Shown here: positions 1 to 64,000 of the stretch, piece by piece
How the letters are laid out: every line of letters begins with the position of its first letter
How positions within the stretch are numbered: position 1 is the first letter of the stretch
The notes under the pieces: model-generated
What the model was told of the DNA's origin: nothing
The model's database searches: none
Seen by the model: only the letters and a program-made list of their open reading frames with translations
Source of the DNA: a virus
Strand: one strand, 5' to 3'
Length of the DNA stretch: 64,000 bases
Virus record (IMG/VR): IMGVR_UViG_3300036770_003135
Location: 38,793-102,792 of that record
Program-made: the position numbers and the translations under genes

Positions 1-776
1 ACAAATTCTAAATATTGTTTCATTAGATTTGAGTTCATTCCGATTAGAGAAACTGGTAAAGATTCTGTGATAAATTCCTTTTCAATTTCCAAAGCTGACA
101 ATAGAATTTCTTTAATTCTTTTTTCACTTGGTTTATTTTCAACGTGATTATTCAATAAATGAATTGCGAAATCACAATGTAAGTTTTCATCTTTAAAAAT
201 CAATGAATTAGCATTACAAAGTCCTTGCATCACACCTCTTGATTTCAACCAAAAAATTGAACAAAATGAACCTGAGAAAAATATACCTTCAACAGCAGCA
301 AAAGCAACCAATCTTTCTTGAAAAGATGCTTTCTCAATCCAATCCAACGCCCATTTGGCTTTCTTTTGAACTGCGGGTAATCTATCAATAGCATTGAAAC
401 ACTCGTCTTTTTCTTTTGGATTTGATATGTAAGTATCAATTAATAAAGAATACATTAAAGAATGGATATTTTCCATCATTAATTGAAATCCGTAAAAGAA
501 TTTTGCTTCAGGGTATTGAACTTCCCTATAAAAGTTCTCAGCCAAGTTCTCATTGACAATTCCATCAGATGCTGCAAAGAATGACAATATGTTCTTAATG
601 AAATATTGTTCGTTCTCTGACAAGTTCTGCCACTCTCTGATATCACCAGTCAAGTCAACCTCTTCTGCAGTCCAAAATGCCGCTTGGTGTTGTTTATAGA
701 ATTCCCAAATATCATTGTATTGAATGGGGAATATCACAAAACGATTTGGGTTAATTGTTAAAATTCTTTCTTTCAT
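1..776 (-). CDS. nrdB: Ribonucleotide reductase class Ia beta (R2) subunit; 3' end runs off the window
   Basis: Missing from the ORF track; translated by hand from ATG at 776: [42 protein letters not shown]...[14 protein letters not shown]...ENIHSLMYS...[10 protein letters not shown]...DENLHCDFA, i.e. the di-iron ligands and radical Tyr motifs of R2. Confidence 0.95.
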
Positions 777-790
777 TTTTTAAATTAATT

Positions 791-1513
791 TTATAAATAT
801 TTCCATTTAAATCCACCACAATAGTTTCTAATACCCCTACAAACCATTGTAATATTTCCTTTATTTTTAATATTATTTTCTTTTGATGCAATCTCAAGAG
901 ATTCGTAAATTTCAATTACATTATCAGTTATAATATCAATTTTTGCTACACGCCTAACATTTTTGGCAATTTTATTTTTATACGGACTATTTTGACTTAT
1001 TTTCATTTTATGTTCATCTGAAAGTTTTTTACCTTTAAGTGATTCACTAATATTTTTTTTAGTATTTTCACTCCTTTTTTTTCCAAGACCTGAAATACCA
1101 ATTTTCTTTTTATGTTCATCACTAAGTTTCTTACCTTTCCAAAAATTATGTTTACCTAAGTTACTTTCAGAAATTTTTTTTCTAGTTTCTAAAGAAGGTA
1201 CATAATTTAAATTGGATTCACCACCATCTGACAAATTTAGTAATTTTTCATTTTTTCTATAAAATCTTATCCAAAAAATTTCTTTTTCTACCCATTCTTT
1301 ATCATCAGTTTCTTCAATCAAAACTACTTTAGGTTTTTTACCATCATCTAATAATTTTTTTATCCATAAATACAAAGGCCGTTTAACTTTTCTTTTACTC
1401 AAATAAATGTGTTGATTTAATCTTTCTTGAATTTTTTTCTTTGTTTTACCAACATACCTAATTAATTGGGGTTCTTCAGAATCGTAAATACCATAAATAA
1501 AAATTTTTTCCAT
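791..1513 (-). CDS. Free-standing GIY-YIG homing endonuclease with NUMOD3 repeats and a C-terminal NUMOD1-like domain
   Basis: IYGI...YVGKT...RLNQH...E...N nuclease motifs; repeated GKKLSDEHKKKI; C-terminal YESLEIASKE...CRG...GGFKWKY. Confidence 0.9.
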   Translation of the reverse strand: MEKIFIYGIYDSEEPQLIRYVGKTKKKIQERLNQHIYLSKRKVKRPLYLWIKKLLDDGKKPKVVLIEETDDKEWVEKEIFWIRFYRKNEKLLNLSDGGESNLNYVPSLETRKKISESNLGKHNFWKGKKLSDEHKKKIGISGLGKKRSENTKKNISESLKGKKLSDEHKMKISQNSPYKNKIAKNVRRVAKIDIITDNVIEIYESLEIASKENNIKNKGNITMVCRGIRNYCGGFKWKYL

Positions 1514-1516
1514 ATG

Positions 1517-1541
1517 ACTCTATTTTTTAAATAAATAGAGT
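1517..1541 (-). promoter_or_regulatory. Hairpin over the endonuclease translation-initiation region, with the putative late promoter in its 5' arm
   Basis: 9-bp inverted repeat ACTCTATTT-N7-AAATAGAGT ending 3 nt before the ATG; TATTTAT (minus strand) at 1531-1537. Confidence 0.6.
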
Positions 1542-1581
1542 GTTTTGTATTTTTAATATTACTAATTTACTTACATTTCCT

Positions 1582-2961
1582 TTAGTTATTTTGTTCTCTT
1601 TGTTTTCTTTTTTCTAATAAATCTTTAATTCTTTGTCTATTGTTTTCTTCTTTTTGTTCTTCGTGACCTAAGAATGTTACTGAAGATTCTGTATCAATTT
1701 CCAACATACTATTATCAAATTTACAATTTTCAAAGATAATACCATCATCCCCAATCCTTGATTTGGTAATAGCCATTGTGGCCAACTTCATTTCTTTTTG
1801 TTGAAGTGTTTTTGCTATAGATATAATTACGTGACCAACCTGAGCTTTTTTAATTGAACCACCCATTTGGTCTGTTGTTACAACCTCAGATGATATTGAA
1901 CTTCTATTACCCTGTGTTGCAGTCCAACCAACCAAATTAAGTTCGTGACACATTGCTTCAAATCCTCTCATTACCGAACCCTCTGATTTCCATTCATCAC
2001 CCAAGTTTTTCTCAGGGACAACACAATCGATATAATCTAATAAAACCATATCCACTTTTATACCATCGGCTATCTTCTTTCTAATAAGATTCTTGATTTG
2101 TGACATTGTCATTGTATCAGATGGAAGTTTCTCCAAGATAAGTTGATTTGTCATTTTATTTTCAATCTCCTTAACTTTAGATAAAACTTCTTCCTTTTTA
2201 TTAGACAAATCATCAGGATGGATTTTAGTCCACAATGTAAAATGTTTTCTTTGAATAACCTTGCGATTATCCTCAAAAAATATTTGAAGTACATTATAAC
2301 CCAAATTAAAAGCGTGGTTGGCAATCTTGGTTAGGATAGTTGATTTACCTACACCAGTTGGGGCTAATATAACCCCAATTTCACCTTTTGCCAAACCACC
2401 TTTTAAAAGTCTATCAATTCCTGGTATTCCCATTGGAATTGGATGTCTATAATCTTCATTTAAAACATCATCCAAATTGGAAAATACATTCAACATTCCG
2501 CTTTCAACAATTCCGACCTGAAGAGCTTCACGTATCATTTCTTCAAGAGTATCGTAATTCTCAAACTCACCACCATCAATTACTTTTTGTGCTTTAGTAA
2601 TCGCTTTTTGTAGTTCTTGTTGTTTGCAAAACTTTAATGCTTTTTCTTGAACAAACTCTCCACCAGATATTGGTGCTTCTTTGATTTTTCTAATTGTGTC
2701 AATAACAACTTTGGCAACATTTTCTTGTTGGAACTCCGATTTTGTTATTTGTTCTAAAGTTTCAAAAGAAGGTACACCATCCCATTTTTGACTATACTCT
2801 TTAATCATCTGAATGATGATTTTGAAGTACTTGTTATCAAAATAATTTGGTTCTATTACATCTACAATAGACCTAGAAAATTCTTTATCTAGTACAATTT
2901 GATTAAGAAGTTGTATCTGAAATGAGCTCCCTAAATAATCGAAATTTTTGTTAGATGACAT
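1582..2961 (-). CDS. Replicative DnaB-family (T4 gp41-like) helicase
   Basis: Walker A APTGVGKST, Walker B VLLDYID, TATQGNR, KSRIG. Confidence 0.92.
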   Translation of the reverse strand: MSSNKNFDYLGSSFQIQLLNQIVLDKEFSRSIVDVIEPNYFDNKYFKIIIQMIKEYSQKWDGVPSFETLEQITKSEFQQENVAKVVIDTIRKIKEAPISGGEFVQEKALKFCKQQELQKAITKAQKVIDGGEFENYDTLEEMIREALQVGIVESGMLNVFSNLDDVLNEDYRHPIPMGIPGIDRLLKGGLAKGEIGVILAPTGVGKSTILTKIANHAFNLGYNVLQIFFEDNRKVIQRKHFTLWTKIHPDDLSNKKEEVLSKVKEIENKMTNQLILEKLPSDTMTMSQIKNLIRKKIADGIKVDMVLLDYIDCVVPEKNLGDEWKSEGSVMRGFEAMCHELNLVGWTATQGNRSSISSEVVTTDQMGGSIKKAQVGHVIISIAKTLQQKEMKLATMAITKSRIGDDGIIFENCKFDNSMLEIDTESSVTFLGHEEQKEENNRQRIKDLLEKRKQREQNN

Positions 2962-2988
2962 ATGTTTGAATTGTTGTATGAATAAATA

Positions 2989-3444
2989 TTAGACTAGTGT
3001 GGTATATCCCAAATAATTAAATGTTAAATCTTTTTCGGACAAAATATCCGTTAAATCATATAAAACACCTTTGATTTGTTGACGAATATCCACAGTATAT
3101 CTGATTTTTGGGGGATATATCTTAGCATCAATTTTTCTATGACAGATTATTCTATCATTTTGTTTTATAAAAATGTTAAAATACTCAGGTCCTTCTACAA
3201 AGGAAGTATTAAGAATTGTTGGGTTGTTTGTGATGTCATATTGGTTTTCCAATAGATAACTCACTGATTTCATTTTTAACGAATAATTAAGATTTTCAAC
3301 CAACCCATTCATATATTCTAAAAATTCAATTGAATTCTTGGCTTTTGGATTGTAATCTCTTACATTGAAAAATCTTTGTACGATAATATTATCGTTTACC
3401 ATCATCAAGAATTCCAGTTTGGTTACATCATTTTGTTCTCTCAT
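2989..3444 (-). CDS. Hypothetical phage protein
   Basis: 151-aa ORF tightly packed in the replication operon. Confidence 0.8.
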   Translation of the reverse strand: MREQNDVTKLEFLMMVNDNIIVQRFFNVRDYNPKAKNSIEFLEYMNGLVENLNYSLKMKSVSYLLENQYDITNNPTILNTSFVEGPEYFNIFIKQNDRIICHRKIDAKIYPPKIRYTVDIRQQIKGVLYDLTDILSEKDLTFNYLGYTTLV

Positions 3445-3450
3445 TGTTAA

Positions 3451-4458
3451 TCATTTTTTTGTTTTAAAATTGTGTTTTTCTTTTCTTGTAAGTTTCAAAA
3501 ATGGTTTTAAAAAATTTACCCAAGCATCATCACCTTTTGGAAGAAATTTAAAGAACCCATCTTCCATCATCATCTTTATTAGATTTCTATGTCCTCTACC
3601 ATCAGGGTCTAATGTCTCCTTATAATAAAGTTCAACCATCTCTTTTCCTTCATCGTCAATTAATGGTTGGGACAAATCTACAATCTTTTTATTGATTTGA
3701 AAGAATTCATCACCATATATTCCTGTCTTTGTTTTTCCTGTTAAAAGGTTTTTAATGGTATTGTTTTCTTTGTCTTCTTTCAAAAGGTTTTCAGCCTTGG
3801 TTAAAATATCGTCAATTGTTACGTCTTGTTCAAGTAGTTCAGGAAAAAATTTAAATAAAGTTTTATCACCCAAATAATATATCCCATCAATATTATCTGA
3901 TTTATCACCACATAATACCTTGTATGTCAAAATATTATTATGTGGAATTGAATGTTCTTTTAATTTAATCTTATCCCCATTTTTATATAATTGTTTTGCA
4001 GATGGTGAATAAATTGATACATTTGGGGATATAAGTTGTGTTAAATCCTTATCAGATGAGAATATTGTAATTGATTCATCTGTTGCAATCTGACAATAAT
4101 AAGCAATTAAATCATCAGCTTCATTATTCTCAATATTAACTTGTCTAATAAACATTTCTTCCAAATATTGTTTAACCCTTTCCTTTTGATATGAGAAAGA
4201 TTCTTCTTTAAACACATTGGAATCAACTACCCTATTTTCTTTATATTGGGGATATATAATCTTTCTTTTACTTGAATTACCTTCACCATCCCAAAAAGCA
4301 ATTACTTTATCAAAATTGTATTCTTCAATAAACCTTTTGGTTGTATTTAAAAAGTGCCAAATACCCCCAATATGATTACCATTGTGGTAATATTCTTTAA
4401 CCCCATGAAATCCAATCTTCATTAGGTTATTACCATCAATTAATAATGTTTTTGTCAT
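3451..4458 (-). CDS. 5'-3' exonuclease / flap endonuclease (T4 RNase H-like)
   Basis: LLIDGNNL, YKENR, EADDLIA, SSDKDLTQL, GDKSDNIDGI motifs. Confidence 0.93.
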   Translation of the reverse strand: MTKTLLIDGNNLMKIGFHGVKEYYHNGNHIGGIWHFLNTTKRFIEEYNFDKVIAFWDGEGNSSKRKIIYPQYKENRVVDSNVFKEESFSYQKERVKQYLEEMFIRQVNIENNEADDLIAYYCQIATDESITIFSSDKDLTQLISPNVSIYSPSAKQLYKNGDKIKLKEHSIPHNNILTYKVLCGDKSDNIDGIYYLGDKTLFKFFPELLEQDVTIDDILTKAENLLKEDKENNTIKNLLTGKTKTGIYGDEFFQINKKIVDLSQPLIDDEGKEMVELYYKETLDPDGRGHRNLIKMMMEDGFFKFLPKGDDAWVNFLKPFLKLTRKEKHNFKTKK

Positions 4459-4467
4459 TAATTTTTT

Positions 4468-5475
4468 TTAAGGGTTAACAAAATTGTTTTCTTCTTTTTT
4501 GAATTCGGATGTGATGTATTCACCCAAAAATTCTGTAAATATTGCTTCCATCACAGGCACACATATTGAATTACCAGCCAAGGCAACGTGATTGTTTGTT
4601 GTTAGACTTGTTGATAATAATTTATCAATGTCTTCTTCTCTAACACCCATAAATCGATAACCTTCTCTACCAGTAATTGTTCTAATTCTACCATCCTCTG
4701 TCATAATTTGTGGTGAACCAGTTGTCGTTAAACAAGGTGAACAACCATCAATGGAATAGATACGTCTTGCTTGGTCATATTTAACATCGTTTCTACGTCC
4801 CACAAGTCTACACACACTATTTTTTTTAGGTTCGTTAGGTGTAACTTCACATTCAATAAATAAGTCCTCCACAATGTCATTTTCAATGAATGGTTTCATT
4901 GGTACTCTTTCTTTCCTATGTTTCTCAACTCCGTTCATTATTGATTCAACATCTTCATTTGTCATTCCAAAAACTGACATCATAAAGACTCTCTCCCTAT
5001 TTTGGGGACAACCATAGTCAGCACCATTTAAAACCCTCCAAGAACATCCATATCCCAACTCATTTAAGAATGATATATGAGCTTTAAAGTTATCTATATG
5101 GTTGTGAGATACCAAGTTTTTAACATTCTCCATCAAAAGATACTTTGGTTGATTCTTTGTTAAAATTCTCTCAACTTCATATAATAAACCACTTCTTGTG
5201 CCTTTTTGAATTCCTTTTTGAACTCCTGATATTGATATATCTTGACAAGGGAATGAGTAAGTCATTAGGTCACATTGGGGGTAATTGTCCTCGTTTACCG
5301 TAGAAATGTCCCCCAAGTTACCCAATGTTGTTGTATGTAATGAATCGTAAGCAATATTCGCGGTTTTGAGGATGTCACAATTTGCAACATTCTCAAAATC
5401 AACACCAATATATTTTAGTGCCAATTCTTGTGTCCCATAACCCGAAAATAGTGATATTACTTTTAACTTATTCAT
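4468..5475 (-). CDS. DNA (cytosine-5) methyltransferase, orphan
   Basis: Motif I SLFSGYG, IV SFPCQDIS, VI ENV, VIII QNRERVF, X AGNSI. Confidence 0.95.
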   Translation of the reverse strand: MNKLKVISLFSGYGTQELALKYIGVDFENVANCDILKTANIAYDSLHTTTLGNLGDISTVNEDNYPQCDLMTYSFPCQDISISGVQKGIQKGTRSGLLYEVERILTKNQPKYLLMENVKNLVSHNHIDNFKAHISFLNELGYGCSWRVLNGADYGCPQNRERVFMMSVFGMTNEDVESIMNGVEKHRKERVPMKPFIENDIVEDLFIECEVTPNEPKKNSVCRLVGRRNDVKYDQARRIYSIDGCSPCLTTTGSPQIMTEDGRIRTITGREGYRFMGVREEDIDKLLSTSLTTNNHVALAGNSICVPVMEAIFTEFLGEYITSEFKKEENNFVNP

Positions 5476-5481
5476 ATTTTT

Positions 5482-6489
5482 TTAATCTTCGTAAGAAATA
5501 TCATTTATTTCAGAAATACTTTCATCTAATGTAATTTCACCAGTACCACTTAGAATTGCATTCCAATATTGTGAATATTCTTTTTTATATTTCTCCAAAG
5601 CTTCTTTAGTATCCGAGATATATCCTTGAGGGACTGCAATTATTTTACCATCATTATAACCAAGTCCATTTACGTGATTCTTTATGATTGATATTTTTGT
5701 TCTAATTGCGTATCGAATAGTTCTACCATTTTTCGTTGCTGTAATGTGATTAATACCAGCCTTTTTTTGATTACCAAATAAGAAAACTAAAGATGATGCT
5801 AACCATAACGCCTCACCACCTTTTGCTTTAATTTCTGGTTGTCCAAAAGGATTATCAGGTAAATCAACCCAAGGTTGGTTAACTACTACCATAGTATTGT
5901 AATAAGGATAATCTTCTTTTTTTGATTTGGCAATCCTTGAGTGGATACCCATACCAATTTTATCGGCTAAAACTGATGCGTTGTGCATTTTACCACCTTT
6001 ACCTTCAAAAGTCATTTTACAAGGAATTGAGCCCACAGAGTCCCATAGGAATAATAAATTATATGGTAATTCTCCTTTTTCTTGAGCATCTATTAAATCA
6101 TTAACGTAATCAGTAGCTTGCTCAATATAATCAAAACTATCATTAAAAATAAAATCACCATCCCATTCACCTTCATCGTTTTGTACTGCGTTTAATCCTA
6201 ATTCAACTGCGTGACTCCAACTCCATTTCTTTTCAGTGATTATAAAAACGGGTAAATGTCCTTTTTTTTGTGCATCAACTCCACTAAGAATCATTGCAGT
6301 GGTTTTACTACTATTTGAGTGCCCCAAAAACATATTAATCCCTCCCATAATAGGACCTGGTAATCCACAAGCATCCATAAAAGCATCACCACAATTATAA
6401 TAACTTTCTGGTTTGTATTTTGTTTTAGTTGAAAACTTGGACTTTATTGAGTCCAAGCTTATCTCTTTTTTCTTAATTGCCATATTCAA
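5482..6489 (-). CDS. RecA/UvsX-like recombinase
   Basis: P-loop GHSNSSKTT, WDSVGS, VVNQPW, KGGEAL, KNH; located next to the SSB gene. Confidence 0.85.
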   Translation of the reverse strand: MNMAIKKKEISLDSIKSKFSTKTKYKPESYYNCGDAFMDACGLPGPIMGGINMFLGHSNSSKTTAMILSGVDAQKKGHLPVFIITEKKWSWSHAVELGLNAVQNDEGEWDGDFIFNDSFDYIEQATDYVNDLIDAQEKGELPYNLLFLWDSVGSIPCKMTFEGKGGKMHNASVLADKIGMGIHSRIAKSKKEDYPYYNTMVVVNQPWVDLPDNPFGQPEIKAKGGEALWLASSLVFLFGNQKKAGINHITATKNGRTIRYAIRTKISIIKNHVNGLGYNDGKIIAVPQGYISDTKEALEKYKKEYSQYWNAILSGTGEITLDESISEINDISYED

Positions 6490-6700
6490 TATTATTATAT
6501 TTAATAAATTCTTTTAATTTTTCAACTTTTAGAATAGTATTAGAAAATGTATTTAAATAAACATCAATTTCATTTAAATAATCTTCTTGTATTTCATCTG
6601 TTTGTTTTCTGAAAAACATCAATAATGTTTTTTCAGTTTCTAAAAGTTCAAGCTCATATTTTTCCATAAGAGCTGAATACAATTTTTCCGAATTATTCAT
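6473..6700 (-). CDS. Small hypothetical protein; likely start is MNNSEK at 6700
   Basis: The ORF-track start at 6721 lies inside the terminator hairpin. Confidence 0.6.
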   Translation of the reverse strand: MNNSEKLYSALMEKYELELLETEKTLLMFFRKQTDEIQEDYLNEIDVYLNTFSNTILKVEKLKEFIKYNNIEYGN

Positions 6701-6709
6701 AAAAGTGTT

Positions 6710-6736
6710 AAAAAACCCCATTGATTAATGGGGTTT
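6710..6736 (-). terminator. Intrinsic terminator after the SSB gene
   Basis: AAACCCCAT-N6-ATGGGGTTT stem followed by a T-run on the minus strand. Confidence 0.75.
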
Positions 6737-6751
6737 GATTAATAAATAATT

Positions 6752-7600
6752 TTAAAATGGTAAATCACCATCAACATCAAAGTCAGCTTGTGGGTCTTCA
6801 TAAGAAGAAGATTTACCACCAAATGATACTTCACCCACCTCAGAGTTTCCATACACATAACCACCCTTTTCACTATCCCATTTTGGTGTTTCACCTTTTG
6901 CAATAGCTTCCAAGTATTCAACTGGTTTTTTAGAATAAACATCAGCCCAAGTTAATTCATCATTTACCCAAGAGTCAGCCTTAGACTTATCAGAATGAAT
7001 TGGTGCTGGGTCATCATACATAATTGTTTGTATAACTGTGTATGTAGCACCTTTTGGTGTTTTGGCTTTGGTCATTTCAAGGATAATGTCTCTACCTTTT
7101 TCAGGGTCAGTTACATCACCTTTAGCACGGAAGATAGGAATTAGTTTGTCTAATATACCTTCGTTTTTGTAGTTATGTTTAAATCTCCAAAATTTTACAC
7201 CATCTTGTTCGTTGTCACGATCAATTAATTTAACGATGTAAAATTTACGAGGTTTATATTGTTTGGCAAGTTCTTTGTCAGCATCTTTACCAGTTGCCAT
7301 AAGTTCTTCATATACCTCAGAGAGTGGTGAACGTTCATTGTCGTTCTTTCCTGGGTCATAGAACTTTTGCCATTTACCATCAACTTGGATTTCGTGAAAC
7401 CACACTTCTTTAAAAGGAGAAGTACCATCGTTTGTTGGTAAAATTCTTAGTCTTTTTTGTCCTTGTTTTTCATTGTCTTTAAGAAGAGCTGCGAAGTATT
7501 TCTTCATTCTCTCATCTTGAGACATTTTGTTAGTGTTTGTACTTGATTTTTGTGATTGCTCGTACTGAGCCAAAATCGCATCTAAAGGATTTGTCGCCAT
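6752..7600 (-). CDS. Single-stranded DNA-binding protein (T4 gp32-like)
   Basis: LRILP...PFKEVWFH, GVKFWRF, DPEKGRDIIL and an acidic C-terminus ending DGDLPF. Confidence 0.85.
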   Translation of the reverse strand: MATNPLDAILAQYEQSQKSSTNTNKMSQDERMKKYFAALLKDNEKQGQKRLRILPTNDGTSPFKEVWFHEIQVDGKWQKFYDPGKNDNERSPLSEVYEELMATGKDADKELAKQYKPRKFYIVKLIDRDNEQDGVKFWRFKHNYKNEGILDKLIPIFRAKGDVTDPEKGRDIILEMTKAKTPKGATYTVIQTIMYDDPAPIHSDKSKADSWVNDELTWADVYSKKPVEYLEAIAKGETPKWDSEKGGYVYGNSEVGEVSFGGKSSSYEDPQADFDVDGDLPF

Positions 7601-7637
7601 GTTTTTTAAATTTTTAAATTAGAAAATATTATACACA

Positions 7638-7666
7638 ATAATAAGTGTCAGTCGTGAGTTTGTCAA
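7638..7666 (-). promoter_or_regulatory. Sigma70-like promoter of the SSB/recombination operon
   Basis: TTGACA-N17-TATTAT on the minus strand. Confidence 0.65.
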
Positions 7667-7677
7667 ATAAAGTTCTA

Positions 7678-8388
7678 TTATATTTTTTTGAATCCTAATA
7701 CATCATTTTCTGGAGTCATTTCATCATCACCAAAATCTCTAAAACTTCTTTTAATTTCGTTTGGTGAATAACTTTCAATTTCGTCAGATGTTAATACATA
7801 TTCATTTTTTCCTGATTTTTCCATTTCATCTTCTTTTTCATCAAAAAATTGTGATAACTTTTGATTGAAAGGTCCAGAATCTAAAGTCCTTAATTCTAAT
7901 TTTTCTTCAGGTGTTTTAACTCTATATTTTTCTATTTTTGTTTCAATTGAATTTAGTCTATCCATAATGTTATCCATTGCTGATAGTTTGTTTTCCAAAT
8001 CTGTTAAATGATTAAATAACGAATCAAAATATTGTTCTTGTTTCTCCTCAACAGATTTTTGACTTTTAACTAAATCAGTTACCTCAATTTCTTTTTTGTT
8101 TTCATCATCAATCTTTTGAACTTCTGGATCACTTTCAATATCAATTGGTTTAGCTTCTGTTGTTGACGCACCCTCAGTACCACTAGGAGGTGGTGGTGGA
8201 ACAGCCCCTATGTCAGTACCACTAGGAGGTGGTGGTGGAGCAGCCCCTATGTCAGTACCAGGAGGAGGAGGTGGTGTAGCCCCCATATCACCGCCTGGAG
8301 GAGGTGGTGGAACATCTTGTTCAAATAAATAATTATTAATTTCTTTGTATCTAAAAATTTCTTTTAAAATTTTTTTATCTATGTTCAT
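7678..8388 (-). CDS. Proline-rich, coiled-coil hypothetical protein; possible internal head or scaffold protein
   Basis: Leader ending LFEQ, four PPPPP repeats, coiled-coil C-terminal half. Confidence 0.75.
   Translation of the reverse strand: MNIDKKILKEIFRYKEINNYLFEQDVPPPPPGGDMGATPPPPPGTDIGAAPPPPPSGTDIGAVPPPPPSGTEGASTTEAKPIDIESDPEVQKIDDENKKEIEVTDLVKSQKSVEEKQEQYFDSLFNHLTDLENKLSAMDNIMDRLNSIETKIEKYRVKTPEEKLELRTLDSGPFNQKLSQFFDEKEDEMEKSGKNEYVLTSDEIESYSPNEIKRSFRDFGDDEMTPENDVLGFKKI
8174..8310. repeat. Tandem 36-39-bp repeats encoding PPPPP(S)GTDIGA
   Basis: Recurring cagcccctatgtcagtacc and ggaggtggtggtgga units. Confidence 0.85.
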
Positions 8389-8392
8389 TTTG

Positions 8393-8617
8393 TTATCCGT
8401 TTAAAAGTTGTTTTATTCCATTGGTTGTTTCAACCTGAATTTTTTTATTAGTTTTAATTGTATTATCTACCCTTTCAATTAAACCATCTTTCATTCTTAC
8501 AGTATAACATTCACCAGTTTGTAAGTCACAAACTTGTTTTGTTCCATCACCCATATCCTTTTCAGTCGTTTGAGTTTTTCTACCTAAGTAGTTTTCTAGT
8601 ATATTTTTAACTTCCAT
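8393..8617 (-). CDS. Small hypothetical protein
   Basis: 74-aa ORF with TATTTAT upstream (8630-8636). Confidence 0.75.
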   Translation of the reverse strand: MEVKNILENYLGRKTQTTEKDMGDGTKQVCDLQTGECYTVRMKDGLIERVDNTIKTNKKIQVETTNGIKQLLNG

Positions 8618-8658
8618 ATTTTTTTTATTATAAATATTACAATTCTGTTAATTGTTCA

Positions 8659-11600
8659 TCAAATATTTCGATATTTATTCAAAGCTATTTTTATTTCTTT
8701 TTTTAACTTATCATAATCATCTTTATTTGAAGTTTTAAAACTTTCAAAAAATGCCCCATTGTCATTAATAATTTTAGATGGGTCTCTGTTATAAATTATA
8801 AATTTAGCAATACTCTCAATTACAATATTTTCATCTGAATTTGTTATATCAACAATTTGTAATCTTTGATTATTACCCCACCACTCAACAAAAAATCGTG
8901 TGTGTAATGCTAAACTCCCAAATACCGCCATTGGTTTAACTTGATTAACATTTGGTGTTGGTTGATTATTTCTATTTGGGGTATTATTACCTTCCGGTTT
9001 TGTATTACCTTCCGGTATTGTATTACCTTCCGGTATTGCATTTGTATTACCTTCCGGTATTGTATTACCTTCCGGTATTGCATTACCAGATACGTTTTTA
9101 CAAAAATATTCTAATTTAGTTTCAAAATATTGTGATTTTGGTCCCCAATATTGTAATAAATCAATTCCACCAAAGTTATTATAATTTGCTGCAAATCCTG
9201 TTGATGTACCATTTTGAAAATATAAATAACTAAATATTACTATTGCTAGTTTTTCATTAGGTGACTTACTAGCATTAGTAATACTTGATAATATTGCTGA
9301 TTTCATTTGTTCAAATTTAACAACATTTTCACTTGTTGGTGATAGGGTTTCGGTAAATTGACTGTACTGACTTACATTTGGTTTACAATTCGGTGTTTGT
9401 GTTGTTGCTGTTGAATTTTTATCTTGGCTACCTAACCTAGTTTTTTCATTGATTATATTTGTTGGTGATATCGGTTGCGCATTTTTTACAATTGTTTCTT
9501 CAATTTTTTTAACTAAATTAGTTCTTAATCCTTGTAAAAAATTTTCCAAAATAGGTAAAGAAGTAATTGGTTGTCTAACACCAACAATTTCAGTGTTAAA
9601 ATCACCTGGTGATATTGAGTGGTTAACTTCAGTAATCATATAAGGACCACTAAACATTGGTACATACCTCAAATTAAAATACATTGTCGGTTGTATTAAA
9701 GCGTTACCCATCATAGATAAGTTACAAGTATAACTTCTATTTTTATAAACAGAATAAAGTGACATATTTTGTGTTGCAATATTTCTATGTCCACCTTGAT
9801 TCGCCATTTGGTTTAATATTTCCAAAGCTTCAGATGTTGCAAGTCCAGAATTTTGACCAACTGAAAAACTTTTAAATATTTGTTGGTTTTGTACTCCAAT
9901 GTCAACATTAAAACCAACCACTTTATTTGATTTATCATAGTCTTTTTTATTTAAAAGTGATTCGTTCATAGGATTTTCAGATTCTTTTAATATATCAAAA
10001 GCATCATCTCTGAATTTGTAATCCACATTATCTTTTAAATCAACATATTGACTTGGTCTATCAATAAATTGACAAACTAACTTAGATGAAGAATCTCTAT
10101 AATCCACATTTAAAAATGTACCAAATAAATTATTAGCAAATTCCAAAGTCCCTTCTGGTTTTGGTCTCGCATCAGCTGAAACATTTTGTAACCCATAAAA
10201 ATTAATATATGATGGTAATGTCATAACAACAAAACCATTTGTTTCAATGATTGTTTGTATAAAAGATAAAACATCAACATTTAACATTATTTTAGTTGGG
10301 TCAATCATATCTTTTAAACCAAAAATATCAACTAAAACTTTATCCCCAATATTCCTACTAGCTCGGTCAACTAACATAACATCTTCAAATAATGTTTTGT
10401 TTTTATAATCATTACCCGCAATCCATTTATCATTCATAGCCTTAAACGTTTCCCATAGTTCCAATTTAGTCTGTGGGTCACCATCTAATTGATTTGGATT
10501 AACTTTTTTTTCTGTTTTTTCAATTTTCCCAATACTACTAATTAATCTAGGCCAAAAATCATTTATAATTTGTTCAATTATACTTTGATTATTTAATAAA
10601 TAAAAATCCATTTTGTTTTTAAAAAACTCAAACCCACCAGGATTTGTTAATGGGATTACGGTAGTGATTGTTAAATTACCTGGTAATGTTTGTAATATAT
10701 CATTTTTTATAAAATCTAAATCTTTATCATTAGAATATATTTTTTCTAATACTAAAATATTTGATTCTTTTACTCTAGCAATTTTATTTGATATATTTTG
10801 AATAATATCAAATGTTTTTCCATCACTTAAATTTGCGCTATAAATTAATAAATCTTCATTTAGTGGTTGACTTGTATTAATTATATTAGATTGATTTTGA
10901 TTTAATTTCTGAGTTGCATATAATTTTATTATTGGTGCAAAATTTTTTATATTTTGTTCAGTAAAAGCAACATTGAAATCAATAAAAAAATCAAATATGT
11001 ATGAATTTGTAGTGTAACCTAATTCATTTATTGTAGAAAATCCTACATAAGTTTTTAAAACATCTAATTCATTTTTATATTGAATTGTACTAGTAGGTGT
11101 TAGAGGAAATACATCAGGAGTTGTTGTTGTGTATTTTTGCCATTGAAACTTATCAGTCAAAGGTAAATTAGAAAATGAGTAGAATAATCTTTGATTATAA
11201 TTACTAGGATTACCATAAAGAAAATATATGTCCTCTTCTAAAAAATTATTAATTACACTATTAATTTGTTTAATTTGTTTTTTAGCTAGGTCGAATAATT
11301 TGTTTACACTATTTTCCGGTATTACATTACCTTCCGGTATTACATTACCTTCTGGTATTGCATTACCTTCCGGTATTGCATTACCACTACCTATTGTCAT
11401 TAAACTCCTCATTAACAATTGGAAATTGTAATACTTAATTGTTACTGATTTAGTGTCAGTAAGTTTAGTTGTAAAATTTGTTATTGGTTTTGAAAAATTC
11501 AAAAATTCATCCCTAAATGAGTTTAATATTTCTGTATCAAAAATAGAAAATAATTCTTCAATTTTAGAATAATTTATAACATTATTATTGATTGAAAAAT

Positions 11601-14600
11601 TTTGTTGTTTTTCTGTTTTCGGTAAGATTTCTTTAAGATAACTATCATAACTAGGTTTAATAACATTTCCATTATCAAAATAACCAAAGTTCGGTGCTGA
11701 CCAAAAATTTCTAACAGAACCATTATATACTGAAGTATTACCTGTTATTTCTATTTTTAATCTTGCTGATGTTGATATTTCTGAATTTGTAAAACATTCA
11801 CTCTTACTTTGATTATTACCACCCATAGATGGTAATAATATAAATGTATTCGTATCGGCTGAAATATATAATGACCAACTAGTAACATTTATAGTCCTAT
11901 TTGGTTGGTTATTATCAACTCCTTTTCCATACTTTATATCCGCAAGATTTGTAAGTAAAAAATTTAATTCTTTTTTATCTATCACTTGTTGGATGTCATT
12001 ATTTGTATAAGTATTTGCAATAATATTCTGTCTATCCAAATAGAAATAACCAAAATCATTAATTACTTTAGGATAAAACCCTAAGTTCATTATTGTTCCA
12101 CTTGCTTCATTTTTCTCTAAAACAATCGTATAATCTATTCTTCCTGTAGTAGTTGATGCTGAAAATTTGTATTCTTTTTCTTTATTTGTGGTTAGTGGAT
12201 CGTAATTTTTAACAGAATCAAAATTCTTCCAAACATCATCTAAAATATCAATACCTTCATCAATGAATTTTTGATATCTATACCATATAGAACCTATTTT
12301 TAAAATCCAAGCATATGGTAATTTATGTAAAGCTCCATATTTTTTTAGTGATGCAAATATATAATCAAACTCAGTTTGAGTTGTATTATTATAAGAATTC
12401 AATTTTTCTTTACCAGTAATTAATGGTAGACTATTCAAAAATAAATATGCTGCTTGAGTATATGGATAAGTATTTTTTGTTTTTTGTAATTCAACTCCAT
12501 TTTGGATAGCATTAACAAAATATGGGGTATTAAATATAGATGTTGTTTGTTTAAATGATACTTCACCATTATATGATGGTGAGTAATATATATTACCCTC
12601 AGTTACTAATTGTTTATTAAATTCATCAACTCTGTCGTTATAATAATTTTTAAGGTCTCCATTTGTAGGGATAGTAGTAGGTAAAGTATTTTTAAAAATA
12701 AAATGGGTGATAGGTCTATTAATATTTTGACTATTAATAGATTTAAAATTAGTTAATGTCTTGTATTCAGGACTAAAAGATATTGTATTTCTAGTTCTAT
12801 ACGCTCTATCAAATGATGTCGCATTTCCATTCGCCAAATTTTCTTTAATCCATTTTTCGTTAGTGAAAGGATAGGTATCGGTAAAATCAGGCATATTATT
12901 TTTTGTTGTACCTGTTAACCAATTAATTAAATCATTTCTTGTTTTTTCTGTTAGTGAAACTTTTGGTGTAGTTTCTAAATCACTCATTTCAGCTAATGAT
13001 TTAATTGTGAATGAATTTTTAGCTTGATTATTAATATAACTAGTATTAAAAACACCTCTTATCCAACCTTGCCAACTTGTACTTAAACCATTATTTGATA
13101 TTTCTTTTAAAACACTTTCATAATTTGTAGAATTAATTTGTAATAGTTGTAAATTTTCCAATAAATTTATTGGATTACTATCACTAAAACTTTGATTTAT
13201 ATTTGTAATTTCAACTTCTGAAACGGCATTAACAACGAATTGAGGATTACCCTTATTAATTTTACTATAATAAATAACATATTTTAATCTTTCAAAGATT
13301 TCATAAATAAATTTTACAATCTCTTGATTAAAATACACTGAATTTTTAATTGGGAATTCAATGGCATTGAACGAAACTCTCTTAACATCTTTAGTTTCAT
13401 TATCAACTATTTTAGCTGATGTATCCCTAGAAACTCTTTCAGTTAACGCTTGAATGTATTCTTCAACAAATTGCACTTCAGGCCAAACTGTATAATCTTC
13501 AGCCCCAACATAATCTTTTAATTTTTGGTCACCAGGATATCTTAACTCATAAGTTGTTTTATCTTCCGTTTGATTACTAACTATAAATTGTGGCCAAGGA
13601 TAAATAATTTCTTCATCATTTTTATCCGCGGTTGGTTCTTTGCTACCAAGAATTGCATTAATTCTTTTTGGGTTTTTATTTTGTTTCCAAGCTTTTGTAT
13701 GAACATCATCCATAAGTCTAAGAAAAGCTTCAGTATTAGCAAAAAATACTGCCAAAATATTTCTGATATTTGGTGTAAATCCTATTGGTTGTTGATTTTG
13801 TAATAATAGTGATAGTGATTCTGTAAGGTCATCTTCTATTTCTTGTTTAAATCCATCAACTTGTTTTTTCATTTTAGAAATTAATGATAAAAACCTTATA
13901 TCACCATCAAATATAAAAAAAGTAATTTTTTTTTCAGTCCCATCTTGTTTTCCTGTGATTGGATTTATGGGATAAAAACCTTTATCTTTTATATCGTTTC
14001 TAAACTGATTTATTATAAAATCTTGTAATTCTTGAGCTACTGATTCACTACCACCTCTTCTTTGTTTATAGGTTTGTTCTGTATCAATATCATCCTCAGT
14101 TACATCAAACAGATATAAAAAAGTATTTAAATCTATTTTATTCGTAACTTTTGTTTCAATTATTTGTGTTTTACCTAAAGGAACTTTACTTATTCTTTTA
14201 TATGAACCACTATTTTGTCCAACTGTTTTGTTATCATTTAATCTTCTATTAAATTCAGTAACTAAAGCATTTAATTGACTAGTTACTGAAATTGGATTAT
14301 ATCCTTTTTTTATAGTATATATTTTAGCACCATTATTTAATATATAAAAATTTGTTTTATCAATATATAATTCAAACCAAGACCCAATTTTTTTTGTTGG
14401 GTCTATTGCATTCCAATAAACTTCTTTAGCATATAAATCTAAATCTTTCTGATATATATCAATATCAGTTAGTGGTTCTAAATTAGTTTCAATAAAATTA
14501 TTTAAATCATTTTTAATAAATCTAGATAAAGTTTCATGTAAATCTTTTATTGTAAGTGGTGGAAAATTAGCTGGAATTAAATTTTTACTAATATATTCTT

Positions 14601-15444
14601 GATAAACTTCAACTACTTTTTGTCTTCCTAATTCACTTTTTATTGTTTGAGTTTTAGTTAATGTTGTACCTTTTGTATTATCTCTAGTATAGGTTGTAGG
14701 GTACATATAAGGTACAGATAACGCGTGTCCCATAGGGGTTTCAACCAAAACAGAATATTTGTAAGTATAAAAATCTAATTGTAATTTAAAATTACCTGAA
14801 ATACTATCATATCTAGCATTAAATTTAGATAACATTAAAGTTAATTTTACAGCTTTTCCATAATAACCTTTTAATGTAAGATAAAATGGTGGGTAAGGTA
14901 AATGAAAAAAAGAACCATAAGGTGAATTAGCTCCAGATTCAAATAGAGCCCTACCTCTAATATCTTCTAATTGTATTGTAATAATTGGTGTAAAATCTAA
15001 TCCTTGTCTAATCTGAATACTAGTTATACCCAACAATCCGTTATCTGTTTGGTTTAAACTTGTTTGTCTTATGTAAGATGAGTTTTCTTTTGTTTCTGGA
15101 ATTTTTTCTAAACTTATTTGATTTTGAGCATTACCCTTAAGTGAATTTTGACCTGTTATTTCATTTGTATATTCATTATCCAAAAAACGTTTTTTTCCTG
15201 GATTTAAAAAATTAATTTCAGCTATAGAAATTGTTTGTATTGAGTCTAAATTTTGGGGTGTTCCAACAGCTAATTTTGTTCGTGGTAGTACACTACATTC
15301 CAAATTGGCATACATAACCAAATCTTCTTGTTTGACATATCTCTCTTTAACTTTACCATTACCATCAATTACCTTATTAGGGTCTACTATTGTAATGTTG
15401 TTATAATCAAATGCCACAAATATATTTTCTAAACTATCTACCAT
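8659..15444 (-). CDS. Large baseplate hub protein (gp27/gpD-like ends) with a C-terminal lysozyme-like remnant
   Basis: N-terminal GITSIQI...ITIQLEDIRG; late SYTCNLSMMGNALIQPTMYFNL...YMITEVNHSISPGDFNTEIVGVR, typical of hub proteins; lies downstream of the tape measure and wedge genes. Confidence 0.65.
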   Translation of the reverse strand: MVDSLENIFVAFDYNNITIVDPNKVIDGNGKVKERYVKQEDLVMYANLECSVLPRTKLAVGTPQNLDSIQTISIAEINFLNPGKKRFLDNEYTNEITGQNSLKGNAQNQISLEKIPETKENSSYIRQTSLNQTDNGLLGITSIQIRQGLDFTPIITIQLEDIRGRALFESGANSPYGSFFHLPYPPFYLTLKGYYGKAVKLTLMLSKFNARYDSISGNFKLQLDFYTYKYSVLVETPMGHALSVPYMYPTTYTRDNTKGTTLTKTQTIKSELGRQKVVEVYQEYISKNLIPANFPPLTIKDLHETLSRFIKNDLNNFIETNLEPLTDIDIYQKDLDLYAKEVYWNAIDPTKKIGSWFELYIDKTNFYILNNGAKIYTIKKGYNPISVTSQLNALVTEFNRRLNDNKTVGQNSGSYKRISKVPLGKTQIIETKVTNKIDLNTFLYLFDVTEDDIDTEQTYKQRRGGSESVAQELQDFIINQFRNDIKDKGFYPINPITGKQDGTEKKITFFIFDGDIRFLSLISKMKKQVDGFKQEIEDDLTESLSLLLQNQQPIGFTPNIRNILAVFFANTEAFLRLMDDVHTKAWKQNKNPKRINAILGSKEPTADKNDEEIIYPWPQFIVSNQTEDKTTYELRYPGDQKLKDYVGAEDYTVWPEVQFVEEYIQALTERVSRDTSAKIVDNETKDVKRVSFNAIEFPIKNSVYFNQEIVKFIYEIFERLKYVIYYSKINKGNPQFVVNAVSEVEITNINQSFSDSNPINLLENLQLLQINSTNYESVLKEISNNGLSTSWQGWIRGVFNTSYINNQAKNSFTIKSLAEMSDLETTPKVSLTEKTRNDLINWLTGTTKNNMPDFTDTYPFTNEKWIKENLANGNATSFDRAYRTRNTISFSPEYKTLTNFKSINSQNINRPITHFIFKNTLPTTIPTNGDLKNYYNDRVDEFNKQLVTEGNIYYSPSYNGEVSFKQTTSIFNTPYFVNAIQNGVELQKTKNTYPYTQAAYLFLNSLPLITGKEKLNSYNNTTQTEFDYIFASLKKYGALHKLPYAWILKIGSIWYRYQKFIDEGIDILDDVWKNFDSVKNYDPLTTNKEKEYKFSASTTTGRIDYTIVLEKNEASGTIMNLGFYPKVINDFGYFYLDRQNIIANTYTNNDIQQVIDKKELNFLLTNLADIKYGKGVDNNQPNRTINVTSWSLYISADTNTFILLPSMGGNNQSKSECFTNSEISTSARLKIEITGNTSVYNGSVRNFWSAPNFGYFDNGNVIKPSYDSYLKEILPKTEKQQNFSINNNVINYSKIEELFSIFDTEILNSFRDEFLNFSKPITNFTTKLTDTKSVTIKYYNFQLLMRSLMTIGSGNAIPEGNAIPEGNVIPEGNVIPENSVNKLFDLAKKQIKQINSVINNFLEEDIYFLYGNPSNYNQRLFYSFSNLPLTDKFQWQKYTTTTPDVFPLTPTSTIQYKNELDVLKTYVGFSTINELGYTTNSYIFDFFIDFNVAFTEQNIKNFAPIIKLYATQKLNQNQSNIINTSQPLNEDLLIYSANLSDGKTFDIIQNISNKIARVKESNILVLEKIYSNDKDLDFIKNDILQTLPGNLTITTVIPLTNPGGFEFFKNKMDFYLLNNQSIIEQIINDFWPRLISSIGKIEKTEKKVNPNQLDGDPQTKLELWETFKAMNDKWIAGNDYKNKTLFEDVMLVDRASRNIGDKVLVDIFGLKDMIDPTKIMLNVDVLSFIQTIIETNGFVVMTLPSYINFYGLQNVSADARPKPEGTLEFANNLFGTFLNVDYRDSSSKLVCQFIDRPSQYVDLKDNVDYKFRDDAFDILKESENPMNESLLNKKDYDKSNKVVGFNVDIGVQNQQIFKSFSVGQNSGLATSEALEILNQMANQGGHRNIATQNMSLYSVYKNRSYTCNLSMMGNALIQPTMYFNLRYVPMFSGPYMITEVNHSISPGDFNTEIVGVRQPITSLPILENFLQGLRTNLVKKIEETIVKNAQPISPTNIINEKTRLGSQDKNSTATTQTPNCKPNVSQYSQFTETLSPTSENVVKFEQMKSAILSSITNASKSPNEKLAIVIFSYLYFQNGTSTGFAANYNNFGGIDLLQYWGPKSQYFETKLEYFCKNVSGNAIPEGNTIPEGNTNAIPEGNTIPEGNTKPEGNNTPNRNNQPTPNVNQVKPMAVFGSLALHTRFFVEWWGNNQRLQIVDITNSDENIVIESIAKFIIYNRDPSKIINDNGAFFESFKTSNKDDYDKLKKEIKIALNKYRNI
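8985..9087. repeat. 18-bp tandem repeat, array A (GNTIPE/GNAIPE)
   Basis: Five copies of TATTACCTTCCGGT(A/T)TTG. Confidence 0.9.
11314..11385. repeat. 18-bp tandem repeat, array B (same unit as array A)
   Basis: About four copies of CATTACCTTC(C/T)GGTATT(A/G). Confidence 0.9.
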
Positions 15445-15757
15445 AAAAAAAGAACAGATTTTCTAATTGATTTTTATAATCTTGTAAAGAAGCTATTAAA
15501 GGAAATGGAATTGTCAATACTGAACCATCAGGTATATTCCATTCTTCACCACCAAAACTTGGGTTAGCTAATAATATTAGCCATCCAAAAGTTGGACTAC
15601 CATAATATTCTTGTGAAATTTTATCCAATCTTGATGAATTAATCTTATATATATAAGATTTATCAGTTACCTTTTGTGGTAAATTAACATAAGGGACAAC
15701 TGTTTGTTGTCCTTCAATTAAAAATTGATCGTATCGTCCGTAGAATCTTATCGCCAT
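15434..15757 (-). CDS. Baseplate wedge LysM-like protein (gp53/gpX-like)
   Basis: RLDKISQEYYGSPTFGWLILLANP...IPDGSVLTIP. Confidence 0.8.
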   Translation of the reverse strand: MAIRFYGRYDQFLIEGQQTVVPYVNLPQKVTDKSYIYKINSSRLDKISQEYYGSPTFGWLILLANPSFGGEEWNIPDGSVLTIPFPLIASLQDYKNQLENLFFFYGR

Positions 15758-18700
15758 TAGTTGAATGTTATTTTACCATTATATGTTGATTTATCATCAT
15801 TTGCATTTTCTGTTGCGTATAGTGATTGAATTTGTTCTTTTTGTTCCGCAGTTCCTAAAGTTGGTGAAGTAATATATTGACACACTCTCTCTACTCCTGG
15901 TTTATACATAATAGTACTTAATCCTCTTGTTAACTTTCTATAATTTTGTTTTCGTTTTAATTTATTAAAAATTTGATTTTCACGTATTAATTCTCTAGAA
16001 TATTGAAAGTCCAATTGAAGTATACGAATATTAAATCTTTTTAATAAAAGTGTATATGTTCGTCTATTAGTGATTCTAAGTAACTCATCCTCTCTTAAAA
16101 CGTATTTTAAGAATTCTTGTCGTTTTGTTTTATTATTTAATATTCTTGCCATTATAACAAAAAAATCTTTTTCAGTATCGTCTTCAAAGATATTATCAGC
16201 AACTAAATCAAAAGGTTTTTCAGGATTTTCTGGTTCGTAAAAAGCTATCTTGGTGTTATCTTCACTAAGTAGTTCTACATATTGATTCATAGCATCTTCC
16301 AATTTTCCGAAATCAGTTTTCAAAGTTTCTAAAGTATCACCAGATATATTATATATTTGAGCAGAACCTCTACTATTTATCTTCCCATCAATTTCAGTTG
16401 TAACTACATTTATTTTTCTAATTGTTTGAACATATTTTTCTTGTAAGGTAACAATTTCTTGTGCATTAGTACCAAGTGAAGTAATTAATTGTTCGGAATA
16501 ATCAGAGATATATTGTTTCATATTTGCCCTAATATACCTCATAACACTCGTTAAGTTATTATATTCGTCAGTTGTATAAGATTCTTTAATTTTTGATAAA
16601 ATTGGGTCGGTATCATTATCAATGGAATCATATACTCTTTCTAAAGTACTATTTAAAAGTTCTTCCCAATTTTCAGATTTACCAAAAATTTTAATTGTTT
16701 TATCATTACCCACATTCCCCTCACTGTAATTTCTTTTAGCATTAAGTATCTGTACAAATCCTATATTATTTTCTCTTTGAACACTTTCTAATATATTAAC
16801 AAGACCTGAAAAATAGTTAGACGTTGATGATAATAGTTTATCCATAATTGATTTATAGTTAATATCACCAATTTCACCACCTTCGCCACCTTGTTCATCA
16901 GGTAATGTTAATACTATAGTTCCAATTGTGTCACCACCATCATTAATTCTAAATCTTTGATTACCTGAAGTGTTTACTGACAATTTCAATTTATCAAAGA
17001 AATCTTTAGACACTTTAGACAAGTCTTCAGTTGGGGTTGCTCTTTCGTCATAAATTTCAGTGTTAGCATAAAAATTAAATGATAATGCGTTTTGTAACTC
17101 TTCCACTGGTTTTGCGATACCCATACCACCTATAATTTTGAAATTCATACTTACATTAACAATCATTGGTTGTACACCAATTCCTTCGGGGTTTTGGTCT
17201 AATAAAGGTTCATAAGTAAAACTAACACCATCTGGTACAATCTTAGTATGAAAAAAATCACCAATTCTTAAAACTAAAATAGGAGGAGCTCCAAATGACG
17301 TATTTAAAGCATTAGTTTGTGTTAATTGATTATCAATTCCAACAGTAGGTATAGTTTCACCAGGTCTTACGCATTGATTTAAAAAAACAAGTCTAGAATT
17401 TAAACCTTCAGGTGTTGTCGAATGAAAAGTAGGACTAAAATATTTTAGTTTTTCTCTTATTGAATCATATATCATTGGAGTGTCTTCCTTTATCATATCA
17501 AAATAATCACATTCAGTTAAAAAATTTCTTAATATTTTTTTTGTGAAACTTTGTTTTAATCTGTCCAAGATATCACGATTGTCTGTTGGTTTATTTCCAG
17601 TTTCTTGTATTTGTTCATCAACTCCAATATTACTTGGTAATGTACCATAATCTGGGTTACCACTTGGGTCTTTATAAATTTCATTAAATAACTTAGTCGC
17701 GTCATCTGGATTTGATGTGTTATTTAAAGCTCTAGTAATTTGTTTAATTGTTGATGGTTCTAAATTTGGGAATCTTCTAGCTAATTCATATATATCGTAT
17801 TTTACACATCCAGCAAAAAAAGATTCAATTATTGAATCAACTTTTTCTTTTCTCGCACCCTTTAATTGTTTTCTAACAATAACATTTAATATTGATGGGT
17901 GGTCAACAACTATTTTCCAACTTAATGTTCCACTTCTTGATGTCTCTTTATAAGTATACATAGGTTCTGGTCTACCTAAAAAACTTGTTCCTTGGAAGGA
18001 TGCTGTACTAGAATCTGAAAATTTTAAATCATATGGTGGAAACCACATAATTCTACCCCCATTAGGTCCTTTTTCACAATTAGGTAAGTCATCTACAGTG
18101 AAACCAGGTCTACTTGAAGTTCTCCAAGCTAGATTCTCTATTGAGAACATATATTTTTTAGCATAAAAATTACCTTGATTATTTCTTTGAATATTGGTTG
18201 AATCACTCCCTCTTAAAGGAACAATATTTAAATTAAATGTTTTGTCTAAAATAGAACTTGGGAATCTTCTATTTTCTGTTGTTATACCAGCTTTCTTTTG
18301 TAAATCATTATAAGTGTAATAAGGAGTATCTTTAGTAAAAACTCTACCATACTCAATACCTTCTTCAGTACCTCTAGCATTATCAACATAACTCAATACT
18401 TTTGAACCTTTAGTTATTTCTTTATACCCATCATTAAAAACTTTACTAACTTGATTAATTGCATTACCAACGTGTTTTAATTTACTTTTACCTGTAACTT
18501 TATCGGCAGAATCAATTAATCTTTGAGTTTCATCTAAAATAGACCCAGGCTTTAATTTTACATTAGTTGAAATACTTTTTTGATATTGTGAAGCAATTTG
18601 GTAGGCATCTTTATCTGTTTTTCCTAATCCACCACCAATTGTTGCTTTTTTACCAGCACTATTTCTAGTCTTAGGGGAAATCCAAGTAAATCCACCATTT

Positions 18701-19893
18701 AAACTACCACCTTCAATAACTGGAAATCCTACCAAACCAAAGTTTAAAGCACTCTCATTACCTTCATACAAAATACTTAAATCCGTAGGTCCATAAACTG
18801 GAGACTTAACTTGTTTTCCAAATTCATTAACGGGTATTTGATTACTTGGTGAATTTATATCTCCAGGTTCTTTTTTAGAAGACCCAACATAATATCCATT
18901 TTCAGTTGCTCCTGAATTATTTGATAATCCTTTAATACCTTTGGTATAATTTGAATAATTCGGTTGAAATCTATTTAAGTTAATATTTTTAAATAATTCA
19001 AACCTTTGTCCATTACCAGTATTTCCTAAAAATAATAATGATGGGTTTCCTCTTAGACTTAAGATAGGTCCTAAAGAACCACTTCCTAAATTATTTAATG
19101 AACCTAAAGCAATGGCAGTCTGATTTGTTTGACTATTATTAAGAACATCATTGAAATAATCTCCAGGAATAGTTGACGCAGGGAAAAATGAATTAGATAT
19201 TCTAGAAATGAAATTATTTGTAACAGTTGTTGGGGCTTCAGGTGTTGTTATAGTATAATTGTTATTAACAACATATCTAAGATTTCTAATAGTTTCTACA
19301 TTAATCCTATCTTCAAATAATGTTTTCAATTTTCTAGCAGACATCATTGCTAATGTTGAGTCCTGAGATAAAAATCCAGCATCACCACTTGGGTTACTAG
19401 ATAATAATACTTGTTGTGGTGAATAACTAGATGGTATAAATGTAGGCGGTTCCCAATATGGTAAGTGTATTTTATCGGTTATTCCTTCATTAGAAACAAA
19501 ATACATAGAAGTAAATCCACCTTCGGGTCCATATCTATTTTCATTATAACTAACATCAATCCAACTTTCATTTAATAAATCCATATTAGTATCAGTTGGA
19601 CTATATTCACCACTATTAGAATTACGTTGACGATAATTTAATGTTACTCTATTATTAAACCCACCAAAAGGACCAAATTGATTTAAAGGATATAATTCAG
19701 TTAAATAAGGTGGTCTATTAATTAATTGATTTGGTGAGTCTATAACTGAAAAGTCAGATAAAGTTATAGATTGGTTATAAGATGAAGTATTTGGAGTAAA
19801 TTCACCTTGTATTAAATATGGGGGGAGGTTTTTTGCTAACAAAACCCCTCTCCATTGTTCTGTTATATCTAATGTTAAGTTACTTAATGACAT
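15757..19893 (-). CDS. Baseplate / tube-initiator structural protein
   Basis: FPPYDLKFSDS...FLGRPEPMYTY...RSGTLSW and PPILVLRIGDFF tube-fold-like segments; directly downstream of the tape measure gene. Confidence 0.6.
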   Translation of the reverse strand: MSLSNLTLDITEQWRGVLLAKNLPPYLIQGEFTPNTSSYNQSITLSDFSVIDSPNQLINRPPYLTELYPLNQFGPFGGFNNRVTLNYRQRNSNSGEYSPTDTNMDLLNESWIDVSYNENRYGPEGGFTSMYFVSNEGITDKIHLPYWEPPTFIPSSYSPQQVLLSSNPSGDAGFLSQDSTLAMMSARKLKTLFEDRINVETIRNLRYVVNNNYTITTPEAPTTVTNNFISRISNSFFPASTIPGDYFNDVLNNSQTNQTAIALGSLNNLGSGSLGPILSLRGNPSLLFLGNTGNGQRFELFKNINLNRFQPNYSNYTKGIKGLSNNSGATENGYYVGSSKKEPGDINSPSNQIPVNEFGKQVKSPVYGPTDLSILYEGNESALNFGLVGFPVIEGGSLNGGFTWISPKTRNSAGKKATIGGGLGKTDKDAYQIASQYQKSISTNVKLKPGSILDETQRLIDSADKVTGKSKLKHVGNAINQVSKVFNDGYKEITKGSKVLSYVDNARGTEEGIEYGRVFTKDTPYYTYNDLQKKAGITTENRRFPSSILDKTFNLNIVPLRGSDSTNIQRNNQGNFYAKKYMFSIENLAWRTSSRPGFTVDDLPNCEKGPNGGRIMWFPPYDLKFSDSSTASFQGTSFLGRPEPMYTYKETSRSGTLSWKIVVDHPSILNVIVRKQLKGARKEKVDSIIESFFAGCVKYDIYELARRFPNLEPSTIKQITRALNNTSNPDDATKLFNEIYKDPSGNPDYGTLPSNIGVDEQIQETGNKPTDNRDILDRLKQSFTKKILRNFLTECDYFDMIKEDTPMIYDSIREKLKYFSPTFHSTTPEGLNSRLVFLNQCVRPGETIPTVGIDNQLTQTNALNTSFGAPPILVLRIGDFFHTKIVPDGVSFTYEPLLDQNPEGIGVQPMIVNVSMNFKIIGGMGIAKPVEELQNALSFNFYANTEIYDERATPTEDLSKVSKDFFDKLKLSVNTSGNQRFRINDGGDTIGTIVLTLPDEQGGEGGEIGDINYKSIMDKLLSSTSNYFSGLVNILESVQRENNIGFVQILNAKRNYSEGNVGNDKTIKIFGKSENWEELLNSTLERVYDSIDNDTDPILSKIKESYTTDEYNNLTSVMRYIRANMKQYISDYSEQLITSLGTNAQEIVTLQEKYVQTIRKINVVTTEIDGKINSRGSAQIYNISGDTLETLKTDFGKLEDAMNQYVELLSEDNTKIAFYEPENPEKPFDLVADNIFEDDTEKDFFVIMARILNNKTKRQEFLKYVLREDELLRITNRRTYTLLLKRFNIRILQLDFQYSRELIRENQIFNKLKRKQNYRKLTRGLSTIMYKPGVERVCQYITSPTLGTAEQKEQIQSLYATENANDDKSTYNGKITFN

Positions 19894-19919
19894 TATCTAT
19901 TTTATTTATAAATAGATTA

Positions 19920-21875
19920 TTACCCAAATTTTTCTCTATTCTTTTTATATCTTATTTCAGTTGGTGAGATTGTACCATTAGGTGCATTTAATTTATGTAT
20001 TTCATTTTTAATTGTATTGATTAATCCAACATCTCGTAAAACATTTTCCATTTCTGACTTGTTAATGGTATTACCCATTACATTTATATTTAATGTTAAA
20101 TTAACATTTGTACTTGTATTTGTATTTAAATTTGTACTAAAAGAATCTTGTTTTTCTCCACTACTTAACATTTTATTAGGATCACCAGCAATAATCATAT
20201 CTCGTTGGTCTAATGAAAATGCACCAAATTCTCCAGTTAATACTCTACCATTAGTACCTGGAAATGATACTAAGTCCTTAGCAGGATTTGGAGCTTCTGT
20301 TCTTATAATTGTTCCACCACTCAACACAGTCTTAAGATTCGTAATTACAGGTCCTAATGTGTCTTCAGCTAAATTTTTAACTTGTTCTCCAAGTCTAGAA
20401 AAAACTTGAATCATTTTATTTTCACTATTAATAAACTGATTCCAATTTGCTGCGGCTTCATCTGTAAATTTGGTTGATATTTTATTGAAAAAATTATACA
20501 TATTTTCACCCGCTTGTTTAAATCCATCCAATGTTTTACCATCTAAAATACTATCAAACATTTGTTGTATTCCACTATCCATACTTTCTCTAATTTCTTT
20601 AGTATTGAAGGTATTAGTAAATGTTTCACTTATTGATTTATACATTTGAACTTCGGCTTGCATAATATCTTCACCAGATTTTGTCCCAGCAAAAGCATAA
20701 CCAGTAGCGTTTTTCATTGCCATTAAACTTGCATCAATACTCCCCAATACAGATAGTTGGTCTACTGCCAATTCTTCCATTTTCTTAGGTGGTAATTTTA
20801 ATTTCTCAATATCATCAGGACTTAATTGAGATATTAGTTTTTCTTTTGTTTGACCTTTTTCATCCGTGACTTTAATCCTATATTCACCATCCTTTCCTTT
20901 TTCTGCCATATTGGCAATTAGTTGTCTCGTTTCCTTTGATGCAAATTGGTCAACATCAGGAAATTTAATTTTTTTCATTTTATCTTCTAACTCAGCACTA
21001 CCTAAGGCCATCTTAGTTAATTCAGAATAACTCATACTCATAGCCTTACTTATTTCCATCAATCTACCCTTAGCTCCAGGCATAATTTCAAAGTTACCCT
21101 CTTTACCCATTGTTACAAAACTTTTTGTCATTTGTACAATTTGGTTTTGTAATTCAGCAGGGTCATTACGTGATAGATTCATTAATCTAAGTGGGTCTAA
21201 CAATTGTGATTGAGTTACACCTAATCTTTGTAATGCCGCAGCAGTTTCTATTGCACCTTCAGGATTGAAAACTTTATCTGCAAATTGTAAAGTTTCCTTC
21301 ATATTAATTCTTAAAGAAGATGCTTGTGCTGCCATTTTTGCTAAACCTTCAACACCACCTTGGAAGGTATATTTGTTAAGGGCATCCATATTCTGTATAA
21401 CATTCTCACTAACGGATTCAACATTTAAACCTAAAGTTCTTGCTGTGTCAACAACCTTTTGCATTTGTTCAGTTGTCTGATATACAGAATATCCAGCATT
21501 TTTAAAATTTTCAACAATACTACCAATTGATTCATTGGTTACTTTTGTCATAGCAAATAATTTATCATATGATTCAGAACTTAGAACCACATTTCGATTA
21601 AGTTTTGATGCTATTTCAGTTTGAATTGTATTAATATCATCAAAAGTACCTCCCATCTTAGCAACACTTTGATAAGCGTCAGTCATACTTTGTTTGATAA
21701 TACCAATTTGTTCTCTACCTTGTCCAAATGACTTGGCTATTGATGTCGCCTTTTCATCAACATCAAAAAAAACATCTCTCATTGCTTTTTGGTCAAATAA
21801 AGAACCAATACTTTCACCAATAGGACCACTAAGTGAACGTACATATCTACCTAAACCATCTAAACCACCTGCCAT
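19920..21875 (-). CDS. Tail tape measure protein
   Basis: Ala/Gln/Met-rich helical sequence with GLAKMAAQA; position after tube and chaperone genes. Confidence 0.75.
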   Translation of the reverse strand: MAGGLDGLGRYVRSLSGPIGESIGSLFDQKAMRDVFFDVDEKATSIAKSFGQGREQIGIIKQSMTDAYQSVAKMGGTFDDINTIQTEIASKLNRNVVLSSESYDKLFAMTKVTNESIGSIVENFKNAGYSVYQTTEQMQKVVDTARTLGLNVESVSENVIQNMDALNKYTFQGGVEGLAKMAAQASSLRINMKETLQFADKVFNPEGAIETAAALQRLGVTQSQLLDPLRLMNLSRNDPAELQNQIVQMTKSFVTMGKEGNFEIMPGAKGRLMEISKAMSMSYSELTKMALGSAELEDKMKKIKFPDVDQFASKETRQLIANMAEKGKDGEYRIKVTDEKGQTKEKLISQLSPDDIEKLKLPPKKMEELAVDQLSVLGSIDASLMAMKNATGYAFAGTKSGEDIMQAEVQMYKSISETFTNTFNTKEIRESMDSGIQQMFDSILDGKTLDGFKQAGENMYNFFNKISTKFTDEAAANWNQFINSENKMIQVFSRLGEQVKNLAEDTLGPVITNLKTVLSGGTIIRTEAPNPAKDLVSFPGTNGRVLTGEFGAFSLDQRDMIIAGDPNKMLSSGEKQDSFSTNLNTNTSTNVNLTLNINVMGNTINKSEMENVLRDVGLINTIKNEIHKLNAPNGTISPTEIRYKKNREKFG

Positions 21876-21905
21876 AAATTATTATTTACTATAAATATGA
21901 AATTT

Positions 21906-22064
21906 TTAATTTTCTTTAGGTGTATTAGTTTCTACTATTTTATTTATTAGGTATTTTCTAACATAAGTTGGGATGTTCAAGAATTCCGAATAAGATGTTC
22001 TCAGAAATCTTGCCATTAAATAATATTCATCCAACAAATATTTTGAATAACTAGAAGAAAGGAC
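21906..22064 (-). CDS. Tail assembly chaperone extension (GT/gp51-like), probably translated by +1 frameshift
   Basis: Overlaps the chaperone 3' end in the +1 frame; EYYLMARFLRTSYSEFLNIPTYVRKYLI resembles chaperone C-terminal extensions. Confidence 0.65.
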   Translation of the reverse strand, partial: VLSSSYSKYLLDEYYLMARFLRTSYSEFLNIPTYVRKYLINKIVETNTPKEN

Positions 22065-22809
22065 GAAAAAATTCAACCCCAAAGGTGATTTCATATTTCA
22101 CCGTTTCTCCTGATGGGGCTGTTGTTGTTTTTTTTAAATCTAATGATGGTATATTATCCTTTAAAAATTTTCTAATATATTTTGAGTCCCCAATTGGTAA
22201 AGTGTCTATAAATTTAGATATGTAACTTCTATCGTTATTTTCATTTACCTCCAAGATTTGTTTATTTAATCTCCAAGTTATTCTTGGTGGTACTAAATTA
22301 GCTGGATAATTATCAGCCATTTTATCAAGTTCTAATTGGTCTGAATAAGTCAAAGGTTTTAATTTAACTACAGCACCAGTCATAGGTAAAGTTACCAAAT
22401 AAGTACCATCATCATTTGGCATAACTTCAACTTTTTTAATATTTAATTCGTCTAAAACTATTGTCTCATCAAAATTTTTACCAGTTTTTGGATCGTTAAG
22501 TGTGATTGTATATTCAGAACCAAATGATGTATTTCTTAAAAATATTAAAATTGCCTCAACATCACTATCAACAAGTTCTTCAGGTTTTATATCTGGTTCA
22601 TAAATTTTTGACCTTAATAGTTGTAAAACTATATTATTATTTGCATTAGACGCTGCATTTATTAAAAAATTTTCATCGTTAGCTGTCAAATATCCAACTT
22701 TAATTGATTTTTTTTTGTTTTTGTAAAAAATACCCTTTGTTGGTAGTTGTACTACATCGTGAGCTAAAGGTAAATTTGTGTGAGCTGATTGTATTAAATC
22801 TTTGTCCAT
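22051..22809 (-). CDS. Tail/baseplate assembly chaperone (T4 gp26-like); likely start is MDKDLIQ at 22809
   Basis: LPTKGIFY, LTANDEN, DVEAILIFLRNTSFG, C-terminal FGVEFFRPFF; the ORF-track start at 22863 lies in the terminator. Confidence 0.8.
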   Translation of the reverse strand: MDKDLIQSAHTNLPLAHDVVQLPTKGIFYKNKKKSIKVGYLTANDENFLINAASNANNNIVLQLLRSKIYEPDIKPEELVDSDVEAILIFLRNTSFGSEYTITLNDPKTGKNFDETIVLDELNIKKVEVMPNDDGTYLVTLPMTGAVVKLKPLTYSDQLELDKMADNYPANLVPPRITWRLNKQILEVNENNDRSYISKFIDTLPIGDSKYIRKFLKDNIPSLDLKKTTTAPSGETVKYEITFGVEFFRPFF

Positions 22810-22851
22810 TTTTTTTATTTTAAAAATAAAGTATAAATAAATATTATAAAT

Positions 22852-22880
22852 AAAAAAACCCACATATATTGTGGGTTTTT
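22852..22880. terminator. Intrinsic terminator after the tail tube gene
   Basis: AAAAACCCAC-N7-GTGGGTTTTT with A/T runs on both sides. Confidence 0.8.
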
Positions 22881-22895
22881 ATGAATTTTATTTTT

Positions 22896-23384
22896 TTAGT
22901 AAACTAAAATACATCTATCCATTTGAAGAGTTGCTGAAATTGATGCTAGTGTATCAGACGCATAACCTAATGAATCAAAGTTAACACTAGTTAAGAAACA
23001 ATCTTGAATAATCCATTTTTCAACAACAACCCCAGTTGGGTCTAACATTTCTAAATCAACATCCTTTTTATAACCTGCAGCGTAACCCATACGACCTGTA
23101 ACTGATTCTGCACTCAAACGAACCCATTCCATTAATGCTTGAGATGCAGAAGGACCGATTGGGTCTCTAAATTTAACATTTATAGGATTCCATTTAAAAC
23201 GACCAGCAACATAAGTCGATGTGTTTAAGAAAGGAATTTCTTGAGATCCAATTGTAATACTTGGTCTAGATGCGGTTTCAACAAACCATTCGTTTATTCC
23301 TAAATCACTAGGGAATCGCATAATAAACCTATTCTGTCTTTTCGGTTCATAGGGAACCGGCATTTTCATTAATAAATCAGCCAT
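22896..23384 (-). CDS. Tail tube protein (gp19-like)
   Basis: EPKRQNRF, YVAGRFKWNPI...FRDPI, YKKDVDLEMLDPTGVVVEKW. Confidence 0.9.
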   Translation of the reverse strand: MADLLMKMPVPYEPKRQNRFIMRFPSDLGINEWFVETASRPSITIGSQEIPFLNTSTYVAGRFKWNPINVKFRDPIGPSASQALMEWVRLSAESVTGRMGYAAGYKKDVDLEMLDPTGVVVEKWIIQDCFLTSVNFDSLGYASDTLASISATLQMDRCILVY

Positions 23385-23516
23385 TTTATATCGTTTTAAT
23401 TTTATTCATTTATTTTATAATAAATATTGTGTTATTGAAAATTTTTCTATTTACTTTTACTTGAAAAAAATTATTCATTAATAAATCACATTATATATTA
23501 GTTATTATATATAATT

Positions 23517-24431
23517 TTAATTATATATGATTATTTTTTTAATTATATTTCTTAATTTATTTTCGAATTGTATTTCTAAATCATCTTCGAATTCAGGTTT
23601 TATTCCTTTTTCTCCTTTTTTAACTAATTTTTTTTCATCACCATGTGTTGAATATATATCAATACCTGTTGTGTTTGTAATAGCATACGCAATATTTTTT
23701 AAATCATCGTCTGAAAAACCAAAATATGCTTTAAATTTAAAATCATAGATACCATCAGCAGCTAATTTTGAATTCATAGCTTCAACCAATTCATTTCCAC
23801 TTGTTTGAAAGAAATTCATAGCCTTAGCTTTGATTTCTTCTGGTTTTGATGAACCAGTCGGATAATAATACCCTACAGTATAAAATAAACAACTATCTAA
23901 ATAATCATCAACCTCTTCTTCCATTGATAAAGGTTCTTGGCCTACTAATTCTTTACGATCAACTAAACTACGAAATAATGATTCTTTTGAAATACCATTT
24001 TCGTTGTTATCAATTAAATCTCTTAAAGATTCTTTTATTACTTGTGGTTTATGTCCTCTAGCGGTTATTATAGCCAAATAAGAACCTGAATTAATTGCCT
24101 CAACTAAATCAGGCCAAGATGGTGCTTGTTTAGATTTTTTAACATCTTTATAAAATTCTTCTTTACCTCCTCTAAATTTTCTAAACGGATTTTCACCCAT
24201 ACCTTTAACAGTTTTCCCTTTATAAACAAAAGGTTCACCACTAGTTAATTTAGACCTTAAATGAGCGAAATCTTCAGTGCCCATACCAATTTCTTTATTT
24301 TTGTCAGTAGTAACGTAAATCTGTGTTGGCATATACAATAGATTATCGTCCCAATCAAACATATAAAATTTTATTGGAATTTCTTTTACTTTTGATTGTT
24401 CTCTTAAAATTCTTCGTATTAAATTTCTCAT
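23517..24431 (-). CDS. HAD-superfamily phosphatase-like protein with a basic-helix leader
   Basis: Motif I FDWDDNL, II IITARGH, IV FSDDDLKN; leader MRNLIRRILREQ. Confidence 0.75.
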   Translation of the reverse strand: MRNLIRRILREQSKVKEIPIKFYMFDWDDNLLYMPTQIYVTTDKNKEIGMGTEDFAHLRSKLTSGEPFVYKGKTVKGMGENPFRKFRGGKEEFYKDVKKSKQAPSWPDLVEAINSGSYLAIITARGHKPQVIKESLRDLIDNNENGISKESLFRSLVDRKELVGQEPLSMEEEVDDYLDSCLFYTVGYYYPTGSSKPEEIKAKAMNFFQTSGNELVEAMNSKLAADGIYDFKFKAYFGFSDDDLKNIAYAITNTTGIDIYSTHGDEKKLVKKGEKGIKPEFEDDLEIQFENKLRNIIKKIIIYN

Positions 24432-24452
24432 ATTAATAAATATTGTGATTAT

Positions 24453-24484
24453 AAAAAAATGGGGGAGAATTAATTCTCCCCCAT
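24453..24484 (-). terminator. Intrinsic terminator after the sheath gene
   Basis: ATGGGGGAGAAT-TA-ATTCTCCCCCAT with a T7 tail on the minus strand. Confidence 0.85.
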
Positions 24485-24500
24485 AAATATCAGATAACTT

Positions 24501-27500
24501 TTAAATGTTTTCAAACGAAGCACCTGTTGGAGTTATATAGAATGTAATATCTATAAATTCAAGGGCTTTTGTTGGTTTAACATAAATCTTACCAGTAAGT
24601 TGATTTCTATCCAAATCAGCTGGTTCAGAAGAAACTGTTACACGGAAATCGTATAAACCTCTATCTCTTCTAATTGCATCAAGAATAGGATTAACAGCGT
24701 CTAGGAAGTCCTGTCTAACTTTTTCATCATTTTGTTCAAATAACAATCTTACTGAAACTGCTGAAATTAATTTACGAGCTTGTAGTAACAATCTTCTTAC
24801 ATTAATTCTATCTAAAGCAGATTCTCTTATTTGCATTGTTTTGTTACCCCAAATTACAGTTCCAATATCAGAGAAAGTTGCAATTGGATTAATTCTACCT
24901 TTGTAAAGTACATCTCTATCCTCTTGTGTTAATTTCTTTCTAGCTTTAACAGCATTAACAATACCTCTTGTATAACCAGCCGCAGCAAACCAAGGGAAAG
25001 CAATGTTGTCTGTAAGGGCAAGATTTTTACAAACCTCAGCTGTTGGTGGTAAGTATATTTGAGTGTTATTAACACTATCTCTCGTTAATACCCAAGGATA
25101 ATATGTTGCGGTGTAGTTAGAGTCTAAAACCAAATCTTCTAATCTATCTACAGCTTCTTGTGGTAATACCAAATCTTGTGAATCACCTAATGTTGGTGTA
25201 AACATATTATAGTCAGGTGTTGTTACAATATATATTGAGTCGGCTCTACTAAATTCAATCATTTCAATTGCAGATTCAACCAAGTTACTATTGTTATAAT
25301 AATCAACACCTGGTGTAACAAATACATTGATATTCACAGCTTCTGGATTAGCGAATGTTTGTTGTCCTAATAGATAAGCATAATAATCAGTATTAGCATA
25401 ATCTTGAGTATTATCACCAACTGTTATTTGTTTAAACGCTCCCCATCCTGAAGCTGAAGGATATTTAGTTGAACAACTATTACTTGCCCCTTTCAAATAT
25501 CCCGCCTTACCTATTACAAATCTATCTCCATTAGTTCTATATTCTCTGTATATATCCCAACCATCAAAACCACCAGCACATAGTAATGTAAATTTACGAG
25601 CAAATAATCTATAGTATTGATTAGTTTCGTCAGATGGATCAGAAGTGAAAGGCGATGCACCAACAAAGAACTCAGGTGTTCCACTTGTTGTATACGCACC
25701 TTGAATAGTTATGCCACTTGCATTGATATCCATATGATAACCTCTTGTTTTATATGCCCAATTATCGGCAGTAGTATCACAAGCAATATTTAATGGTAAT
25801 TGTTTACCTTTATATTTGAACATATCTACATCAATACCAACAGTATCAGAAATACCTAAATAAGTTCTTCTAAAATTATCACCATTACTAAGTACAGCAT
25901 CATCAACACCCAAACCAGAGCCAAATGGTGGATTGTAGACAACTTCACCTGGATAATCATATTTCTCTTTATATATTGGGAATGGGGGTGTTGCGCCACC
26001 ATACTCTCTGATAGTGTAACCCTCAAAACCACAAGGTAAAGCATCTTCTGGTGCATCCAAATTCATCTCAACCATTATGTATTTTGAATTTAATTGATAT
26101 TCTCCATCAACAGTACCAATTCTAGTTGCTATATAATTATTTTCATTTGGATTCATAGCAAGATTAGTAAATGATTCTAAAACAACTGGATTAGCATCAG
26201 TATCAAAGAAATTTCTAACAATTACATCAAATGTTCCATTGTTAAATGAAATATTCCTGATTGAAATCTTAACTTCAGTATTTGCGGCATCCCCATCTGA
26301 AATTGTAACAAATTTGAAAAGTCTGAATACTTTATTACCTCTTAATTCTGAAACAACCCAAGGAGATGATGGTGATTGATATCTGTCTAAATACCAACCA
26401 ATAGTTGTAGTGTCAATACCTTGTCTTGCATTTGGTAGTGCGGTTAAGTTACAATTTAAACCTCTAATATAACCTTTTCTATAAGCATAATTTAACAATG
26501 TATAATATTCTTCCTCAACAAAAAGTGGAACTAAATTTCTTGGTTTACCAAAGTTTGTTTTACCAAAAACTTTACTAATATAATTTGTATCGGAATTCGT
26601 GAAAGATGTCTCAAAAAAGAAACTTTCATTATCTTTGTTAGTTACATTTATACCAAATGTTGAAAAAGGGTTTTTAGTTACAGCTGAATATGTCCCAGAA
26701 CAATTCATAGTTACATTACTTAAATCATCTACATCATAAACAGCACCATTATCTGAACCATAAGTAGCTAAACCTCTTGAACGTAATGTTGCTAAAACCA
26801 AATTATCATATTCAATGAAAGATGTACCAGTATAAACATAAGTCAAACCAGTAACAGTTCCACTATAACAAGTTGTTATTGTTGGTGTTGGGAAAGTTCC
26901 AGTATTTCCTGTTGTACAAGTACCACAAGTACCAGGTAATACTATATTTACAGTCCAAGCGGATATTGCTGTTCCATCTTCAGATGTTAAAGTATAAGAT
27001 TTAGTTAGAGCACTAAAATCAACATTATTTTCTACTGAAGCCTGAATAACACTCTCACTTGTAACACCAGTCGTACAAGCACTAAACGTAACAGTCATTG
27101 CTGTAATATCCGCAGTAGTTGCAGTTAATGGTAAACAAAGATTAATTGTGTTAGTGTTATAGTTTATACCACCAACTACAGTACTAATTGTACTTGAACT
27201 AACTTGGTAAGAATAGAATGATGCACAATTAGATTTTGATGATGTTTCTACAATAGTGTCAACTACATTGTAGAATGAATAACCCGTGTAATCATTATTA
27301 CCAATGTTATCAAATGTTGCATAATACCAAGTATCGTTTACTGGGGCTGAGTAATTAGATAAATCTGAACTTACGTTATCAACTCCAAAAACATTTGTAC
27401 TTGCAGTATAACCAGTTAAAGTATCATAAGTACCACCAGAAATTACACCAAAATAATTTATTGAATAAGCAGAACTTGATGGTGTGTTAATTACACCTAA

Positions 27501-28085
27501 TATTTGATTCTTTAAATCGGTTGCTATGGTTGATGTAGAACCATTAAATTTCTCATAAACATTATTCAAATCGTTTGATAATATATTATAAGAACCACCT
27601 ACAAATGAAATTGAATTTATACCACTAGTACAACCTGTAAAATCAATTGAATAAGGTATTACGTTGAATTCAATACATTGAGTTACACAACTTAATGTAG
27701 TTGAACTTAAACATTCAAAACCAACAGTAGACTGGTCAACATTTGCTATTGTCAAAATTGACCAAGAAGGTCCCGCATCATAACCTGAAAGACCCAATAC
27801 TCTTGTTACAAACAATTGGTTAGATTGTTGTAAGTATGCTTTTGCGATATATGCTGCCTCATACTTAGGGATTTGTGTGTTAACGAATTTCTCTGCTGAT
27901 GTCCCTCCAAAATAAGTTGAAAATTCATCAAAGTTGGTAATAAAGATTGGTTCGAAGGCAGGACCTTTAATAGTCTCACCAACAATACCTAACGTTGTAA
28001 CACCAACACTTTGAGAAACAAAACTTAAATCAACCTCGGAAGTGTAAACACCAGGAGAAACAAAAACTTTATTGCTTGTTGCCAT
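24501..28085 (-). CDS. Tail sheath protein (gp18-like) with large insertions
   Basis: FVSPGVYTSEVDLS, GETIKGPAFEP, PWFAAAGYTRG, INPIATF...WGNKT...LDRINVRRLL, KPTKALEFIDITF. Confidence 0.95.
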   Translation of the reverse strand: MATSNKVFVSPGVYTSEVDLSFVSQSVGVTTLGIVGETIKGPAFEPIFITNFDEFSTYFGGTSAEKFVNTQIPKYEAAYIAKAYLQQSNQLFVTRVLGLSGYDAGPSWSILTIANVDQSTVGFECLSSTTLSCVTQCIEFNVIPYSIDFTGCTSGINSISFVGGSYNILSNDLNNVYEKFNGSTSTIATDLKNQILGVINTPSSSAYSINYFGVISGGTYDTLTGYTASTNVFGVDNVSSDLSNYSAPVNDTWYYATFDNIGNNDYTGYSFYNVVDTIVETSSKSNCASFYSYQVSSSTISTVVGGINYNTNTINLCLPLTATTADITAMTVTFSACTTGVTSESVIQASVENNVDFSALTKSYTLTSEDGTAISAWTVNIVLPGTCGTCTTGNTGTFPTPTITTCYSGTVTGLTYVYTGTSFIEYDNLVLATLRSRGLATYGSDNGAVYDVDDLSNVTMNCSGTYSAVTKNPFSTFGINVTNKDNESFFFETSFTNSDTNYISKVFGKTNFGKPRNLVPLFVEEEYYTLLNYAYRKGYIRGLNCNLTALPNARQGIDTTTIGWYLDRYQSPSSPWVVSELRGNKVFRLFKFVTISDGDAANTEVKISIRNISFNNGTFDVIVRNFFDTDANPVVLESFTNLAMNPNENNYIATRIGTVDGEYQLNSKYIMVEMNLDAPEDALPCGFEGYTIREYGGATPPFPIYKEKYDYPGEVVYNPPFGSGLGVDDAVLSNGDNFRRTYLGISDTVGIDVDMFKYKGKQLPLNIACDTTADNWAYKTRGYHMDINASGITIQGAYTTSGTPEFFVGASPFTSDPSDETNQYYRLFARKFTLLCAGGFDGWDIYREYRTNGDRFVIGKAGYLKGASNSCSTKYPSASGWGAFKQITVGDNTQDYANTDYYAYLLGQQTFANPEAVNINVFVTPGVDYYNNSNLVESAIEMIEFSRADSIYIVTTPDYNMFTPTLGDSQDLVLPQEAVDRLEDLVLDSNYTATYYPWVLTRDSVNNTQIYLPPTAEVCKNLALTDNIAFPWFAAAGYTRGIVNAVKARKKLTQEDRDVLYKGRINPIATFSDIGTVIWGNKTMQIRESALDRINVRRLLLQARKLISAVSVRLLFEQNDEKVRQDFLDAVNPILDAIRRDRGLYDFRVTVSSEPADLDRNQLTGKIYVKPTKALEFIDITFYITPTGASFENI

Positions 28086-28172
28086 TTTTTTTAGTTTAAA
28101 TAATTTATTTTTAGATAAATATTAAGCAAAACAACAAAATTCTTTACTTTGGTATATGTATATATAAATTGA

Positions 28173-28199
28173 GTAGAATAAATTCTACCTTTTTTCTAC
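28173..28199. promoter_or_regulatory. Palindromic operator candidate
   Basis: GTAGAAT-AA-ATTCTAC plus a third TTCTAC half-site directly before the ATG at 28201. Confidence 0.5.
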
Positions 28200-28200
28200 T

Positions 28201-28365
28201 ATGGATAAAGAGGTTAAAAAAATAAAAAATTTAAAGATATCAATTGAGGTTCATAACCTTTTAAAAAACTATTGTGATAAAAATGGTATTAAAATGTATC
28301 GTTTTTTGGAAAGACTGATAGTTGAGAAGTGTAAGGAAAAAAAAGATATATATGGTGATGTTTAA
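28201..28365 (+). CDS. Small ribbon-helix-helix-like DNA-binding protein (54 aa, below the ORF-track cutoff)
   Basis: MDKEVKKIKNLKISIEVHNLLKNYCDKNGIKMYRFLERLIVEKCKEKKDIYGDV; beta-strand, helix, G-turn, helix pattern. Confidence 0.75.
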   Translation: MDKEVKKIKNLKISIEVHNLLKNYCDKNGIKMYRFLERLIVEKCKEKKDIYGDV

Positions 28366-29399
28366 ATTAAAACACTATTTAAAACAATCTTTGATTCTAA
28401 AGATGGATTATCTTTCTCAACAATAAATTTTAAAGTATCATTTGTGTTTATTTGAATAGATGTTAAATCAGTACCATAAAAATCGTTATTGATATACACA
28501 TCATATGTTATAATATTTTCTGTATCTTCAACAACAATATCTGCGGTATACTCTATTTTTTGCATAACCATAGTAGAACCTGTTTTAACAATTAAATCCA
28601 AATTATATTTAGATGGGACGTAATCAACTTTCTTTTGTCTCTTAACTTTCTTTTCATCCACTTCCAATATTTGTAGAACTCTATTTACTGCTGGAGAAAC
28701 TTCAAATTCATTTTCATCTATTAAAAATCCCATCATAACAAAATCATAACTTTGAATGTAATATTTTCTTTTTTCCATATCCATTACTGATTCATCAGTT
28801 ATATTTGTCATTTTAATTGGTATGTAATGTCCTTTAATAATTTGATATGATTGTAGTGATGAAAACTTTTCAATAACAACTTTATTGAATTGGTTTAGTT
28901 CTCTCATTCTATTACATACAATTTTTACTTGGAATGTAATATCCACTGGAACTGGTTGTGGTATTTTATACACATCAACTCCAACTCTATTACCATCCCA
29001 AGTTGGAACTTGAGCATAAAAATATTGTCTTCTATTTGGTATTGTATATAAAGTAGCTGGGTTTGTACCATATTTTACTTCAGGAATTCTAACAATTGAA
29101 ATAAATGGCGGTTCAACATTTTTATCCAAATTTTGTAAATTCCAAGTTTCAGTAAATTGTGCCCAATTTTGTGTTGTTATTAATATATCAATTGTTGGTA
29201 TAACTTTACCATCAACAATAGTCTTTAATTCATTCTTAACAAAATCCAAAAAACCGCCATCCAAATCTGCGTGTAATAAAGACTTGGGTAAATATGTACC
29301 ATCTTTGTTAATCTTATCAACCAATTCTTTTCTCCTTTCTAAAAGAATCTTTGACTCAGTTAATGGTATATCTTTTTTTATTTTCTTTGGTAGTGGCAT
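28362..29399 (-). CDS. Tail terminator/completion protein (gp15-like)
   Basis: PFISIVR...KIPQPVPVDITFQVKIVC...ELNQF; adjacent to the sheath gene. Confidence 0.65.
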   Translation of the reverse strand: MPLPKKIKKDIPLTESKILLERRKELVDKINKDGTYLPKSLLHADLDGGFLDFVKNELKTIVDGKVIPTIDILITTQNWAQFTETWNLQNLDKNVEPPFISIVRIPEVKYGTNPATLYTIPNRRQYFYAQVPTWDGNRVGVDVYKIPQPVPVDITFQVKIVCNRMRELNQFNKVVIEKFSSLQSYQIIKGHYIPIKMTNITDESVMDMEKRKYYIQSYDFVMMGFLIDENEFEVSPAVNRVLQILEVDEKKVKRQKKVDYVPSKYNLDLIVKTGSTMVMQKIEYTADIVVEDTENIITYDVYINNDFYGTDLTSIQINTNDTLKFIVEKDNPSLESKIVLNSVLI

Positions 29400-29401
29400 A
29401 A

Positions 29402-29920
29402 TTACAATCCTCTAAATTCATTATCAACAACTGCCGAAGCTGTTATTGTTCTATAATATGGTTTATACCCCGCATAGTTATGTTTATTGTCAGATACAAC
29501 CCTTCCATCATTATTAACAACATAATATCTAATTCTATCCTCAGTTTCATTATAACCCAAATAATCCCCATAATTAATGTCAATTCCCAATTCATCCAAT
29601 TGTTTTTGATAAATTGAAAATCTCATATTACCAGGTTCGGTTTGGTTAATACCAGGTTTATTACCCGCAATCATTTTATTCTCAGGTGCTGATATTTGAA
29701 CATATCCTTTTAATTCAATTGGAGGTAGAAATTTAATTCCATCCTTTAATGCTTCACCATATACATCGTCAGTCTTTGTTTTCATTCTGTCTATACGATA
29801 TAATACTATGGTGAAGTTCATATCCCCATATAACCATTCCTCACCCATTGATATATCCAATTGATAATCACTCGCGTCAAAGAATTTACCAATTCTTGTT
29901 ATAGGTATTTTATTTGTCAT
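29402..29920 (-). CDS. Head-closure/neck protein (gp14-like)
   Basis: IVLYRID...DDVYGEA...PPIELKGYV...GDYL. Confidence 0.6.
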   Translation of the reverse strand: MTNKIPITRIGKFFDASDYQLDISMGEEWLYGDMNFTIVLYRIDRMKTKTDDVYGEALKDGIKFLPPIELKGYVQISAPENKMIAGNKPGINQTEPGNMRFSIYQKQLDELGIDINYGDYLGYNETEDRIRYYVVNNDGRVVSDNKHNYAGYKPYYRTITASAVVDNEFRGL

Positions 29921-29967
29921 ATTGATAAATATTAAGATATCAACTATTTTTATGTTAAAAATTTACT

Positions 29968-31734
29968 TTGAGTTTAACAGGTAAAACATCTAATCTTATT
30001 GAATCTAAAGCACTTGATATTTTGGACACATATTCAGGTGGAAATAACTTTATTTTAAAACTAAAACATCATAAAGAAACCAATAAGAAATTCTATCCAA
30101 CACGTTCACAAGCTGAATATATAATTAACTATCATTCAGTTGAACCAAAGGTTGCCAAGAAGTGGGTTAACATTGAACCCTATTTTGCAAATAAAATTGC
30201 AGATGAAAAAAATATGTTAACAATCCCAACTGATATTTGGGTTGAAAAGTTATTGGTGGATAAAGATAAATCATATCATATTTGGGGCAGATTTAACTCA
30301 GGTGACACTTTAACTGATATTTGGTTACCCAAGGCCGCATTATTAAAAACTCACAACACAGAGGAAGTTAAGATTGATTATTCAAAGTATGGTCATAGAC
30401 CCCCACTTGAACACCAAAAGATTGCAATAGAAAAATTGGTTGGTAGTAAAAGATTTATTTTAGCTGACGATATGGGATTGGGGAAGACCACGAGCACAAT
30501 CATCGCGGCACTTGAAACTGATATCAAAAAAATATTAATTATCTGTCCAGCGTCACTTAAAATAAATTGGGAAAGAGAAATTAGGAATTATACAGATAGA
30601 AGTGTTTATATATCGGAGGGAAAGAATTTCTCTACTGACCACGACTTTGTTATTGTGAATTATGATATTCTTAAAAACTTTTATGATTTAAAGAATAAAG
30701 AGAATTCACCAATAGTAAAAGCTAATTTTGATTTGGTTATAATTGATGAGGCTCATTATATTTCTAATCCCCAAGCAGCAAGAACAAAACTAATAAATGA
30801 CTTTGTAAAAAAATCAAAATATCTTTGGTTGTTAACAGGTACACCAATGACAAATAGACCAATCAATTATTACAATTTATTGAATCTAATTGAAAGTCCT
30901 GTTGCTCAAAATTGGATGGCTTATGTTATACGTTATTGTCAAGGTTATCAATTTAAAGCTGGGAATAGAAAAGTGTGGAATGTTAATGGTGCATCCAACT
31001 TGGAAGAGTTAAGAGATAGAACATCAAGACAAGTATTGAGGAGATTAAAAACTGATGTATTAGATTTACCTGAAAAAATTATTACCCCAATCTATTTGAG
31101 ATTAAAATCAAAAATGTATGAAGAATTGATGGGGGAATATTATGAGTGGTATAATAAACATCCAGAAGAATCAAAGTCATTGACCGTTCAATTCAACAAA
31201 CTTATGAAAGTAAGACAAGTTATTGCAGATGAGAAAGTTCAAGAGACAATTGGTTTAATTGAGAATATATTGGAACAAGGTAAAAAAGTAATTGTATTTA
31301 CTAACTTTACAGATAGTTTACAAAAAATACATTCCCATTTTGGGAAACAATCAGTTTATTTGGATGGGACTTGTAGTAAAGCTCAAAGACAATATTCTGT
31401 TGACCAATTTCAAGAAAATGATAAAATAAAAGTATTTGTTGGGAATGTTCAAGCAGCAGGTGTGGGTATCACATTAACTGCGGGTGAGGTTGTATTGTTT
31501 AATGACTTATCTTTTGTTCCCGCACATCACCAACAAGCGGAAGATAGAGCTTATAGATATGGTCAAAAAAATTGTGTTTCAGTTTATTATCCAATATTTG
31601 AAAACACAATTGAAGGAGTTATCTATGATATGTTGATTAACAAAAAGAATATAATTGATACTGTTATGGGTGACAATTTGGATAAGGCTGAATTCATTGA
31701 ACAAATTATGAATAAGATTAATAATGTTGATTAA
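29968..31734 (+). CDS. SNF2-family (SF2) helicase/ATPase
   Basis: LADDMGLGKT, DEAH, LTGTP, GVGITLT, QAEDRAYRYGQ. Confidence 0.93.
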   Translation: MSLTGKTSNLIESKALDILDTYSGGNNFILKLKHHKETNKKFYPTRSQAEYIINYHSVEPKVAKKWVNIEPYFANKIADEKNMLTIPTDIWVEKLLVDKDKSYHIWGRFNSGDTLTDIWLPKAALLKTHNTEEVKIDYSKYGHRPPLEHQKIAIEKLVGSKRFILADDMGLGKTTSTIIAALETDIKKILIICPASLKINWEREIRNYTDRSVYISEGKNFSTDHDFVIVNYDILKNFYDLKNKENSPIVKANFDLVIIDEAHYISNPQAARTKLINDFVKKSKYLWLLTGTPMTNRPINYYNLLNLIESPVAQNWMAYVIRYCQGYQFKAGNRKVWNVNGASNLEELRDRTSRQVLRRLKTDVLDLPEKIITPIYLRLKSKMYEELMGEYYEWYNKHPEESKSLTVQFNKLMKVRQVIADEKVQETIGLIENILEQGKKVIVFTNFTDSLQKIHSHFGKQSVYLDGTCSKAQRQYSVDQFQENDKIKVFVGNVQAAGVGITLTAGEVVLFNDLSFVPAHHQQAEDRAYRYGQKNCVSVYYPIFENTIEGVIYDMLINKKNIIDTVMGDNLDKAEFIEQIMNKINNVD

Positions 31735-32552
31735 TTTTTTTTATTTAAAATAAAAGAAGTCATTTTATTTTCAATATTTGAAATATTATTGGATATAAAA
31801 TTATTTAATTTCTCACAAATTTTTTCATCTATATCATTATTTTTATTTTTACACTCAAAAGTATTAAATCTTTTATTAATTGAAACCTGAAATGGTGCAT
31901 TTATATTTTTATTACTATGAAAAACATACAAATACCCATTTAGAATATATTCAAAAAATTTTGATGGGTTAGCTACAGTACATAACTTAATTTTACCTCC
32001 TTTTTTTCTATCGTCACAAACACCTAATATGTTCTTATATACTTTATACAATTCACTCGTACCAATATTTAATTCCCCTATTGTATCAAAATCAGGGACA
32101 ATAAAAACTTGGAAGTCATCAAAAATTCCATAATATAAAATTCCATATTCTTCTAATTTATTAATATCATCATTTTTAATAACATAATTAATATTTTCTT
32201 CTATTTTTTCAGAATTATCATATACTATATTAATCATATTTTTAACGTCATCACAACTTTTAATTTGTCCAATATCTTTTATAGGAAAATTTTTTTTGTG
32301 TTTATCAAAAAAATTTAGATAATCTACAAAATCTAAAATTTCGTCTTGACTAATACAATTTTGTTCAATTTTTTTTATTATCCAAATAAAATGATTCCAT
32401 TTTGGAAATAAATCCTTAATCACACCGAATTCTTCATCAGTTAAAATTTGTTTTTCAGTAACATATATATGTCTGATTACTTCAGGGTCTTGGATTTCAT
32501 TTATCACACCCATCATTGACTTCATTCTATCTATTTGTTCGTTAAGATTCAT
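31731..32552 (-). CDS. Hypothetical protein with leader MNLNEQIDRMKSMMGVINE; candidate internal head protein
   Basis: 273-aa ORF with its own TATTTAT motif at 32570-32576. Confidence 0.75.
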   Translation of the reverse strand: MNLNEQIDRMKSMMGVINEIQDPEVIRHIYVTEKQILTDEEFGVIKDLFPKWNHFIWIIKKIEQNCISQDEILDFVDYLNFFDKHKKNFPIKDIGQIKSCDDVKNMINIVYDNSEKIEENINYVIKNDDINKLEEYGILYYGIFDDFQVFIVPDFDTIGELNIGTSELYKVYKNILGVCDDRKKGGKIKLCTVANPSKFFEYILNGYLYVFHSNKNINAPFQVSINKRFNTFECKNKNNDIDEKICEKLNNFISNNISNIENKMTSFILNKKN

Positions 32553-32616
32553 TTTAACTAAATTTATTTATAAATATAAATGATTAAAGTAATCTTTTAG
32601 AAGATATTTATATTTT

Positions 32617-35337
32617 ATGGAAAAGAAATTAGAACTATTAAAAGAAACTATATTATTAGGTGAAAGTTTAATAACTGAAGCTAAAAAAATTGGTATTGAT
32701 AAATTACCATATGGTTATGACTCATTAACCAGATTCATTGATGTAAAAACAATGAATGTTCATTACAACAACCACTATAAAGGATATGTTAAGAAACTTA
32801 ACGATGCCTTATCAAAAAAGAATTATGGTAATGTTGAATTGGAAGATATAATCAAATCAATAACAAGATATCCAAAAGTAATTAGAAATAATGGTGGTGG
32901 TGCTTACAACCATTCATTATTTTGGAAAATGTTATCCCCTAAGAAACAAACAATCAAAGGAGAAATATTAACCAAAATTAATAAAGAATTTGGGTCTTAC
33001 AAAGAATTTAAGAAGAAATTTGAAGAAGAATCTATTGGAAGATTTGGGTCAGGTTGGGCTTGGTTAGTTTTAACCAAAAACAACAGATTGAAAATTATGA
33101 CAACTCCAAATCAAGACAATCCACAAATGAATGACATTGATGGTGGTTATCCTTTATTGGGATTGGATTTATGGGAACACGCGTATTATTTGAAATATCA
33201 AAGTAAAAGAGATGAATACATTAAAAGGTTTTGGGATGTTGTGAATTGGGAATTTGTTAATGATGTTTATTTATCAAAATTAAAAACAAAATTAAAGGAA
33301 TCTATAAAATCTAATAAAGTTATTAATGAAGAAGGTTCATACAAAAATTTCAAATATAATCCAAAAAAAGATTTTGGTAAGGTTACTGAATTTATAAAGG
33401 AAAATGGTAGAATTAATCCAAAGGTATTTGATGTGATGTTACCTAAAGTATATCCAAAATGTTCACCTGAAATTATTAATGACTATAATAAAGACACACA
33501 TATAACAGAACCTTGTTTTGGAAAAATTAAAACCAATGATTGTGAAACAAACTATGGTGTAATAGGTGGTAAATATGCTGTAAGTCAAAGAGGTGGAATT
33601 GGTGAATGGTCAGTTATAAATTGGTTTGATGCGAACACCAAAGTTAGTGATAAAATATTAGAATATTTTGAAAAATACAATAAGGAGGGATTAGATTTTA
33701 TTAGTTGGTTTTTCAAATTGAAAAAAACCTTACTAAGTGATGATGGTATGTTTACTGGTGAATTGGCTGATTTTATAATGAATCCCCAAACTAAAAAGGG
33801 TACTTTAGATTATGGTTCATCTCGTGAAAGTTTGGCTATTGAAATCTTGAATAAAGAATATGGTAACTCAAATATTACTAGATTTTGTGATGGTGATGTA
33901 AGAGACAAATATAAAGGTCAAGATATGAAATTAACCATAGAGGATATTTCAGAATATATTCAAGTTAAACCAACAAGAGATTTATATGAAACTAATATTA
34001 ATGGTCAAGTAAAATATGTATTCAAAAGTAAAAACAAATATACACCTAATAATATTAACATATTTGCATTCATTGATAATATTAAAAACTATGTATTTTT
34101 TGATTCTAAAAATGTTGAGGTAAAGGATGATGGTACTGAATCAAAGGAAAGATATTCTTATATTTTTAAATCTGAAAACATTAAGTTTAAATCGGATAGA
34201 CTATACCTATCAAAAATTAATTTAACTGAATCTATAACAAAAAAAGAATTATTAAATGAAGTTAAATCTGATTTTCCGAATTTTAGAACTATGCGTAGTA
34301 TAATTCAAAGTGTTTATAATAAATGTGATAGTAATAATCCAATTGATGGTTGGGTTAATGGTTGTAAAGGTGATTTAAATATACCAGAATGTGGTGAAAC
34401 TAATATTGGTATTATTGGAGGTAAATATACTGAAGAAAGATATGGTGGAAAAGGTAATTGGTCATTAGTAAATAGATGGGATGCTAATAGTAATGTCCAT
34501 AGTGAAATTGAAAGAATATATAAAGAAGAAGCTGAAAAATTTAAAATTGAAAATAAAGTAAAAAAATACTCCATATCATTGAATCAATGGATTGATGAAA
34601 ATAGAGTTGAATTATTTTCAAATGATGGAAAATGGATTGATAGATTGGCAAAAATCTCAATTCAAAATTTTAAAGAAGGTTTAAAAAATGAAGAATATGG
34701 TAGAGATATAATTAATTTAGCTTTTGGGTTAGATAAATATAAACAAGACATTCAATATAAAATTAATTTTAATTGTGGGGGTTCAAAAGCGGACACCATA
34801 AAAGGACAAGACATTGTTTTAAAATTTGAAAATGAAGAACCAATACATTTCCAAATAAAATCTATAAAAGAAGGGTATGTTAAACTTTTCAATTCTGATA
34901 GGGGTAAGTATTATAGGGTGGCATCTTGGCATGAACACACAAAATATAAAGAAGAAAATGTCGATTTAATAGTTTACGTTAATCAAGAAAATAAAGAATA
35001 TATCATTTTTGACAATGATTATTCAAAAATAATAACAATACCAAATCCTAATTATAAAAGAAGTAATCTTGAAGGCGATGTAACTATACCTAAGTACATT
35101 TATTATTATGAAGAACCTTTTAAAACAAATATGACTAATATTGAGTTAATAGAACCACAATTAAAAGCTAAGACAAACCCAAGATTAGAAAAAGATAAAG
35201 ACCAATTAATTAAACTCTATCAAGAAAGAATGTCTTATTATAAGAACAAATTAAAAGAATTGGGAATAAATGATGAAAATATCTCTGAAGCTATTAGGTT
35301 TTATAAAAATAAAATAAATAAACTACTTTATAGTTAA
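32617..35337 (+). CDS. Mn/Fe superoxide dismutase fused to two tandem PD-(D/E)xK-like domains
   Basis: LPYGYDSL, HYNNH, NNGGGAYNHSLFW, FGSGWAWL, NQD, DLWEHAYY; followed by a duplicated domain of about 300 aa with KGQD...QVK/QIK. Confidence 0.85.
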   Translation: MEKKLELLKETILLGESLITEAKKIGIDKLPYGYDSLTRFIDVKTMNVHYNNHYKGYVKKLNDALSKKNYGNVELEDIIKSITRYPKVIRNNGGGAYNHSLFWKMLSPKKQTIKGEILTKINKEFGSYKEFKKKFEEESIGRFGSGWAWLVLTKNNRLKIMTTPNQDNPQMNDIDGGYPLLGLDLWEHAYYLKYQSKRDEYIKRFWDVVNWEFVNDVYLSKLKTKLKESIKSNKVINEEGSYKNFKYNPKKDFGKVTEFIKENGRINPKVFDVMLPKVYPKCSPEIINDYNKDTHITEPCFGKIKTNDCETNYGVIGGKYAVSQRGGIGEWSVINWFDANTKVSDKILEYFEKYNKEGLDFISWFFKLKKTLLSDDGMFTGELADFIMNPQTKKGTLDYGSSRESLAIEILNKEYGNSNITRFCDGDVRDKYKGQDMKLTIEDISEYIQVKPTRDLYETNINGQVKYVFKSKNKYTPNNINIFAFIDNIKNYVFFDSKNVEVKDDGTESKERYSYIFKSENIKFKSDRLYLSKINLTESITKKELLNEVKSDFPNFRTMRSIIQSVYNKCDSNNPIDGWVNGCKGDLNIPECGETNIGIIGGKYTEERYGGKGNWSLVNRWDANSNVHSEIERIYKEEAEKFKIENKVKKYSISLNQWIDENRVELFSNDGKWIDRLAKISIQNFKEGLKNEEYGRDIINLAFGLDKYKQDIQYKINFNCGGSKADTIKGQDIVLKFENEEPIHFQIKSIKEGYVKLFNSDRGKYYRVASWHEHTKYKEENVDLIVYVNQENKEYIIFDNDYSKIITIPNPNYKRSNLEGDVTIPKYIYYYEEPFKTNMTNIELIEPQLKAKTNPRLEKDKDQLIKLYQERMSYYKNKLKELGINDENISEAIRFYKNKINKLLYS

Positions 35338-35364
35338 TTTGATATTTATAGATAAAAACTAACT

Positions 35365-36486
35365 ATGTCAATAATTCCAGAACCAGAAAGAAGTCAATTA
35401 TACACAAGATTAAGACACCTACTAGGTGCTCCTCTCAGAAGTATTGAATTGGAAGATGAACAATTAGATTCATTATTAGCTTTATCTATTGAAGATTATT
35501 CCCAATATATACAGGATTGGTTAATTGAGTCTCAATGGTCATCACTATATGGTTTAAATTTAGATACCGAATCATTAACAAAAGCATTCATCACCAAAAG
35601 TTTTGATTTTGAAGAACGTTATTCTTACGCATATTCAAAAATAGTTGGATTACAAGCAGGTGGTGATAGTGTAATGAAAAAAGATTATATACAACTTGTA
35701 CCAAATCAACAAGTATATGAAATACCCGCAGGTAGAGAAATAAACGAACTTTTATGGTTTACACCTAATGCTTTTAATAACATATTTTTTGATAACTTTG
35801 CGTTTGGATCTTTTGGTGGAACAGGTATTGGTGGACCTGGTGGTTTTGCACAATTGGGTTATGGGGGTTCATATTTTATGATGCCAGCCTTTGATATTTT
35901 ATTGAGACTACAACAAGTTAATATTCAGAGAAGAATTATTGCTGGTGATTTAACTTATCGTATTACAGCTCTCCCTGATGGTAAAAAAGCTGTTCATTTA
36001 ATGCAAACACCTGGTGGTAAATTTGACTTTGGGAATAGGTCGTTAATGGGTGGTAAAGTTTGGTATTGGTATTATGAAGTTGATGGTCCTGATAGAGATG
36101 ATTGTTTGAAAAAAAATCCTGATATAATTAAATTACCATCCGATGTTCCACTTAGTAAAATTGGTTGGACTGATTTAAATAATCCAGCCCAAATATGGGT
36201 ACGTAGATGGTTCTTTGCCACAGCTAAAGAAACTTTATCTAAAGTAAGAGGTAAGTTTAGTGGAAACATCAAAACACCAGATAGTGAACTTACAATGGAT
36301 TATCAAACATTGGCAACCGAAGGTAAAGATGAAAAATTAAAATTAATTGAAGAATTAACTGGTGCTGAAGGTAAATTAACAAGATTAAGACCTGAAAAAG
36401 TTATGGAAAGGGAGGCGTTAATTGCTGAAAATTTAAACAAGGTAAAGAAATTCCAAGCTATGCCAAGACAAATATATGTAATATAA
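35365..36486 (+). CDS. Neck/adaptor protein (gp13-like)
   Basis: LRHLLGAPLRSIELEDEQLD; WVRRWFFATAKETLSKVRGKFSG...LATEG. Confidence 0.75.
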   Translation: MSIIPEPERSQLYTRLRHLLGAPLRSIELEDEQLDSLLALSIEDYSQYIQDWLIESQWSSLYGLNLDTESLTKAFITKSFDFEERYSYAYSKIVGLQAGGDSVMKKDYIQLVPNQQVYEIPAGREINELLWFTPNAFNNIFFDNFAFGSFGGTGIGGPGGFAQLGYGGSYFMMPAFDILLRLQQVNIQRRIIAGDLTYRITALPDGKKAVHLMQTPGGKFDFGNRSLMGGKVWYWYYEVDGPDRDDCLKKNPDIIKLPSDVPLSKIGWTDLNNPAQIWVRRWFFATAKETLSKVRGKFSGNIKTPDSELTMDYQTLATEGKDEKLKLIEELTGAEGKLTRLRPEKVMEREALIAENLNKVKKFQAMPRQIYVI

Positions 36487-36532
36487 TTCTATTGATATTA
36501 ATATATAATTGTTTTATTTTTAATAAAAAAAT

Positions 36533-36871
36533 ATGGAAAAGAAAAAAATAGGTGAAGTAACCAAAACATTAAGATATGGTCAATCACCATCCACCAAAAT
36601 TAAAAAGATTGTCAATACACCAACTTATGAAACAAATGGTGAATATCTTTTAATTGTTAAAGATGTTGATAAATGTACAATCAATTTGGATGGTTATACT
36701 ACAGAATCTGTTAAAATTAAAGTCTTAACCAAAACAAGTATTATTCCAAAATATTCTTTGATTGATGAACAATATGATGAAATTGAAATTGATAATGGTG
36801 CTTGTGTTGAACTTGAATATGTTGAAGGTGGTTGGTATATAATCTCCTCAGATGGAATGAAATTAGAATAA
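36533..36871 (+). CDS. Small protein resembling a single long-tail-fibre (gp34-type) beta module
   Basis: TINL...VKIK...LID...IEID.GACVELEYVEGGWYII, similar to the C-terminus of 57637-58344. Confidence 0.55.
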   Translation: MEKKKIGEVTKTLRYGQSPSTKIKKIVNTPTYETNGEYLLIVKDVDKCTINLDGYTTESVKIKVLTKTSIIPKYSLIDEQYDEIEIDNGACVELEYVEGGWYIISSDGMKLE

Positions 36872-36877
36872 AAATTT

Positions 36878-36904
36878 AACCCCACCTTTTGAGTGGGGTT
36901 TTTT
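36878..36904 (+). terminator. Intrinsic terminator between convergent genes
   Basis: AACCCCAC-N7-GTGGGGTT followed by a T-run. Confidence 0.8.
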
Positions 36905-36907
36905 ATT

Positions 36908-39628
36908 TTAATCAATATATTTTTCCCATCCTTCTTCTGCTAAGTCGTAGATATAGTTGGGGTCAATTCCCCTCTTTTCCCAATACTCCAATTCCTTTGG
37001 TTCTAAATCTAATAAGTCTTCTTGGATTCTATCTTGGTCTTTTTCTTCAAATGGAACACCATTAATCAATTCACATTGTTGACTTGTGAAGAAAGTTCTT
37101 TTCTCAGGATTATCAACAATTAAGTTATCTCTAACATCTTGTTTGAATACAATTAACAGAGGTTCAATACGATTATTGAATGTTGTTATTGCTCTTGGTA
37201 CATTGTAATCCCCAGTCATATTAGGATTATTTTCAATGTCATTTGAATTTAACATATAACAATTCAATAATATTTCATCCTTTTTCTTTTGTACATCTCC
37301 GTGACTTGCTTTAGTTCCATTATTAACATAATAAATTACTTCACCAAGATTAACTTTTAGATTGTGTTTAATTGCCAATTCCATATGAGCCATTCTAGAC
37401 ATAGCACCACCTGATTTAGTTGTTTGTTTTGACCTCTCAATATAATCTTTGATACTCAACTTAACTTTAGCTCTTTGTGCAATTTTAAGAAGTGGGATTT
37501 CTTTATTATAAATCTTTGTTAGATATTCATAATACCACTCAACAAATTGTTGACATTCACCCTCTAATAAAAGTTTGATTGCCTTATCCAAGAAGTCCTC
37601 AATGTACAATGGAAGTTTTTTGGATTTGATTGAGTTACCTGTAAGTTTAACTTTACCATTATGCTCCATTGTGGCATAATTCTTCCTTGCCAAGTTAATA
37701 CAAGATTTCCAAGTACCATCGCAATCAAGAGCCATTGCTCCCCTCATAAATATATCATTATACTCCGCAACATCTGCATCATAACCTCGATATTCTTTAT
37801 CTTTCTTAACTTTCCAATTAAGACCTTTACCTATATAAACTCTGTCATCAACACCACCTTCAGGTAAGGAGAAGTTCTGACCATCCGTATCACACACAAG
37901 TGGGGTATAACCCTTCTTAATAAAGAACTTTGACATCTGACGAAGATATTGTCTTCCAGTACAAGTAATTTGTTCACCCATAAACATGTCACCCCAAGGG
38001 AATACTTGTGGAGCTGATAACGCACCAAATAGCGAGTTTATAAAAATCTTTATAGGGAGTTGCTTTCTATCATAAGAGAGAGATTTTTTCTTATCTTTTT
38101 CATACCACTCTGCCGCCAAGTTCTTATAGTTAATACGGGCATTTCTAAAATAACCTAACTTGCCTTTCATTGCCCCCATTATATCACAAGTTGGGAATAC
38201 ATCATGAACCAATTGTATTGATGGATATAGAGAAGAAAAGTCAAGCTTTAACACATTCTTTGAATAACCAACTTTAAACAATCTTGATAAACCCCCAACA
38301 AAATCTTTCTTTTGTTCTTTTTGTGGAATTGCCAATTTGTATTTATAAGACCAAGCCAACATCAACATTTTCCAAATCGTTGCCGTTCCCATAGTTGAAA
38401 CCCTCTCATAAGTGGTTGGAATCATTGAGGCCAACATAAATGTTCCCTGGTTAAATTCTTCATCCACTTTAAGGGTTTCTTCCAAGTCATCATCCAAATA
38501 TCTCTCAACAAGATTGTCACCAGTTGTTTTGATATAAACATTTGAATGTTTTTCACAAACGGCATCAATCTTGGGGTCAACTCCCACTTTTCTATATTTA
38601 CCATTCTCAATATTCAACCAATACTCTTCTTTTTTTGAATAGAATGGTGCAATGTCCAAGTGGTCAATATAAACTCGGTCTTTAGCCTCAGCATTGATAT
38701 ATTGGGTAATATATTTAAGACCTGCTGATTTGATACTTGAATTGATTGCTTGAGCTCGTCTAACTGAGTGTAGGACATCTATAATATTGTATCCCCACAT
38801 ACTAACTTGATTAAAGGATTCAACTTCATTGGCCAACTTTAACATCCCATTAGATTGTTTAAATTTATATTCAGGATGTAGAGTCTTACAAATCTTTTTA
38901 ATATCTAAATGTAGAGCTTTACATCTTTCCATAATCCAATACCAGTCAAAGTTGAATGAATTGTATCCGCCAATAATACTTGGTTTAATTTCATCAATTA
39001 GTCTAAAGAATTCAACAATACCTGCTCTTTCTTGGTCTTCATTAGAACATTCGATTACTTTTTGTAATCCTTTATTTGTTTTGATTCCAATCATAAAGAT
39101 TCTACCATCTTTAGGTTCTAAAGAGGTAGTTTCTAAGTCGAATCCAAATCTTGTTACATCATTGTATTCTTCATAACCTTTAAACAATCTTTTTTCTTTT
39201 TGAATAAGGTATTGTTCAACTGGGGGTAGAACTAATATTAAATCCTTGGTTTTTTCACCCCAAGGGTCAACTCCACCTTCTTTAAAGAATTGGATTAGGT
39301 TTCTATAACCTTTAAGGGACTTAACCATAAATTTAAGTCCATTCTCCAATCTTTCATTGTCACCAGTTTGTAATTTTTCTATTATAATTCCGTGTTTTGT
39401 CATCGCTTCTTTTTGGAGACCTTTGGATGACTTATAGAAATTAAGACCATGTAAATCACCAACCCAAGCAAAGGCTGTGAATGTGTCTTTTCTTATTTCT
39501 TTTCCTTTACCAGGAATTTCTTTAATTTTAAAAACGGAATCTGTTGCGTAATCGTATTCTACAGCTACGATAAATTGTTCGGGGTCGTTCCCATTAAGGA
39601 ACATTTCAATTTGTTCTTGTGATATCAT
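36908..39628 (-). CDS. DNA polymerase family B
   Basis: ExoI FDLETT, ExoII GYNSFNFD, DFSSLYPS, KIFINSLFG, CDTDG; no intein seen. Confidence 0.95.
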   Translation of the reverse strand: MISQEQIEMFLNGNDPEQFIVAVEYDYATDSVFKIKEIPGKGKEIRKDTFTAFAWVGDLHGLNFYKSSKGLQKEAMTKHGIIIEKLQTGDNERLENGLKFMVKSLKGYRNLIQFFKEGGVDPWGEKTKDLILVLPPVEQYLIQKEKRLFKGYEEYNDVTRFGFDLETTSLEPKDGRIFMIGIKTNKGLQKVIECSNEDQERAGIVEFFRLIDEIKPSIIGGYNSFNFDWYWIMERCKALHLDIKKICKTLHPEYKFKQSNGMLKLANEVESFNQVSMWGYNIIDVLHSVRRAQAINSSIKSAGLKYITQYINAEAKDRVYIDHLDIAPFYSKKEEYWLNIENGKYRKVGVDPKIDAVCEKHSNVYIKTTGDNLVERYLDDDLEETLKVDEEFNQGTFMLASMIPTTYERVSTMGTATIWKMLMLAWSYKYKLAIPQKEQKKDFVGGLSRLFKVGYSKNVLKLDFSSLYPSIQLVHDVFPTCDIMGAMKGKLGYFRNARINYKNLAAEWYEKDKKKSLSYDRKQLPIKIFINSLFGALSAPQVFPWGDMFMGEQITCTGRQYLRQMSKFFIKKGYTPLVCDTDGQNFSLPEGGVDDRVYIGKGLNWKVKKDKEYRGYDADVAEYNDIFMRGAMALDCDGTWKSCINLARKNYATMEHNGKVKLTGNSIKSKKLPLYIEDFLDKAIKLLLEGECQQFVEWYYEYLTKIYNKEIPLLKIAQRAKVKLSIKDYIERSKQTTKSGGAMSRMAHMELAIKHNLKVNLGEVIYYVNNGTKASHGDVQKKKDEILLNCYMLNSNDIENNPNMTGDYNVPRAITTFNNRIEPLLIVFKQDVRDNLIVDNPEKRTFFTSQQCELINGVPFEEKDQDRIQEDLLDLEPKELEYWEKRGIDPNYIYDLAEEGWEKYID

Positions 39629-39656
39629 TATACTTAATTTTAGATGGTGTATTAGC

Positions 39657-39677
39657 TGTCATACTAAAGTGATGACA
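39657..39677 (-). promoter_or_regulatory. Hairpin in the polymerase 5' UTR
   Basis: TGTCAT-N9-ATGACA between the promoter and the start codon. Confidence 0.45.
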
Positions 39678-39694
39678 TTTACCTTGTCCTTATA

Positions 39695-39723
39695 AGTATA
39701 ATGATGTCGTTAGAACTAGTCAA
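39695..39723 (-). promoter_or_regulatory. Sigma70-like promoter of DNA polymerase
   Basis: TTGACT-N17-TATACT. Confidence 0.7.
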
Positions 39724-39732
39724 TTTTTATAA

Positions 39733-40176
39733 TTAAAAAGTTGTACCTGTGTAAGGTCCGTTAACACAACAAGGGAAATCTGACACATAACAAGAATTAT
39801 ATTCCAAATCATCAGCAATAAATGATTCTTGGACATTTATATATAATTTTTCTCTAATGGGTAATATCAAAACACCATCATTACTTCTTAACATAAATTG
39901 TCCTTCGTATCTACCAACTCTATTTGTATCTCTATTTTGGAATTGATAATATAGATAATATTCCTTTTCAGCATTTGGGTCAACATTTGTCTTCTCAACA
40001 AATCCTGCAGGTCTTGAAACAATCTTCTCAACACCAGTTTCTGTATCAACCATAGAAAAAAATAAAGCAGATTGTTCTATCAAACTCATAAAGTTGTTGT
40101 AGTCCAATCTACCATTCTTAACCACTTGTAATTTAAGAAGAGGTAACGTTGCGTTCTTCTTTATAAAAAATTCCAT
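39733..40176 (-). CDS. BppU-like (baseplate upper / Ig-like) structural protein
   Basis: FFIKKNATLPLL...YQFQNRDTNRVGRYEGQF pattern. Confidence 0.55.
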   Translation of the reverse strand: MEFFIKKNATLPLLKLQVVKNGRLDYNNFMSLIEQSALFFSMVDTETGVEKIVSRPAGFVEKTNVDPNAEKEYYLYYQFQNRDTNRVGRYEGQFMLRSNDGVLILPIREKLYINVQESFIADDLEYNSCYVSDFPCCVNGPYTGTTF

Positions 40177-40250
40177 CCAGTTTTTATATATAAATACTAT
40201 GAAAAATAAAATAAAAAAAGGATGAAGATTTTATTAACAAGTCAATAAAA

Positions 40251-40769
40251 TTACAAATAGAAAATTTTGAAATTATAATTTTTAATATTTTCTATAATAA
40301 ATCTATCCGCACTTTTTTGTCCACCAAATTTTTTTAACCACAAACCATCATTTGAGAAAGCTGATGTTATTATTTTAATTTTGTAAATTTTATCATTTGG
40401 GTCGAACCTAGGTTTTATTTTTTTAAAATCAATTAAATATTCAATATAATCGCTACCTCTATCAAAACTATCAACTAAAATTATTGGTTCAGTATCATCT
40501 TCATTCTCTAATATATCTAAAATTTCGTAGAATTTATTTCTAATTGAATTTAGAATTATATTAGTATCTACACCAGATTTATATTGATTATTTATCAAAA
40601 GTTTTTCAATAACATCATCAAATTTTTTTTCACCACCCCTCTCAAATCTTTGGTGATATGTATCAAACACCAAAAAGATATTATTATCGTTTTTGATTGT
40701 TTCAAGTTTGTAATTTACAAAATCGTCTGATTCGCAAATTATTTGTTTTAATGTATCTAATAATTTCAT
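40251..40769 (-). CDS. Hypothetical protein with leader MKLLDTLKQIICES
   Basis: 172-aa ORF containing an HQRFER motif. Confidence 0.7.
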   Translation of the reverse strand: MKLLDTLKQIICESDDFVNYKLETIKNDNNIFLVFDTYHQRFERGGEKKFDDVIEKLLINNQYKSGVDTNIILNSIRNKFYEILDILENEDDTEPIILVDSFDRGSDYIEYLIDFKKIKPRFDPNDKIYKIKIITSAFSNDGLWLKKFGGQKSADRFIIENIKNYNFKIFYL

Positions 40770-40771
40770 AT

Positions 40772-40807
40772 ATAAAAAAATGTCCTCAATATAAATATGA
40801 GGACATT
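40772..40807 (-). terminator. Intrinsic terminator whose loop contains the TATTTAT motif
   Basis: AATGTCCTCA-N9-TGAGGACATT followed by a T-run on the minus strand. Confidence 0.75.
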
Positions 40808-40964
40808 AATTATAAGTTTTTTGAACCCCTCACAAGGCGGGTGGTTATCTTACAACCAATCTGGTATATACTCAACCAGCACCTGTTGACACTTATGGTA
40901 GTCCATCCTAATGATGTTTATACACCCCTAACTTTTATTGGTAAGTCATCAACCATTTATTGTC
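40772..40964 (-). ncRNA. Candidate structured non-coding RNA (about 190 nt)
   Basis: GC-enriched, several stems, only tiny ORFs on the minus strand, bounded by a promoter and a terminator. Confidence 0.45.
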
Positions 40965-40967
40965 CTA

Positions 40968-40998
40968 CAAAGATAGTAGTTCTTTATAAATATTCAAA
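40968..40998 (-). promoter_or_regulatory. Bacteroidota-type -33/-7 promoter
   Basis: TTTG-N19-TATCTTTG; TATTTAT also lies within the spacer. Confidence 0.7.
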
Positions 40999-41150
40999 GA
41001 GTTTGGGATTTTTTTTTAAAAAAATAATCACAATCATTTTTATTGGTAAATTTTGTTAATATTCTTTGTGATATCAATCACATTGATTATTATTACTTAT
41101 AGACTTATATTTTATATTTATATTAAATAAATTTTTAAATTAAACCCCCT

Positions 41151-42674
41151 ATGAAAAACATTTTACTAATTCTTATTTTTCTTCCTTCTTTCATTTGGTC
41201 TCAGACTTATCTTCATGGTACAACGGGGATTCAAGGTGAACGTGTAACTCATTGTTTGGTTTCTACTTGTGGTGGAACTTACCTTGACAATGGTGGTTCA
41301 GCAGGTAATTATTCCAATAATATTACTGGTGGACTTTATCGTGTATTTTGTCCATCTACTGTTGGAAGTTGTGTTAGAGCAAGATTTACATCATTTAGAA
41401 CTGAATCTGGTTTTGACTATTTGACCATTGGTAATGGTGCAACACAAAACTCACCCGTATTTACCACAGTCCCAGCTACAGTACCTAATGGTAGAATATC
41501 AGGTGCTCCTGTAGTTCCATTCACTTTCACAGCAAACAACCCAAGTGGTTGTTTAACCTTTAGATTCACCTCGGATGGAAGTATCAATGACATTGGTTGG
41601 AGTGCAACATTATCTTGTGTACCTTGTGCAACGGCTGGTAATGGACCTAATTTAACTGATAATAACGATTGTTCAAGAGCGACCAACATTTGCTCTGACA
41701 TTACATTCAATGCAAATGCAAGAGGTCCTGGTCTTGTAGCTGAAGGATGTACTGGAGCTTCTTGTCCAGCTGGTGGAGAAAATCATTCTAATTGGTATAG
41801 GTTTACTGTACTAACTAGTGGAACACTTACATTTACAATCGACCCACAAACAAACACCGATGACTATGACTTTTCAATATGGGGTCCTAACACAACTTGT
41901 GGAACACTTGGCACTCCAATTAGATGTACTGATTCAGGAAATACTGGAAATACTGGACTTAACACAACTGCGGTCGATAATATTGAAAGTGTTACTGGTG
42001 ATGGTTTCCTATCTCAAATGAATGTCTTAGCTGGTGAAACCTATATTATGGTAGTTGATGAATGGTTATCTAACACTGGTAATGGTTATCAATTATTGTT
42101 TGGTGGAACAGCTAGATTGGATTGTGGATTACTACCAATAGAATTATTATATTTTGGTGCTGAATATCAAAATGAATCAAAGGAAGCTTTAATAACTTGG
42201 GGTGCTAACTCGGATTATGAATCAGAGTTCTTCGTAGTTGAAAAGTCTTTAGATGGTGTAGAATTTGATTCAATTGGAATAACTAGTGCTGGTGGTACTG
42301 GAAGATTTGATTATTCATTTGTTGACCCCAATCCAGAATATAACGGATTCACTTATTATAGATTAAGATGGGAACAACAAGATGTTCAAACTTACTCGGA
42401 TGTAACCGCAATTGCAGTAGATGACCCAACAAATAAAATTATTGTTCAACCAAACCCTTTTAATGATTTTATAAATGTGAAAAGTTTTGGTGATTACTAC
42501 GGAAATTGTCAAGTATCAATTTATGATATGACAGGACAAAAGAAATTGGAACAAACATTACAATTTGGAATCTCCAATAAATTAGAAATAGATACGAAGA
42601 GTTTAACAACTGGATTTTATACCGTGATAATACAAACTGAACAATATACAAAATCGTTTAAGGTAACAAAATAA
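41151..42674 (+). CDS. Secreted CUB-domain protein with a T9SS type-A C-terminal sorting domain
   Basis: Signal peptide ending in SQ; CUB motifs CGGTYLDNGG...FTSFRTESGFDYL...LTFRFTSDGS...GWSA; LPIELLYF Ig domain; PNPFND...IYDMTGQ...LTTGFYTV...FKVTK C-terminal domain. Confidence 0.88.
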   Translation: MKNILLILIFLPSFIWSQTYLHGTTGIQGERVTHCLVSTCGGTYLDNGGSAGNYSNNITGGLYRVFCPSTVGSCVRARFTSFRTESGFDYLTIGNGATQNSPVFTTVPATVPNGRISGAPVVPFTFTANNPSGCLTFRFTSDGSINDIGWSATLSCVPCATAGNGPNLTDNNDCSRATNICSDITFNANARGPGLVAEGCTGASCPAGGENHSNWYRFTVLTSGTLTFTIDPQTNTDDYDFSIWGPNTTCGTLGTPIRCTDSGNTGNTGLNTTAVDNIESVTGDGFLSQMNVLAGETYIMVVDEWLSNTGNGYQLLFGGTARLDCGLLPIELLYFGAEYQNESKEALITWGANSDYESEFFVVEKSLDGVEFDSIGITSAGGTGRFDYSFVDPNPEYNGFTYYRLRWEQQDVQTYSDVTAIAVDDPTNKIIVQPNPFNDFINVKSFGDYYGNCQVSIYDMTGQKKLEQTLQFGISNKLEIDTKSLTTGFYTVIIQTEQYTKSFKVTK

Positions 42675-42698
42675 AAGGATGAGAAATCACCCTTTTTT
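42673..42698. terminator. Bidirectional terminator candidate
   Basis: AAAAGGATGA-GAAA-TCACCCTTTTTT between convergent genes. Confidence 0.55.
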
Positions 42699-45081
42699 AA
42701 TTTTCTTTTCTAAGTTTGCCATCGTAATGGTCAAATCTATTATGTTCTGTTGGTGTAAGTAATAATAATCCTGGTTTAATATTATCTTTAATTGTTTCTT
42801 GATAACAATAACTCATCAAAGTTTGTTCAAAAGGATGTGTCCATCTTGTTTCCAAATAACATTTATAATTCCCCTCCTTATTCATTATTATCGGCCAATT
42901 ACACAAATATATTTCCCCACTTATATATGGAATACCCTTATGAATTTTAATGTGCTTGAACTCCGTTTTTGGTGAGTTGGGGTCTAATCCCATCTGTGGA
43001 AGTTTTGGATTATTAGGCCAATGTTTCTGTCTGAAATCTTGTGGGACATTATACCAAGCCCATTGTGTATTATTATCACCATAAAATTCTGTGAAGTTCA
43101 ATTTGAGGAAATCAAAGTTTTCTTTTTGAATAATCTCCAAACTTTTCCTATATAAATTTTTAACATATCTATTGAATCCATTTTTACAAGTTTCATTCTT
43201 TGGATAGAAGAACATATCATCTTCTAGAAAAAAATACAAGTCTAAGTTGGTATCATTAAAGTGTTCAGCTATAAAAATTCGACCACCCATTATACCAAGG
43301 TTATCTTTTTTAATATGTTCAAATCCATATTGTTCACATAACTCTTTATACCTTGGTGTTGTGGCTAAATCTGTTGAATTATCTAAAAGAAATTTCTTTG
43401 GTTTAGTTATAAAGTCTGAATCATACTCCAACATTGATTGGATTAATGTCTCAAATTGTTTTGGTGAATTAAATGTAATTACATATAATCCCACCTTATC
43501 TATTGATGTATTGTTTTGAACTTGTAAGAATTTTTTTTCTTTCTTGGGTTGTAATCTATTTTCCTTAATATCCTCAAAAAATTTACCCATCAATCCATTT
43601 GGTTCAATATCAAAATAAGTTATTAGATTTGGATAAAGATAAACCATCAAACTGAATATACTTTCTTCAGTTCCCATATATCCCCTATTCAATGTATCTG
43701 ATAACAATTGATAATATATTGAGTTTATTTCAGTTATCACTTCTTTTTTACCACCAAAGAATCCACCTCTTGCAACTTTATTAACTTTTGAATTGGTTAT
43801 TCTATTCATCTCAGAAATAGTGAATCCGTGTATTTCTGTGGTTGTTTCATAAGGGAAACAAACAAAATTAAAATCACCAATATGTTTTGGTAATTTATCC
43901 AATACTTTATCGTGGGTGAAATAACCTGGATGGATTGTATTTGTTAAACCAGCATCAATCCAAAACATATACTCTGAATTGAATTTATCCAAAAGTTTTG
44001 CATCGTGTAGTAAAAACACTTTTGACATAACCAATGGATTATACATTTCAAGTTTTGCTTGGGTTGAATCTTTTAACCAACCAACTTGATTATACCATTC
44101 AGGTTTTTGTCTGATTTCTTGTATCTTTGGATAAAATTCATTATTGGTGAACCAATCCAAGTTTCTTAGAATGAATTGGGTATTGTTATTATTTCTTCTA
44201 TCATTAACGAATTGTTGTAATTCACTATCACCAAAAATAATTAAATTACAATCAACTTCTAATAATTGGGAGAATTTATCCAAGTAGTGTTGATAAGACC
44301 TTGACCAACCCTCTTGAAGTTTATCTCTTCCTATATTCCATAATCCTGTTACTAATGTTATTTTACTATCAAGTGTCTTGTTGTTTGTTTTATTGGGTAT
44401 TTCTTGTTTTGATAAAATATCATAAAACTCTTTTGGAATCGCAACAATATCTTGAGAATTTATTTCATATATGTAATTGTTTTTATTGAATATTTCTTTG
44501 ATGTTGTTTTTTTCATCATCTAATAAATTAATCCACTCAAGTCTAATAACTTTTGGTTTATATTTAGATAAATCAATTTGTTTGAAAATGATATAATCAT
44601 GTCCTTCAGCATCTACCTTAACAATATCAAAATTAGTTAAATTATGCTTTTCAACAAGTGAATCAAAAGTTATACAATTTACATTTACTTTCTCCCCATA
44701 TTTCTCAACTGTTGGTCGGTCAAATTCACTTCCTAAACCATTTTTTGGTGGGTAAACAGCACTCATACCATAAAAACAGTTATGTACCAAACCATTATCA
44801 ATTACTTCCTTGTTAATAGTTATCATTTCTATTTGACCATTGTAATCTGATATTGCAGAATTTTCAAACATAGATTTGTTTGATGTAATATTTTTTTTAA
44901 GTTTGTCAAATAAGTAAGGAATAGGTTCAACATATAAAACTTTATATCCATACATATTAGTATAACCAATCATTTCATCAAATAAAACCCCATCCATTGC
45001 ACCTATGTTCAATGCAACCACCTCGGTTTGATTCTTACCCAAGTAATGTAATGATTTATCAAAAAAATTGTCTATAATCAT
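42697..45081 (-). CDS. Tri-domain protein: FkbM methyltransferase, HtrL/YibB-like domain and GT-A glycosyltransferase
   Basis: NIGAMDG...VEPIP...NSAIS...KVDAEGHD; ITLVTGLWNIGR...FWIDAGL...GGFFGG...EE; LYVITFNSP...LDNS...FLEDDMF. Confidence 0.8.
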   Translation of the reverse strand: MIIDNFFDKSLHYLGKNQTEVVALNIGAMDGVLFDEMIGYTNMYGYKVLYVEPIPYLFDKLKKNITSNKSMFENSAISDYNGQIEMITINKEVIDNGLVHNCFYGMSAVYPPKNGLGSEFDRPTVEKYGEKVNVNCITFDSLVEKHNLTNFDIVKVDAEGHDYIIFKQIDLSKYKPKVIRLEWINLLDDEKNNIKEIFNKNNYIYEINSQDIVAIPKEFYDILSKQEIPNKTNNKTLDSKITLVTGLWNIGRDKLQEGWSRSYQHYLDKFSQLLEVDCNLIIFGDSELQQFVNDRRNNNNTQFILRNLDWFTNNEFYPKIQEIRQKPEWYNQVGWLKDSTQAKLEMYNPLVMSKVFLLHDAKLLDKFNSEYMFWIDAGLTNTIHPGYFTHDKVLDKLPKHIGDFNFVCFPYETTTEIHGFTISEMNRITNSKVNKVARGGFFGGKKEVITEINSIYYQLLSDTLNRGYMGTEESIFSLMVYLYPNLITYFDIEPNGLMGKFFEDIKENRLQPKKEKKFLQVQNNTSIDKVGLYVITFNSPKQFETLIQSMLEYDSDFITKPKKFLLDNSTDLATTPRYKELCEQYGFEHIKKDNLGIMGGRIFIAEHFNDTNLDLYFFLEDDMFFYPKNETCKNGFNRYVKNLYRKSLEIIQKENFDFLKLNFTEFYGDNNTQWAWYNVPQDFRQKHWPNNPKLPQMGLDPNSPKTEFKHIKIHKGIPYISGEIYLCNWPIIMNKEGNYKCYLETRWTHPFEQTLMSYCYQETIKDNIKPGLLLLTPTEHNRFDHYDGKLRKEN

Positions 45082-45929
45082 ATTAAAAATAAATTGTAAA
45101 AATATTTGATTTTATCTTCTTTTTTGTGGTGTTCCCTCTCATACCAATCGTCAAATTCTAATAAAGTAATCTTATCTTTGTTTTCGACATACAAGTTGGA
45201 TAATATTAATTCTTCCATAAATAACTGATTTTCATTGTTCAATAACTCCACTAATCTCCCTTCAAAATTTTGTTTAAACTCATTGAATATATTTGGTTTT
45301 CCACCAAAGAAACCACCAATTACATGTGTGGAATTGTCATAGTTTGTATAGTAGTTGGATGGTAATGTTTGTGACCAAAAAAACTGACCTGTATTATTCT
45401 TCCCAACCAACAAAAATTTTTCATTAGTAAGATTATTGATATAGTCTAAAAAATTAGGGACAAATAAATTTATACCAAAAAAACCTTCATACGATGAATC
45501 TATTCTATAATCTTCAGGAAACAAACCACCGTGAGATAAACCAGCATCGAACCAATAGACTCGGTCATAACTTTCTTTATTAGGTAATAAATCATACCAA
45601 AAGAATTTGTTATATTGAATCTCAAAACACCTGTCAATAGTTTTCATCACTTCGATATTTTTCAAATTTCTAATTTGCTCAAAGTATTTTGTTTGAGTTA
45701 ATTCGAAAACAATAAATTCTAATTTGTCTTTTGAAATATTATTTTTAACATAAAAAAAGTTTGTTAAGTCATCTAACTCGTTTTGAGGTACAAAACAAAT
45801 ATATTTATTGGCATTGAGTTCCAATATTTTTTTCAGTGAAAGTCTGTAATGTCTTTCTCTTGATGGTCTACCACCAAATTCAGTCCCCCACAAATATGAA
45901 TATATTGAGGTGTAAATTAAAGTTTTCAT
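45078..45929 (-). CDS. HtrL/YibB-like putative glycosyltransferase
   Basis: YNKFFW...YWFDAGL...IGGFFGG...MEELILS; paralogous to the middle domain of the next gene. Confidence 0.7.
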   Translation of the reverse strand: MKTLIYTSIYSYLWGTEFGGRPSRERHYRLSLKKILELNANKYICFVPQNELDDLTNFFYVKNNISKDKLEFIVFELTQTKYFEQIRNLKNIEVMKTIDRCFEIQYNKFFWYDLLPNKESYDRVYWFDAGLSHGGLFPEDYRIDSSYEGFFGINLFVPNFLDYINNLTNEKFLLVGKNNTGQFFWSQTLPSNYYTNYDNSTHVIGGFFGGKPNIFNEFKQNFEGRLVELLNNENQLFMEELILSNLYVENKDKITLLEFDDWYEREHHKKEDKIKYFYNLFLI

Positions 45930-47176
45930 AAATTTCCAGTTATTCTATCACACCATCCTTTTGATTTTGAGTGTGGCCACACAACCCAATAAGATGGTTT
46001 TGTTATGGTATTAAATTCCCTCCATATTTTGCAATAACCATCAGGGTCTTGCATAACTCTATTTATTTCATTGATGTCAGCATCTTGTCTAAACATCGTT
46101 TCATCTTTATTATCGTGAAATGCGACAACCCAAAAATCATAATCCTTTTCAGGTACTTGACCAAAATGAACATCAATACAATGTTTGAATACACTAGCAA
46201 AACTATTTAAGTATTCTTCCTCAGTTTCAAAGTTATATGGATTGGGAGGATAGTTTTTATCAGTTGTGTATTTCTGTACTCCTCTCCTATTAAACTTAAT
46301 CCCAGCATATTTCTCATAATCCTCTAATGTCCTTTCAGTTCCAAATCCGTACTTACCAAATTCATTAGGATTAAATACTTCACCATCCATTGAGAATAAT
46401 CTTCTATTCCTTGAATGTGATTTGTCATTTTTCTTAAACCATTCTTTGTCAACATCCCATTGTTTTGTTCTTCCCTTCCTTGTGTACTCATGCCAAATAA
46501 TAACTCGGTGTGGATGAAATAAATCATATCCGTGGGTGAATGCTCTAACACCAACAGATATCTCTTCTCCGTGGAAATAATACTCAGGGTCGTGTTGAAC
46601 TTCATTACTAAATTCACCTAATGTAAAACAGAAATGTGCTGAGTAAAATCTTGCGGGAATTGGTCCGCTTAATTCCCTCCAATTTGGAATAACTTCAGGT
46701 AAAAAGAATACAGCACCTTCAGGAATAAATCTATCAAAGACCATCCTCCAAGGTTCTGTAACTCTACCTTGTGGGTCATTGTCAGGGTCAAATGATGAAA
46801 CATATCCAGTTAACAAAGGTTTTGGGTATCCTTTTGATTGGAGGTCTTTTAACATATTAATTAAAGTTTCATCCCAATCTTGTTCAAATCTCATATGGGA
46901 ATCAATTTGTAATGTATATGTTTCTCCTGAATATAATTGTTGAACTTGGTTTCTTGCCCAACAAACACCTGGTGAATCAATATCTTTTACATCAATAATT
47001 CTAAATCTTTTATCCTTTCTATAATGGTCAAGATTAAATTCATCATTTTCATTATATTGATTACAAATACCAATTCTAAGTTTTTTAGGGTATTTTGCTT
47101 TGGATATTAAATCTTCTAATGTTGGATTAAGTTGGGGGTCTCTAAATGATGCTATTTGTACAAATATTGTTGACAT
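45926..47176 (-). CDS. GT60-family polypeptide N-acetylglucosaminyltransferase-like protein
   Basis: IFVQIASFRDPQL, GVCWAR, LQIDSHMRF (DxH), FHGEEI, FTHGYDLFHP...WHEY. Confidence 0.85.
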   Translation of the reverse strand: MSTIFVQIASFRDPQLNPTLEDLISKAKYPKKLRIGICNQYNENDEFNLDHYRKDKRFRIIDVKDIDSPGVCWARNQVQQLYSGETYTLQIDSHMRFEQDWDETLINMLKDLQSKGYPKPLLTGYVSSFDPDNDPQGRVTEPWRMVFDRFIPEGAVFFLPEVIPNWRELSGPIPARFYSAHFCFTLGEFSNEVQHDPEYYFHGEEISVGVRAFTHGYDLFHPHRVIIWHEYTRKGRTKQWDVDKEWFKKNDKSHSRNRRLFSMDGEVFNPNEFGKYGFGTERTLEDYEKYAGIKFNRRGVQKYTTDKNYPPNPYNFETEEEYLNSFASVFKHCIDVHFGQVPEKDYDFWVVAFHDNKDETMFRQDADINEINRVMQDPDGYCKIWREFNTITKPSYWVVWPHSKSKGWCDRITGNL

Positions 47177-47235
47177 TCTTATTTTTAATTAAAAAATAAA
47201 AAAATCAAAATAAAAGGATATATTAAATATAAATT

Positions 47236-47769
47236 TTATGGACTACTTGGTGAAGGAGTAATTGTTGGTGTTACTGATGGTGTTGGTGTAATACTTACAC
47301 AACTATTACTAACACAATTATCTCCAATATAAATGTCACATTCAGTTAATGCAATTGGATTAGTTCCACAATAATATAATGTTGTTCCAGAATTGATTGG
47401 CAATACACTTGTTATAGTTCCATCACATTGGGTATAATAAAACGTTCCAATTGTTGTTCCCGTATTTGTAACTTGAATACATCTACAAGTTCCAGTTGGA
47501 GTAGGTGTTGGAGTTGGTGTATAACTTGGAGTTGGTGTGGGTGTTGGAGGACAAGAATATGGATAAAATATTTCACATCCATTACTATCCATAACTTTAA
47601 CTATAACACTATCAGCAACATCTAATGGTGGTGGCACATCAAAAGTAAAAGTTGGTGGAATAGTAGTTGAACCCATTATTAAATAACAATAAACTAATGT
47701 GGTATCACAAACTGTGATTGAATATGGGGGTGTTCCTGTTACACCTGTTATACTTATTTGATGTGGCAT
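47236..47769 (-). CDS. Cys-rich protein with Pro/Thr mucin-like tracts
   Basis: PPTPTPTPSYTPTPTPTPT and TPTPSVTPTITPSPSSP. Confidence 0.8.
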   Translation of the reverse strand: MPHQISITGVTGTPPYSITVCDTTLVYCYLIMGSTTIPPTFTFDVPPPLDVADSVIVKVMDSNGCEIFYPYSCPPTPTPTPSYTPTPTPTPTGTCRCIQVTNTGTTIGTFYYTQCDGTITSVLPINSGTTLYYCGTNPIALTECDIYIGDNCVSNSCVSITPTPSVTPTITPSPSSP

Positions 47770-47774
47770 TTATT

Positions 47775-48080
47775 TTATATTGATAAATGAAGATTAATTG
47801 ATGTTAAGTATTTATCTTTTCTTGATTGTGTGAAAATACGATTATCAGTTTGTATTTGTTCTAATAATGATTTAACTGATTTAATATCCCCAAGTTTTGC
47901 TAATTTTTCAATATTAGCAAATTGATTTAATAAATTTAAACTTTCTTGTTCTGTTACAGGTGGAACAATTAATCTATTATCAATCAAAAAATCCTCAACC
48001 AATTCATTACCGAATTGTATATCACTATATAATTTTTCTTTAGGTGTTAACCCATTTGTTGGTGTAAATATAATACTCAT
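47775..48080 (-). CDS. Small hypothetical protein, possible fibre chaperone; likely start is MSIIF at 48080
   Basis: Follows the fibre gene with a 4-nt gap. Confidence 0.6.
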   Translation of the reverse strand: MSIIFTPTNGLTPKEKLYSDIQFGNELVEDFLIDNRLIVPPVTEQESLNLLNQFANIEKLAKLGDIKSVKSLLEQIQTDNRIFTQSRKDKYLTSINLHLSI

Positions 48081-48084
48081 AAGA

Positions 48085-49356
48085 TTAAATTTGAATTTCA
48101 AATATTGCTAAAGGCATATTACTATTATAGTTTGATTGTGTCCCATATGGATTTGGTGTATTATTAGAAGCTTTAGACTTACCAGAAATAAAAACATTAG
48201 CTCCAATATTTGAATCAACACCAAGACCATTATTTGATACAGTAAAACTTCTCCACCCAAGAATAATATCTTGAGTTAAAGCATAAGCGTAAATACCTGG
48301 TTGTAATGTTAAGTTAGTTGTAAATGTATATAATCCTGTACCTGAAACTTGGAATACTTGATGAAACAATCTATTTGATACTGTTCCTGTTATAACATCA
48401 TAAATACCAAATTCACAATTGGTTGGGTTTGTAGAGATACCAGTACATTCTATTTTACTATTTAAAATTGTTACTGATTTATTTACATAAAATGGTACTG
48501 CAATTCCTGACCCAGAACCAAAGTTAGTTGACGATACACTCCTTGTTGAAGTTTGAAATGATGTCCACACTGATTGTTGATAAATTGGTGTTTGACTAAT
48601 TCCACTCACACTAAATGTACCTCCAGTATTATTTGTAAATGTAATCGTTTCACTACTAAAAGTTCCACCAGTTATAAATACATCATTTGGTAAATTTTGA
48701 TATGTCGTTGCTGATATTGTATTAGCAGTTAATCCATTTGTGAAATTTGTTTCCCCACTTACAGTTCCACCAGTAAATGAAGGTATTTGTTGCCAAGTAC
48801 TATTACCACTAACATCTGAAGTTAAAACATATCCATTTGTTGCTCCTGATGTTATTTGAATACTTGTTGTTTTTGTTTTTCCAACAACATCTAATTTTTC
48901 AGATGGAGATGTTGTACCAATACCAAGATTACCTAAATGGTCTAATCTCATTCTTTCTGAGAGAAAAGTAGCATTAGGTGTATTTAAAGTAAAAAATCTT
49001 AAATCACCAATTTCTTGTGCAACAGAACCTGAACCACCAGCAACAATTGCACCTCGTGCAATATAAACACCACCATTATTTGTTATAGAAAATATTAATC
49101 CATTTTGATTAACTGGGTCAAAAATATATCTATGTAAATTTGCACCAGTGGCTTCACTACCAAATGTTGCCCTTGGACTTATATTAGTACCACCTAATGA
49201 CGTTCTATATGTTGGATTTGTAACTGATGTTCCACTTAGTGCAACAATATTACCATTAAATGTTCCCGCAGATATTGTTGATGCTGAGAGTGTACCAATA
49301 ATACGAGAACTATCATTTGATACAAAACCATTTCTAATTATTAATTCATTTGCCAT
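48085..49356 (-). CDS. Tail fibre/appendage protein
   Basis: ERMRLDHLGNLGIGTTSPSEKLDV, GYVLTSD..GNSTWQ, TGGT/ANTISATT modules. Confidence 0.75.
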   Translation of the reverse strand: MANELIIRNGFVSNDSSRIIGTLSASTISAGTFNGNIVALSGTSVTNPTYRTSLGGTNISPRATFGSEATGANLHRYIFDPVNQNGLIFSITNNGGVYIARGAIVAGGSGSVAQEIGDLRFFTLNTPNATFLSERMRLDHLGNLGIGTTSPSEKLDVVGKTKTTSIQITSGATNGYVLTSDVSGNSTWQQIPSFTGGTVSGETNFTNGLTANTISATTYQNLPNDVFITGGTFSSETITFTNNTGGTFSVSGISQTPIYQQSVWTSFQTSTRSVSSTNFGSGSGIAVPFYVNKSVTILNSKIECTGISTNPTNCEFGIYDVITGTVSNRLFHQVFQVSGTGLYTFTTNLTLQPGIYAYALTQDIILGWRSFTVSNNGLGVDSNIGANVFISGKSKASNNTPNPYGTQSNYNSNMPLAIFEIQI

Positions 49357-49390
49357 TGTAAGATATTATATAAAATAAATACATCTAATT

Positions 49391-49663
49391 TTAAAAATTC
49401 AAGCCCATAGGATTTTGAGGTGTCCATTCAGGTGTTTCTAAAATTGTCAACATTTCATTATAAGTATAAGGTCCTTCGGCTGTTGTTAATAATTGAACAC
49501 TTGATGGTATGTCTCCTTCCCATTTAACAAATGTTTTTGTTTCATCTGTTGATAATCTAAGAGTATTTGGTGAAGTTTCTAAAACTTGAGAAAAATCAAT
49601 AACATTTATTTCAGAAACATTGAATATCATAAATTCTCTATTTTCGTAAATTTGTAGTCCCAT
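49391..49663 (-). CDS. Small hypothetical protein associated with the lectin cluster
   Basis: 90-aa ORF, IDFSQVLETS...TFVKW...PEWT. Confidence 0.75.
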   Translation of the reverse strand: MGLQIYENREFMIFNVSEINVIDFSQVLETSPNTLRLSTDETKTFVKWEGDIPSSVQLLTTAEGPYTYNEMLTILETPEWTPQNPMGLNF

Positions 49664-49666
49664 ATT

Positions 49667-50311
49667 TTATATATATCTGTTTTTATTTGTATTATAATTT
49701 TGTAAGATTTCTGTTTGTGTTAATGCTCTACTATAAAATCTAAATAGTGATAAATTTATAGGGGCATAAAAAATATTATTAAAATTAGCTAAAGTTAAAA
49801 AACCTCCAGGTAATGTAGTACCTACCAATGGCGTAGAATTTTTAAGTTCACCATTTACATATATTAGTCTATCAGTTGATGTAAACTGACACACTATATG
49901 ATAGTATGTATTTAGTGTTGGAATAACACCTGAACTCATAATATTACCATTCATACTAAAAACAATTGTTTGGTCACTCCAAATTCCACTCCAATAATCA
50001 CCACTTTGAATTTTACCAACAACAACAAATGTAGATGAAATATTCCTATAACTCACCCAATACTCAAACGTCATAGTAGTTGAGTCAGTTTCTAAAGTAG
50101 TTAATACAAAATCATTAATACCATCAAATACAATATTTCCACTATTTAATGTACTAAATGTTGGTCCATTTGTTAAAGTTCCAATATATCCACTTTTACT
50201 TAAATCAGTCCAAGTAGTCCCAGTTGTAGGATATGACTTTATATTAGCAGCATCTAAATAAAGTACTAAATTATCTGTTATTACATTACCACCACCTTCT
50301 GTTGTACTCAT
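49667..50311 (-). CDS. LamG/concanavalin A-like lectin domain protein, paralog 1
   Basis: LVLYLDAAN...W.DLS...FDG.ND...YVNG...RALT..EILQNY. Confidence 0.85.
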   Translation of the reverse strand: MSTTEGGGNVITDNLVLYLDAANIKSYPTTGTTWTDLSKSGYIGTLTNGPTFSTLNSGNIVFDGINDFVLTTLETDSTTMTFEYWVSYRNISSTFVVVGKIQSGDYWSGIWSDQTIVFSMNGNIMSSGVIPTLNTYYHIVCQFTSTDRLIYVNGELKNSTPLVGTTLPGGFLTLANFNNIFYAPINLSLFRFYSRALTQTEILQNYNTNKNRYI

Positions 50312-51033
50312 AATCCGTATCTTGATTTTGTTGCATTATAGTTTTGAAGAATTTCTTGGTCTGAAAGTAATCTAAAATACATTTGAGTCATACTTATTCT
50401 TCCATTAAAAACTAAATTTGGTGTTACATTATCCGCTTCTTGATAACTCCCAATTCTAAAATTGTTTGTTGATAAAAAATCTAAACCATTCCATTGAGAG
50501 ATTGTTGCGGTGGTTGTTAAAGTTTGGTCTACTCCATTTACGTATATTTTTATTGCTGATGCCCTATCAACTAAAAAAGTAATCATATACCATACCCCAT
50601 TTGTTAATGATAAAGTGGTATATGGATTTACATCAGCACCACCATTACCTTGGATAAAAAAACCAACTCTACTTAAAGTATCTACTAAAATTGCATATCT
50701 ATAATTTTGTACATCAAATATTGTTTTTGAAAGAGTGGAAGATAAAGAAGCTGAAGAATTAATATAAATCCATTGATTTATAGTACAACTACTAGTTCTT
50801 AAATTAAGAATATTACCAAAACTTGAAGAGTCATTCGTACCATCAAATACAATACTACCCCCATCATTAGAATTAAATATTGGTCCATTAATTAAAGTCC
50901 CACTATAACGATTATAACTAAGATCTCTCCATATTGTTCCTGTACCTGAATAAGAATCTTTTTTTGCGGCATCAACAAATAAAGCTAATCCATTAGTTAC
51001 AATATTTCCATAATAAGTAATTCTAGCACTCAT
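50308..51033 (-). CDS. LamG/concanavalin A-like lectin domain protein, paralog 2
   Basis: Same motif set; ATGA overlap with the neighbouring gene. Confidence 0.85.
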   Translation of the reverse strand: MSARITYYGNIVTNGLALFVDAAKKDSYSGTGTIWRDLSYNRYSGTLINGPIFNSNDGGSIVFDGTNDSSSFGNILNLRTSSCTINQWIYINSSASLSSTLSKTIFDVQNYRYAILVDTLSRVGFFIQGNGGADVNPYTTLSLTNGVWYMITFLVDRASAIKIYVNGVDQTLTTTATISQWNGLDFLSTNNFRIGSYQEADNVTPNLVFNGRISMTQMYFRLLSDQEILQNYNATKSRYGL

Positions 51034-51764
51034 AATAAACTTAATCTCGATTTAATTGCATTATAGTTCTGAAGAACTTCTGTGGCTGTTAACGCTCTAT
51101 TATAAAACATAACATTAAACATATTACCTTTAAACCATCCATTATATCCCGTATTAATTCTAGCCCCAACTGTAAAATCAGATGTTAAAGGATTAGAGTT
51201 TAAAGTAATACCGGCCTTTTCATCTACCATAACTCCATTAACATAAAGTCTAGCATTTGTAGAATTTACTGTTGCTGTAAAAACATTAAAAGTATTTAAT
51301 ATTGTTCTTGAATTTATTACCGATGTTGTTCCACCAAGACCATTAAAAAACTCACAATACACACTTTCAATAACACCATTTCTCCCAAGATAAAATGCTA
51401 ATTTTCTATACCCATTTCCCAACTGGTATCTATCTATTGCAACTAATGGTGCCCATGAAAAACCACCACTTGGATTACTAAAACCAGTACAAAAACAAGC
51501 AAAACTCATCGTTACTGTTGTTGCAGTTCTAAATAATTGTTCCCCAGCTGTTCCGTAATTTACATAATCATCAATACCATCAAATACAATTGAACCCAAT
51601 CTTGAACTATTAAATGTCGGTCCGTTTGTTAAAGCCCCATTGTATTGATTAATTGTTAAATCATTCCAACTTAATCCTGTTGTTGGATATGAACGAGTAT
51701 TTCCAGCATCTAAATACAATACTAAACCATTGGTAACCACACGAGGACTAAAATTAAATGCCAT
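51030..51764 (-). CDS. LamG/concanavalin A-like lectin domain protein, paralog 3
   Basis: Same motif set; ATGA overlap. Confidence 0.85.
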   Translation of the reverse strand: MAFNFSPRVVTNGLVLYLDAGNTRSYPTTGLSWNDLTINQYNGALTNGPTFNSSRLGSIVFDGIDDYVNYGTAGEQLFRTATTVTMSFACFCTGFSNPSGGFSWAPLVAIDRYQLGNGYRKLAFYLGRNGVIESVYCEFFNGLGGTTSVINSRTILNTFNVFTATVNSTNARLYVNGVMVDEKAGITLNSNPLTSDFTVGARINTGYNGWFKGNMFNVMFYNRALTATEVLQNYNAIKSRLSLL

Positions 51765-51765
51765 A

Positions 51766-53097
51766 TTAAATACTTCTAATTATTGTTTTAACTATCCATC
51801 CCGTAGTTGTTGCGGAACTTCTCAAAATTGCATTACCACCTGAAAGTGTCACATTGAATGATACACCTGTTGTTGTGCCAACATCAAGTGTACTTGTATC
51901 AGTGTATTGAACATTACTACCGACCCAAATACTTGTAAAAGTACCAGCTCTCGCATTTACATTATCCGTAGTTGCTAAAGTATAATCAACAAACACTCCA
52001 GTATATGCACTAGTTGGAATTGAATAAATTTGATTTTGACCTATGGTTAATGATGTTCTTTTAGTCGTAAATAAAGCAGGAGATAAATAACTACCAAGTA
52101 CAATTGTGTTATCTGAAAAAACTTCTAATATCGGTAAACCTGAAATATCATTAACACTAAATAATGAACCAATTAAACTATCAGTTACTGAAAACAATTC
52201 TCCACTTGAACCTTGAACTGTAAATAATGGAGAGGTTGAACCTGAACCAATTATAGTAAGTATATTTTGTGCTGAACCTGAAATCAAACCCGACGTACCT
52301 GTAAAACCTCTTAAAGTTGTATTACCAGTAACAGATAAATTACCATTGATAGTTAATCCAGTTACAGTATTAAATAAAGTTGAAAATGTTCCTCCAGTAT
52401 TATTTGTAAATGTAAATGTATTATTATTATAACTTGCCCCAGTTACAAAAACATCTGTTGACGATGATGTACCACCTGTAGTAAATCCTGTAACACTAAA
52501 TGTTCCACCAGTATTATTAGTGAATGTTGCAGTACCATTTGAGTTATTATAAGTTCCACCTGTTACAAATACATCAAATCCAGAAGTTCCACCTGTGGTA
52601 AAACCACTCACGTTAAATGTTCCACCAGTATTATTAGTGAATGTCGCTGTACCATTAGAATATGTACCACCTGTTACAAATATATCAGTTGGTAAATTTT
52701 GATATGTTGTTGCAGAAATAGTATTAGCCGTTAAACCATTAGTGAAATTTGTCTCCCCACTTACAGTTCCACCTGTAAAAGTTCCACCACCACTTGTAAA
52801 TCCTGATATATTAAAAGACCCTCCACTTGTATTTGAGAATGTAACTATACCAGTATTACTATCATAAGTTCCACCAGTAACAAAATAATCACTAAATCCT
52901 GATACACTAATACTACCATTAATAGCATTACTCAATGTGAGTGTTTCAGCATTTTTATCAAACGTTCCACCAGTTAATGGGAGTATATCAGTGAATTGAG
53001 GATAAACTTTCCAATAAGTTCCAGTATAAATCCAATTTAATCCATTGTAACTATATATTTGATTGACTGTTGCACCAGTTGGAAAATTAATTGTCAT
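51766..53097 (-). CDS. Gly/Thr-rich tail fibre protein
   Basis: N-terminal INFP...W.Y.G..W module; repeated DVFVTGGTY...FTNNTGGTF. Confidence 0.75.
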   Translation of the reverse strand: MTINFPTGATVNQIYSYNGLNWIYTGTYWKVYPQFTDILPLTGGTFDKNAETLTLSNAINGSISVSGFSDYFVTGGTYDSNTGIVTFSNTSGGSFNISGFTSGGGTFTGGTVSGETNFTNGLTANTISATTYQNLPTDIFVTGGTYSNGTATFTNNTGGTFNVSGFTTGGTSGFDVFVTGGTYNNSNGTATFTNNTGGTFSVTGFTTGGTSSSTDVFVTGASYNNNTFTFTNNTGGTFSTLFNTVTGLTINGNLSVTGNTTLRGFTGTSGLISGSAQNILTIIGSGSTSPLFTVQGSSGELFSVTDSLIGSLFSVNDISGLPILEVFSDNTIVLGSYLSPALFTTKRTSLTIGQNQIYSIPTSAYTGVFVDYTLATTDNVNARAGTFTSIWVGSNVQYTDTSTLDVGTTTGVSFNVTLSGGNAILRSSATTTGWIVKTIIRSI

Positions 53098-53124
53098 TTT
53101 AAAATTATTTAATTATAAATATTA

Positions 53125-53898
53125 TTATAACCCATATTTAGATTTTGTGGCATTAAAATTTGTGGATATCTCAATTGGGGATAATCCTTTTGTATAAAAG
53201 TAACATGCCCCAATTTTACCATCTAAATATTGAATCAGTCCAAGACCAGCTAATGGTGCGGGCATATATCCTAATGTCAATGGATTAGATTCGTTATAAC
53301 TATCTATACCATGAAAATTACTTGTATATTGAGTATCATTAATATAAACTTTAGTACTACCTACGGTATTTGTTATTTGTGAAATGAATGTAAACAAATA
53401 CCAAGTATTCAATGAAATACCTGATGTTGATACTGATGTCTTTTGTACACTTGTACCATTTGTTGCAACAACAGTTTGATTATTGATATTAATACCACCA
53501 AAATAACCATCAAATGCGAAACCACTTGACAATTTACTAAATAGTATTGAACGATTAGAACCAATTGGACTACTATCAAATTTAACCCATATTTGAATTG
53601 TTTTTTGAATGGTTGTACTTAAACTCAAGTTAATATTATGAGGAATACTTATAGTGTCATTAATACCATCAAAATCAAAAATGCCACCATCTGTTGGTGA
53701 CCAAGTTGCTCCAAGTATTGTTCCATTATTACCATTAATTGTTTCATCCAACCATTGGCCACTACCTAAATAGTTGGTAGCATCCAATTTCATAAATAAG
53801 TTATCAGTTACAATGTTTGAAGGTTGTACTGATGGGGTATCAAAATTAATTAAAATACCATTAAAATCAATTAGTGTATTATTAAAAGAAACTAACAT
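53125..53898 (-). CDS. LamG/concanavalin A-like lectin domain protein, paralog 4
   Basis: LDATNY...FDFDG.ND...NTWY...KVYIN...NFNATKSKYGL. Confidence 0.85.
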   Translation of the reverse strand: MLVSFNNTLIDFNGILINFDTPSVQPSNIVTDNLFMKLDATNYLGSGQWLDETINGNNGTILGATWSPTDGGIFDFDGINDTISIPHNINLSLSTTIQKTIQIWVKFDSSPIGSNRSILFSKLSSGFAFDGYFGGININNQTVVATNGTSVQKTSVSTSGISLNTWYLFTFISQITNTVGSTKVYINDTQYTSNFHGIDSYNESNPLTLGYMPAPLAGLGLIQYLDGKIGACYFYTKGLSPIEISTNFNATKSKYGL

Positions 53899-53943
53899 AT
53901 ATAATAAATACTATACATATTATATATGGAATAATTTAAAGAA

Positions 53944-54618
53944 CTAATTTATTTTTCTTTTAAATCCATAAGCAATGATATTGAACGCATCTAAACCTAC
54001 TGATAGATTGTCATCAATTTCAAAAACTAATTTATTGTTAGTTCCGTTTTTGAGTCTTAAGCCATAACTAAATCCAAAAATTGTGTTAAAATTTAACACA
54101 GGTATAATTGCGTCGGCATTTGTACCTACAGCATCTGGTAAAAAGAATGGGTTAAACGTAGCACCCCCAGCGGTAAATCTCGAACCAAACGATGGATTAC
54201 CAACACATAAACGAATTAAATCAAAATTTGTTTTTAGTGTTGTGCCAATATTTATTTCACCATTTTCATCTTCATAATATAATCTACATCCATTTGTTAA
54301 TGCTGCTAAATCACCAAAGGTATTAAGTGAATTATCGGTATTAGTGTCGGCTAAAAGTATTGATAAATTGGTTACATATATATCAAAATTTTTTTCACCT
54401 TGTATATAAAATAATTGAGGTGTTACCACACCATTAACTCTCATATCACTTGTTACTCCATCACCATTGAGAGTTAAAAATTCTCTATAAATAATTTGTA
54501 AATCTCTATCATCATTTGATGGGAATGATGATGATTGAACACGTAAGTATCCACCATCCTCTATTTTGGCAAATACTCCTTTTCCAGTTCCATCTATTAT
54601 TTTATTTGTTACTGACAT
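53944..54618 (-). CDS. DGTG-family paralog 5 (divergent C-terminal domain)
   Basis: N-terminal IIDGTGKGVFAKI. Confidence 0.75.
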   Translation of the reverse strand: MSVTNKIIDGTGKGVFAKIEDGGYLRVQSSSFPSNDDRDLQIIYREFLTLNGDGVTSDMRVNGVVTPQLFYIQGEKNFDIYVTNLSILLADTNTDNSLNTFGDLAALTNGCRLYYEDENGEINIGTTLKTNFDLIRLCVGNPSFGSRFTAGGATFNPFFLPDAVGTNADAIIPVLNFNTIFGFSYGLRLKNGTNNKLVFEIDDNLSVGLDAFNIIAYGFKRKIN

Positions 54619-55208
54619 TAATCTTCTTCTATTACATAAACGTTTAGTCCCACGGCAACTTGTATTGAAGTGTTACCCAATGGGGTGACAAAAGAAATCC
54701 CCAAAGAAGAACCTTTAGGTATTATTACAACAGAATCAACAAATAATTGGTCTTGTAGACGTACAACAGGTGAACCAAATACTTCTGAGGTTGATGTGAA
54801 TGATGCTCCATTTTGTCCTATTTCAGTTGTTACATCTAAAGTATTAGAAGAACCAAAATTTAGATTTCTAGGTGTTACAGAATTTCCACTACCACTTGTC
54901 ATACTAATTGGATTCCTATAGAAAACAAAACGTCCATGAGTTTCTGTTGTACCACTACTGCTTTTACAATTTAAATTAAATCTAACAACTGACAAATCAT
55001 TATCACCATCATTTTTAAGAAATAATATTCCACTAGTACTACTAGATGCTGTTAATGTTATATAACCAGAATTTACTGTATAAGCATAACCAAATGATGA
55101 TGCGTTTGCATATGTATCTCTATCAATTGAATCTACATGTAATCTATTTGTAGCATCAACTTTAGCTGTAAATCCTTTACCAGTCCCATCCGTTAATTCA
55201 AATCCCAT
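54618..55208 (-). CDS. DGTG-family paralog 4
   Basis: LTDGTGKGFTAKVDATNRL; NLNFGSSN. Confidence 0.75.
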   Translation of the reverse strand: MGFELTDGTGKGFTAKVDATNRLHVDSIDRDTYANASSFGYAYTVNSGYITLTASSSTSGILFLKNDGDNDLSVVRFNLNCKSSSGTTETHGRFVFYRNPISMTSGSGNSVTPRNLNFGSSNTLDVTTEIGQNGASFTSTSEVFGSPVVRLQDQLFVDSVVIIPKGSSLGISFVTPLGNTSIQVAVGLNVYVIEED

Positions 55209-55234
55209 ATTTTAATTATTTTTTTATATTTTTA

Positions 55235-55822
55235 TTATTCAAAATAAGCTTCAACTTCACAAGTCAAATTAAATGTTACACCATTTGGTGCTTGACAAAC
55301 AACTGCTAAAGAGTTTCCTTTTTCCAATGCAACAGCACCATTCCACATAAACATTAACATTTGTTGATTACCAACACCCAAATAATGTCTTCCCCATACA
55401 CTACCATTAGTTATTGTTAAGTTAGTCCCATTCCCTTGATAAGCCACCCCCTCAAAATCATTAGAACTACCAAAATTTATATTTTCAATTGTTGCTGTAA
55501 TACCAGATGTGATTAATGTACCTAAAGTTGGATTTTTATACATTGTAATTCTAGTAAATTGACTCGCTGTCCCAGACCATAATTTTATATGATGTATTAA
55601 CATTTTTTTGTCTGAATTATTTTTAACATATAATACACCATCATCTTGTCCTGTAACTCCAGTAAAAGATAGATAATCAGTTGTTATAACAAAAGTATTA
55701 CCAACTTCAACTGAATTATACACTGCCCTTTCTTCAGTAATACTATCAACCAATATTCTATTAAGATTTGTTACTTTCGCCTTTAAACTTGTGCCTGTAC
55801 CATCTTGTATTTGAAATCCCAT
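55235..55822 (-). CDS. DGTG-family paralog 3
   Basis: IQDGTGTSLKAKV; NINFGSSN. Confidence 0.75.
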   Translation of the reverse strand: MGFQIQDGTGTSLKAKVTNLNRILVDSITEERAVYNSVEVGNTFVITTDYLSFTGVTGQDDGVLYVKNNSDKKMLIHHIKLWSGTASQFTRITMYKNPTLGTLITSGITATIENINFGSSNDFEGVAYQGNGTNLTITNGSVWGRHYLGVGNQQMLMFMWNGAVALEKGNSLAVVCQAPNGVTFNLTCEVEAYFE

Positions 55823-55834
55823 TTTTTATTTTAT

Positions 55835-56428
55835 TTATAAACTATTATTATTTAAATATACTTGAAACCCCGTATAAACATCATTTGATGTTAATCCATA
55901 GTGTTGATAAGTAACAACAACAGAACTCCCTTTTTTCATTGATAGTTGTACTGTACCAAAATTTCTTTGGTCATTACCTTGTGTCTGATATAAAATTGGG
56001 GTAGTTGTAAAACCTGAAACTGTAAACCCATCTCCACCTTTTTTAACTACAGCTTGTAATTCATTTGATGAACCTATTAATCTATTTACAGGTGTAACAT
56101 CAGTACCTGAACTAATTATAGTGCCTGAACTTGGATTAGTGTAAACTCTCATTAATGATAATCTAGTTGCTGTTCCAGAATCAGCATCAGTGCCAATAAA
56201 CCAAGCGGATAAAATTAACTCAGTATCTTCATTATTCTTTAAATATAATAATGGAGTTTCCGTTGAACCTGTTATTGTTATAAATTCAGTGTTAATATTA
56301 TACGCATTGCCAATTCTCGTAGCATTATCAAATTCACTTTCAGTTATAGATTTTGAATATATTCTATTTTCAGAATCTATTTTAACTTTATATTTTGTTC
56401 CAGTTCCATCTTGAATTGTTGTTGCCAT
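55835..56428 (-). CDS. DGTG-family paralog 2
   Basis: IQDGTGTKYKVKI; NRLIGSSN. Confidence 0.75.
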   Translation of the reverse strand: MATTIQDGTGTKYKVKIDSENRIYSKSITESEFDNATRIGNAYNINTEFITITGSTETPLLYLKNNEDTELILSAWFIGTDADSGTATRLSLMRVYTNPSSGTIISSGTDVTPVNRLIGSSNELQAVVKKGGDGFTVSGFTTTPILYQTQGNDQRNFGTVQLSMKKGSSVVVTYQHYGLTSNDVYTGFQVYLNNNSL

Positions 56429-56432
56429 ATAT

Positions 56433-57026
56433 TTAATTATTTTCTAATTTTGATACTGTAAGACTAAAACTCACAGGCATTTGTACATTTCCTGATGGTG
56501 GAGTTACAGCTAATAAAATACCAACACCTTTGGGAAATACCAAATTGGATGTAATTTGATTATAGACATTCACAGGAAAAGCTAACTGAAAGCTAGGTGT
56601 TAATCCAGTGAAACCCCCAGCACCAGTTGGTGAACCATATTTAAAAGTTCCACTTAACTGATTTGAACTTCCAAAGTTGGTATTTAAAGGATTAAAATCA
56701 ACCCAAGTACCCGTTAAGGAAGATTCACTAATATTTGTATATACGTTCACCAAAAAATTTTGAAATGTTGCACCTGAAGCCCATCTGGCTTGAGATGAAA
56801 AAGTTTTAGTAAATAACGATACACTTTCTTCAGATTTAAAATAAAGAATACCATTAGCAGTGTCAGCTGTTTGGGTTAAATATGGAGTACCAATAACATA
56901 GGTTTCACCTTTAGTCGCCCCCTCTAATGCTGAGTCTTCTACTACGGCTCTAACCTCAAGTCGATTTGAACTATCAACTCTAGCATTAAAACCTTTACCT
57001 GTTCCATCTTCTATAATTGTTGCCAT
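56433..57026 (-). CDS. DGTG-family paralog 1
   Basis: IEDGTGKGFNARV; NTNFGSSN. Confidence 0.75.
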   Translation of the reverse strand: MATIIEDGTGKGFNARVDSSNRLEVRAVVEDSALEGATKGETYVIGTPYLTQTADTANGILYFKSEESVSLFTKTFSSQARWASGATFQNFLVNVYTNISESSLTGTWVDFNPLNTNFGSSNQLSGTFKYGSPTGAGGFTGLTPSFQLAFPVNVYNQITSNLVFPKGVGILLAVTPPSGNVQMPVSFSLTVSKLENN

Positions 57027-57035
57027 AATTTTTTT

Positions 57036-57260
57036 TTAATCTATTTCATCATTTTCAAAAATATTATCATCAATAATAAAATCATTTTCGTGTGATTTAT
57101 ACATATTATTAATTCTTAATTGATGTATCATTTTTTGTAATTGGGTTGATTGGTCGTACATTTGAATACTTTGATTTAATAAAGTATTGTTGATAGTATC
57201 CAAACTTAGATTTATTGCGTCTAATCTTATAAATTGTTTATTTATTATTTGTGTAGCCAT
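57036..57260 (-). CDS. Small coiled-coil hypothetical protein
   Basis: 74-aa ORF within the operon. Confidence 0.7.
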   Translation of the reverse strand: MATQIINKQFIRLDAINLSLDTINNTLLNQSIQMYDQSTQLQKMIHQLRINNMYKSHENDFIIDDNIFENDEID

Positions 57261-57270
57261 TATTATATAA

Positions 57271-57609
57271 TTATCGTTTAGCTAATAATTTTATTATAAT
57301 TATACCATTATTTGTGATTTTAAAATTAACTCTAATATATTTTCCACTATACACTCCTTTGTCAATGATAAAATTTCCAGTACCTATTGGTAAAAGATAA
57401 TTTTCACTTAGTTCAGTCCAATTTGTTCCATCATTACTTTGTTCTATTATAAATTCATTTTCACCTTGAATATTAGTATAATTAAATTGTATTGAAATTG
57501 TCATATACTTAGATAATTCAGAACTTGTAAAAGCTGTAATGCCATTACTTAAATCGTAACTATTTGCTATTGTTTCTTCTAAAAAATTTTTTTCTGGTAA
57601 AAAAGCCAT
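57271..57609 (-). CDS. Small beta-sandwich structural protein
   Basis: IEQSNDGTNWTEL...KYIRV pattern. Confidence 0.65.
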   Translation of the reverse strand: MAFLPEKNFLEETIANSYDLSNGITAFTSSELSKYMTISIQFNYTNIQGENEFIIEQSNDGTNWTELSENYLLPIGTGNFIIDKGVYSGKYIRVNFKITNNGIIIIKLLAKR

Positions 57610-57636
57610 TTTATTTTTTTTATAAATATCTTTTTA

Positions 57637-58344
57637 TTACATTTGTAACCAAGTTCCTAATCCTGTATTAAATATTATTAGTGCCCCACCATCAGCTTGT
57701 AATATAACACTATTAGAATTTTCAGTAGAAATTATCGTATCACTACCTATTGATTGTATAGTTATATTCTTATTATATGAATTAAGTCCAATATCTTTAA
57801 TATCATATCTTAATCTGCCACTTGATACTGAATCTGGTAAATAAATAGTAGTCGCAGATATAGAAGAATCAACACCCAAAACATTATCAGTAGTTAACGC
57901 TGAATATGTTGCACCTGAAACATAAGTGTAATTATTTCCAAACGTATTTATATCACGATATTCAATATCTCCAGATATTTCATTTCTTCCTAAAATTTGA
58001 ATTAATGAATTATTTTGATTTGGTGTTGTTGAAATATTGATTGTTGTTGCTGTTAATTCTTCTAATAAAGTATCACCAGTAACAGATAATGCTGTTGTAC
58101 CACTTATAGTAATATCACCAAAAAAATTAAAATCCCCAGTAACAGTATCTCCAGTTCTATTAATTCTGTCCCAACCTATTTCTCTTACCTCAGTAGCCCC
58201 AGTAGTACCTGAAGTAAAAATTGTATATAATTTAGCATCAGCAGTATTTAAAGCTAATTCACCAATAGTTAAACCACTAATTGGGGGTATTTTGTCAGGT
58301 ACATTTGACCTTTTAATTAAAAAGGTATTTTGTCTATTTGCCAT
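57637..58344 (-). CDS. Fibre protein with a long-tail-fibre-type N-terminal attachment domain
   Basis: IKRSNVPDKIP...LTIGELALNTADAKLY; C-terminal TIYLP...IKD module. Confidence 0.75.
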   Translation of the reverse strand: MANRQNTFLIKRSNVPDKIPPISGLTIGELALNTADAKLYTIFTSGTTGATEVREIGWDRINRTGDTVTGDFNFFGDITISGTTALSVTGDTLLEELTATTINISTTPNQNNSLIQILGRNEISGDIEYRDINTFGNNYTYVSGATYSALTTDNVLGVDSSISATTIYLPDSVSSGRLRYDIKDIGLNSYNKNITIQSIGSDTIISTENSNSVILQADGGALIIFNTGLGTWLQM

Positions 58345-58400
58345 ATTTATGACATTAATTTTAATGGTTATATAACCTAATAATAAATATGATATAAATT

Positions 58401-58426
58401 AAAAAAGGAAGGTAAACCCTTCCTTT
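58401..58426 (-). terminator. Intrinsic terminator
   Basis: AAAGGAAGG stem pairing with CCTTCCTTT, T-run on the minus strand. Confidence 0.75.
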
Positions 58427-58448
58427 AATAATATAATTCTCTAATATG

Positions 58449-60017
58449 TTAATAAGACCCTCCATCTAATACATCAAATTCGGCTAATACTCTAACACCA
58501 TTGATATCTCCAGCTGAGCCACCATCTGTAATATCAGTACTTCTAATTACTATATCATTTAATTGTGTAATCCAACCTCTATTAGCATAACCCGTAAGTC
58601 CTGTATATTCAGTTACACTTGGAATTTCATTTGATGTTAAACCTGTTAGATTTTGCATCCTTACAATATCTAAATTAACGTCACCTGAAGATACACCATT
58701 ACCATCTTGAATAGTAAATCCTGCATTTACTGAAGTCACCGTTGTACTTCCAGTTGGATTGTAATTTAAAGTAATATTTGCATCTTCAACATAAAGATTT
58801 GACGTGAAGGCTGAAATGGATTGACCAAACACAGTAAGGTCACCTTGAATTACAACATTACCACTAGCTTCAATATTTTCAACACCTAATATATTATTTC
58901 CTTGGTCATATGTAAATCCAGCTTCGTCAGTTAACAATCCTCCAGCACCAACATATACAACTCTACCTTGTGTTAAGTTTGAAAACGATAAACCTGAAAC
59001 AGTATTAATTTGAGCTGGGAATGAACCACCATCGTTATCTGTTATAGTAAATGTATTATTACTTGGATTGTAACTAAAACCAGTTACAGCGACATCAGTA
59101 AGACCTGTTATAGTAACGTTAACATTATCATTTCTTGTTAGTACCAATGTTCCATCAGGACCAATATATGAAATTGTACCACCAGTTACAAATGTGTCAT
59201 TAACATCAATATTAGATAAATCAACACTATATGTGACACCATCATTTCGACTAAAATCAATTGAAGTTGTCCCTGAATTGTATGTTCCACCAGTAGTAAA
59301 TGTGTTTTGTGTATTTATTGTATATGTACCAGGAATTGGTGTTCCGTGGTATAATAAAGTTGAAGTTTGGGTATTTGTATTATTCGTTGCACTTGTTAAA
59401 GTTGAACCCGTTACATAAACATCGTTTACCAAACTATAACCAGTAAGTGAAGAATAATTAATAATTTCATTAACATTAGAACCAGTTGCAACAACATTAT
59501 AAAGACCAGTACCTGTTATAGTTAAATTATTAACAGTTTCAGTTCCTGTCACAAATAAATCACCATTAATTGTAAGAGCTGTAAATGAATCAATAGTTAC
59601 TGGAACATCAGGTTTTCCATTATTTAATTTAATCGTTAAAACATTTGGACTCCATGTTGCTCCTGTAGTATACGAATCAACAGATGCTGCAATATCTGTA
59701 ATATCCGCCAAAACAAATCCAGTTGATGTACCTGATAAGAATTTACCAACAAGTCCAATACCTGAAATATTTTGATATTGTGTTATTTGATTTCTTAGTC
59801 TTAAATCATAAAGATTAGAACCAACTTCAAAAAACGTAGCATTACCACCAATACCTGCGGGAGTCCAATCATTTGTACCACTAGTTACACCAGAAAACAT
59901 TAATATACCTGATGCTGTATTTACTATTGGTTCACCAACAAGTAGTGATGTACCTGAAAATGGTGCGGCACTATTTTGATTATTTTTTATCTGAAATCTT
60001 GTTTGTCTAATTGCCAT
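58449..60017 (-). CDS. Tail fibre protein
   Basis: LLVGEPIVNTASG N-terminal domain, TGGT repeats, VEDANITLN, C-terminal LDGGSY. Confidence 0.75.
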   Translation of the reverse strand: MAIRQTRFQIKNNQNSAAPFSGTSLLVGEPIVNTASGILMFSGVTSGTNDWTPAGIGGNATFFEVGSNLYDLRLRNQITQYQNISGIGLVGKFLSGTSTGFVLADITDIAASVDSYTTGATWSPNVLTIKLNNGKPDVPVTIDSFTALTINGDLFVTGTETVNNLTITGTGLYNVVATGSNVNEIINYSSLTGYSLVNDVYVTGSTLTSATNNTNTQTSTLLYHGTPIPGTYTINTQNTFTTGGTYNSGTTSIDFSRNDGVTYSVDLSNIDVNDTFVTGGTISYIGPDGTLVLTRNDNVNVTITGLTDVAVTGFSYNPSNNTFTITDNDGGSFPAQINTVSGLSFSNLTQGRVVYVGAGGLLTDEAGFTYDQGNNILGVENIEASGNVVIQGDLTVFGQSISAFTSNLYVEDANITLNYNPTGSTTVTSVNAGFTIQDGNGVSSGDVNLDIVRMQNLTGLTSNEIPSVTEYTGLTGYANRGWITQLNDIVIRSTDITDGGSAGDINGVRVLAEFDVLDGGSY

Positions 60018-60047
60018 CTTTTGTTTTTTTATATAAATATTTTATTT

Positions 60048-62171
60048 TTAATAAGAACCACCTAAAAGTATATCATTTTGTATTATTGAATTATTGGCAT
60101 CAATTTTTCTAGAGTTACCTAACCCATCTAATCCTAAATCAACTTCTGGCGTGTATATCCTTGTTGTTGCCGACCATATTGTTGATGTTCCACTAACTGT
60201 ATTTATTTCTCTAAATCTTGTTATTGGTGTACCAAGATTTATAGAGTTATCAGTATTTGGAATTATATCATTATTTAGTGTAATACCTGTATTACATGAA
60301 AATAAATCTTCAATATACAACTCAGTTATACAACTACCACTACCACCAGTGAATGGTTCACTAAATCCACTAATACTAAATGTACCTCCTGTATTATTTG
60401 TAAATGTTGTAGTACCCGCGGAATATGTTCCCCCTGTTACAAATACATCAGTTGGTAAATTAAGATAAGTTGTTGCTGAAATTGAATTTGCAAATAATCC
60501 ATTTGTAAATGTGGTTGCACCACTTACAGTACCTCCGCTCAAAGCTAAATATGGGAATACAAATTCACCACCAGGATTTGGTTCAATCCATTGGAATCCA
60601 CCACCAGTATCAATATAAACTAATTCAACACCATCCGTTAGATTAAACCATCTGTCACCTAAATTAATAGTTGTTCCTGTTGGTTCTGTTGTCGCTACAA
60701 AATATTTTGAGAATCCTGTAACATCAAATGTTGAACCACTAGTATTTGTGAATGTTGCAGTACCTGCCGAATAAGTCCCACCAGTTACGTATATATCAGT
60801 AAATCCTGTCAAGAATCCAGTAACATTAAATGTTCCTCCACTATTATTAGTGAATGTTGCTGTACCTGTGGATGGATTATATGTACCGCCTGTTACAGTT
60901 AAATCGGATGCTAATATTGATAAACTATCAGTAAAACTAACACCATCATTTCTTGTTATTGTTAAATCATAATTTGAATTATTAAATGTTAATCCTGTAA
61001 CAAAAGTATCTCCAGTAACAAATCCACTAACATTAAATGTTCCACCAGTATTATTCGTAAATGTTGCAGTACCTGCGGAATATGTTCCACCAGTGACTCT
61101 AATATCGGTTGGGAGATTTTGATAGGTAGTTGCACTTATTGTTGACGCTGATATACCACCAGTTGTTACAATATTAAATGTTACTGATGATAGTGCTCCT
61201 GATAATGAAATTGTTGGTATATTAGTAACAATATCTGGTTGATTTTCATTTTGACTTATTGTTAATGATGTCCCACTAAAAGTAGCACCAGTTACAAAAG
61301 TATCAGTTATTCCCGTGACATTAAATGTACCACCAGTATTATTCGTAAATGTAATAGTATCTGTATTTTTATTTAATGTCCCACCAGTTACAAATACATC
61401 AATAGGTAAATTAAGATATGTTGATGCTGAAATAGTATTAGCTGTAATACCATCAACAATTGTATTTCCAGTGACATTTAAATCACCATTAATTGTTAAC
61501 CCTGTAAAGTCGTTAATTGTAACATCAAAAGTACTTCCAAAGTTGTCAAATATTGTTAATGTATTACTACTATATGTAAATGCCGTAATATATGTATTAG
61601 GGTCAATAGGTAGATTTTGATAAGTTGTTGCTGATATTGTATTAGCGGTGATACCATCTACAATTGTATTTCCAGTAACATTTAAATCACCATTTATTGT
61701 TAAACCTGTGAAATCATTTATCGTAACAAACAAATTCGGATTTCCCGAACTTCTTTCAATTGTCAATGTATTATCCAAATAGGTGAAACCTGACACATAA
61801 ATGTCAGAGGGTAAACCTAAATATGTTGTAGCTGAGAATGTATTGGCGGTTACACCATTAGTGAAAATTGTAGCCCCCGTTACAGTACCACCAGTAAAAT
61901 TACTGCCTAGTTCAAATAACTCCCAATCATTAATTGTATTATTCCAAGGAACATCTTTAAGTTTATAATAAATTGTTCCACCACTCACACCCACAAGCAT
62001 ACCAGCCCTTCTTCTAAGTGTTGGAATTAAATCTAAATCAGATAAATTATTAACATTTCTTAAACCATCAATACCATATAAGGGGTCAATAACGGGATAT
62101 TGATCCATAGTATTACTTGGAGAAATAAAACCAAAAACTTCAACACCACCTGATAAACTAAAAGAACCCAT
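60048..62171 (-). CDS. Tail fibre protein with many TGGT/ANTISATT repeats
   Basis: RRAGMLV N-terminal domain, internal duplications, C-terminal LLGGSY. Confidence 0.75.
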   Translation of the reverse strand: MGSFSLSGGVEVFGFISPSNTMDQYPVIDPLYGIDGLRNVNNLSDLDLIPTLRRRAGMLVGVSGGTIYYKLKDVPWNNTINDWELFELGSNFTGGTVTGATIFTNGVTANTFSATTYLGLPSDIYVSGFTYLDNTLTIERSSGNPNLFVTINDFTGLTINGDLNVTGNTIVDGITANTISATTYQNLPIDPNTYITAFTYSSNTLTIFDNFGSTFDVTINDFTGLTINGDLNVTGNTIVDGITANTISASTYLNLPIDVFVTGGTLNKNTDTITFTNNTGGTFNVTGITDTFVTGATFSGTSLTISQNENQPDIVTNIPTISLSGALSSVTFNIVTTGGISASTISATTYQNLPTDIRVTGGTYSAGTATFTNNTGGTFNVSGFVTGDTFVTGLTFNNSNYDLTITRNDGVSFTDSLSILASDLTVTGGTYNPSTGTATFTNNSGGTFNVTGFLTGFTDIYVTGGTYSAGTATFTNTSGSTFDVTGFSKYFVATTEPTGTTINLGDRWFNLTDGVELVYIDTGGGFQWIEPNPGGEFVFPYLALSGGTVSGATTFTNGLFANSISATTYLNLPTDVFVTGGTYSAGTTTFTNNTGGTFSISGFSEPFTGGSGSCITELYIEDLFSCNTGITLNNDIIPNTDNSINLGTPITRFREINTVSGTSTIWSATTRIYTPEVDLGLDGLGNSRKIDANNSIIQNDILLGGSY

Positions 62172-62183
62172 TATCGTTTAATT

Positions 62184-63110
62184 TTAATTACATAACCATA
62201 CATCAAAACCATCAGTGATTTGGAAGAAAGTTCTGTAAATGTTATATGTTATGCTAAACCCATTAGCGTCTACTATAATTATCGCACCTATATTATTAAA
62301 TGGTATATTATTACCAGTACATCCAACATCACTATTTCTAAATTCAGTTGGTTGTGTTAAACCAGTTGGTATTAAAATATAACCATAAGCAAAACCACTT
62401 GGAACACTCCAATAAGTATTTGTTGGATTACTTGTATAACCACTAATTAATAAACTTGTATCTCCACTTGTTATAGTTCCCCCACTAAATTTACCCCAAT
62501 AAATCTTTGGTGACTCAGGAGCTCCAGGTGATGGTGTTGGAGTTGGTGTACTTGTTTTAGTTGGAGTTGGTGTACTTGTTTTTGTTGGTGTCACCGTTGG
62601 AGTTATTGTTGGTGTTACTGTTGGTGTTACAGTATTCGTTGGTGTTATAGTCGGAGTCGGAGTTGGTGTTTTAGTAGCACCTGGTGTTTTAGATGGTGTA
62701 ACACAAGGATTTCTCGAAGGAGTAATCGTTGGTGTTACTGATATAGTTGGTGTTGGTGTCGCAGTATTAGTTGGTGTTGGCGTTGGTGTTGGAACTTTAC
62801 ATTGGTCAAAACTTGGAGTTGGTGTAACTGTTGGTGTTGGCGTAGGTGTTTGAGTTCTAGTTGGTGTTATGGTTGGTGTTGGAGTAGAGGTTGGAGCTGG
62901 GACATTAAGTATCAATGGACAATCCCCATTCTCAACTAAAATAGTATAAGTACCATAAACTTCATATGGGGGTACTAATGTACCAGGTTCAAACAAATAA
63001 GGCAATACTTGAATACCCAAATTAATTGGTATTCCACTACCTTGTGGTGTAAAAACAATACTAGCACTTTCTCCAGAATAATTAATACTTTGAATTATTA
63101 TTGTTGTCAT
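62184..63110 (-). CDS. Mucin-like Pro/Thr-rich structural protein
   Basis: About 125-aa TPTPT tract between two small globular domains. Confidence 0.8.
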   Translation of the reverse strand: MTTIIIQSINYSGESASIVFTPQGSGIPINLGIQVLPYLFEPGTLVPPYEVYGTYTILVENGDCPLILNVPAPTSTPTPTITPTRTQTPTPTPTVTPTPSFDQCKVPTPTPTPTNTATPTPTISVTPTITPSRNPCVTPSKTPGATKTPTPTPTITPTNTVTPTVTPTITPTVTPTKTSTPTPTKTSTPTPTPSPGAPESPKIYWGKFSGGTITSGDTSLLISGYTSNPTNTYWSVPSGFAYGYILIPTGLTQPTEFRNSDVGCTGNNIPFNNIGAIIIVDANGFSITYNIYRTFFQITDGFDVWLCN

Positions 63111-63155
63111 ATTTATTAAAACTCACATTTCAAATAAATACTAACAATAACAAAA

Positions 63156-64000
63156 TTAGACACAATTACTTTTACTTGGTGTTGGAGTTGGAGTTGGTGT
63201 TCTAGTCGGCATTATTGGTCTTCCAGACCTTGATGGTGTAACAGTCATTGTCGGAGTCACCGTATTCGTTGGAGTTGGTGACGGTGTTGGTTTTGGTGTT
63301 CTAGTCGGAGTATTAGTAGGTGTTGGTGTAGGTAACAATTCTGTAATTGTATACGTTAAATCATTTACCTCACAAACAATTGTTGAGCAATCAGGGCAAT
63401 CAGGATTAAACATATTAAATTTATTTTTTAATAAATTAAAATTGTGTTTAACTTCAGGAGCTGTTAATGGTTCAACATACATTCTAAATTGAGATATACC
63501 ACCCTCAAATGTACCCGCAAAATTTTGTTCAATTAATATATTTGTATTTAATCCACTTAAAGTAGTACCACTCAAAACATTATTTGGGAAACATTCTGGG
63601 TCTTGAATGTAAAGACCATTTGGTTGTGTCATTGATGAGAACGTTAAATTCTCTCTTAATCCTTGAGTACCACCACCCCAAGAAATATTAAATGGAACGC
63701 CAACTTGTTTTTCTTTATCGGTATTTAAGGCTCTGGGTATTATCTCTTCAAAATTTTCAATAGTATAAAATATTTTACCATTGATATAAATTTTTAATCT
63801 ACCCAATCTATTTTTACCATCAATTAACCATTTTTCATTTAAGTTAATTAATTCAACTTGTAATGCAGATTCTCCTTGTGTATATGGTGGTTTTATTAAA
63901 GAAACAGTATTATTCGCCAAACTTTCCAAATAAAGTTTTTTGGTAATGTCACCCAAACCACCCTTCCAAAATAAATCACATTCGTCAAAATAATTATACC
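63156..64000 (-). CDS. Structural protein with a LamG-like segment and a Pro/Thr C-terminal tail; 5' end lies outside the window
   Basis: The frame stays open to the window edge; LKIYINGK...FEGGISQFRMY.EPLT.PEV.HNF; PTPTPT tail. Confidence 0.8.
   Translation of the reverse strand, partial: YNYFDECDLFWKGGLGDITKKLYLESLANNTVSLIKPPYTQGESALQVELINLNEKWLIDGKNRLGRLKIYINGKIFYTIENFEEIIPRALNTDKEKQVGVPFNISWGGGTQGLRENLTFSSMTQPNGLYIQDPECFPNNVLSGTTLSGLNTNILIEQNFAGTFEGGISQFRMYVEPLTAPEVKHNFNLLKNKFNMFNPDCPDCSTIVCEVNDLTYTITELLPTPTPTNTPTRTPKPTPSPTPTNTVTPTMTVTPSRSGRPIMPTRTPTPTPTPSKSNCV

Follow-up and report, generated by a model that had tools for sequence, protein, structure and literature searches.

What would a phage modify with a block of sugar-handling enzymes that lies beside genes for proline- and threonine-rich proteins? 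We analysed a window of 64,000 nt (positions 38,793 to 102,792) from the 102.8-kb IMG/VR record IMGVR_UViG_3300036770_003135, which comes from an uncultured jumbo phage of ~290 kb, probably with a Bacteroidota host. The block consists of three overlapping genes on the minus strand, with five enzyme domains between them: GT60, HtrL-like, FkbM, HtrL_YibB and GT-A. The reading that we favour, with a probability of roughly 0.55, is that the enzymes of this island O-glycosylate, in the cytoplasm, appendage proteins of the phage itself that are rich in Pro and Thr.

On the minus strand, the ORF of a 177-aa PT-tract protein (47236-47769) is followed, with 59 nt between its stop (47236) and the next start (47176), by the GT60 gene (45926-47176, 416 aa), the ORF of a 283-aa HtrL-like protein (45078-45929) and the gene for a 794-aa protein (42697-45081). 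The ATGA overlaps at 45929-45926 and 45081-45078 were read directly from the letters. The 794-aa protein comprises an FkbM-type methyltransferase domain (residues 1-236, 44374..45081), an HtrL_YibB domain (residues 237 to ~505, 43567..44373) and a C-terminal GT-A domain (residues ~520-794, 42700..43524). Directly 3′ of this last enzyme gene lies a terminator-like hairpin (42673..42696, minus strand; consensus match only) that is common to a convergent plus-strand gene. Upstream of the enzymes, paralogous Thr/Ser-rich fibre-type genes (49667..53898, minus strand) matched phrog_8510, 'virion structural protein', with E-values of 1e-15 to 1e-22. The first-pass annotation had listed the same five domains in three overlapping genes, 59 nt from a PTPTPT protein on the same strand and at the end of the fibre gene block; the ORFs, junctions, Pfam and fold matches, coordinates and upstream paralogues all agree with it, the HtrL assignment of the 283-aa protein being the less firm part.

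The GT60 enzyme matched Pfam PF11397 (GlcNAc) with 249.1 bits (cut-off 21), over profile positions 1-45 and 95-351, and phrog_24687 with 564 bits. In an alignment of 46 GT60 sequences sharing 35-77% identity (alignment A2), residues D92, H94, E204, E205, R211 and H229 are invariant, as is the motif D92-S93-H94 (DSH, of the DxH type) upstream of H229. Because of this DSH motif, metal dependence is implied, and D92, H94 and H229 would act as the metal ligands. When the AF2 model (pLDDT 95.7) was searched with Foldseek, ppGalNAc-transferases took up roughly the first 30 rows among the matches listed. A fold search (VIA) aligned 280 residues with GalNAc-T1 (Z 21.2, rmsd 3.7) and placed ppGalNAc-transferases at least 2.5 Z above generic GT-A enzymes, so that the proposed kinship of GT60 with the GT27 ppGalNAc-transferases, which head both searches, is borne out. 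The enzyme is soluble, without membrane segments, and ends in a beta-rich domain (~residues 312-416).

In the 794-aa protein, the HtrL_YibB domain matched PF09612 with 59.5 bits (cut-off 24.1; residues 240-489), and the motifs WIDAGL (with D376) and RGGFFGG are invariant in alignment A1. The protein was rejected as a YibB equivalent and is a family member only, with 65 bits for TIGR02192, far below the equivalog cut-off of 264.9. Fold matches of the domain were BoGT6a (Z 12.3), UGGT (Z 12.0) and PBCV-1 A64R (Z 11.2; VIA, model residues 1-267), and as modelled it has a GT-A fold that comes closest to retaining enzymes of the GT6/GT24 type. A Pfam search with the C-terminal domain (~520-794) returned no match; it is GT-A by fold (AF2 pLDDT 88.7), with B4GALNT1 (Z 15.7), POMGnT1 (Z 14.8) and GnT-I (Z 14.7) as matches (VIA), an Atlas TM of 0.62-0.63 to GT2 clusters, and an E620-D621-D622 motif of which E620 and D622 are invariant in A1. 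The FkbM domain matched PF05050 with 63.9 bits (cut-off 22.7) and TIGR01444 with 52.1 bits (cut-off 37.7). The 283-aa protein found no match in Pfam (even at E 5), PHROG or NCBIfam. Pairwise BLASTP with the HtrL domain (E 4e-4), the shared motifs WxDAGL (WFDAGL) and GGFFGGK, and an Atlas structural TM of 0.72-0.74 to HtrL_YibB clusters suggest a putative HtrL-like glycosyltransferase.

Comparison with related phages separated a fixed frame from a variable middle. GT60 and the two-domain HtrL+GT-A protein form this frame in 80 related jumbo-phage loci, which keep the order PT-protein genes, GT60, cassette, HtrL+GT-A, PT-protein gene and PolB, with 0-8 genes in the cassette. Its slot in the window (44366..45924) was defined by DNA homology breakpoints: identity with the nearest relatives, 94-96%, breaks off at 45924-45930 and returns at 44361-44365, and in a lake-metagenome contig only 2 letters separate 44358 from 45926. 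The 283-aa gene is missing or replaced in the nearest relatives, and the fusion of FkbM to HtrL+GT-A recurs among the related loci only in L066. The FkbM domain and the 283-aa HtrL-like gene therefore belong to the swappable cassette; of the initiate, extend and cap set proposed earlier, the families are present, but these two are not conserved parts. A Pfam survey of 20 cassette representatives yielded GT25, PLOD-GT, GT10, GT34, RXYLT1, GT2, sugar O-methyltransferases and a sugar-nucleotidyl transferase, and no flippase, polymerase or lipid-carrier enzyme. Hydrophobic segments were absent from the core enzymes and from 136 of 137 non-redundant cassette proteins, the remaining one having a single weak segment. 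A second variable slot (40177..42718) contains a 172-aa ORF and a plus-strand gene (41151-42674) whose product bears a T9SS C-terminal sorting domain (PF18962, 42 bits); the genes of this slot are missing from most relatives, and one metagenome contig runs from 40176 straight to 42719.

On both sides of the frame lie modular proteins whose stalks are Pro/Thr-rich and mucin-like. In the 177-aa protein, a candidate acceptor of the island's sugar, a PT linker joins a conserved, Cys-containing N-domain of 73 aa to a second Cys-rich module, which is followed by a PT/PS tail; its tracts are PPTPTPTPS, TPTPTPTPT and a C-terminal TPSPSSP. Its homologues retain the N-domain, whereas their PT stalks vary in length, some being absent and others exceeding 1,500 aa (L047 1,526 aa, L058 1,792 aa). 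On the other side, a 147-aa protein (39733..40176, minus strand) corresponds, by comparison with relatives, to the conserved N-domain of a second modular family; it ends in FPCC, and relatives carry on from the N-domain with BspA-like repeats and stalks of poly-Thr and PT. The two long PT-tract proteins noted at 62184-64000 were recovered as two minus-strand genes. One encodes a 308-aa protein (62184..63110; P 16%, T 22%) in which ~130 aa of PT stalk separate a small N-terminal from a small C-terminal domain, and has homologues upstream of GT60 in many related loci; the other (63156..63998), open at the window end, encodes a PT-tailed protein with a weak phrog_8510 match and heads a co-directional fibre-type block in relatives. 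Position and the weak PHROG matches suggest that the PT proteins belong to the virion. Across the 102.8-kb record, the TPTPTP-coding pattern occurs 17 times, against 0 for a reversed-pattern control.

The first-pass annotation had proposed co-occurrence of GT60 with PT-tract genes as a check, and it was found in phages and in bacteria. Of 44 distinct loci in related phages, which are not independent samples, 37 had a PT-tract ORF within three genes of the frame, and none of the 183 frame and cassette enzymes of these loci contains a PT tract. In 73 bacterial and MAG loci (some of the MAG contigs with GT60 are probably phage), 21 of 512 genes within four of GT60 were PT-tract ORFs, compared with 1 of 533 genes further away (odds ratio 22.8, p = 3e-6). 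The GT60 genes of Burkholderiales are part of type VI secretion (T6SS) clusters, close to VgrG spikes whose C-terminal tails are of the form (PT)n or (PSEE)n. The complete relatives have further PT tracts 70-130 kb from GT60, which counts against the acceptor link. Phage fibres often contain PT linkers, so the co-location could in part mirror residence in the fibre module.

This last point leads to a reading that we regard as possible but rather improbable, namely that the island glycosylates proteins other than PT tracts (capsid or tail-tube subunits, other fibre sites or host proteins) and that PT adjacency reflects position in the fibre module. Mycobacteriophage glycans on capsid and tail-tube C-termini, as summarised in PMC12619734, are in line with it, as are the glycoprotein bands of phage XacN1, which are not tied to named proteins, and the distant lineages L093-L097, in which GT60 lies in a structural/tail module with few PT tracts nearby. 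It does not account well for the enrichment of PT-tract genes, including VgrG-(PT)n in T6SS clusters, beside GT60 in bacteria that have no fibre module, nor for the use of Thr/Pro-rich mucin peptides by the closest structural relatives of GT60. The enzymes might instead remodel host envelope glycoconjugates (LPS/LOS core, capsule) at the cytoplasmic face, which could mask the receptor on debris and infected cells or keep competing phages out. LPS and LOS core clusters contain HtrL/YibB and WlaTC genes and are the best-known setting of the HtrL family, the cassette has GT25 'LPS biosynthesis' and GT2 matches, and a swappable cassette between conserved flanks recalls O-antigen loci. We nevertheless judge envelope remodelling quite unlikely: the 137 cassette proteins, with their one weak hydrophobic segment, include neither a membrane protein nor a flippase, a polymerase or a priming phosphoglycosyltransferase, the island is embedded in a fibre operon, and the frame occurs in phages of hosts from different phyla with different envelopes. 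To our knowledge, moreover, every characterised GT60 enzyme acts on polypeptides, and we know of no lipid or glycan acceptor for the family.

Hypermodification of phage DNA with sugars, as in T-even, RB69 and 5mYOX-associated GT-A systems, is highly improbable here. Some phages do have GT-A enzymes that add sugar to 5hmC, often encoded near replication genes (bioRxiv 10.1101/2023.12.21.572611), and a PolB gene lies two to three genes downstream of the island and also nearby in XacN1. ThyA homologues (PF00303) are present in all four complete relatives, but ~95-165 kb from the island, whereas known DNA-hypermodification pathways are clustered (bioRxiv 10.1101/2023.12.21.572611). The C5 methyltransferase family PF00145 was found in the window's record only, and TET/JBP (PF12851) had no match in five genomes, with control genomes equally silent. 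A cassette of up to eight enzymes with a polypeptide-type initiator is ill-suited to a nucleobase acceptor, and the distant lineages carry GT60 in tail modules.

Returning to glycosylation of the phage's own Pro/Thr-rich proteins, we infer the following course. Late in infection, the soluble GT60 enzyme would move the first sugar, probably (by family) an alpha-linked HexNAc, from a UDP-sugar to the Thr (or Ser) hydroxyls of Pro/Thr stalks; candidate acceptors are the families of the proteins at 47236 and 39733 and the proteins at 62184 and 63156. Strain-specific cassette enzymes, here the HtrL-like transferase and the FkbM methyltransferase domain, would then elaborate the glycan, the conserved HtrL+GT-A enzyme would make two further linkages, and the glycoproteins would finally be built into virions. 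The hydroxyproline route that had also been considered is unlikely: the prolyl hydroxylase family PF13640 had no match in the record and four complete relatives, and control genomes did match. Linker stiffening, protection against proteases and bait for a glycan-foraging host are speculative roles for such a coat. Unlikely, in our estimate, is a bolder version in which GT60 and the LARGE1-like tandem enzyme build a repeating heteropolysaccharide on the mucin-like stalks, the cassette supplies a strain-specific linker or cap, and bacterial GT60 glycosylates the (PT)n tails of VgrG; a polymerising activity of HtrL+GT-A is pure conjecture. If true, the island would be a 'serotype locus' of the phage particle, and cytoplasmic mucin-type glycosylation would be an undescribed feature common to contractile injection machines.

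Among known systems, the protist GT60 enzymes (Trypanosoma cruzi mucin pp-alphaGlcNAcT, Dictyostelium Gnt1/Gnt2) share PF11397, the GT-A fold and the DxH motif with the phage enzyme, and their known acceptors are Thr-rich mucin-type tracts or Skp1 hydroxyproline. The phage enzyme differs in having no signal anchor, a bacterial cytoplasmic setting, an extra C-terminal beta domain and no prolyl hydroxylase partner found. The nearest solved structures are GT27 enzymes (GalNAc-T1, -T2 and -T4 and Toxoplasma GalNAc-T3), with Z-scores of 21.2 and 19.9 over ~270-280 residues and the DxH metal motif in both, although sequence identity is 12-16%, CAZy keeps the families separate, and no ricin-type lectin domain was recognised in the phage enzyme, searched as a whole. 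Both domains of HtrL+GT-A align with the tandem GT-A enzymes LARGE1, K4CP chondroitin polymerase, PmHS2, LH3/PLOD3 and Mimivirus R699 (Z 11.5-13.1; Foldseek E 1e-9 to 4e-12), and the pairing of a retaining-like with an inverting-like GT-A domain is as in LARGE1; the domain orientation differs (rmsd 17-25 Å over both domains) and identity is ~10%.

In giant viruses (PBCV-1 A64R, Mimivirus), soluble GT-A enzymes and sugar methyltransferases decorate capsid and fibril proteins independently of the host, and A64R itself is a fold match to the phage HtrL domain (Z 11.2); hosts are eukaryotic and the initiating chemistry is another. Transferases encoded by mycobacteriophages act in the cytoplasm on structural proteins of the phage itself, as proposed here, and the glycans sit on the C-terminal ends of capsid and tail-tube subunits (PMC12619734, citing Freeman et al. 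2023); GT60, mucin-like stalks and a swappable cassette are not known from that system. New here are the fixed frame with its swappable cassette, the flanking mucin-like stalk families, the fold neighbours, the bacterial link to PT tracts and T6SS, and a parallel with Xanthomonas phage XacN1. The frame of XacN1 (ORF334-ORF330), which represents an independent lineage, is alike, with GT60 at 49-51% identity, a variable middle and HtrL+GT-A at 41% identity, and it recurs in Xoo-sp13, Stenotrophomonas CM1 and RAS14. The middle of the XacN1 frame holds other genes, one for a carbamoyltransferase and two more, and the host of XacN1 belongs to the Pseudomonadota. The XacN1 paper labels the enzyme 'glycosyltransferase family protein' only, does not link it to PT tracts, and describes at least two Schiff-positive virion bands that are not assigned to named proteins (PMC5852040); with the homologous frame in that phage, the bands are an indirect sign of virion protein glycosylation and speak for the reading that we favour. 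In that genome, the frame adjoins the gene of a post-baseplate protein of 3,313 aa that contains PT linkers.

Four co-directional ORFs on the minus strand make up the block: a 177-aa Pro/Thr-tract (PT) protein (47236-47769, ORF call), the GT60 enzyme (45926-47176; PF11397 with 249 bits and phrog_24687 of PHROGs with 564 bits), a 283-aa enzyme that, on weaker evidence, appears HtrL-like (45078-45929), and a 794-aa protein (42697-45081) with Pfam matches to FkbM (63.9 bits) and HtrL_YibB (59.5 bits). The gap between the PT protein and GT60 is 59 nt, the enzyme genes are joined by ATGA overlaps (45078-45081 and 45926-45929) with no hairpins between genes, unlike the integron-like hairpin cassettes noted elsewhere in this genome, and a terminator-like hairpin (42696-42673) directly follows the last stop codon of the enzyme block. 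ORF calls, the sequence itself and Pfam confirmed these features as described in the first-pass annotation, including the PT tracts in the 177-aa protein and in the proteins at 62184 and 63156. Because neither the sigma-70 motif (59 matches versus 62 in shuffles) nor the Bacteroidota-type TTTG...TAnnTTTG motif (10 versus 5.7 expected by shuffles, with 7 of 100 shuffles reaching 10) was enriched, no promoter is claimed. Searches of Pfam, PHROGs and NCBIfam yielded no family assignment for the 177-aa protein, the 283-aa protein or a 147-aa protein encoded at 39733-40176, and none of the three enzymes had a meaningful match among PDB chains by sequence.

The source record comprises 102,792 bases at 35% completeness (CheckV), of which the window covers bases 38793-102792 with a GC content of ~29-30%. 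Because complete relatives measure 290-322 kb, the window represents part of a jumbo-phage genome. Its host likely belongs to Bacteroidota, since one phage gene encodes a T9SS sorting domain (PF18962) and the closest GT60 matches in the genome collection lie in MAG contigs of Saprospiraceae, Lewinellaceae and Bacteroidia (61-68% identity), some of them probably phage DNA that ended up in the bins. The phage could plausibly be a "moraphage", a freshwater group with Bacteroidota hosts, sizes of 200-307 kb and four core glycosyltransferase families, to which the describing paper assigns no targets (PMC12619734).

The T9SS-domain gene (41151-42674, plus strand) encodes a signal-peptide-like N-terminus and the C-terminal sorting domain (42 bits); it occupies a second variable slot (40177-42718), whose genes are missing from most relatives, and homologues (27-66% identity) were found solely in the closest relatives and two MAG contigs. 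Elsewhere on the minus strand, 3451-6489 holds three tandem paralogous ORFs of 335 aa, the middle one (~4531-5466) matching the C5 DNA methylase family (PF00145, 191 bits) and having no counterpart in the four complete relatives. In a 236-aa protein (7678-8388, minus strand), a coiled-coil-like acidic region comes after four PPPPP(S)G(T)D(I/M)GA repeats; these Pro-rich repeats differ in kind from the PT stalks.

A scan of viral contigs identified at least 167 that carry stretches encoding relatives of the module, and 80 of these loci, with GT60 identities of 68-98%, were compared. They share one gene order: PT proteins within a fibre-type block, then GT60, zero to eight genes, a gene for a two-domain HtrL+GT-A enzyme, a 147-aa-protein homologue and finally PolB. 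The genes between GT60 and HtrL+GT-A form a cassette (44366-45924 in the window), whose 137 non-redundant proteins fall into 45 clusters. Cluster representatives matched the Pfam families GT25, PLOD-GT, GT10, GT34, nucleotide-diphospho-sugar transferase, RXYLT1 and GT2, FkbM and CmcI-type sugar methyltransferases, and a fusion of HAD with a sugar-nucleotidyl transferase. A hydrophobic segment, and a weak one, was detected in one of the 137 cassette proteins and in none of the core enzymes.

At the DNA level, homology to the nearest relatives (94-96%) stops at the GT60 stop codon (45924-45930) and restarts at the start of the HtrL domain (44361-44365), and the DNA in between is unrelated to theirs. 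In one lake-metagenome contig, two letters separate 44358 from 45926, an empty site that fits the loci in which HtrL+GT-A directly abuts GT60; the contigs, from four metagenomes, were patchy, and two bridging joints were used. Because homology breaks on both sides and an empty site exists, the 283-aa gene and FkbM belong to the cassette. The initial proposal had cast them as extending and capping enzymes of the pathway; the enzymes are present, but the breakpoints and the 80 loci make them cassette content instead of conserved core.

The 794-aa protein consists of three parts, of which relatives keep residues 237-794 alone as a free-standing protein of ~555 aa, and the N-terminal FkbM fusion occurs only in the window and in one related locus (L066). 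The model of residues 237-794 (pLDDT 88.7) contains two GT-A domains. The HtrL domain matches the folds of retaining-type GT6/GT24 enzymes and of the PBCV-1 capsid glycosyltransferase A64R (Z 11.2-12.3), and the C-terminal domain, with its invariant E620..D622 motif, those of B4GALNT1, POMGnT1 and GnT-I (Z 14.7-15.7). For both domains together, the top fold matches are tandem GT-A enzymes: LH3, Mimivirus R699, the chondroitin polymerase K4CP, LARGE1, COLGALT1 and heparosan synthase.

The AlphaFold model of GT60 is confident (pLDDT 95.7, pTM 0.88) and includes an extra beta-rich domain at residues ~312-416. In an alignment of 46 sequences (35-77% identity), D92 and H94 of the DSH motif, E204, E205, R211 and H229 are invariant. 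The first ~30 rows of a Foldseek search against the PDB were almost all polypeptide GalNAc-transferases (E ~1e-11 to 1e-9), and in an exhaustive structural scan mouse GalNAc-T1 scored Z 21.2 (280 aligned at rmsd 3.7), Toxoplasma GalNAc-T3 Z 19.9 and the top generic GT-A enzyme Z 17.4. Because GalNAc-transferases lead both structure searches, the kinship of GT60 with GT27 that had been put forward holds at the fold level. More than 7,000 metagenomic GT60 relatives were found at E 1e-5 or better. Some members of the 4,685 representative clusters related to the window enzyme are giant and match GT60 as many as four times in a single protein, such as library entries P0123 (2,461 aa), P0124, P0125, P0131 and P0134.

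Across related phage loci, the expected co-occurrence of GT60 and PT genes was recovered: 37 of the 44 distinct loci with both flanks encode a PT-tract ORF within three genes of the frame formed by GT60 and HtrL+GT-A (31 upstream, 17 downstream), and none of the 183 frame and cassette enzymes of the 44 loci has a PT tract. The complete relatives contain the TPTPTP-coding pattern 20-34 times versus 0 in the control; one cluster always abuts GT60, but others are 70-130 kb distant. Paralogues upstream of the block (49667-53898) match phrog_8510, annotated as "virion structural protein".

Proteins in the family of the 177-aa protein open with a conserved 73-aa N-domain, continue into a PT stalk of very variable length (absent in some, over 1,500 residues of TPT/TQT repeats in others) and end in various C-terminal modules, with members of 1,526 aa (L047) and 1,792 aa (L058). 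Both of these, from related loci (L047:3021-7601 and L058:3253-8631), consist almost entirely of TPT/TQT/TNT repeats (>100 units) broken by small Cys-rich modules, and are mucin-scale stalks in phage. The 147-aa protein represents a second such family by its N-domain alone; its relatives add poly-Thr and PT stalks and BspA-like repeats. Many BspA/DUF285-like repeats (FNQ(D/P)I..W(D/N)VS.VT.M..MF) lie past the PT stalks in L005:17360-21055, L008:16674-19331 and L022:5019-9035, and the same C-terminal modules are shuffled among the families of the proteins at 47236, 39733 and 62184.

Homologues of GT60 with 45-51% identity are encoded by the Xanthomonas phages XacN1 and Xoo-sp13 and the Stenotrophomonas phages CM1 and RAS14. 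The frame of XacN1 and Xoo-sp13 comprises GT60, a carbamoyltransferase, an HtrL-like gene, one further gene and HtrL+GT-A (41% identity). XacN1 has 29 TPTPTP matches, one set of which lies in the C-terminus of ORF325 (3,313 aa), which follows a baseplate wedge gene and is ~1 kb from the glycosyltransferase gene block. XacN1 virions gave at least two Schiff-positive bands, not assigned to named proteins, for which ORF328 and ORF334 were credited (PMC5852040); ORF334 is the GT60 homologue. A motif pair (I/L)TE(D/N)G...(I/L)xTE(D/N)G, between Cys residues and after PT linkers, is common to the giant Xanthomonas-phage protein (L090:9302-10312, the ORF325 C-terminus) and freshwater-phage proteins (L023:7633-8328 and the L053 and L067 homologues of the 147-aa protein).

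In more distant viral lineages, GT60 again occurs in tail modules. Loci L092 and L098 have tandem GT60 paralogues with a PT protein directly upstream, and L093-L097 have few PT tracts near GT60. The two tandem paralogues of L091, L092 and L098 (~10001-12300) are 58-61% and 31-32% identical to the window enzyme, and no HtrL+GT-A gene was detectable by BLAST in this lineage. As queries for related viral loci, library entry P0229 returned none and P0143 returned loci at 25% identity only, which were little informative.

At least 567 bacterial genome stretches encode GT60 relatives. Loci with a called GT60 ORF numbered 73; they include at least five related Burkholderiales and a few probable phage contigs and are thus not fully independent. 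Up to four positions from GT60, 21 of 512 genes are PT-tract ORFs, versus 1 of 533 at greater distance in these loci (odds ratio 22.8, p = 3e-6), and 20 of the 73 have an HtrL+GT-A homologue within three genes. On the Ralstonia sp. 25C chromosome (L147:4881-20559), a T6SS cluster reads TssF, TssG, TssA, a fimbrial-like gene, GT60, VgrG, TagF and TssM, and its VgrG ends in ~65 PT repeats; 10 of 11 further VgrG homologues from sampled loci end in (PT)n or (P-S/T-E)n. GT60 also accompanies a tailed VgrG in the T6SS clusters of Burkholderiales loci L145, L149, L152, L153, L157, L166, L172, L175, L178 and L180. The gene arrangement suggests a possible, so far undescribed glycosylation of the T6SS spike in Burkholderiales. 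As the T6SS is a cytoplasmically assembled, phage-tail-like structure, a Pro/Thr tail beside GT60 recurs there in a second setting.

Most probably, the island O-glycosylates, in the cytoplasm, Pro/Thr-rich appendage proteins of the phage itself. The glycan chain on these proteins would be started by GT60, strain-specific cassette enzymes would act after it, and the conserved bifunctional HtrL+GT-A enzyme would add further linkages. We infer the acceptor and donors, the sequence in which the steps occur and the incorporation of the glycoproteins into virions. The initially considered route via hydroxyproline is unlikely, because a search for prolyl hydroxylase PF13640 found no match in the four complete relatives.

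The enzymes could alternatively remodel host envelope glycans, a reading favoured by where HtrL-family genes tend to lie in genomes and by a cassette that behaves like O-antigen loci; however, neither cassette nor core contains membrane or lipid-carrier enzymes, and the frame occurs in phages whose hosts span different phyla. They could also glycosylate phage DNA, and known pathways of that kind are encoded in one cluster with either a hydroxymethylase resembling ThyA or the pair of a C5 methyltransferase and a TET-like enzyme (PMC13326640; bioRxiv 10.1101/2023.12.21.572611). Here, the ThyA homologues are ~95-165 kb from the island, the C5 methyltransferase is confined to the window record, and a TET/JBP search found none, a weak absence as control genomes were likewise silent.

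If glycosylation of the appendage proteins is correct, jumbo phages abundant in freshwater would bear mucin-like glycoprotein stalks, and the glycan on them would differ between near-identical strains, which would matter for how hosts are recognised, how well particles withstand proteases and grazers, and how sticky they are. The island would also offer a compact soluble enzyme set for glyco-engineering Thr/Pro linkers, and the T6SS link would suggest a testable, unreported VgrG spike modification in culturable Burkholderiales. A full-text literature search for GT60 and phage returned no paper describing such a system, and, to our knowledge, glycosylation of phage particles has been demonstrated in just a few cases. 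We file the island as a case of phage virion-protein glycosylation, a kind already known, in a variant that is new and that, if true, would be a bacterial-cytoplasm counterpart to eukaryotic mucin-type initiation.
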